From: Oculina patagonica
Taxonomy: Eukaryota
Direction: 5' to 3'
DNA: 64,000 bases
NCBI RefSeq assembly: GCF_052425735.1
Contig: NC_135758.1
Span: 35,650,001-35,714,000 of the forward strand
The position numbers and the translations under genes were made by a program. The notes beneath the pieces were generated by a model. That model searched no databases. It had not been told where the DNA came from and worked only from the letters and a program-made list of their open reading frames with translations. Positions 1-64,000 of this stretch are shown here, piece by piece. Each line of letters begins with the position of its first letter. The stretch's first letter is position 1.

Positions 1-290
1 ATAATTAACACAGTAATGAGAAAAAAATAAAACAGATAGTTTTAAATTATTATGTTCACAGGCCAATTTTGACATCATCGATCAGGCCTTGTCACATATC
101 CGAACATTCACGGAAATTTTATCTGGAGCATAATAGAGATTAATATTAATCCGGATGATATTATTAATAATAATCTAATCCTTCCAATTTTTTGCCGTGC
201 CTTAATCTATTACTGGATTATAATAAGCAATTATTGGATGAGGTTGAGCATGATATCGTGAATTATCAAAACCGAGATCTGTGTTATCTG

Positions 291-1827
291 TAGTCTCCCT
301 CGCAGCCGTTCTTAGGGTCGTCACGCAAAATTCCTCCCCACTAACGGCTGCTCACATTCGAACAACATTCCTTTCCCTTTTTTCTTATGTGACCAATCAC
401 AGCACGGGAGATCGTATCAACATGTTTTTTTCCCGCGAATTGGTTGTTGCAGAGAAAACTTATTTTTTGAAAACACAACAGTTTTTCAAGGAATAAAAAG
501 CGTTGCAATCCATTTAATTTTTTCACAGTCAACACTTTAACTTCGAAAATTAACAATCACGGCATTCGATATTCAACGAAATCACCGAGCATTTAGAATC
601 ATTCACGGGACTGTTGAGCCAGCTAAAATTCTCAAGCGTATTTTGAATCCACTTACATCATTAATTTCGGTTGATTTGAGAGAAACTGAACAAATACACG
701 GAGTACTCCTGTTTTTGCGACGTTATGTCTGCGTTTCAAAGGACATCGATCCCATGTATTCGCACGCACGCAACAAGTTTGATGATAAATAATTTTTTTT
801 TTTATTCCGCGGCGTCAACTCTCTATAACTGGTGCCGATTAAACCCTCTGCGGGATTTTCAAAAAGGGCTCGCCGCTGACCGTTGCAATAAAACAGCATG
901 AAAATAAAAGGCGCAAACTTTTATCTTTTAGCTTATTTTATAGCAACCGTTCAACATGCGGCGCTACATTGTCTGCCGTGTCTGCTTTCGAATTATTCTG
1001 AAAAGATCTGTAAACCGTTCAGTTTCAACCGACACGCAGGACAACCGAAGACCACCAAAAAGTTTAAATTCCTCTCGTAAAAAAGTTTACTAATTTTTGT
1101 GTTGGATCTACTCGCAGTATCGGACGCATCACCAAAATTGCAAGATACCATTCTTTTTTCTTTCGACGGAGCGTACTTTTCAAAGTCAAGGACGGAAGAA
1201 AAAACAATTTTAGAGTCAGAAAAAGAAGATTTTCCCACGTGATCCCTTATCAAGTTTAGAGGTTAGGCTTCCCACGGATGAAGCTGTCGCAGTTTCTCCA
1301 TTTCTTTCACGACTCTTAACAAGCGTTTTTTCTTGAATTTTTGATCTGAAGATTCCTCTATTTTCAGTTTTAAGCTTTGAAGATGATAATCCTTTACGTT
1401 ATAGCGGCCGTTTGCAGCTGACAACCTAGCAGATCACATTCACACAAGAACAAATAGAATCGGGAAATCGCGATTCTCAACGATTTTTTTAAGCTCGAAA
1501 TTCGAAATGTATTGCTATTAAACAATATCAAAAGCTTCTTCAAGGCTAGACTTCCAAAGTCCTTCTAAGCACGTCGCTTCGCTCGCCAATAGAGGGCGAC
1601 TTGGTCAAGTCCACTTCAAGGCCAAGGGTCGCTATTTTGAAAGCTGAGGACTCCAAAATAAAACAGGCAATGCGATTGGTTAGATTATTTGGCGGGTACG
1701 GTTCCTGAGAATATGAACCGAATGGTGATTGGCTAAAATGGTGGAAAGGATGTTGTTCGAATGTGAGCAGCCGTTAGTGGGGAGGAATTTTGCGTGACGA
1801 CACTAAGAACGGCTGCGAGGGAGACTA
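291..1827. mobile_element. Non-autonomous DNA transposon with ~85-bp TIRs (TAGTCTCC...GGAGACTA) and a 9-bp TSD; AcademH- or Mutator-like
   Basis: TIR tagtctccctcgcagccgttcttag..cgaacaacat..cctttcc at 291-376 is inverted at ~1743-1827. TSD tgttatctg at 282-290 and 1828-1836. No transposase ORF. Confidence 0.85.
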
Positions 1828-1925
1828 TGTTATCTGCCGAAGCCGAAGGCTGAGGCAGATAACAAAGACACGAGGTTTTGATAATTCACAATATCATGCA
1901 AAAACTGAATTCAATAATTGTTTTA

Positions 1926-2156
1926 TTATACGTTTTCAAACAATTTGCCATCACTTTTTCTAGCGCCAGCGTAAAACTTCGACAGAACCTTGGCCAAAGC
2001 GGTTTTATCTTGTGGTTCCTCCAGGTTCTTCTGCCTCAAAAAGTCATTCAGAATTTTTACATTTGTTTTTGTTGTTCTCTTGGTGTTTTTAGAATCTTTA
2101 TTCTCGATCAAAACTTTCAATTCCTCTTCGGAAACGGAGGCGAATCGCTTAGCCAT
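1926..2156 (-). pseudogene. Fragment of a Crypton-type tyrosine recombinase (N-terminal region only)
   Basis: RFASVSEEEL..KNTKRTTK..LSKFYAGARKSDGKLF resembles the N-terminus of animal Crypton/DUF3504 proteins. No catalytic domain follows. Confidence 0.6.
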
Positions 2157-2967
2157 ATTTTCAAACGTTTGAGAGCACTACACGGACGAGGGGCTTGGAA
2201 ACTAGGCGGACTTTGAACTCGACATGATAACCCAATATCTGCTGCAGATATTGGGTTATCATGTCAAGTTCACATGCTACTGTATATTGACTGAATGCTC
2301 TCGACCAATCACATGATTCAAAGTAATTCTAATGTATAATAATAATCTATTACTGGATTATAATAATCTATTACTGGATTATAATAACCCTATTATAATC
2401 TATAAATATTATTATAATCCACGGATTAATATTAATCCGAGTTGTCCTGTGTAAACCGGCCTTTAGCTGACTGAATGTGATCAATGTGAAAAGCACGTGA
2501 TCGGAGCGTGACTAACGCCGGTGGTGGCGGTGATTTCGGCCTCGTAGTGTTTGATAGATGAAATTAAGTCGTGCTCAGGCGTGCTGTTGTTAACGCTAAT
2601 TTGTTTATCATTTGGATGTATTACAAAGCACTAATTTCTGTTCCCTCAGGAAAAAGTTAGTTTTGTTTCCCGCGACTTCGCCTCGTAAAACATCGAGACT
2701 TTCGGGAAAACAAAACTTACTGTTTTCATCTGGACCAGACATAAAGTGTAAACTGTACTGTATATTGAAGTGCTGTTGTACATTTAAACGACCGCGATAA
2801 CTTGAACCTTGTTTCCACATGTCTCAACAGAAAGAAATCGGGCAAACTCGCGTTTTTCATGTCTTTTTACGATTAATATTCAGAACGAGCAGTTGGTCTC
2901 TTGTTGTACCCATACTACCTTTCGGTCTTGTCTTTTGAAGCTTTGGTCGGACGACGTTAATTGAAAT

Positions 2968-3365
2968 TAGCCATGTTCGAAACGAGCGGGGGACTGGGTA
3001 CGAATATTTAATATCGATAGGATTGAAAAATTGGGCCTGTCATCTGAAAGAGCATCCAAAAATTAGTTTATTTACAGAATTTGATTAATATTGGTTTAAA
3101 CGCATAGGTATGGTTCACTTTTAGAAATTGCTAAAATAATAGAGCTTAGTATGGATTGGAGGGACAGCTGTCCTCCATACTAAGCTCTCTTATATATTTT
3201 AACGATTTTTAAAAGAGTACCATGCCTTTGCGTTCAAACCAATAACTCTCAAATTTGGTTGAGTTACTAACTTTTGGATGCTCTTTCAGATGACAGGCCC
3301 AATTGTTCAATCCAATCGATATTGAATATTCGTACCCAGTCCCCTGCTCGTTTTGAACATGGCTA
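2968..3365. mobile_element. Foldback (almost fully palindromic) MITE
   Basis: tagccatgttcgaaacgagc...ctgtcatctgaaagagcatccaaaa is mirrored by ttggatgctctttcagatgacagg...gctcgttttgaacatggcta. The arms pair up to a loop near 3165. Confidence 0.8.
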
Positions 3366-3483
3366 ATAGCTGTAACTATATTCTATGTTAAATAGATCAG
3401 TAACGATAACGTTGTTTTGCCTTTTCTAAATGATATTTATTGGCATTTCAAGAACAAAATACATACAGTTATAAAGCGTACTA

Positions 3484-3741
3484 AGGGCTGACCTTTTAAA
3501 TTTTGAAGGGGAGTTGGGCAATTACGAAAAGAAATTCTTGAACTGAACACGAAAAGTAGGAGAAAAAAAAAACGTGCACAAGCAAGCACAGAATAAAAAA
3601 TCAAGCATGGTGCAAAAATAAAATCTTGCAGAGGGTTCTGTTGGTAAAATAAATTCTTGCAAATACCAATGCTGAAAAAATTCTTACTCAGAAAATATTG
3701 CCTAATTTCGCCCCCCTCAAAAATACAGATGGTCCGTCCCT
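3484..3741. mobile_element. Short MITE with AGGG...CCCT termini (Harbinger/Zator-like)
   Basis: taagggctgacc..ttttgaagggg at the left and cccctcaaaaat..ggtccgtccctaa at the right. A-rich interior. Confidence 0.5.
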
Positions 3742-5006
3742 AATACATTCATACAATTAACTACTTTTTTATTATTCCACGTTTACGCCATTTCACTATT
3801 ACCGTATTTACTCGAGCAAAAAACATATAACAAATCATATAACAAACCTTATATGAGCCGGTAAAACACTGTAATACAGAGCAAAAATACGATCGGAAAG
3901 CGAGGAAGCGAAAACATGGCCGGACTTTACTTTACGATCTAAACTTTGACTTTGGCGTAAAATGGCGTAATTGTGGACAGGAGCCCATCATCATGGGCTC
4001 CTGTTGTGGAATAATAAATCCCTTATTAGATGGTTTGACATATAATACGCGCGGACATTTTGCTCATCGAATAAGGTGTATTTAAAAACTAACTTGTACA
4101 TTCATTGCAATATATTACATTAGTCGGGTACATGGATCTTGGAGTATATAATAATAGGCAGAGCAAATGATTTAATAACTGACGGTTTACCGAAAAGCCT
4201 GAAATTGAAAAGCCTTCACTCCTTCAAACAGTCGCATCTTCCAAAAGGTAGTTAAAACTGTTTTGAAACTTTCAAATATACTATCCAGGTTTTGCTTTCA
4301 ATATAAGGTATCATTATACGATGTCCTTTTGATGAAAATGTATCAATTTTATGCCGCTGTCGTTGGTTGCATGCAATTTTGTTGTTATGGTTATAAACGG
4401 CAATTAGAAAACACGCTTGCTTTCACTTTTTTCCCCTCATTATAACCGTCACTTGAAATAAATTGTGTTTGTTTATTAACAGCATAAATTATAGACCACT
4501 TGCTCTTTTTTTCGATTAAATCCACTCAAAAAGGGGCTAACGTTATTTGTCATTTCCATACCGTTCAATTAACTTGAATTAACTTCAAGATATCGATTTA
4601 CTCGCCTAAACCGGTTGTTTGATTAATACTTCAATTACTTTACACATAAATTCTGATTAAATGAAGTTTTTCATATGGGAGGATTTGCACTAATCATTTA
4701 CACGTTACATATATGTTTTTAATATTTTTGACCAAGCACACTGTTAGTTAAAACACCGCAGCAATATAATTATTTACAATGAAGTTTAATTTAACCATTC
4801 AAAAAAGCCACATGACTAATCTGCTCTTAACATTAAATTAACGTTTTAGTTAAGTTTTATCCTCAGTTCAGTTGAAGTAATGATCAGTTCCGTATAACTA
4901 ATCACATCGATATATCCTAAAACAAGCATTGATAAGAATGATTTTCGATTGGCTGTAGACAATAATTAAGTATTTGCTGGACAAAGGTTTCCTTTATCGC
5001 TTTTAA

Positions 5007-5351
5007 GGGGGCTTTGTCATGGATTTTAACTGATTTTCGGACAGCCAAAATTTATATCTGTGTCGTAACAAACCTTAAAATAATGGTCCGTTTTTATTAA
5101 CAATTGCTATATTAGAGCACTGAAACTGTTAACAAGCGTCTTTGGCTGTGGATGGCTCCGATGGAAATGGATTGCAACTGGAAAAATTAAGGCCTAACTT
5201 TTCAAGATGTTTCCGAGCGTCTTCGAAAAACGGGTTTAAAAGCCGTAGCTTGATTTCTATCCGCAAATGAAGGTTATATTTTTCTTTAGATGTTCAAAGA
5301 TAATGTTTTTTGTTAAAAATCTGCGAGATCCCCGCGACGTACGTAGCTCCT
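5007..5351. mobile_element. Kolobok-like non-autonomous element with TTAA TSD
   Basis: ttaa|gggggct... and ...gtagctcct|ttaa. Short imperfect TIR. Confidence 0.5.
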
Positions 5352-5774
5352 TTAATTACGTTCGGACTGGTTGGCGGGATTATCTGCGTTTTTTATAACT
5401 GATCTGATGTGATTAAATTATTTTTTGTTTTACGACTATTAGAAAACAGCCCTATATAGTTTTATTTTAATTAGGGAGAAAAGTACGGAATCTGTCTTAT
5501 GAAAACCGCGCAGTTAATTTAATTTAATTTCTTTTGGTTAGAAGCGCTACCCTTAGCGTGGACGTATTATAATCTTTTCCACTACATTTCAATCCCGAGT
5601 TCTCGAACCCTCGGTTTCTCGAAAATCCCGATTTCTCGAACCAATTTTCGTTTTCCTTGAATAGTACTTCTCTGTTATTTTATCCCCGATTGCTCGAAGC
5701 TCCCGATTTTTTTGAAGCAGGGATTATTCTTTACTCTCGTGAAGTTTTGCCGCGTATTTTACAGCAATCATTAA

Positions 5775-6298
5775 CCCTATTCAGACCGGGGGGGGGGGGG
5801 GGGGCTTTTGAGGCCCGCGCTGACTTTGAACTTTTATTACTTTTTTGAGACTTAACCAAACGCTGCCAAACTTTCTGAGTTTTCCTAAAATTTATCTGGC
5901 AACAATTTGGTTGGGTTGGATGATGTGTCAGGAACTTGACATCACCATGGCAACGACATTTTGACAGGCATGTTTTCCCAAATTTGCAATTTTGCGTGTT
6001 TCTGTTACATTATAAAAATCAACTTAAATGGAATCATTTTTACATTTTTACGGATTTAAAGCACATTTTTATTCATTTTGAGTACTTTGCAGTGATTTTG
6101 GGTGGTTTTCTGGCATTTTGGAAAAATTTTGAAATCCAAGATGGCGGATCCAAGATGGCGGCTGTTTTGACATCATGATGTAATTGTCACGTGATGTGAC
6201 GTCACTATCCCACGTGACGTATATCAAAAGAATGAGTTTCGGACGTACAATACATCTTATAAGTTTCATGGTGATTGCTTAAATATTCTGGAATAGGG
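5775..6298. mobile_element. piggyBac-like non-autonomous element (degenerate)
   Basis: ttaa|ccctattcagac followed by poly-G at the left, and ctggaataggg at the right. The right TTAA is not preserved. Confidence 0.4.
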
Positions 6299-7054
6299 AC
6301 AAGCTTGCAAATACGATAAAGAGACACTTGGAGGACAAAACACGATAGATTTAGGAGGGGCGGGGTGAATAGCGATGCGCAAATCCACCGATCCGTTTTA
6401 TTTTTTGGTCAAATCCGTCAATCCTCCACTATTTTCGTTCGTATCCAAATCTGCATTACTTAAATAAATTTGTGTGGTTAAGTTTCACTGCTTATTTGCT
6501 TGTTTCTGCGACAGTTCCGCCGACAACCGACGAAGACCGACCAAAGTGATTCAAACTTTGTTTAGTATCCACGATCCAAACTTCCTGATTAAAGAGTCCG
6601 GAATCCGGGCCAAAATTCTCAGCTAATCCGCAGCGATCAGCTGTACTTTTTGAGCCTAGTGGTTTCAGTGGCATTGTCGCATGCTCAAATAGATCGATCT
6701 TGTCGAATTTCTATTCTGCTGACGTTGTTGTTAAAAATGTATACGGCAAAAATGGCAAGTTTCGTCAAGTTGGCAGCGGGGTTACAATTATTTTGCTTTA
6801 CGTGGCGCTCGTTTTTTAGGAAAATCTATAAGACCAGTTTTTACGCAGAGGGAAAAGACACAAATTTGCAGTTAACAAAGAATCTGCCTTTACAAACTTC
6901 ACTATTTTCCTGTTAAAATTTTTTTTCTGGTAGTATCCATGTACTGTAAAAATTTAGGAAGATTTCACCGAAGGAAATTGAAGAAAATCGCACTTAAAGC
7001 CACGTCAACACTAAAAGACGCATTTGTTTCAGTAGTCTTACACTCCTTCTTTAA

Positions 7055-7506
7055 GCGTGCCAAAATATGTCTGGAATGTGTGAGCCTGGAGACAGACCGC
7101 AGAACCACGTAATGGGTTCCAGTCACGGAGAACTGTCTTGTTAGGAACACGCTCTGTAAGACTGCTGGAGGGCACTCAGAAATGGGGAGAGAGGAGGCAG
7201 CGACGAAACGACATGTAGTGAGAGAGGAGAGAGGAGCCCGATGTGGAGCGACTGGTTCGGAGAAGGACGATCGCACGCCCAGGAAAGAGGTCCGTGACGA
7301 GACGCAACTGCAAGGCAGACGATACAATGTGGGAGGTGAGACACCTCAACGCCAAGCGCCGAGCGACGCACTCCAGTGGGGAAGTGGGGGAGACGGTGGC
7401 GAGGGGACGGAGAGTGGGGACGGGGCGAGGGCGGCCCACGTGGAGATGGGAGGGTGGGGGAGACAACGGACAGGGGGGGGAGGGACAGAACCCAGACAAG
7501 GCACGC
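7055..7506. mobile_element. TTAA-flanked non-autonomous element with a purine/GC-rich interior
   Basis: ttaa|gcgtgcc..tgtctgg at the left and ccagaca..ggcacgc|ttaa at the right. Composition shifts sharply relative to the flanks. Confidence 0.6.
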
Positions 7507-8131
7507 TTAATAAGAAGGGTGTAATTTACGACTTGAACCCACTCATCATTTTAACAGAGATGATTGTAGAACACTTTTTCATCATTGCTGATTGCATTTG
7601 GTAAGTTTTAGCGAACTGGGACTTAAAACGAATGCAAAACCACATTTCAAAGTATAACACTAGCGCGCGCCACATCATATGTGACTACCCTATGGAGCAA
7701 CCTTCACAACTCACTGTCATAAAATATATTAAGCAAAATGGTTAAAATGAGCCAAGCAAACAAAACTTGGCGTTTGATACACCTAGAGCAGTTTTCTAGT
7801 GACTGTTCTGAAAGCAAACCCAAAGTAATCAAAACTGGACAATCAGAACAAACAGCACAATGAACCAATCAGAACTTAAAGCAAAAAACGTGTAACCGGC
7901 GTCAAGCGCGGGAAAACGTACGTGTTTGGGACAATTAGTCACTACTGGTTTTGATTATGTTTGAAACTGTTCAAAGCAAACGCGAAACCAAATCAACACG
8001 TGACTGATGTCTAAGGCCAATGGAAAACTGCTCTAAATGATCTTAGAACTAAAATGGAATTGGATAGCTAGATTAATTGAAGTTGCCTGACCTTTTAGAT
8101 GTTCATGACGCCCAGCTTGGCCTGGCAATCT

Positions 8132-9075
8132 TTACAACTTTGTGTTAAAACCTGTCAGTTCAGGTTCTGGCGTTATCGTTTTTCTCGATGACGTTCGTAG
8201 CGATGTCTTCGGTCTTCGTTTCGTTTCCTGCTGACATTTGTGCTGGCTGCTGGTCATCTCGAGAAATACACGTTCATTGAAGGACTTTGATCTTATCAAT
8301 CCACGGTTATGATGCTGGGAGCCTTTCGGTTGAGGGCTCGAGGAATCAGAATGAAGAAATGCCTGGAAACTTAAGGCTTGAGGCTGGTCGCTGGAGTTTT
8401 CGAGGTGACATTGGCTTCCTTATTGTGTCAAGCCGCTTTCCAATATGATTCCTGGTTTTCTTGCAAAACCAGTCAGATCACGATCTTGTATTTTCTTGTT
8501 GCTTGACGTGGATTGTACTCTTTTCATCGCTTCCTCTCGAGATTTGTGCTGGCTGTCGATCCTCTCGAATAACTCTCCTTCATCCAAGGACTTTGATCTC
8601 ATCATTCCACGGTAATGGTACCGGGAATCGTCAGGTCCTTTAGGGTGAGGGCTTAAGGATTGAGACTGAAGTAATGCCTGGAAACTTAAGGCTTGAGGCT
8701 GATCGCTGGTGTTTTCGAGCTGACTTGGCTCCTTTTTCGTTTCACGCCGCTTTTCAATTTGATTCCTGGTTTTCTTGTAAAACCACTTTCTGGTATTTTC
8801 TCGTTTCTGTACGTTGATGGTGATGTCTTTGGTCTTCTTACCGCTTTCTGCCAAGATTGGTGCTGCCTGCCGACCATCTCAAATAATACACGCTCATCCA
8901 AGGACTTTGATCGTACCATTTCACGATAAAGATGTCGCGAATCTTTTGATGGAAGGCTTGAAGAATGAGGCTGAACTGATGCCCGGATTTTTGAAACATG
9001 AGGTTTATCGCTGGTGTCTTCCTGATAACTTCGTGTTCCTTTTCCTGTCCACCCGCTTTTAACTTTGATTCCAGG
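8132..9075 (-). repeat. Three diverged tandem ~300-bp coding repeats forming the GPCR C-tail
   Basis: Each unit encodes KPGI.L.SG...E.(T/S)SD.P...RSKS(L/F)(D/N)E...F. Copy 1 is in frame, copy 2 follows a 1-bp deletion (8724/8725), and copy 3 follows an in-frame TAA (8420-8422). Confidence 0.85.
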
Positions 9076-10284
9076 TTCTGATGTGATGACCCTAGGTTGA
9101 TGAATATCGACGCAGATCACTCTGTTTGTTGCGCGCGATGGAGTTGACGCACGCCTTCCCCGCTCCACTTGCCCATGGCTCCTTCGCTGATCAGTGCCTC
9201 TGAGGTTTGTAATCGAGCCGCAGCATCGAATTCGGGATCTTTGTATGCGGTTGTTCTCCGGGTTATCTTCCACTGACTGGACAGAACCAGCGCGTCGGAC
9301 GTTTTTCTTTACGTCGGCTGTAGTCTTCTTCTTCATCTTTAACATCTCCAGCATCGCGTTTCTATAGCGGTGGTCCCGGTAGCAATAAAGAACAGGGTTG
9401 ACAGCGGAGTTGAGCTGCGCAATCATCATCGACCAACGGAAATATGAACTTCTACGAAGTGCGGGATATGCGTCTCCGAAGAAAATGTAGACGGATGAAG
9501 GGATGAACGAGATTAACACTGCAGCTGTCAGCATGGCAGTCGTTTTTGCGACTTTGGTGGCGAGCTTGGCTCTGATGAGAGAACGGACTTCGGTGATTTT
9601 GTTCATGTCTCGTTTGCGCACACCAAGGTAGACCATTATGTAGAAATAGCCGACTAGTATTATGCACACAACCCCAGGGACAGAAGCAACCATGTTGATG
9701 ATCACAAGGTATTCGTGCGGGACACCAGCGATTCTCATTATGCGTGGTGGGATTGCTATGAACACAGTTACCAGCCATGCAATTCTTGCATACTTCGTGA
9801 CACGACCTTTGGTAACAATGCTTTTATATTCTCTCCACTTTCTTACCGCCACGTACCTCTCCCAAGCAATCAGAGCTAGGTGATACGTGGACGAGCAACC
9901 TCCGACATACAGTGTCATATCATTTACGAAAGCGATTCGACAAAAAACGCTCGGACTCAAATACTGCTTGAGAAGAATAAACACATCTAAACAGATAGTC
10001 AACGGCATGGAGACAGCGCCCATCAGAACATCTGCTACTGCAAGGCTTGCCAACAGAATGTTCGAGTTGTGTTCTTTTAACTCTCGTCTCAGTTTTACTG
10101 CTACGATAACTAAGATGTTAAGAAGAAGGGCAATGGGGCAAATAATGATTGTGATCGCGGCGGCAATCTTGAACTCGGTTCTGTCGCTTAAAACCCAAAC
10201 ATGTATTGGTTTACCTGGGCAAGAAAACTCGGACAGCACCTGGCTTGAAGTATTCGCAGACAGATCTGTATTGCTGGAGTTCAT
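8686..10284 (-). CDS. Intronless class A (rhodopsin-like) GPCR, orphan, with a long repeat-containing C-terminal tail
   Basis: Seven hydrophobic helices. TM1 N (LLNILV), LASLAVAD, WERY, FIP in TM6, NSAVNPVLY, helix 8 YRNAM. N-glycosylation sites at the N-terminus. Confidence 0.93.
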   Translation of the reverse strand: MNSSNTDLSANTSSQVLSEFSCPGKPIHVWVLSDRTEFKIAAAITIIICPIALLLNILVIVAVKLRRELKEHNSNILLASLAVADVLMGAVSMPLTICLDVFILLKQYLSPSVFCRIAFVNDMTLYVGGCSSTYHLALIAWERYVAVRKWREYKSIVTKGRVTKYARIAWLVTVFIAIPPRIMRIAGVPHEYLVIINMVASVPGVVCIILVGYFYIMVYLGVRKRDMNKITEVRSLIRAKLATKVAKTTAMLTAAVLISFIPSSVYIFFGDAYPALRRSSYFRWSMMIAQLNSAVNPVLYCYRDHRYRNAMLEMLKMKKKTTADVKKNVRRAGSVQSVEDNPENNRIQRSRIRCCGSITNLRGTDQRRSHGQVERGRRASTPSRATNRVICVDIHQPRVITSEPGIKVKSGWTGKGTRSYQEDTSDKPHVSKIRASVQPHSSSLPSKDSRHLYREMVRSKSLDERVLFEMVGRQHQSWQKAVRRPKTSPSTYRNEKIPESGFTRKPGIKLKSGVKRKRSQVSSKTPAISLKP

Positions 10285-13200
10285 CTTGATGGGACGAACA
10301 CTTCGTTCAACACAAGAACTGATAAATAACGTTCAAGTACTCACTGCGAGAGGCTTGGCCATGTCTTCTCCTTTGGTTTTCATAATCATCTCCTTCTTCT
10401 AGTTGTTCACCATACTTCGTTCAGTAAACGCGTTGCAACGAGTGAATGCTGAACTTGTTTATTAAACATTTTCAGTGGTCAAGTTGTTTGGGAATATCCT
10501 GCATTTTTGTTAGGCAAATGAACGGAAGCGGGGGCAGAGCAAAAAATGGGACATGGTGAAACCTATTATCATCAAAAGAAAAAGACACAACTGTTTATCT
10601 AATGACGAAACGGCTTCTCTAATGATACGTTTGCAGCAGTTATTTCTAGTGGAAGTTACAGCTTAATTTTATTTTTTATCAGTATTATTGTATATATGTT
10701 TTATAATTTTTAGGCATTTATATCCTTCTGTTGGATAGAGGGACACGAAATCATTAGTAGCTTAATAAGTTTTAACTTATTAAGCTACTGATACTCTCTA
10801 AAAAAGCTTTTATGTATACCAAAACAAGAAACAAAGCAACGAAAAAACCTTAATTATGGGAGCTTTTAGGTTAATATCCGTGTACGTGATACAGTGTGGA
10901 AAGAGACAATGGCCTAAAAAAGTTCAGAAAGATTATTTTGACAACCCATATATGGAGATTGTGAAGAGTCTTCATCTCTATCTTTCCCTTCGAGTGTTCA
11001 TTTTCAGTTATTTACGACTAAACTGAAAATACTTCGATATTGCTATCATAGCTTTTCCAAATTAAAGGGATCTGTTTAATGTCAGTGCTAATTAACCGTG
11101 CAAAAAGTTTCATTAACAAACATTATTTCAAATAATGATGCCTATTGATACCGTGGGAATTTAGAGAAAACACACATGTTAGAAAAACAACTTATGAATA
11201 AGATAGGAAATCCTGAGAAACAAGTTAAACAAATGATTCATATCTTTCTGTTTAAGTTCTTTTTAACGAAAATATATTTTTATGTTCGGCTCGATCCAAT
11301 TTCACTTGAGAAAAAAATACAATGCGACATGTGAATAAACGATTTCAAACGTTATCCTGTTGGGGACAGAGAATGTATCTTTTTAATAAAAATATACTAA
11401 AATACTGCAAAATGTCAAACAGCGTTTCCTAAGCCAAGCATTTTTTGTTATATATGAGAGGTTGAAAAAATAATCTACTTTCTGTGTATTTGAAAGTAAA
11501 AGTGTTTGATTGACAAAAACTAGATTGGGATATCTCGGAAGAGTATTAACCACCTGCTCCTAGTTGCGATCATAGCTCATTATAAACATTGTTCATATAA
11601 CGCGCCCGCTGATTGGCTAAGTCGTTTTGCACATGGCAAGGTTTAGTTATCACCTTATGAGGTATGTATGCATTTTGTTTGCTTTTTTTCACAATTAACA
11701 ATTAGATTACTAGCCCGAGTTTTCTATGAGCGAATAGTGAGCGAGGCACAAAGACGAAATAGAAAACTAGGGCGAGCAGTGTAAGTATTGTTTTAGTAGA
11801 CTGCCGGCGGGGTGGAAGCCAAATAACCTAAGAGCAGATAACTAGGAGGAGCCGAGTAGTCTGATGGAAGTTCGTTTTCGCTCTCCTCCAAGTACCGAGA
11901 GCTTGGAACAGGCTAACATCATTGGAACTTTGCAAACCGACCAGACAACCAAATAGCTTTGTGTTATCTATTTTGACTTAAGTTGCCGATAAGAAACACA
12001 TATACGGGTTATTAATTGACTTCCCAGCCTCGTTGCTGACAGCACTACCTAGAAATTGAACTGAGTGCATGTGTCATACTCAACTTCTTCCCGATGATCT
12101 TTTTACATGGCACCCAAATTTAAATTGGCTTTACATGGCACCACTTCTAAGCTACCTGACTACTTCCCAATATAACAAGTTTCTAATTGCTTCATCAGCG
12201 CCGAGTAAGCAAACTCCGTCGTTGGAAAGTTCGCGCATGCTTGAACATTGGTGGAGCAACAATAAACTTTTATCTTGGTTATCTCGAGTCTTTTCCTTTC
12301 AATTTACAGAGCTATACTAGTTCTTATTTTCCTTTACTAAGCGTTTATTTTTTATGAAAAAAATATAATGCAGTTTTTACGCAGAGGCAGAAAACATAAA
12401 TTTGCACTCGTCACCCGATTTGCTGCTGGTCACGGTGAGGTAATTTCTTTCCATCTAGCTGAGTAACGCCTTTTCAGATTCTTCACGACCAATGTTTTCA
12501 TTTCCTGCAAACGTCTCTGTAATAGTAAACAGGAAAGAAATTTGGTTAAACAAATTAGCAATGTGTAATTTAAAGGCAAGTGTTAAGCTCGTAGCAGTAG
12601 TGAAACGCCCGACAAGTGTTGCGCTTATCCAAGCTTCGAACTTGTCGGTTCAGTTCCTTATGCAGCCGAATCAAACTTGAAAAAATGTGTGCGTAAGACC
12701 TTAAGGAAAAATATAGAACTCGGCTAATTAAGAGCTTCGTTAGTTGATTTACAGCCTCAATGCCCTCTGTCGTGCGTCATATAATATTGAATCTGGGTCC
12801 TATATCCGTCTACGATTTCAAGTGACTAACTCCTGCAAATTTTTAAATAGAAACTGCGCAATAAAATAGTATAAATAAAAGCGAAATATAAAACACAGCG
12901 TGGATAGCATACCTCTCTCATTGAATATTTCTCTGCCTTGCAGCAGATGCAGCCAAACGTGCATCTGCAGGTACCACCAGAACAAATACAGGTACAGCAG
13001 CTGGCAAAATGCTACAACATCAATGTAAAGTAGTAAGTAAAGTCTGTCTCCGAGCCATGAGGCCCATACAGCCGGACCTTATCCCGGTTTCCGTATCATT
13101 ATGCGTGGATTTTCTCTCCCCCTGGGTGGTTTTCCTGCTCCCCCATCCCCGTTCCCTTTTAACCGGGTGTAGAGAGGAAAAATGAGAGTAATGTAAAACC

Positions 13201-14865
13201 AAAAAACAAACCCACCCCCCCCCCCCCCCCCCCCCCCCCGGGGGCCACCCACACCCCCCCCCCCCCCCATCAATGAACAGTGATTTATTCATTTCGTCAC
13301 CGACCCATTAGAGACAACGAATGAAGAAAGGAAATTAAAAGTATCGGCAAAATGATAATTACCCGAGTTATCCAGTTTGGTTCTTCGTGATTTTCTTCCT
13401 AATGTAAATAGAAGTACGTTATGTTAACTACTTTCAGTGTTAGTAATACGTTTACTCGTTGCTTTCTCAAGTTCGGTAACGGACTGTGCAATAACTATCG
13501 TGGAAGGGGGGGGGGGAGAGAGAGTGGATATTAAGGAAAATCGATGAAAAGATGCTATGGGATACTCAGAGTAAAAGAATTCACTTGGTTGGGATGGGGG
13601 TGGGGTGATGTCCTGGCAATTTGTTTCCTATTTCCGCTCTCATCGATACCACCATATTTTTTCGAGATAAATAGAAAGACAAGTATTGTTAAAGGTAAGG
13701 GCGAGGACGGACTCAATATGATTGATTTTTCAGTATTTAATGAAACGTTGAAAGTGGTCTGGGTGACGTGCGCTTGTGTCAGTCTAATGACCAAAGGCAA
13801 TGGAAAGTTATTCCATTTTTCTTAGTGAAATATACACACTTCCAGATATTTCCTGGAAAGATCTAGAGGAGAATAAAGCTGAGACTTCGACGGCTAAACA
13901 AGTGAAGATCTCCCAAATATATATCTTAAGGACATGATTACTTTGCGTCAGTCTGAATGTTAACCTGTTACAACTACTTATAGCCTCGACTCGTTTCGTT
14001 ACTTATACTATTTATGTTCTCGAAGATATTAGCCTTTTTAGGCTACTCTGTAATTCGAGTATAAATAAAGGTCATGTAATGTAAAATCTATCTCAAGCAG
14101 CATGAGCCTAAGGGAAGTGGAAATAAAGCGACACTGGTAGCACGAGTTCTTCATTACGCTCGTGGTTATCCTTATTTCATTTCACCAGAAACTCAAGGGA
14201 ATGGGGAACGGGACACTTAATATTTCAGTGTAAGCGAATCCGCAATTGCAATCACTGCAAATGAGTCAGAAAGCGAATCATATTTGGAAGTTGCATTGCT
14301 GAACTTTGCTACAACTTTTTCTGTTGTACTGTTACAATTCAACGTTCAGTAGTATTTTTTCGTGTTTCACAAGCGCATCTTAAGAGAATCCAGGTGTCGT
14401 TTATGTGTATCGAAGGGGGGAGGGGATGCTGGGCGTATAATTTCGTACTAGGTAACACCCGTTTTTCAAAGCGTCGGTTCGTGTCTTCACATCAAATAAG
14501 CGGTATTTCATGTTCAAAGCGTGGGTTCGCGTCATCACATGTAATACAGGCGTTGAATTGAGAAATTGGTGGTCTGAATGAGGCACGAATAGCTAAATAT
14601 TTAATTATCGACTTCTTAATCAAACCGATCACGCAACTGATCGCCAAATTCTTCCTTGCGGTGCATTGGCGAAATTTGACCTGACCTGTACAAATTTACG
14701 CTACCCACTGCCCCAGTGCAGCTAATTTGTCACGACTGACAATTTTCCGATTAGTCACGAGCTTTTCCGGCCAAACTCCCTCAGCGCAATCAAGAACAAA
14801 AGGACTATTGTTTTGCGCTTAATGGGAAAAGTTGAGCCACAACAAAAGACTATTTCTTGATACGG

Positions 14866-14941
14866 AAGTAACTTAGGTAGTGCGTCCCTCATGAACTGTG
14901 ACAGTTCATGATCACGAGGGACGCACTACCCAAGTTACTTC
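14866..14941. repeat. Short hairpin or miniature inverted repeat
   Basis: gaagtaactt.ggtagtgcgtccc...gggacgcactacc.aagttacttc. Confidence 0.6.
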
Positions 14942-15780
14942 TTTGGAAGACGGGTGTTACCTAACTATCATCGGCTGTACTCCCTATGTATTTTCTCGGA
15001 GGAAATATGATGTAAATCCACTTTTTCATATATTTGCTATCATAATTTGATACAAATTATCACGCACTTTTTATGTCCCAAACCAATTTATTGGTTTTCG
15101 GGCATTTAAAGGCGACACTAAAGCTTTGAGCTTTGCAATGCAAAATTTTACGCTTATGGAAGATGGATATATTTTATAAAATGCTGTAAAATTCGCTTCA
15201 GTGGAGTTGTAAAATCGCATTTATTATCGGGCAATTGGAGGGGCTTCAACCACCTCACTTCTCTTCCTTTTGGCATGCAATCTTACTTCCTTATGTTCTG
15301 TGCTGTTTCCAGAAGAGGAAAAGGAGTAATTAAGTGATATGACAGAGGCAGGTCCACATATGTAAATAAGCAAATCAGAAGGTTGTTGATTATACTTTAT
15401 TATAATCATTTGCATGCAAGAAAAACGTGCTTGTGTGTGAGCAAGTGGGTTAGTTACTACTATGCATATATGGTAACAGTTTAACAAATATTTAATAACT
15501 AACCTGTACATGTAAACGGCCTTGATCTTCACGTCCCTGCACTAGCGAGGTGCTTTGCTGCGGGTCATTTTGGCTCTGCTTGAAGTAAACACAGTTATAA
15601 TACGTAAGACGTAAGTCTAGTTAATATAGCTAATTCATGGGCGTCGCATCATAACTTCCTTAGTAGTGACCATCCTTGTTCGTTGTCGGTTTGTTATTAC
15701 GTCTGTGGTTTGTTCCTACCTTTCAACTTCAAATTATTATTTTTGTTTATAACATAGGTAGCAGAGCCGCGTAATCAGTA

Positions 15781-15955
15781 CAGTCAACTCTCGTTATAGC
15801 GGACACGCTCGGGGCGTCGTTTAGTGTCCGTTATAGCGAGAGTCCGTAATAGCGGGAGTCATTTCCAGTCAAACCTCCTTCAACTGGGATCAGGATTTTG
15901 TCCGTAATAGCGAGTGGCCGCAATAGCAGGGTGTCCGCAAGGCGAGAGTTGACTG
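15781..15955. mobile_element. Tc1/mariner (pogo-type) MITE with TA TSD
   Basis: ta|cagtcaactctcg...cgagagttgactg|ta, with internal gtccgt.atagcg repeats. Confidence 0.8.
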
Positions 15956-17556
15956 TATACGTAAGCGTGCAATAGTGGACGCCCATAGCGTGAGCAAATC
16001 TTTTTGTCACGTACACTTCCACCTGCAATGTTATAAAGCAATTGGTTTATGCTTTAGCGTGCACCAGATATCGAGTCATGGTACACGCGGGAAGCTTTGA
16101 GAACACTTATTAAGCTAGAGTTGCTCTCGGCTAACGCATCGAGCAACCCTTTTTCGAAGAAAAAAAAACGAATGCATTTTTTTCTAAATTAAGTTAACCG
16201 TCAGCGAATAAATAATACGGTGTCAGTGTATTTGAACAGCATCTTGTCTTTAACTGGAAAAAGTCAGCCTACCAGTCAATCAGCACTTTGTCAAAAGTGG
16301 CGGGCTGACTGTTTCATTTTCATACCGTTTTCCCGCACAAGCTCGCTCATTTAAAGTTTTTGTTTTACCTTATTTCTTAATTTACATTACACGAAAATGT
16401 ACCAACAGAATCGTAGGATTTAAATTTCGAAGAACTTGGAAGAAAAACGTTTTCTTGTGTGAATAAATGATAAAGAATTGAAGATAATTAAAAATTAAAG
16501 TAATTTTTATTTACTGCCCTCTGTTTCCTCGACGACCTGAGAAAACGACAAATAGATGACAAACAGAAAGTTAGTTACAGCGGAGCCCTTAACACCGGAT
16601 CTAAATAACATTGTCAATTTAACTAGAAGGGGCAAGATTTTGATAAATTGTGAGTTATTAATCTCGATCTTCACAAAATTAACCAGATTCACCTTCGGAC
16701 GTGCATGCAAATTCATACTCTCACCGAGGTACAAGAGAGGGGGGGGGGGGGCTATTACTGTTAATTCGCAGCGAAATTATTTTGCACTGGGTAAAAGACC
16801 CTTAGCTTACTATACAAGATGACATAATTTTTGTTGGCTGTGACGTCATATGACGTTGCTACAGCCACCATCTTGGATGATTTCGCTTTATTTTAGAAAG
16901 TCAAAAAATAAGGAAATTGATATAAAATCAAGCTATAATGCTAATGGCATGCGAAATTAAACAAATCGCACAGTTTTGTTTTGCAAAATCTGGAAAATAA
17001 AAAATTATGTCGAAAGTGACGATTTTTGGTCAAACCTGCTTGTAATTATGACCTTGTCATGGCAACTTCACAAATTATGGACACATAGTTCACACAGCAA
17101 AATGTTTGCAAGGAATAAATGAACGGCTACTGAAGGTTTCAGTATCATAGAGTAAATCCCCTTTTCAAAATTAAGAAAAAAACCTCCGGGGGCGGCGGTG
17201 GCATCAAAAAAGCCCGAGGTTTATTTCCCATTGAGGTTTAATATCATTGTCCGCAAAAATGGCCCTCTGATATGCTAGACATAAAACCACTATCTAATCA
17301 AATAAGATCTCGGGGACAACGGAGACCGAGCGAGAAAAGGAATTCCTTAATGATAATGAGCTATCTTACCTCTTTACAGCAACAAGTTTTACAGAAGTTT
17401 GGTCGAAAACAGTACAAAAAATAGTACACGATGTTGAAAGGCACGGGAATAGTATTGCCTTCGTCGATCCATTCCAGCCACATCTGGGTTCTTGAGAATT
17501 GCCACTCTACAATAGCGTTTTCCTACGAAAGAAGACTTTGGTTTGTAATCGATCGC

Positions 17557-18056
17557 NNNNNNNNNNNNNNNNNNNNNNNNNNNNNNNNNNNNNNNNNNNN
17601 NNNNNNNNNNNNNNNNNNNNNNNNNNNNNNNNNNNNNNNNNNNNNNNNNNNNNNNNNNNNNNNNNNNNNNNNNNNNNNNNNNNNNNNNNNNNNNNNNNNN
17701 NNNNNNNNNNNNNNNNNNNNNNNNNNNNNNNNNNNNNNNNNNNNNNNNNNNNNNNNNNNNNNNNNNNNNNNNNNNNNNNNNNNNNNNNNNNNNNNNNNNN
17801 NNNNNNNNNNNNNNNNNNNNNNNNNNNNNNNNNNNNNNNNNNNNNNNNNNNNNNNNNNNNNNNNNNNNNNNNNNNNNNNNNNNNNNNNNNNNNNNNNNNN
17901 NNNNNNNNNNNNNNNNNNNNNNNNNNNNNNNNNNNNNNNNNNNNNNNNNNNNNNNNNNNNNNNNNNNNNNNNNNNNNNNNNNNNNNNNNNNNNNNNNNNN
18001 NNNNNNNNNNNNNNNNNNNNNNNNNNNNNNNNNNNNNNNNNNNNNNNNNNNNNNNN
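17557..18056. other. Assembly gap (500 N)
   Basis: Run of N. Confidence 1.
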
Positions 18057-21000
18057 GTTTATTTGGGATTTTTTATTGATTTCTCGTATGTATTTCAGAA
18101 AATATCGATTAAGGGTGATTTATTATTTGAATACAAAAAATCCAAATCAATAAATGTTCCTTGACAAATTATATATTCTAAATCCATTGTTTATCTCTTG
18201 TCCATGCGAAATTTGTAATTTTTTTTGATAACAATTTAGAAAAAAATAAAGAATAAAGTTTTGAAAAGACAAAAACATAATGATAAGCTAAAAAAGCTTA
18301 AAAATATACGAACTGTTGGTCAGTGTTTTTCGACTTTCAAGAATTGCTTGCCTGAATAAAGACTTCTTTCAATATATTAGTGGAAATCCATATGACTTTG
18401 ACAAATTCAAATTGTGTTTGGCAGTAAATTGGTCTTTAGCTTATAGTGACAGGTGATCTTAATTTCTTCTTTTTGGGGGTCTTTTGTTCAGCATTGAGTT
18501 TGACAAATCTACCCGCGTTCAGTGTCTGGAATGATCTCCTGTTTTTCGAATTAACTTTAAATAAGCAAGAATCAACAGCGTTTTATGCAATTTGGCTTTG
18601 TAGAAAATTTTAAGCAGCTAAAACCTTTTTGACCCTTCTTCCCCATTACTTTTTAAATCTAAAAATCAGATTAAAATAACCTATCAATTTGACAGCCCGC
18701 GGGAAAGAGATTTCAAACTAAAATCTTCACCGCCATTTGGGAGAATTGTTCTCGCTTTTTGTCGAGAATGTGACTCTCTATCTAAATATTTTGTTAACTG
18801 AAAGAAAACATTTTCCCAAAGAAATCTTACATGCTTGATGCCACATCAATCGATAATCGATCGCAGCCTTCGATTTTGTTTTGACTCACAAGCAAATCGA
18901 TTTATAACATAATTATAGCCCAAAAAAATAGTTATAAACGTTTTAGTAAATGTCAATAATGAAATGGCAGACTGCAAAGTAACTCAACTTAAGCTGGTCA
19001 ATAAAAACCTGGAAGCTTTGGAAGTTTCCCTCCCAAGTAGTCGATTTTATGTCGTGTATTTCTGGTATAGGTTAGACGCAAAAACTATGAAATCCGTGAT
19101 AAGTTCTGACCCACATCACTTCCTTGCATGGTAATGCATATTATAGGGTCATTAACTCTAACCGCGTTTTTGTCAATCTAATTTTTCTGTTAAAAAGCAC
19201 AGTATGATAGTCTTTTGTGAGGGTCTGGAAGAGATTTTTCCTAGCTTACGAGCAAATCCACTACCGAGTATTAAACGTTAAACTTTTATTTAGTGTCAAT
19301 ACTGAAATGGTTGACTGCGAAATAAATCAACCACTTGGGCCGCGGTAAATGCCCAGAAACTTTGAAGCTAGTTTTCCACCCTAGTTGTCGATTTTAGGTG
19401 ATGTATTGTCACTGAGCTAAAGTTTGTCAATATTGAAACTCGCTACTATTCTCTGCGGAATCAACAAAGTATTGTTTATACTGATCGGGGTTTGGCGAGT
19501 GAGCAAATTTACCGTAAACCTTTTTTTATAATGCGCTTTAAAACGCATTCACTAGTTATAAAGACGTTTTCACTTGTAATGTGAATGAAATACTATTAAC
19601 CGCGCAAAACAAAACTTGAAGTACTCTCACAGGTGTTTCGATATGTTTTAATCAAAACTAATAAAATTGACCAAAAAATTATTTGTTTTGACAAAACAAC
19701 AGTTCTCTCCCTGAAATGTGGCCACTGGATTTAAGGACCTGAATTTAAGGCATTTTTGCATTTATGTTATCTCACTCTTATCAAGAATCCTGTCTTTACA
19801 TGCTTGCCAGCTAAAACGTCTTGTGAGGGTGATTACTGTACTGAAAGGCTTTAAAATACAGGATCGTTATTAATTTGATTGTTCCAGCCCTATAACTTCC
19901 GCCGTTAGGAGGACACGTTGTCTACGGCACTTCACGTTTATTTTAGGGAAAATCACGAACATTTTTACAGGAACAAAAAGACTCAGAGATGAGGAGTCTA
20001 AAAGACGCCCAATAGAATTTCTCTTCTCAATGTCCATGGCGATTAACGGAAGTTTAAATTTTAATTTGATTGATTCTTTTACATATACCATCACAACCGC
20101 TACCCATAACAGTAATCGGAAATGTTTGTTAATATTTTTCAAAGAGACTTTCGTGTAACTTGTAAATTAAAACGCTTGGGCGTATTTAAGACTTGCTAAA
20201 TTAATAATAAAAGATGTTCACCAATAATGTTGAAAATGTGTTACTGCAAGACTTGAGAGGAAGCGCCATAATATAGTCTCAAACATGCGATTTTGATTAT
20301 ATTTCTAAAATAAATTATGTAAAATAATAATGAAGAAACCGATGTGTTTTTAATCACAGTAGCTGTTATGGTATTATTCAGTGCATTTACCATTCTATCA
20401 AAATGCATTTCTATTTAGGTGTAATCCTGATAATATGTAAAAAAAACCAACTGTCCAGACGTTTCATTTAGTTGTAATGCATGCGGCGAAGATGTTTGAA
20501 CCTTTGCTTTAATAAACCTTTTTTCACACGTTCGTGGTATATATACACAACTAAGCTTATTGGCAATATATATCACCAGCTCGAAATGAATATGAAGGAA
20601 CCGATTTAAACGACACGTAAACATACCGTCGTTATTTGCTTAATGAAATGAGTTTTTAGATCCTTACCAACGATGTATATACAAAAGTGATATCAGTTTG
20701 TTGAATCTTGAGCAAAAGAAATCAAATAAACCACTGTTTTTCTTGACCAGGGAACGCGGTTCATTTTTTGATCAAGGTATATTACAGAGGGCGCCTTTTA
20801 AAGCTCTTCAGTTACACCAGTGCACTGCTTTAAGAAATCGCACTGCACGCTGTAAAATAACACCTGCTATCGGCTGACTTTTATAGAAATGCTCCATGAA
20901 AGGAACATAGCCTCAGTAATATAACTTGCTCGATCTAAACATTAACGGTTTGCCGGAGCAGAAAAGAGGCAAAAAAGCCATGGCTCATTAACTGTAAACA

Positions 21001-21170
21001 AAATGTAGCTTTGGTAACATATAGAACTTTAAATGTAACACAACGGCAAAATGAACTGTATAACCTTATCAGCATGAAAGAGGTTATACATCACAACATG
21101 ATGGCTTGGCAAATTCAGTTTTCCCTTAAAATTTATCTTCTTTATTTCATAAAAGAGGTTATCAACAGTA

Positions 21171-22043
21171 TCACATTTCGATGGTGGGGACGCGTCCGTT
21201 TTCTCTTGCAATAAGCTTCTTTATTTCCCTCTGAATGTCCCTCTTTAAAAACGCGTAAACCAAAGGATTAACTGCGGAGTTAAGAACCAAAAGCAATGAA
21301 ACGATCTGACCAGCCTTATCAGACAGTTTGCAGGAGAGCGTAATGCAGAGAACTAAACAGTTTACTACAATGTAGCAACCCAAGAAGAACAAGACTAAAG
21401 TAATTATGAAAAAAGCAGTGTTGTGCTTCCTATGTCTGCGCACGCTTGAGGCTTCGGTGGAAAATTGGTTAGATTGAACTTGTAGTTCCATCGCCGCTTC
21501 TTGGCGCGACTGTGCGCGCGCAACAACTAGGATACGAACAACGGCATAGAAGAGCAACACGCAGGATATTATGTCAAAAGCAGAGACGCCAATTAATCGT
21601 AAAAATTTCAGAGCGGTGTTGGAATTTGTGGCGTACATTCCTACCAAAAGTGACAGCGCGATTGCGAAGGCAATCAGCCATGCTGCCGAGATAACCACCC
21701 CAGGCCGTCTCTTAGTCACGCAGGTATTGTATTTAAATGGATGAACGATGGCGATGTAACGATCCAAAGTCAAAACGCAAAGATTTGTTACCGACGAGTG
21801 GAGGAAGAACCAGAAGAATGCCATGTACACCCTGAAGTTGCACGCCATTGATTTATTACAAAAATATCCTGGTGGAAAAACAGCGATTCCGACCCCAAAG
21901 TCGGCTACTGCCAAGGAAAGGACGAACCAGTTGGCCGAGGAATGCAGTCGGCAATTTTTGGCGACCAGAAAGACTACAAAGCTGTTTCCTGCTAATGTTG
22001 CGATTGAAAGTAGCCAGCCTATAGAGTTGAGTAGCTTTTCCAT
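21171..22043 (-). CDS. Intronless class A GPCR, orphan, short-N-terminus family (paralog 1)
   Basis: GN in TM1, FVLSLAVAD, DRY, NSAVNPLVY. The start is taken at the ATG of MEKLL because it aligns with the starts of the paralogs at 58816 and 62145. Confidence 0.92.
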   Translation of the reverse strand: MEKLLNSIGWLLSIATLAGNSFVVFLVAKNCRLHSSANWFVLSLAVADFGVGIAVFPPGYFCNKSMACNFRVYMAFFWFFLHSSVTNLCVLTLDRYIAIVHPFKYNTCVTKRRPGVVISAAWLIAFAIALSLLVGMYATNSNTALKFLRLIGVSAFDIISCVLLFYAVVRILVVARAQSRQEAAMELQVQSNQFSTEASSVRRHRKHNTAFFIITLVLFFLGCYIVVNCLVLCITLSCKLSDKAGQIVSLLLVLNSAVNPLVYAFLKRDIQREIKKLIARENGRVPTIEM

Positions 22044-24363
22044 TTCAGTTGGACGTTTATCACTCAGCTTAGATAAGCGGCGACGTGTTGAACTGTGAGA
22101 GGGAACAAAGATCAAGAATATCCAATGCGCTTTTTCAAAGTATGATTACCAACTCTGAATATGCTTTCTACAGTTTATATTGCCGCTGTTTAATAACGTT
22201 AGCGTAAACGTGCTTTGCTGAAATGACGTTTATGCGCAAGTTTCAGTTTCCATCCTTGTCAGGACATATGACAATCAATCGCCGGATAAACGTAATAAAT
22301 AATTAAACACATTGAATTGGAAAAACATAGTTATTGTCTGTTTCGCTTATAATGAATTAATTAAAGGTGAGAGTTTTAACTTCTACGTTCTGTTTATTGT
22401 AATTTTATTTATGCAATGGCGTCTCACAGAGAAAACAACCTTTTTCGCTAACGTTTTAAAGTATGATGGGAAATATTTTTTAAAAGGAATGAAAATGTCC
22501 AAACGCTTCAAGATAAACTGTATATTTATGCTCATCGGTTTATCAGTTTGTTGATAAAGCTGTTTATATAAAGCACGTTTCTTATTAGATTCTAACAAAT
22601 ATACCTATAGTTGTATTTACATTCTGGATAGAAAAGAGAGACAGTTAAGGTCAAACATTTTTGGTAATGCGCATGACACTAAGTCATGAACTCGAAGAGA
22701 GTTAGCTTAAAACTAATTTTCTATTTTACAAGTCGACTAGAATTGTTTATTTTTCCTTCTGCTAAATTATGAATGATATAATTATAATGAACATTTTGCG
22801 GACATGGCCGCAGGAGCATTGCCAAACTATAAGCTTCGTCATACACGTAGTTGGATCCAATTTTGCGTCCCGCTCCCCTGGTCGCGCTATTTGTCAATAC
22901 CCTAAGATATCAGTAATGTTTTGAACATTCATGCAGGGAAGGAAAATATGTGGAAAAGAGTTGTTATGTTTATGTTAGAGTTTAATCATGCTTAAGGTCA
23001 AAAATGGCCTATACAATTCCAGACCCTCTTACACTTGCCCTTGAGCTGGCTTATAATAAATGGGGAAGTTAGAGCATATCTCCGGCATGTAAATATTTCA
23101 TGTTGTTCTTCTCAGTCACGAATTGTCGGTGTTTCACGTTTCATCTCAGGTACGTGTTGTAAATATTTGTTTGGGAAACGCATAAACTTTGGAAGGTTCC
23201 CGCCAAGTGGATGAATAGACTCAGTATTATTAATATTGACATCTACAGCTATATTTATTAACTTTGCCACTACATTTTATTCACTTTGAATACATGCTGT
23301 TACTTTAATTTGTCATGTTGCACTAAATTGAATGTTGAATAAAATTAAATGAGAACCGGTTTAATTTGCTACCAACTAAAGAAAAATAAGTGTTTATTAA
23401 AAAATCAGTGCCGTCGTGGGCGAGGAGGTCGTGGCAGGTGGCCCAGCATCAATGATCAAAAGGCCTATTCGATTTAATAAAATTCTAAATAACTTGGTTT
23501 TGAAACCGTGATGGGGAATTAATAACATCGAGCTGCGTGGGATTTGACGAAACAGATTGTCTTACCCCGTTCTTACCTCTTTCCCCGTGGCCAAGTTTGA
23601 ATTTTAGTACAAATAAACATGCCTATTTTCGTGACGTTTCAAAAATTCATCGGGGAACGTGTTATGCCATTTTTCGCTCACGTGACTTGACGGTTCTATG
23701 CTAAGGTAACCATGTTTCGTCAGGCTGCAGTAGCAAATTTTAGAATTCTTTCCCTTGATAGGAGCGGTTCTAGTTATTTGGTTGTTTTTGTTAAGTTTCT
23801 TTTAACGTTGTTTTTTTCTTTTTTTTTTTCGAGTTCCTACAGTCAATCTAAAAGACAAAGTGAGACCGATTTAAATAAAAAATAGTTAAAACCTTATATC
23901 AAAATATACCTTATATAATCTTATTAACAACGAAAATATGCTAATGAGAGACTAACGAGTTATTTATCTTCAATCAGGCAGCTTTTGCGAAGGTCTTAAT
24001 CTATGGTAGAAATATATCAAATCGTGTGGAGGTTTATCGATTTTCGTGCAAACCGAGCGAAAAAAAAAGTAACAACACTTTATAGAAATGCTTCATGAAA
24101 GAGGTACATAGCCTTAGTAATTTAACTTGCTCGATATAAAAATTTAAGGTTTGCCGGAGCAGAAAAAAGGCAAAAAAGCCATATGGCTCATTAACTGTAT
24201 ACAAAATGTAGCTTTGGTAATATATAGTTATATGTAAAAAGGAAACTGTATAACTGTTTCGGTACGAAAGACCTTATAAGTCACAACATGATGGCTGGGC
24301 AACTTAATCAGTTTTCTCTTTAAAATTATCTTCCTTATTTCATAAAAGAGGTTATTAACAGTA

Positions 24364-25245
24364 TCACATCTCTATGGTGTGCGCACGTCCGTTTTCTCTT
24401 GCAATAAGCTTCTTTATTTTCCACTTAATGTCGCTCTTTAAAAACGCGTAAACCAAAGGATTAACTGCAGAGTTCAGAACCAAGAGCAAAGAGACGATCT
24501 GACCAGCCTTATCAGACAGTTTGCAGGAGAACGTAATGCAGAGAACTAAACAACTTACTACTATGTAGCAACCCAAGAAGAACAAGACTAAAGTAATTAT
24601 GAAGAAAGCTGTGTTGTGCTTCCTATGTCTGCGCACGTTTGAGGCTTCAGTGGAAAATTGGTTAGATTGAACTTGTATTTCTATCTATTTCTATCCAACT
24701 TCTTGGCGCGATTGTGCGTGCGCAACAGCTAGGATGCGAACAACGGCATAGAAGAGCAACACGCAGGATATTATGTCAAAGGCAGAGACGCCGATTAATC
24801 GTAAAACATTCAGAGCAGCGTTGCATGTTGTGGCGTACATTCCCACTAAAAGTGACAATGAGATAGCGAAGGCAATCAGTCATGCTGCCAAGATAACCAA
24901 TCCATGCCGTCTCTTAGTCATAGAGGTATTGTATTTAAAAGGATGAACGATGGAGATGTAACGATCCCAAGTCAAGACGCAAAGATTTGTGACGGAAGAG
25001 TGAAGCAAAAACCAGAAAAATGTCATGTACACCCTGAAGTTGCATGCCATTAAGTTATTACAAACATTTCCTGGTGGAAAAACAGCGATTGCGACTCAAA
25101 AGTCGGCCACTGCCAAGGAAAGGACGAACCAGTTGGCCGAGGAATGTAGTCGGCGATTTTTGGCGACAAGAAAGACTACAAAGCTGTTTCCTGCTACTGT
25201 TGCGATTGAAAGTAGCCAGCCTATAGATCTGAGTAGTTTTTCCAT
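24364..25245 (-). pseudogene. GPCR pseudogene (duplicate of 21171-22043)
   Basis: Trp4.50 codon TGG>TGA at 24880-24882. A tandem tatttctatc duplication disrupts the sequence near 24676-24696. Otherwise colinear with paralog 1. Confidence 0.88.
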
Positions 25246-26363
25246 TTTAGGTGGACTTCTAACACTCAGCTTAGATAAGCGGCAATCTCTTGGACTGCGA
25301 GGAGAAGAAAAATCAAGAATATCAAATGTGCTTTATCAAAGTATTATCAGGAGCTCTGCGAATGCTTTCTTCAGTTTGTATTGCCGCTGTTTAATACGTT
25401 TCCGTCAGCGAAAACGTGCTTTGCTGAGTTTCAGTTTCCAGTTCAGTTTTCATCTTTGTCAGGACAGATGACTCACAATCAATCACCCGATAAACGTAAT
25501 ATAATTAACCATTGAATTGGAAAAATAAAGTTATTTTCTGTTTCGCCTATAGTGAATTAAAGATGAGAGTTTGAACTTTTTAATACGTTCTGTTTATTGG
25601 AATTTTAATTTAGGCAATGGCGTCTCACAGAGAAAACGAACTTATCGCTAACGTTATAAAGTCTGGAGTATGATGGGAAATATTTTCTGAAACGAATGGA
25701 AATGTCCAAACGCTACAAGATAAACTGTTTATTTATGCCCATTGTTTATCATTTGTTGAAAAAGTTGTTTATATAATGCAAGTTTTTTATTAAATTGTCA
25801 CGAATATACTTTTAGTTGAATTTTAAAGTCTGGGAAAAATGAGAGGCAAGATCAAACCTTTTTTGGTAGTTAAATTGAGACAGTAAGTCATGAGCTCGAA
25901 ACCAGTAAGCTGAAAACTAATTTTCTGTTTTACAATTCCACTAGAATAAGCTTTTTTTGAGGGACTGGTCGACTAAATATTATAGCGGCTTAAACACCTT
26001 ATTCTCTTTTATCCGATATTTTTTTATTACAAAAAAAAAAAAAAAAAAACATTTTGCGGACACTACTGCCGCAGGAAGATTGTCAGACTAAACTTCCTCG
26101 TCACCCCGCACGCACTTTGAATTACGTTGCGCTGTTTGTCAACTGATATGTCTGCTTAATTAAGATATCAGTCATGCAATTCCTGGTTACCAAGATAAAA
26201 TAAATGAAAGAGAGAAGTCTGGCCATATAAGGGTCTGGCCATATAAAATGGCCATATATTTTCAGACCCTTTTATAATATTACGCCGGCTCTTGGGCTGG
26301 CTGATAATGAACGGGAGCATATCTCCGGCACTTATTGTAAATGTTTCATTGTGTTCTTCTCAG

Positions 26364-27315
26364 CACAGGCGGCCCAAGCTCACAATAAGAGGAGTTTATA
26401 CAGTAATTCATATGTTAATTGTATGCAAAAACGTGACTCTCGCCTTGCACCATATGGAGGTGTTGTGTTACGGCGGGTTGCACTTATGTTTATGTAAAAG
26501 CCAAGCTCTCGATGATGAGATTTTACTCTAATTTAAAATTACCCAGAAATATGTTGCAATTTTTAAATAAAAATCAATTTTTCCTATCGCGCCGTCTTAT
26601 TTGATGTAAACAGACAATTAGCCGATTTATTTGTGCGGTAAGCCTGACATGTTCGTGCGCGATAAGGCTAAGGGCTCCGCACGCGAGCGGTGTTTTGTTA
26701 CATGATGACCGTTGTCCGTTGGGTCGAATGTAAATTTCAAAAATATAAGGATTTGTATTGAACGAAACGAAGGTGGTTAGCAAGCCAAATATGTTTGAAA
26801 ATTTTCAATAAAAATGACTTACCTTGCCTCTACGACGCTGTTGGTGAAGTTTGCGTCCTCTCTGAGCAGATCGTTGGCGATTTAATGCCATTTTAGCCGA
26901 TTTTTTTTTTCGCGCTGTCCCCTCTCTACCAAAAGAAGGAGAAGGCTGTACACTAGTTCCTAAGGAGGCATGCCTTCTGGAGCGAAAAATCCTACTTCCA
27001 AATTCTCCAGAGACCAAAAAACCTCGACAATCTTGCAGCCCGAAGGTTGCTCTTTGCATGGAATGCCACTGCTAAACAATCCGTACATTTTCCATCACAC
27101 AACTCTACATTTTTCTTCTCGAAATCTAGACACACGTTCGCTCGAAGCCTGGCTTAGTAGCCAAGTCTCCACGCAAAAGTAACTCCTCCAGGGACGCCGA
27201 GGGTCCGATGTCGAGCAACAAACTACCTACCGGCCACTGTACCCTCGGAGAAATTCGACTCCGGGTCATTGTCTTAAATAGCCAATCGCAACGACGCCGG
27301 GTCGTGTTTACGTCT
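26364..27315 (+). repeat. Left long TIR (alpha variant)
   Basis: Reverse complement of 35673-36753 apart from indels. Its outer ~520 bp matches 37405-37923. Confidence 0.92.
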
Positions 27316-27863
27316 AAAAAAGATATAAATAAATTCTCGTCTGCACGTGCCCTTGCCCTCATGTTTCTTCAAGTTCCTAACATATGGTTTGACCTTCAAC
27401 GCCTACAATTATAGTTCTGGCCTGATATTTGTTTCGGCAAAATCTGCAATGACTTTGAATAAGCAATAAACAGTTCTTCGCTGTATTAACAATGGCAGAT
27501 TTCTTTTATCATTATCTTTTTGTTCATCGTGATTTTCTTCTTATCAACAAGTTTTTGTGACGTCCGAACGGTTGCCGTATATATACCATTGCGTGTAAAG
27601 GTTACAAAAACAAAACAAAAAAATTTGGGACGGATAGCTGCATTTATGTATCTGTAATCTTCTCTTTACTTAAAGTACGATATCGCACAACGGATTTCCT
27701 TTACTAGTGGATTACATTTTTCGCGAAATGTGAGTTACTGACACATGTTTACTTTAAAGTTAGCTGATTGTTTTTTTTGCATTCTTGTGGACTTCAGATG
27801 TTATCTTATCGCATTAAGAGTCGAAGTAAACTTACCTCTGTTTTTACATTTCTGTAATCATAG

Positions 27864-30861
27864 GATCCAGTTAAATCCTGACCAAGCTGAGATTGTTGAA
27901 TTTGCAAAACAGGGGCATAATCTTTTGATTACTGGCCAGGCAGGTGTCGGGAAAAGCGAAGTAGTGAAAAGAATAATCCACAATGCAAAAGAGCAGGGTC
28001 TGAAAATAGCAGTGGTTTGTTCAAGTGGCATTGCATGCCAAGTCTATGAGAGTTCTGTTGCTTCGACTGTCCACTCGTACTACGGGCTCCAAACAGCAGA
28101 TCTTCCGTGGATTCAGGTCATAGACAGAGCAGCTGAAAACTCCTTGGTCAGGGAAAGAGTGATGTCTGTGGACGTAATCATTTGGGACGAGGCTAGTATG
28201 TCGAGTCAAAGAATGTTTGAACTCGTCAATTGTTTGCACCATCAACTTGCAGACGAATTGAATTGCCAACTCCCCTTCGCAGGAAAACAACTCATTCTTG
28301 TGGGGGAGTTTTTGCAACTGCAACCCGTCCCAAACACGTTTGACGAGGGCAGTTTTATGTTTCTGTCGCCCGTTTTTGCCGCTTCGATTTCTCACCGCTT
28401 CGAGCTCACCGAGGTTATGCGCCAATCCGATGCCGAACTTTTGTTCGCTATATCTGACCTTAGAATGGGTAAATGTTCGGCAAGAACCGAAAATTTTTTG
28501 TTGGCGCTTTGCAGGGAACTGCCACCGGTTATAGCGAATAACGCCACGCATATCTTTTTTAGAAAAATCCCCGCGATGCTGTTCAACCAACGACGGATCG
28601 ATGAACTTCCAGGGGAGCTGGCTGTCTTTGATGCCATCGTTGAAAATGAGATGTCCGGGAGCATGAACTGGCCAGGCCAGCGTCGCTTACAGTTGAAGCA
28701 CAACTGTAAAGTGTTTGAAGTGTTTGATCAGCTTTCACAGAACGAGTCTTACCTTGCCACACCCTCTCCGGATTGTTATGACGCATGTAGAGCTTATCTA
28801 AAATCGTTGAAAAGGGGCGATTCGACACTAGCTTTTTTGCGCCAGAAAAACAACGCTATCGATTATTTGTTGAGGGCCGACCGTGAAAGTCAGTTGCACG
28901 CCTTTATCAACATCCTTTGGTACCACGCGTTTCTCATCATTAACGATCATATCGTGGAAAACGCCCACGAAATCGTTGCAAACGTTGGGCGCCAACACTT
29001 CACCGAAGCTGCCTCTCAAATGCACGTACTTTTTCAGAGTGCGGACTTTGCCAGTTATGTCTGTGCCATTTTTGATACCAGTACGCATGCAGCCACAGAA
29101 AGAGCAGTTGCAGTACAGCTTTCGACCTCGATTTATTGGAAATTCGTGCGTCATCTGGTTTCCCTTGTTAGACGGCGACGTGAAAATGACGAAATTCCAT
29201 TCAGTGTGGAGGAGATGAGCAGTGTTGGAAAAGCGAAGGTTCGCCATGTGGGAGGATGGGCAGTGAGAAAGATCCTCACTCGTTACCGAAAGTATGTACA
29301 GAGAAATATGTTCTCTACCAACAGTGCAACTCAGTCCAATGTGGAAAAACAACAGAAGCTCTGCGAGTTGTTAGAAGAAAACATCATCATCCCTTACGCC
29401 AAGTTAGAGGAGGTTACCAAGTACCCCGAGACCCTCGAAGTCACTGAAGCCCGACAGTACAGAGGACGTGGCTTGCTCCACATATCAGACGAGGCGTATT
29501 TGTTTTTCATCCATCTAGAAGGAAGAAGAGTTGAGCTGTTGAACCAACAAAGATTACAGGAAGAGATGGAGAAGATGGTGGAGACAGCAATGAGAGAGTT
29601 GGCAAGAGACGGAACTATTAAAGTTAATTGGCGAAGATGCTTTGTTACAAGGGATGCCGAGGGAAACACGGTAGGTGCCTTGTCGAGATAAGTTTGTGTT
29701 TCAGGCTAACCTAGCACGAAACATGGAGTATTACATAAAGTATAAAACGCCGCTGACAAATTCACCGGGCGCTGGTACGTCTGTAGTTTCGCTTTGAGTC
29801 GAACTTTCTCGTGATTTTTACTTGCTGCTTTTAGTTTTCGTGTTCTTTGTCCATTTTATGTTAAGGGATATCGCATCCCTTCCCTTTAAACATGAAATTT
29901 CAGGAGAACTTGTACCACTATATAAGGACAGGAATTCACATGAGCGCACAGCCTATTTAAATTTAGATCGACCTTGCTAAGTTTTGACTACATAATTAAC
30001 ATGGCGTGTCGCTAATTCACGTTTCATCTTTTTTTTATGTTTCAAGGATCTGCTGGAGACGATGCTGGGGAACCTCTTATTCTATTATTTAAACATGGGA
30101 ACCTCCCAGTTCTTGAGAGACTTTAGACGCGCACACCAAGTCAAGAAAAGCGTCGAACTGCGGAAAAGAGTGCTGCAACGTCAAGAACGCACTAAGGAAA
30201 GGACTGATAAATTGCCCTTCGAGGTAAGTGTTAACAATGACATACGATGCAAATGGAATCTGTTTTGATCGTATGCAACTTAACGTTTGCATGCAATTAC
30301 GTAATATTCAGAGGAGGAGCCCAGGAGGGGGGGGGGGGAGTTGGGGTGTTTACACTAATCATAATGAATGCACCATCATTATTGCAAGTTCAAAAAGAAA
30401 ATTTTAATTACTGAAATACACATAAATACATACATATAAGTGCAAACATGTCGACCTGTTATTTTGACTGGCTACTCCATCTATATAGTACTTTTTGCTG
30501 TGTTATTTGTTCTGTTTAGGAAATTGTTAAAGACAGAAGCAACAGAAAGCATGTATCACATGGTAGACTGGCTGGTTTTATTGAAAAACATAAGGATGCT
30601 GGATTGGGCCGAGCATACCTCAAGTCTAAGCTGATCTTACTGTGTGAAGCATACAACGTTCAAGTTTCTTCAAGATCTACTAAACTGGAGATTGCGAGAA
30701 AGTTGGCCGAAGCAGTCAGGTTGAACACCTACATACCATTCATTTCACCAGTCGATGACTGACAGTACAGAGTAGCTGAAAGTGTGGACTCACATGGACA
30801 CATTAGGATTTGTCTCCGAATGATGAGACCATCTGAACCCAATGAGCCGTCACATGAATAA
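27864..30861 (+). pseudogene. PIF1-family helicase (N-terminal half) fused to a P-transposase-CTD-like domain and a SAP-like motif; exons ~27864-29670, 30047-30223, 30520-30861; 5' exon(s) not resolved
   Basis: Motifs GQAGVGKS (I), SSGIAC (Ia), STVHSYYG (Ib), IWDEASM (II), LVGEFLQLQPV (III), LTEVMRQSD (IV), LQLKHNCKV. Motifs V and VI are absent. GT-AG introns are in phase. TGA at 30760-30762 precedes a further 32 open codons. Confidence 0.8.
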
Positions 30862-31030
30862 TTTTGCAAATCGTAAAAAGAGGTAACAGTACAGTACTAC
30901 CCTTTATGTCTTTGCACAGTTATAATGCCTGGTTTAGCGTGCAGCCACCTCCAGCATTTCAGTTATCCATTTGTAAACTTTTGGATCTTAGATTTTGTAG
31001 CAAACAATATCAGCTTACTTGAGACTGGAG

Positions 31031-34000
31031 CTACTTACTTTTTCCTGCATTGCTTTTTGGGCTTATTGTGGTTTGGCCCAGTCTGATTGAATTCTGTGTG
31101 GACTGCTGTTGCAGGAATGTTGGATTATCATTCTGACCATTGCAGGAACGAATTTGGCAGAAATGATTTTCAACACAGTCCTGATTGACGATAGAAGGCT
31201 TTATCACAGGATTTGGAAATTTAGTTAGTTTGATTGTAATAAGAGACTGAAAACCAAGACACATCGACTGAAGATCAAACCACAGTTTGCTTGATATAAA
31301 TTCATTTCTTTTTTCTTTAGTTTGGGCATCCCACTCTACTATCAACTTGTAAAACGCATCCAGCTTCTTAAGCCTGCCATCGCTTGTGGTGTTGATGTAT
31401 AACTTGTCATTAAATAAGCTTGTTATCTCGCTTGTGTGCTGCAATAGTGTTATTGCTGAATTAAGAGTACTTCCATCCTTTCCAGTGGCATTGAGATGTT
31501 CCTGGTACTTCTGCAATCAAAACAGTTCATCTCATGTGGTTATCAGAACTTATCGCAATCTATGATGAAAGAAATGTGTTAGAACACAATAGTGTTCACA
31601 CTGCGAAAGCACAGAACTGAAAGCAACTGATTGGTTTTTAATAATGTTTAACTTCCTCATTTCTAATCCAAAAAGGTGTCAATATGCCATTTTTTATCGC
31701 CTCATGACAATAAGTGTTTGTCAAAGAGACACTCGATGTCAAGGTAACCTCAAGTGGTTGTCTTGAACTGCATGTTGACATTTAACACTGACTTTGGCTA
31801 ACAGCTCAATCGATGGATCAGTCAATCAATTAACTACAAACCTGCATAAGAAACAGCATTTTGCAGTCCAGTACATCCTCAGCAAGATGATTTCTCATTT
31901 TAGCAGCTGAATCCAACTCAAAATGTTGTGGGGTTAAGCGCTCATGCAGGGGCAGTGAAAAGCACTCTTGATCCCAGTTGAAAGCTTGTCGGAATTGCTG
32001 CCAAGTTACTGCTTTCCGTCCCAGTTTAAGACATCTAGGCTTGCCTTGGACATTGCTCTTTTGGACATTGTTGCGGATTTTCTTTATGTTGTGCTGTACA
32101 TGTAAGTTAAATATTAGCAACCTTCAGTTGATTGTTAGCTCAATAAATAATTTTAATGTTTGCTTTATTCCAAACATTGCACTTGCAACTAACCTTTGGA
32201 TCCATGATGAACACCATGGGGCCTCCTGTGTAGATATTGTGTGTAACAAATTTGTCCTCAACTGGATCTTTGTCTTTGAAATGAATTTTGACAAATTGCC
32301 TGTTACAGTCAGCACCATCCATGACACACCAGTACACCCTATATACATAATAATTGAATTAAAGTTTATTAATGTATTAATGTTTAAATTACATTACTTT
32401 GTTTAGATGCTGTTGCATCTGGTTGAGTTGGACATTTTCAAAGCAGATGAGTTGCTGATTAAACCACTTTAGACATGTCTAACATATAAGTAATTTCACA
32501 TTCTTATAAAGTGTAGATACTTTTCACTGTTTATTATAAAACCCACTAGATGTGGTAAATAGACTTCAATTTTGAATTTACAGTACGATTCATTAGTTTA
32601 GTTTAATTGAAGAAACATTTAATTACAGTACATGTAGGTTATCAGATGAAGAGTGCTTGCATTAGTAAATGTAACATTTGCCTGATGACTCACACAAATC
32701 CAATTTCTAGCATCTTCAGAACTCCCTCCCAGAAGAGGAAGTACAGATCACTTGGAGTACAATCTCCTGATGGGAATTGAGCAATGGGAAATCGAAACCC
32801 ACAGTCACTCACAAATATGAACTGTAAGACATGTGTTGCCAATTCAGGTTCCTCAGTTTTACCTAAGAAGAAAATAGTATTGATATTTATAACGGTTGTA
32901 ATGTAGAGCGTTAATTAGCTGTTAAATAAATGCAATGCCATGTTGTATTGCATTTTTTTGGTTTAAGAACAAGGTAAGAGTTTGTATAAACTTGTTTAAC
33001 TTAGATAATCAGATTATATAACTTATACCACTTATACAGTTAGGATTTACATTGTTAAATCCTTTTCCAGAGGAATGTGCATTATAGTCCCTTTAAAGCT
33101 CCTGTGTAAATTTTTCCTTAACAGAGTTAACTAATTGGAAGTAATACGTACCTGAAAGACTTCTCATTAAATCGTGCCCCTCACCAAGGTCTACGAAACC
33201 AATGAGCCTGTGTTTTCCATTTTTAATGGCCATCTCCAGGTTTTCCTGTTGCTTTTCAAGTAAACAAAAATAATATACAGTGATCAGGTTACTCATTGTG
33301 CCAACAGTTAGGCTAGAGATGTTGTGTTTCAGGGCTGTCATTAAGGGATGATTTCATTTCATTTTACTTGATGTTATGGGTGATGGTTACTGTAACGAAA
33401 GAAATTGGTAACAATTTCTGCAGTTAAAGCAATAAAAGCTAATAAAGGCGATGAGTGTTTCAAATTTGAGGAAAGTCCTGTGTATTAAGTCAAGGAAGAC
33501 AATGCTCCAACTCTGTGTCAGTACAAGATTATTTATTGTGATGTTATTAGTCTGGAGTACCTGGATTTTCATCTCGTCTATTGCAAATCCGCCCCAGAAA
33601 TCTGCTTCCTTTAGCCCTTGTTTCTTAGCGTCATTCAAACACCACAGGAGTGTTTTGTCATTCCATCCCGATGTCTCCTCCACTCTGTTTTTATTCTGTC
33701 TGTTTGCAAAATTTAAGATAGAAAGCAGGGGAACAATGTGATATGGTTTTTGTATCTGTCATTTGATGGAATAAGTTCGTGATTGGTTGGGTTTATTAGA
33801 TTTCCTCAAACTCACTTGAGTGTGTTTATCTGCACATGGACGGGGAAAATTGCCATTAATACTACTATTAATATTATTATTATTGTTGTTGTTCTTGTCG
33901 TGGTTGGTTTTTGTTTTTTTGTTGTTATCTTTAAATAAAAGACAATTGCCATGTGGAGTCTTGTTCATATGCATACATGAGTCGTTTTCAATTCCCCGGG

Positions 34001-35605
34001 AGCCATTTATACAGGCAAACAATGTCACGGTCCTGAGTAAATGGCATGTTATGTACAGTACGATTTAAACAATGGTGTAATTTACATTGTGGTATGCTAG
34101 GTAATCCCTACCTGATTGTTTTGTTGCTGGGAAGAATGAGGACTTCCCTAAGTGGATCTAACACACGGGGGTTCTTGCAGTACAGCTCGATACACAACCT
34201 CATAATCCTGGCAAAAGTAAAAATGTTACCTTTAGTATTGATATACATGCAACGGATTGGATTAAGTATGTAAGGCAAAGATTCGGAGCATCCTGACCTG
34301 CAGAGTACTTCATAGTAAATAAGGGTCTAAGAGTTAAACAAGAAACTTACTTCGGATGCCAGCGATAGCCATTCTTTTTTGTGCGAGCCAACTTGTTTTG
34401 CTGCTCCCAGAGACACTTCATATCCTCGGGTATGTTGTCTTTTGGTAGACTATTCCATATGGCAGACAAGTCTTCGTGATCTTCAGCTTCCATTTCAATA
34501 GCCTCTGACATAAATTTCTCACGCCAATAATTCTCTCGGTTTTCTGCATTTCTCTTTGCGTTGCGTTCCTGTGCCAGTTGTACAATAACTTCTTCCTTTG
34601 TAAGGTATCGCTTGTTGGTTGCTGGGTGAATGCTGCCCCTTTCAAGTTTTCTCTTCTTCCTCCTGTTGTCAATTAACGTGACGAAGGTGACTACAAGTCA
34701 CGCAACAGTTCCCAGAGGAAGTCAGAACTTGACATGAGGATGAAAATGCTCTGATTTCTGAGGTTTTTGACTCGGTTGTCCGTAGATCTTGGAAAGACCC
34801 GCTTTCGTGTGGGAGTAAAGCTACCACAGCCTCGTCCTCTGCAAGACTTATTCCTTGGCATATGGTAGAGTGTTCTAAGAATGCTAAAATTGTGTGTACC
34901 TGGTCCTTCAGAGGACGATTATGCAGGTCAACGATCTTGATGTCCTTCCCGATGTCGATCTCACACCCATGAGATGAAATCGTGTAAGAACGCTCACTGG
35001 AATCGGATATGTTAATTGAAAGTTCCGTGGTCACTCGTTGCTTTTTAAAAGTCCACTTTTCGTGACGAACGAAGCTGATCTTGTTAGGGCGATCCGTAAT
35101 TTGTATCCAACTATCGGGTAGTTTTATTTCCTGATCGCAGCACAGTTCGAGGGAACCTTCAAATGAATTCTCAGGATTGATGGCCTTTCGTTTAAGATTT
35201 AGGTAAAAGGATCGTCGTTGCCCTCGTGGACCTCTTTTCACAAGTTTAACTTTGTCACCCCACATTTCTTTAACAAGAAGCCCCAAATGCTTGTTATTCA
35301 AGGGGTTAACGTTCTCTTTCACTGTTATTGAATCCTCGATCAAATCCGGTACGGCCAGCAGAGCATTCTCAGCGATTTCGTACCTAAACAGTAACCTAAT
35401 AATCAACGAAGAAAAGTGATTTATATTATTTAGGTGCACATTACACACGGATCGGGTACAGCTTGTTAACTTCAGCGATGAACATCACCATAGTAAATTT
35501 AACTTACCACGTTTTCCAGCTCAACGTGTTTGGGATCGTTTTTATTTGAACCTCACTGTCTCGGCCGCCGAAAGTTCTTTTCTGTGGTGTAGACAACATG
35601 TTCAT
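31031..35605 (-). pseudogene. P-element-superfamily DDE transposase with an N-terminal RFX-like winged-helix domain; 9 exons (35605-35508, 35383-34351, 34207-34112, 33699-33561, 33245-33152, 32862-32694, 32338-32194, 32093-31842, 31510-31031); one frameshift near 34670
   Basis: WEQQ..GYRWHP, LYCKNP..LILPS (HTH region), FAIDEMKIQ (D1), VMDGADCN (D2), DPKHNIKKIRNN (DxxH), KMRNHLAEDVL, NQDCVENHF (E). All introns are GT-AG and phase-compatible. About 830 aa if the frameshift is corrected. Confidence 0.9.
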
Positions 35606-35672
35606 AGCAAACGGAACTCACAAGAAGGTAGCGTGATCCAGACGACCGTTCACAATTTTTATATTTTAAAAG

Positions 35673-36753
35673 AGACGTAAACACGACCCGGCGTCGTTGC
35701 GATTGGCTATTTAAGACAATGACCCGGAGTCGAATTTCTCCGAGGGTACAGTGGCCGGTAGGTAGTTTGTTGCTCGACATCGGACCCTCGGCGTCCCTGG
35801 AGGAGTTACTTTTGCGTGGAGACTTGGCTACTAAGCCAGGCTTCGAGCGAACGTGTGTCTTCAAACGGTTAGTCACGGCGGTTGGGAAATTCAGACGGCT
35901 AGATTTCGAGAAGAAAAATGTAGAGTTGTGTGATGGAAAATGTACGGATTGTTTAGCAGTGGCATTCCATGCAAAGAGCAACCTTCGGGCTGCAAGATTG
36001 TCGAGGTTTTTTGGTCTCTGGAGAATTTGGAAGTAGGATTTTTCGCTCCAGAAGGCATGCCTCCTTAGGAACTAGTGTACAGCCTTCTCCTTCTTTTGGT
36101 AGAGAGGGGACAGCGCGAAAAAAAAAAATCGGCTAAAATGGCATTAAATCGCCAACGAACTGCCCAGGGAGGACGCAAACTTCACCAACAGTGTCGTAGA
36201 GGCAAGGTAAGTCATTTCTTTTTGAAAATTTTTTCAATATATTTGGCTTGCTAACCACCTTCATTTCGTTCCATACAAATCCTTATATTTTTGAAATTTA
36301 AATTCGACTCAACGGTCATCATGTAACAAAACACCGCTCGCGTGCGGAATCCTTATATTTAGAAATTTACACTGCACACAACTGTCTTACTGTCATCATG
36401 TAACAAAACACCGCTCGCGTGCGGAGCTCTCAACCTTATCGCGCACAGACATGTCAGGCATACCGCACAAATAAATCGGCTAATTGGCTTCAAAAATCGC
36501 CAAAACACCACGAATCGAGAAAAAACACATCAAATAAGACGGCGCGATAGGAAAAATTGATTTTTATTTAAAAACTGCAACATATATCTGGCTAATTTTA
36601 CATTAGGGTAAAATCACATCATCGAGATCATAAGTGCAACCCGCCGTAACACAACACCTCCATATGGTGCAAGGCGAGAGTCACGTTTTTGCATACAATT
36701 AACATATGAATTACTGTATAAACTCCTCTTATTGTGAGCTTGGGCCGCCTGTG
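35673..36753 (-). repeat. Right long TIR (beta variant, with an extra 40 bp and an internal ~77-bp duplication)
   Basis: Inverted match to 26364-27315. Its outer ~625 bp is nearly identical to 36781-37405. Confidence 0.92.
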
Positions 36754-36780
36754 GAAGCACCGACAATCTGTCACTGAGAA

Positions 36781-37923
36781 CACAGGCGGCCCAAGCTCAC
36801 AATAAGAGGAGTTTATACAGTAATTCATATGTTAATTGTATGCAAAAACGTGACTCTCGCCTTGCACCATATGGAGGTGTTGTGTTACGGCGGGTTGCAC
36901 TTATGATCTCGATGATGTGATTTTACCCTAATGTAAAATTAGCCAGATATATGTTGCAGTTTTTAAATAAAAATCAATTTTTCCTATCGCGCCGTCTTAT
37001 TTGATGTGTTTTTTCTCGATTCGTGGTGTTTTGGCGATTTTTGAAGCCAATTAGCCGATTTATTTGTGCGGTATGCCTGACATGTCTGTGCGCGATAAGG
37101 TTGAGAGCTCCGCACGCGAGCGGTGTTTTGTTACATGATGACAGTAAGACAGTTGTGTGCAGTGTAAATTTCTAAATATAAGGATTCCGCACGCGAGCGG
37201 TGTTTTGTTACATGATGACCGTTGAGTTGAATTTAAATTTCAAAAATATAAGGATTTGTATGGAACGAAATGAAGGTGGTTAGCAAGCCAAATATATTGA
37301 AAAAATGTTCAAAAAGAAATGACTTACCTTGCCTCTACGACACTGTTGGTGAAGTTTGCGTCCTCCCTGGGCAGTTCGTTGGCGATTTAATGCCATTTTA
37401 GCCGATCGCCAACGATCTGCTCAGGGAGGACGCAAACTTCACCAACAGCGTCGTAGAGGCAAGGTAAGTCATTTTTATTGAAAAATTTTCAAACATATTT
37501 GGCTTGCTAACCACCTTCGTTTCGTTCAATACAAATCCTTATATTTTTGAAATTTACATTCGACCCAACGGACAACGGTCATCATGTAACAAAACACCGC
37601 TCGCGTGCGGAGCCCTTAGCCTTATCGCGCACGAACATGTCAGGCTTACCGCACAAATAAATCGGCTAATTGTCTGTTTACATCAAATAAGACGGCGCGA
37701 TAGGAAAAATTGATTTTTATTTAAAAATTGCAACATATTTCTGGGTAATTTTAAATTAGAGTAAAATCTCATCATCGAGAGCTTGGCTTTTACATAAACA
37801 TAAGTGCAACCCGCCGTAACACAACACCTCCATATGGTGCAAGGCGAGAGTCACGTTTTTGCATACAATTAACATATGAATTACTGTATAAACTCCTCTT
37901 ATTGTGAGCTTGGGCCGCCTGTG
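36781..37923 (+). mobile_element. 1143-bp internally deleted derivative of the P element (beta end plus alpha end), in the opposite orientation
   Basis: CACAGGC...GCCTGTG termini. The beta arm (36781-37406) joins the alpha arm (37405-37923) at a 2-bp AT microhomology. Confidence 0.9.
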
Positions 37924-38073
37924 GTGCTTCACGTTTAATTTCATCTCGCGAAATTGCTGTAAATATTTGTTTGGGAAACGTCCAAACTTCGGAAGATTCC
38001 CGCCCAAGTGGGTGAATCGACTCAATATCATTAATATTGACAACTACTTTTTTAAAGTTTTGCTATTACATTG

Positions 38074-38573
38074 NNNNNNNNNNNNNNNNNNNNNNNNNNN
38101 NNNNNNNNNNNNNNNNNNNNNNNNNNNNNNNNNNNNNNNNNNNNNNNNNNNNNNNNNNNNNNNNNNNNNNNNNNNNNNNNNNNNNNNNNNNNNNNNNNNN
38201 NNNNNNNNNNNNNNNNNNNNNNNNNNNNNNNNNNNNNNNNNNNNNNNNNNNNNNNNNNNNNNNNNNNNNNNNNNNNNNNNNNNNNNNNNNNNNNNNNNNN
38301 NNNNNNNNNNNNNNNNNNNNNNNNNNNNNNNNNNNNNNNNNNNNNNNNNNNNNNNNNNNNNNNNNNNNNNNNNNNNNNNNNNNNNNNNNNNNNNNNNNNN
38401 NNNNNNNNNNNNNNNNNNNNNNNNNNNNNNNNNNNNNNNNNNNNNNNNNNNNNNNNNNNNNNNNNNNNNNNNNNNNNNNNNNNNNNNNNNNNNNNNNNNN
38501 NNNNNNNNNNNNNNNNNNNNNNNNNNNNNNNNNNNNNNNNNNNNNNNNNNNNNNNNNNNNNNNNNNNNNNNNN
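38074..38573. other. Assembly gap (500 N)
   Basis: Run of N. Confidence 1.
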
Positions 38574-38613
38574 TCGCCAGGCCAGCCTGCATGTATAATG
38601 CAGTTTTACATTA

Positions 38614-64000: not shown

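Follow-up and report, generated by a model that had tools for sequence, protein, structure and literature searches.

We find that positions 26364-36753 of the analysed stretch of Oculina patagonica DNA (the window, 64,000 nucleotides in full) hold a transposable element of 10.39 kb, element A, with inverted ends of about 1 kb, a 7-bp target duplication and two convergent spliced genes. The plus-strand gene encodes a PIF1 helicase followed by a helical C-domain of ~320 aa, whereas the minus-strand gene encodes a P/THAP9-type transposase. We consider it likely that element A is a defective copy of an autonomous-type P-superfamily transposon with two conserved genes, one for a transposase with an RFX-type head and no C-terminal domain (CTD), the other for a helicase that joins PIF1 to the C-domain. 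The pairing of the terminal inverted repeats (TIRs), the target-site duplications (TSDs) and the introns seen in RNA bear out the preliminary description of this DNA, which had proposed a TIR-bounded P-superfamily element of ~10.4 kb with two convergent spliced genes.

Results

Element A and its inverted neighbour

The termini of element A are CACAGGCGGCC at either side. Positions 26364-27315 and 35673-36753 pair with each other: blocks of 125, 229 and 188 nt are 100% identical, and the stretches between these blocks are 82-94% identical, which exceeds chance by far. RNA contigs from the same species as the window copy begin at 27286 in the left TIR and run inward, and on the other side an RNA contig extends from transposase exon 1 into the right TIR. 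The partner of the left target-site duplication is found as a reverse complement because the spacer that separates element A from a second copy, element B, is inverted; read as its reverse complement, the spacer has TTCTCAG adjoining element A and GTGCTTC adjoining element B. Element B is element A inverted, minus 26882-36127: positions 36781-37406 are a 100% reverse complement of 36128-36753, and positions 37405-37926 are a 99.4% reverse complement of 26361-26881. The features of the locus are collected in Table 1.

Table 1. Features of elements A and B, in window coordinates.
Feature	Position	Strand	Basis or remark
Left 7-bp target-site duplication TTCTCAG, element A	26357..26363	.	partner is the reverse complement, 36774-36780
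Left TIR, ~950 bp, terminus CACAGGCGGCC	26364..27315	+	PIF1-gene transcripts appear to start within
Main coding exon, PIF1-plus-C-domain gene	27745..29670	+	open but internally deleted
PIF1 helicase N-terminal half, motifs I-IV, up to deletion junction	27868..28713	+	PF05970 E 5e-25, residues 42-230
Deletion junction, ~200 codons gone (rest of PIF1 core, motifs V-VI, linker)	28713..28717	+	homologue alignment, RNA contigs
All-helical C-domain, ~320 aa	28729..29670	+	alignment; AF2 pLDDT 82; present in all PIF1 homologues of the family
Second coding exon, PIF1-plus-C-domain gene	30047..30221	+	NCBI model P0026; RNA contig piece joined to 30518
Last coding exon, tail called 'SAP-like' in the preliminary description	30518..30762	+	stop codon 30760-30762; 3' UTR to at least 31064
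Last transposase exon (8): end of putative GTP-binding insertion region, RNase H C-terminal motif	31031..31510	-	PF21789 E 1.8e-7; joint 31510/31842
Transposase exon 7	31842..32093	-	CT..AC joints in RNA contigs; tblastn to 8 loci
Transposase exon 6, candidate second catalytic D	32194..32337	-	RNA joints, translation
Transposase exon 5	32693..32859	-	RNA joints
Transposase exon 4	33149..33244	-	RNA joints
Transposase exon 3, candidate first catalytic D	33560..33699	-	RNA joints, translation
Transposase exon 2, putative P-type helix-turn-helix region	34112..34206	-	RNA joints; Atlas neighbours with PF12017
Transposase exon 1: RFX-like winged helix, beta-rich Cys-containing domain, coiled-coil region	34350..35430	-	frameshift inside
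4-nt insertion (AATT) relative to transcribed form	34671..34674	-	frameshift leading to premature stop; RNA contig leaves out the 4 nt
RFX-type winged-helix DNA-binding domain, transposase N-terminus (predicted)	35176..35424	-	AF2 model pLDDT 85.6
Right TIR, ~1080 bp, with 77-bp duplication at 36278-36425	35673..36753	-	contains transposase 5' UTR
Inverted spacer, 27 bp, between elements A and B	36754..36780	.	reverse complement borders A with TTCTCAG, B with GTGCTTC
Element B, 1.14-kb ends-only copy, internally deleted	36781..37923	-	27 bp right of element A
7-bp target-site duplication GTGCTTC, element B	37924..37930	.	partner is the reverse complement, 36754-36760

The helicase gene

PIF1 is an SF1B helicase of 5'-3' polarity. 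The ORF at 27745-29691 encodes PIF1 and then the C-domain, and is spliced to two further coding exons; intron 30222-30517 (GT..AG) is observed in an RNA contig, and the NCBI model P0026 is concordant. The tail encoded by the last exon gave no match in a Pfam search and has a conserved counterpart in the Orbicella model P0023. According to the preliminary description the two genes end at 30861 and 31031, about 170 bp apart. The second position stands, the transposase stop codon being 31031-31033, whereas the PIF1 gene stops ahead of 30861, leaving ~270 bp between the two stop codons. A spliced plus-strand contig extends to 31064 and a spliced minus-strand contig down to 30384; overlap of the two transcripts is graded only as probable because the RNA contigs carry no direction.

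The transposase gene

The transposase gene consists of eight exons, and RNA contigs show each of the seven introns as a CT..AC joint. Candidate catalytic residues D, D and E lie in exons 3, 6 and 8. PF21789 is matched above its curated cut-off in the window and in the related loci L004 and L001 (E 1.8e-7, 8.9e-8 and 9.9e-8, respectively). In the ESM Atlas, every neighbour of the last exon is of the TNP-like kind, with PF21788 at scores of 0.92-0.97; for exon 1 the feature neighbours have PF12017 or PF21787, at scores of 0.78-0.85 only, and the short transposase exons on their own give no Pfam match to PF21788 or PF12017.

By its predicted fold, the head of the transposase is an RFX-type winged helix and not THAP, as had been proposed earlier. 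Foldseek on PDB places RFX5 first (8zjr_M, E 3e-4, TM by target 0.85, rmsd 2.0) and the RFX1 DNA-binding domain (DBD) second (1dp7_P, E 1.7e-2), and these matches span the whole DBD (TM by target 0.76-0.85, rmsd 2.0-2.4). A sequence profile of the domain also has RFX5 as its best PDB match, at an E of only 0.12, and the N-terminal exon proteins give no match to the Pfam RFX DNA-binding model at E<=1. A search of the N-terminal exon proteins from L004, from L005 and from the window for the THAP finger PF05485 found no match. At its other end, the transposase stops ~22 residues past the RNase H C-terminal motif and thus lacks a CTD. The CTD models PF12596 and PF22824 were not found among the 120 top-ranking homologues of the last exon, which carry PF21789 only, in agreement with the earlier claim that the CTD is missing from this transposase.

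Damage in the window copy

The window copy is defective in both genes, a point that the preliminary description had overlooked. Its PIF1 gene carries an in-frame deletion of ~200 aa with edges at 28713 and 28717, and because of this deletion the helicase keeps motifs I-IV only, motifs V-VI being lost. RNA contigs of the same organism continue past 28713 into the missing part of PIF1 that is seen in homologues; in the homologues of ~800 aa PIF1 is complete and has all of motifs I-VI, together with PF05970 and the Pif1 2B domain. In the transposase gene, L004 and L005 have intact single ORFs where the window copy has the frameshift at 34671-34674, and the window copy has no in-frame ATG upstream of its winged-helix domain. 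Intact versions of both genes occur among the RNA contigs from the same species. At best, the window copy would be mobilised in trans by intact copies.

Conservation across species

The two-gene layout is conserved across two phyla. All nine loci that were reached through the PIF1 protein and have enough flanking sequence show a transposase downstream of PIF1 and convergent with it; they come from several corals, Orbicella (L007) among them, from the sea anemone Exaiptasia (L008) and from two hemichordates, Glandiceps and Ptychodera (L010). Four more complete elements, three in coral assemblies (L004, L005, L006) and one in Glandiceps (L009), have perfect TIRs of 299-799 bp, CACAGG termini and 7-bp TSDs. 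The preliminary description had suggested checking whether the two genes occur together within TIRs of the CACAGG type; in these elements they do. Across these four and the window, TIR lengths range from 299 to 1080 bp, and the TSD is 7 bp in all, both window elements included. At one further locus, L012, the transposase is present with no PIF1 gene within 6 kb; its second TIR is absent, and it therefore looks truncated.

Cnidarian and hemichordate loci have the PIF1 gene at the same position and pointing the same way, with proteins that are 25-66% identical. The preliminary description had allowed that this gene might occur in one copy only or have Helitron-type ends; it is conserved and has no Helitron ends. 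dN/dS, which had been suggested as a further check, is ~0.10 for PIF1 and 0.16-0.42 for the C-domain, with synonymous sites saturated, and points to purifying selection on the gene. No Rep (HUH) domain is present in the window protein or in any PIF1 homologue examined. Classification of the PIF1 gene as a Helitron was rejected, as it lacks Rep and lies in an element with TIRs and TSDs.

Discussion

Sequence comparison supports the view that this transposon family has the PIF1 gene as an integral and conserved component, neither a one-off capture nor a Helitron. Could it instead have been picked up a single time, as a piece of a Helitron or as a host gene, and ride along as a passenger with no role in transposition? 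Among eukaryotic transposons, PIF1-like helicases are known mainly from Helitrons, and the helicase of the window copy is broken. Yet the gene has neither a Rep/HUH domain nor Helitron ends, no TIRs or TSD of its own surround it, its place and orientation persist from cnidarians to hemichordates, its dN/dS is ~0.1, and intact copies are transcribed; the passenger explanation is largely refuted and we hold it to be exceedingly improbable. It is also very unlikely that the locus is an assembly artefact, in which head-to-head copies, an inverted spacer and near-perfect kilobase repeats were created beside an assembly gap. An N run at 38074-38573 does lie 150 bp from element B, and long inverted repeats of identical sequence pose difficulties for assembly, but assemblies made independently for other species show the same anatomy as element A, a misjoin would not leave reciprocal 7-bp duplications in such good order on the two sides of the inverted spacer, and the interior of element A is covered by RNA contigs.

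The nature of the C-domain is less settled. The preliminary description saw in it the CTD that the transposase lacks. Three fold searches agree with this at modest scores: in the ESM Atlas the first three rows are THAP9-type clusters (THAP9_C; TM 0.30-0.41, rmsd 3.0-4.3), in AFDB a sponge P transposase is found at rank 18 (residues 415-682, E 1.8e-3), and VIA places residues 617-734 of 6p5a_B at rank 5 of 48,161 (Z 6.1). The matches are collinear: the fly CTD aligns to residues 6-154 of the C-domain model, THAP9_C to residues 162-320 and the tail of the sponge P transposase to residues 12-312. TM values of 0.28-0.41 and a Z of 6.1 are, however, inside the noise range of helical bundles. On the sequence side, Pfam, a PDB sequence profile and language-model features do not connect the C-domain with PF12596 or PF22824, and Foldseek on PDB and Swiss-Prot gives no match. 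Alternatively, the C-domain and the transposase CTD share no ancestry: the C-domain would be a helical module in its own right, present in several transposon proteins and serving, for example, in DNA or chromatin binding, and the PIF1 protein would then be an independent accessory or repair factor rather than a piece of a split enzyme. Besides the missing sequence links and the empty Foldseek searches, this explanation is favoured by the presence of the C-domain in proteins without PIF1 (P0201, P0215, P0221) and in others whose names refer to a PHD, C2H2 or SAP domain. A preprint reports that P and THAP9 transposases without their CTDs still excise and integrate, so that the transposase core may not need the 'missing' part; a subunit that makes up for it is then not required, a further point in favour of the alternative. 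Three independent searches that bring P/THAP9 C-terminal regions to or near the top, the collinearity of these matches and the lack of a CTD in the family's own transposase all count against an unrelated module, which we regard as a real possibility though a somewhat doubtful one. Taken together, the fold searches weakly support the C-domain as the 'missing' CTD, and its derivation from the P/THAP9 C-terminal region is about evenly balanced.

How might the two proteins of the transposon act? The transposase would bind the long TIRs through its RFX-like head and then cut and paste the element, while the C-domain would bring the helicase protein to the transposase or to the element ends. The helicase may open the kilobase-long foldback ends or, more likely, drive long-tract repair synthesis, by which the donor-site gap of 10-13 kb would be refilled from the sister chromatid, the element restored and a copy gained; failed repair would yield internal deletions like the two seen at the window locus. 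The two proteins may form a heteromeric transpososome, as the preliminary description suggested. Because the genes are convergent, one inversion of 3' exons would move the CTD to the helicase. The full proposal, that the transposase C-terminal region moved onto PIF1, that the helicase docks in trans on the transposase that has lost it and that excision is coupled to long-tract repair synthesis by PIF1, making transposition effectively replicative, is tentative and on balance unlikely.

Cut-and-paste transposons are thought to depend on host repair to regain the donor-site copy. If the mechanism above is true, an element with its own PIF1 helicase is a transposon that supplies part of the donor-site repair machinery, the THAP9/P C-terminal fold, recently described as absent from other proteins, has a second context, and an RFX-type DNA-binding head has been recruited by a transposase. 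Intact, transcribed natural copies in corals and acorn worms would offer experimental material. For annotation, many models named 'ATP-dependent DNA helicase PIF1' in corals, anemones and hemichordates are transposon genes and not host genes, and the same probably applies in mussels and octocorals.

Comparison with known systems

In the literature, as distinct from Repbase and Dfam, we found no published description of a two-gene P/PIF1 layout, and the element fits best as a new variant within the P superfamily. With the Drosophila P element, Galileo/1360, zebrafish Pdre and THAP9 it shares the DDE RNase H core, the TNP-like C-terminal signature, the 7-bp target duplication, long TIRs as in Galileo, the occurrence of internal-deletion derivatives and local insertions, and putatively the P-type helix-turn-helix region. 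It differs from them in having a predicted RFX-type winged helix for the THAP finger, a transposase without the C-terminal domain, a conserved convergent gene for PIF1 plus the helical C-domain, and a length of 10-13 kb. The predicted head shares the winged-helix fold and the sequence pattern of recognition helix and wing with the DBDs of RFX1 (1dp7) and RFX5 (8zjr), but it heads a transposase rather than a transcription factor, and its match to the Pfam RFX model is below significance. Helitrons and Helentrons (Rep-Hel) likewise encode an SF1B helicase of the PIF1 family, whereas the coral element has no HUH Rep, has TIRs, target duplications and a DDE transposase, and makes its helicase as a separate protein. 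Two-gene cut-and-paste transposons, namely PIF/Harbinger with its Myb-like protein, ProtoRAG and KolobokP, also combine a DDE transposase with a conserved second gene inside TIRs. The RAG1L and RAG2L genes of ProtoRAG are convergent, as in the coral element (PMC7204232), and in KolobokP the partner of the transposase is a His-Me endonuclease (PMC9587614). In the coral element, unlike these three, the partner is an ATP-driven helicase, possibly linked to its transposase by a domain that in relatives is fused to the transposase itself.

Results

The two-gene layout is a family trait

Element A, the TIR-bounded transposon of the window, is a copy, itself defective, of a real and conserved two-gene variant of the P superfamily. 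It is 10,390 bp long and terminates at both ends in CACAGGCGGCC. Its TIR arms share blocks of 125, 229 and 188 nt that are 100% identical and are 82-94% identical between these blocks, with a 77-bp duplication inside the right arm.

Features of element A and its surroundings, in window coordinates
Feature	Position	Strand	Evidence
Left TIR arm	26364-27315		inverted-repeat search, self-BLAST
Right TIR arm	35673-36753		inverted-repeat search, self-BLAST
PIF1 ORF	27745-29691	+	PF05970 (PIF1) match, residues 42-230, E 5e-25 (Pfam)
Second coding exon, PIF1 gene	30047-30221	+	RNA contig, NCBI model
Intron, PIF1 gene	30222-30517	+	GT..AG in RNA contig; NCBI model concurs
Last coding exon, PIF1 gene	30518-30762	+	RNA contig, NCBI model
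Transposase exons	...-34350, 34206-34112, 33699-33560, 33244-33149, 32859-32693, 32337-32194, 32093-31842, 31510-31031	-	RNA contigs
Inverted spacer	36754-36780		
Element B	36781-37923		
Gap of 500 N	38074-38573		

Among loci fetched through PIF1 homologues, the transposase exons are convergent to PIF1 and in constant order in all nine with enough downstream flank. Copies with complete TIRs and target site duplications (TSDs) come from three coral assemblies, each containing both genes (L004, TIR 655 nt, TSD CACTGAC; L005, 799 nt, ATACAAG; L006, about 663 nt, GTACAAC; all TIRs 100% identical), and from the hemichordate Glandiceps talaboti (L009, TIR 299 nt, 100%, CACAGGG ends, TSD CACACAG), which answers the earlier question whether the two genes occur together inside CACAGG-type TIRs. 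Both genes are likewise found in Orbicella faveolata (L007), Exaiptasia (L008) and the hemichordate Ptychodera flava (L010); one coral locus (L001) is interrupted by the contig end, and in a metagenome-type contig (L002) the last transposase exon alone remains. Two loci were reached from the transposase side. L012 retains a complete transposase and a single CACAGG end, but PIF1 is absent from the adjoining 6 kb and a second TIR is missing, so this copy is read as truncated or interrupted. The sequence of L011 is too short for a verdict.

Where synonymous sites are unsaturated, pairwise dN/dS comes to about 0.10 in the PIF1 part and 0.16-0.42 in the C-domain (the helical C-terminal domain of the helicase); a C-terminal stretch that diverges in L007 probably raises the latter value. 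In the remaining pairs synonymous sites are saturated and the protein is conserved. Low dN/dS and protein conservation therefore show that the PIF1 gene belongs to the element and is under selection within it.

Three other origins of this structure were considered and rejected. A Helitron origin is contradicted by the TIRs, TSDs and DDE transposase around the PIF1 gene, and a nested insertion by the lack of TIRs or a TSD belonging to that gene itself. Against an assembly artefact, the same anatomy recurs in other assemblies and RNA contigs cover the interior.

The L006 element seemingly lies inside a superfamily-2 helicase gene (L006 7858-9144 and 21915-22433), whose Helicase_C and DEAD/ResIII parts flank it on opposite sides and are both encoded by the - strand, and a similar DEAD and Helicase_C pair follows the truncated copy in L012 (15080-18616), together with a DUF6589 gene. 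The degraded copy in L002 has an unannotated 1,532-aa ORF upstream (1-4599) and an ORF matching Phospholip_A2_4 (PF08398) downstream (13244-13594). A PIF1 and C-domain protein belonging to this family (P0129/P0273) is filed at NCBI as hypothetical in a Gammaproteobacteria MAG (RUA06953.1, 10.6-kb contig); misbinned animal DNA is a more likely source than a bacterial gene.

Both genes are broken in the window copy and transcribed intact in the same species

Homologues of about 800 aa can be aligned across the entire + strand ORF, and a 356-aa NCBI protein of Oculina patagonica (P0026, LOC144666877) is 100% identical to part of it. The homologues hold some 200 extra residues between window residues 328 and 329, comprising the remaining PIF1 core (motifs V and VI) and a linker. 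Same-organism RNA contigs depart from the window at 28713, after which their codons match the homologues' PIF1 continuation, and a second contig joins the window sequence at 28717. Because RNA contigs and homologues contain the missing stretch, the window PIF1 gene carries an in-frame deletion, with a junction ambiguous by a few bases. The gene had been placed as ending at 30861; its stop codon lies instead at 30760-30762. The "SAP-like" label given to its tail is unsupported, as Pfam yields no SAP match.

RNA contigs define seven CT..AC (GT..AG) introns in the transposase gene, with compatible exon phases. The window contains 4 nt (34671-34674) that are absent from the X1 contig, and its frame then meets a stop; L004 and L005 have one open exon at this place. 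The window copy has no in-frame ATG ahead of the first transposase domain. Both genes are broken in the window copy, and RNA of the same species carries intact forms. The intact versions used in the analysis were naturally occurring ones at other loci.

The RNA contigs indicate that the two genes are transcribed inward, apparently from inside the TIRs. The + contig runs to 31064 and the transposase contig extends on to 30384, so that a tail-to-tail overlap of several hundred bases within 30384-31064 is probable, the contigs being directionless. This apparent overlap takes in the last PIF1 coding exon and the transposase stop region. Contigs of one RNA run, X2, carry dense A>G clusters at 33637-33693 and 34133-34165 (at least 8 per stretch, 18 in total) with hardly any other change, and one such contig is unspliced across an intron. 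The clusters look like ADAR hyper-editing of a + sense RNA that is complementary to the transposase message, which dsRNA formed by the convergent transcripts would lead one to expect; they might alternatively stem from a diverged DNA copy.

A neighbouring copy is inverted and lacks the interior

Besides element B, the window holds no further copy of element A. Of element B, 626 nt are identical to the reverse complement of the right end of element A, and the remaining 522 nt are 99.4% identical to that of its left end. Since it is built of both ends, reverse-complemented, element B is an inverted element A minus its interior. Around the two head-to-head copies the sequence runs TTCTCAG [A] GAAGCAC-13 nt-CTGAGAA [B] GTGCTTC, and once the 27-bp spacer is turned back each element is flanked by a perfect 7-bp duplication; the target duplications at 26357-26363 and 37924-37930 look swapped because the spacer is inverted. 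The simplest history would be two insertions 13 bp apart, followed by recombination between the facing inverted ends, which are identical over 626 nt; such recombination would explain the inverted spacer. P elements are well known for inserting locally and for losing internal sequence. The gap of 500 N begins 150 bp right of element B, in repeat-rich surroundings that may be hard to assemble.

The transposase has an RFX-like head and lacks a CTD

Pfam finds no THAP domain in the transposase. In an AF2 model of the first 253 residues of the window protein (pLDDT 85.6), the two best PDB structure matches of the head are RFX5 (8zjr_M, E 3e-4, TM by target 0.85, rmsd 2.0, 82 columns) and the RFX1 DBD (1dp7_P), in support of the RFX-like assignment made from sequence. 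The family profile against PDB sequences again gives RFX5 as best, over the recognition helix and wing (E 0.12). Single short exons give nothing in Pfam save the last, which matches PF21789. Every ESM Atlas neighbour of this exon is a TNP-like GBD/RNase H C cluster (0.92-0.97); exon 1 has lower-scoring neighbours, among them Tnp_P_element and RNase H N clusters.

The absence of a CTD from the transposase itself, proposed from the window copy, extends to the family: every copy ends about 22 residues past the RNase H C motif, and the 120 best database relatives of the last exon carry PF21789 only. The last-exon protein search returned CTD-less family members and no CTD-bearing relative.

A possible fold resemblance between the helicase C-domain and the P/THAP9 C-terminal region

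A profile of 32 C-domain sequences (A2), searched against 1.84 billion representatives, gave 1,040 matches at E <= 1e-3; the long ones are PIF1 plus C-domain, and a few have the C-domain with no Pfam partner. Noise only was obtained from Pfam scans of the 32 members, from the profile against PDB sequences (E >= 0.24) and from a language-model feature search (HECT-type, 0.6), and Foldseek against PDB and Swiss-Prot AFDB found nothing at E <= 0.1. Shape searches with the all-helical AF2 model (pLDDT 82, pTM 0.52) return matches that, each score taken alone, lie within noise for helical bundles: three THAP9-type clusters on top in ESM Atlas, rows 2 and 3 being THAP9_C aligned to model residues 148/162-320 (rmsd 3.0-3.6); a "Transposable element P transposase" at AFDB cluster rank 18, residues 415-682 against 12-312 (E 1.8e-3); and, by the Foldseek-independent VIA, the CTD of the Drosophila P transposase (residues 617-734 of 6p5a_B) at rank 5 of 48,161 chains, against residues 6-154 (Z 6.1). 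The AFDB protein is presumably a sponge (Amphimedon) entry. PIF1-named proteins lead that search, with a blank organism column and accession prefixes that we take to resemble octocoral and mussel entries. Together the fold matches are collinear with the P/THAP9 C-terminal region in three libraries. The CTD-like reading finds modest support in fold and no match in Pfam, PDB sequences or language-model features; in our estimate, homology to the P/THAP9 C-terminal region has about an even chance.

Discussion

No paper that connects PIF1 to P/THAP9-type or other cut-and-paste transposons came up in full-text searches of PMC and bioRxiv, and the two-gene variant is probably undescribed so far. That one enzyme is split between the two genes is plausible but unproven. 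According to a 2026 preprint, the THAP9 CTD fold is found in no other protein, and P and THAP9 transposases without a CTD are reported there to remain capable of excision and integration (10.64898/2026.08.31.747927). Given this activity, calling the C-domain an essential part that is missing overstates the case; docking or regulation would be a better fit.

In the mechanism that we propose, the RFX-like head would bind the TIRs, the DDE core would cut and paste the element, and the C-domain would recruit the PIF1 protein. The helicase might open the kb-long foldback ends. We favour a role in the donor gap, where the helicase would aid long-tract repair synthesis, and two internal deletions at the locus look like aborted gap repair. 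Drosophila PIF1 promotes synthesis of this kind at a 14-kb P-excision gap when POL32 is absent (10.1101/554550).

Follow-up and report, generated by a model that had tools for sequence, protein, structure and literature searches.

A probable 27-bp micro-inversion with exchanged target site duplications between two copies of a P-like transposon in the coral Oculina patagonica

The analysed window was a stretch of 64,000 nucleotides from Oculina patagonica (contig NC_135758.1, positions 35,650,001 to 35,714,000), and positions are given in its numbering unless a genomic coordinate is stated. Two oppositely oriented transposon copies (labelled E1 and E2) were found among copies of a rhodopsin-type receptor gene that lacks introns, one copy on either side; the gene copies were arranged in repeat units of about 3.2 kb in both orientations. 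The occupied locus was located on a 20-kb assembly contig (18057-38073) between two 500-N gaps, the right one at 38074-38573, and the contig ended at 38073, 150 bp past E2. This contig matched, at 95-98.5%, an inverted stretch further to the right (G000:C1:35716961-35728232, window-equivalent 66961-78232). The matching stretch contained an empty form of the insertion site and one extra 3.2-kb repeat unit, and the 28 kb that separated it from the contig were unique sequence. Either the contig and its inverted match are two haplotypes, one of them an unpurged haplotig, or the GPCR gene cluster underwent a recent inverted duplication. Just past the gap, a pair of inverted repeats of 267 nt (38605-38871 and 41252-41518), 95% identical and 2.4 kb apart, was also detected, and is probably another inverted-repeat transposon.

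E1 was a DNA transposon of 10,390 bp on the forward strand (26364-36753). It possessed long inverted ends (26364-27315 and 35673-36753) of about 950-1,080 bp, which were 88-100% identical. An ORF on the forward strand (27745-29691) encoded a PIF1-like helicase of 648 aa. A second ORF, on the reverse strand (31031-31516), matched the RNase-H C-terminal domain of transposase (PF21789, 31.4 bits, the Pfam cut-off being 24 bits), and the same residues matched the Drosophila P transposase structure 6P5A weakly (E = 0.16). Ten other minus-strand ORFs had no Pfam match, PF21787 had no match inside the element, and a genome scan for the transposase N-terminal domain detected nothing within it. Two features of the P superfamily (P, Galileo and 1360), namely target site duplications (TSDs) of 7-8 bp and terminal inverted repeats, were present in the family. 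On the basis of the single Pfam domain match and the length of the TSD, E1 is likely to be a P-type element. No second copy of its interior (30500-35600) was found above about 80% identity in the 529-Mb assembly, and E1 is thus the sole full-length member of its family there. Public sequencing data were searched as k=31 Logan contigs from 20 runs, and the stretch was present in runs labelled as coral metagenome; interior sequence identical to that of E1 was present in runs X1 and X3 and absent from X5 and X16 (other organisms).

E2 (36781-37923, reverse strand) was 1,143 bp long and corresponded to an inverted E1 lacking E1 positions 517-9764 (9,248 bp). It was composed of two parts. Arm B (36781-37406) corresponds in reverse complement to arm A (36128-36753, forward strand), the final 626 bp of E1, and is joined to arm C (37407-37923), the reverse complement of the first ~517 bp of E1. 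The deletion joint had a 2-bp microhomology (“at”, 37405-37406) and was unique to E2. In the preliminary description of this locus the facing arms had been reported as near-identical over about 625 bp, in good agreement with our measurement of 626 nt with 2 differences between arms A and B. Between the left arm of E1 (L) and arm C, 519 positions contained a single substitution and a 1-bp indel in a homopolymer. Over their whole shared length, E1 and E2 therefore had 4 differences in about 1,145 positions, a divergence of 0.35%. The next-best genomic copies were 96-97% identical to arm B and 99% identical to arm C. When the four differences were polarised against other copies, two were derived in E2 and two in E1. 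Their positions (36227, 36306, 26806 and 26861) all fell within 180 bp of the place of the E2 joint (p of about 0.01 for random placement). As a source of the differences, mutagenic repair synthesis in E2 is only half supported, since they cluster near the joint but E1 carries the derived state at two of them.

Given the small number of differences, the distinct joints of other deleted copies and the single-copy interior of E1, E2 belongs to the E1 lineage. It was derived from E1 or from a sister or allelic copy of E1. The possibility that E2 is a member of an older, non-autonomous lineage was rejected, as the similar 1.1-1.2-kb copies on C5, C8 and C9 each have an internal joint of their own and are only 91-97% alike. 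The locus had initially been read as two insertions, each with its own 7-bp TSD. Both duplications were indeed present, but the two copies are not independent, E2 being an internally deleted copy of E1. The joints of independent internal-deletion derivatives elsewhere (L033, C5:21458721-21459874; L034, C8:1458372-1459597; L036, C9:24587738-24588816) and that of E2 (window 37396-37410) all fell in one region of the long inverted ends, no more than about 70 bp from a common point and beside a T(10-11) run. This shared region has the appearance of a hotspot for the arrest of repair synthesis.

A spacer of 27 bp (36754-36780) separated the two copies. The right tip of E1 (...ggccgcctgtg) ended at 36753 and the left tip of E2 (cacaggcggcc) started at 36781, and all four tips of the two copies shared one perfect 29-mer beginning cacaggcggccc. 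Target duplication 1 had its outer copy, ttctcag (26357-26363, forward strand), directly before the start of E1 at 26364, and the flank to the left of this copy matched the empty site. The spacer consisted of three parts, all in reverse orientation: gaagcac (36754-36760), which abutted the right end of E1 and is the reverse complement of target duplication 2; a 13-bp core, cgacaatctgtca (36761-36773); and ctgagaa (36774-36780), which abutted the left end of E2 and is the reverse complement of target duplication 1. Past the end of E2 at 37923, the outer copy of target duplication 2, gtgcttc (37924-37930, forward strand), was followed by acgttt... and the remainder of the right flank. The layout of the locus, as read from the window sequence, was thus ttctcag[E1]gaagcac-cgacaatctgtca-ctgagaa[E2]gtgcttc. 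Two independent reverse-complement matches of 7 bp are expected by chance with a probability of about (1/4^7)^2 = 4e-9. The exchanged and inverted TSDs reported earlier for 36754-36780 were confirmed in every letter. Their likeness to those of Galileo was confirmed as well, the 7-mers being swapped exactly as at Galileo breakpoints.

An exact empty site was found outside the window, 29 kb to the right and in inverted orientation (G000:C1:35717100-35717126, minus strand). It reads ttctcag-tgacagattgtcg-gtgcttc and matches the reverse-complemented spacer at 27/27 positions. Each 7-mer occurs once in it, and its 13-bp core, of which the core in the window is the reverse complement, has the opposite orientation to the window spacer. 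About 88 bp of its flanking sequence were identical to the left flank of E1 and 146 bp were identical to the right flank of E2 (37931-38073 on the forward strand, 100% identity). The 27-mer had only two occurrences in the genome, the empty site and the spacer, where it is reversed relative to the flanks. Since the exact empty site carries the opposite orientation, the spacer is inverted relative to the ancestral state. Whether the empty site is allelic, on an unpurged haplotig that was placed close by in inverted orientation, or belongs to a young inverted paralogue, it shows the ancestral state. A product predicted from the empty site and E1 (ttctcag, E1 and the inverted 27 bp) had 0 mismatches to the window over 10,424 bp. 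The preliminary description had relied on 23109-23135 (forward strand) as the empty paralogue of the flipped spacer. That site, an older paralogous empty site in a neighbouring repeat unit of the GPCR gene cluster, does match at 23/27 positions, but the site outside the window is a much better one.

The empty form was also recovered in contigs from two independent public runs, X3 (376 nt) and X16 (1,335 nt). In X1, the right-flank contig stopped exactly at 37923, where the filled and the empty forms diverge. The empty-site contig of X3 (window 36754-36780, reverse strand, and 37931-38070, forward strand) started at the first 31-mer that separates the empty from the filled form, as would be expected if the junction of ttctcag with the element were present in X3 as well. 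This contig start was not counted as evidence, because the same contig shows no break at the right junction.

The TSD length of the family was surveyed by reading 72 element ends from the genome. A TSD of 7 bp was perfect in 20 of the 28 other elements with both ends read, matched at 6/7 positions in a further 3 and was absent from 5. The five elements without a TSD were short members with intact tips (L041, C2:28530091-28530703; L043, C4:14436282-14436841; L046, C7:5682571-5683169; L069, C4:16169018-16169408; L076, C8:16793981-16794652). None of them had a reverse-complement flank partner among the 72 ends read, and they are possible relics of flanking deletions or of other element-mediated rearrangements. 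The survey for other inverted pairs with swapped TSDs, which the preliminary description had suggested, gave none in these 72 ends, among which the window pair was the only same-chromosome pair with mutually reverse-complementary flanks on the same side. The left-end flanks ATCAGAG (G000:C4:16169018) and CTCTGAT (G000:C9:14911806) are mutually reverse complementary as well, on different chromosomes, and this match of a single 7-mer is probably due to chance.

Taken with the exact empty site, the 7-bp rule of the family upholds the earlier proposal that the spacer was flipped between two 7-bp target duplications, which are 13 bp apart. Fold-back or snap-back repair without a transposase was rejected as an origin, because both 7-mers are duplicated, and at the TSD length of the family. 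We are highly confident that the structure is real, and that the 27-bp spacer is a micro-inversion bounded by E1 and by an inverted, internally deleted copy of E1. The orientation of the spacer was read from a single assembly contig, and a misassembly would reduce the locus to two ordinary adjacent insertions, the true sequence being ttctcag[E1]ttctcag-13 bp-gtgcttc[E2]gtgcttc. The flipped and the unflipped forms have all their 31-mers in common and look the same to short reads or contigs, so the Logan contigs, which show the empty form and graph branch points, cannot phase the spacer. The position of the locus between two gaps, so near a contig end, would also suit an error of this kind. However, the contig crosses a single-copy element of 10 kb with inverted ends of about 1 kb, together with a near-palindrome of 1.28 kb, and the arms retain two distinguishing SNPs. 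A contig like this needs long reads, and the spacer would therefore have been read directly against unique sequence. Misorientation by the assembler thus seems improbable.

Our preferred explanation, to which we assign a probability of roughly 0.4, is that the layout was made by hybrid-element insertion between sister copies of E1. When the ends of sister-chromatid copies at the same site take part in this reaction, identical copies result and the product is strikingly like that of ectopic recombination (PMC2775673). In experiments, P-induced inversions arise mainly by hybrid-element insertion, and no wild inversions that result from it are known (Miller et al. 2020, PMC7642927). Following the logic of the TSDs, E1 would first have inserted at ttctcag or, by symmetry, the first insertion could have been at gtgcttc. 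After replication, a left end from one sister E1 and a right end from its counterpart would have been brought together by the transposase. On the chromatid that donated the left end, the resulting hybrid element would have integrated at gtgcttc, 13 bp to the right, through cuts staggered by 7 bp. One of the two possible integration orientations would yield flank-ttctcag[E1]gaagcac-13 bp inverted-ctgagaa[inverted E1]gtgcttc-flank in one cut-and-paste event, with ctgagaa beside the right end of the inverted copy and gtgcttc outside its left end. Later, the second copy would have lost 9,248 bp through excision and aborted gap repair, as its microhomology joint suggests. The newly made junctions in this model involve one right end (of E1) and one left end (of E2), as expected of a transposase that needs one end of each kind. 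The same element was found on both sides of the spacer, and the flanks showed neither deletion nor duplication; the internal deletion of E2 is an addition to this pattern. Some points stand against hybrid-element insertion. The sequence is equally compatible with reinsertion close by in inverted orientation and subsequent recombination of the arms, the incompleteness of E2 means that a second event, the deletion, must be assumed, and P-type chemistry is itself assumed from one Pfam match and the TSD length.

The same arrangement could have been reached in two steps, if a copy of E1 on the sister chromatid or the homologue had reinserted in inverted orientation at gtgcttc, 13 bp off, and the 626-bp arms had then flipped the spacer by homologous recombination or by template switching during replication, much as Galileo-type ectopic recombination does or as the spacers of palindromes are flipped, the internal deletion of E2 being a separate event. 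Where inverted copies recombine ectopically, their TSDs are exchanged and the copies become chimeric (Delprat et al. 2009, PMC2775673). The exchanged TSDs and the oppositely oriented copies of the coral locus are as expected from this route and as seen at Galileo breakpoints (PMC2775673), and arms that are 99.7% identical and 27 bp apart are an excellent substrate for recombination. P elements prefer sites already occupied by P elements, where they insert in inverted orientation (PMC2577343). The divergence of 0.35% between E1 and E2 would leave time for a flip; as E1 is derived at two of the four differences, the pair is not of very recent origin, and later flips could have taken place. Against this, the route needs one event more than hybrid-element insertion, and it leaves no demonstrable chimerism: each copy carries two derived differences, no possible crossover is bracketed by markers, and in copies this nearly identical chimerism is invisible. 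Arms A and B, 27 bp apart, were also no more homogenised than arms L and C, 10 kb apart, with 2 differences in each comparison, which are small numbers, and this similarity gives no sign of frequent exchange between the arms. The two-step route is the main rival, in our judgement unlikely without being far-fetched. Hybrid-element insertion is modestly favoured over it because it involves one event fewer and because no sign of frequent arm exchange was seen.

Two further mechanisms were weighed and given little credence. Intramolecular replicative (Shapiro-type) transposition, in which the ends of E1 are nicked without excision and attack gtgcttc on the same molecule, would create the inversion and the inverted copy at once when replication passes through the element, and the PIF1-like helicase encoded by E1 may have helped. 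The preliminary description considered this possibility worth attention in view of the helicase. The topology of the product is indeed identical to that observed, but hybrid-element insertion between sister chromatids yields exactly this product too, and needs no new chemistry. Since hybrid-element insertion is a known side reaction of P-element cut-and-paste transposition and gives the same product, no role for the helicase has to be assumed. P-type transposases act by cut and paste (PMC2775673), E2 is not a complete replica, as 9,248 bp of E1 are missing from it, and no second swapped pair was found among the 72 ends surveyed. Replicative transposition is thus very improbable. Cut and re-ligation of the spacer is more improbable still. 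In this scheme, the transposase would have cut at the two facing ends after an inverted double insertion, and the released 27-bp fragment would have been re-ligated in reverse. The facing tips are identical, and donor cuts by the Drosophila P element leave 17-nt overhangs of terminal repeat sequence (PMC2577343), from which the same overhangs would be expected on both sides of the spacer. However, the scheme needs the synapsis of two like ends, both of them right ends, and a fragment of 27 bp is easily lost. It is purely conjectural, and we know of no precedent for it.

Transposon-bounded inversions with exchanged TSDs are textbook examples of rearrangement by Galileo in Drosophila, and the coral locus belongs to this known class. 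What is unusual about it is its size of 27 bp, its cnidarian host and the fact that the two copies are a parent and its derivative. For Galileo in Drosophila, ectopic recombination is, to our knowledge, the only mechanism that has been demonstrated in nature. The coral locus may be the first natural inversion traceable to hybrid-element insertion, a claim we put forward tentatively and at somewhat less than even odds. It is a very clean case, with an exact empty site, a single-copy parent, the parent's own derivative as the second copy and no loss or gain of flanking sequence. It indicates that transposon-driven inversions also occur at a scale of 27 bp, where they are overlooked by surveys of structural variants. 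If the replicative reading were true, the locus would represent a eukaryotic P-type transposon with its own PIF1-like helicase moving replicatively within one DNA molecule.

Bacterial Tn3, Mu and IS elements generate inversions by intramolecular replicative transposition. The coral locus resembles their products in having a second, inverted copy, an inverted segment and a target duplication that is split in inverted orientation. The chemistry differs, and we know of no evidence for a eukaryotic P-type enzyme that works in the bacterial way. A closer parallel in scale is the double P allele singed-weak (Roiha et al. 1988, as cited in PMC2577343), in which, as it is described there, two defective elements are inserted in inverted orientation a few bp apart. 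Unlike singed-weak, where just an 8-bp duplication is found between the elements, the coral locus has two targets 13 bp apart, with the DNA between them inverted. With hybrid-element insertion of P elements, as reported by Gray, Tanaka and Sved (1996) and cited in PMC2775673 and PMC7642927, the coral locus shares the exchange of old and new TSDs, the identity of the copies, flanking DNA without deletion or duplication, and a target close to the donor. In those accounts the process is known from laboratory crosses, whereas the coral case is inferred. The Galileo inversions 2j, 2q7 and 2z3 of Drosophila buzzatii (Delprat et al. 2009, PMC2775673) involve, like the coral locus, elements with long inverted ends and a 7-bp TSD, and the coral element is likely to be of the P type as well. 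In both systems the inverted segment is bounded by oppositely oriented copies with exchanged TSDs, and the uninverted form has a single copy of each target. In contrast to Galileo, where ectopic recombination has been demonstrated and is not one rival among several, where the inverted segments extend over megabases and where the copies are diverged and demonstrably chimeric, the coral host carries an inverted segment of 27 bp between a parent element and its deletion derivative.
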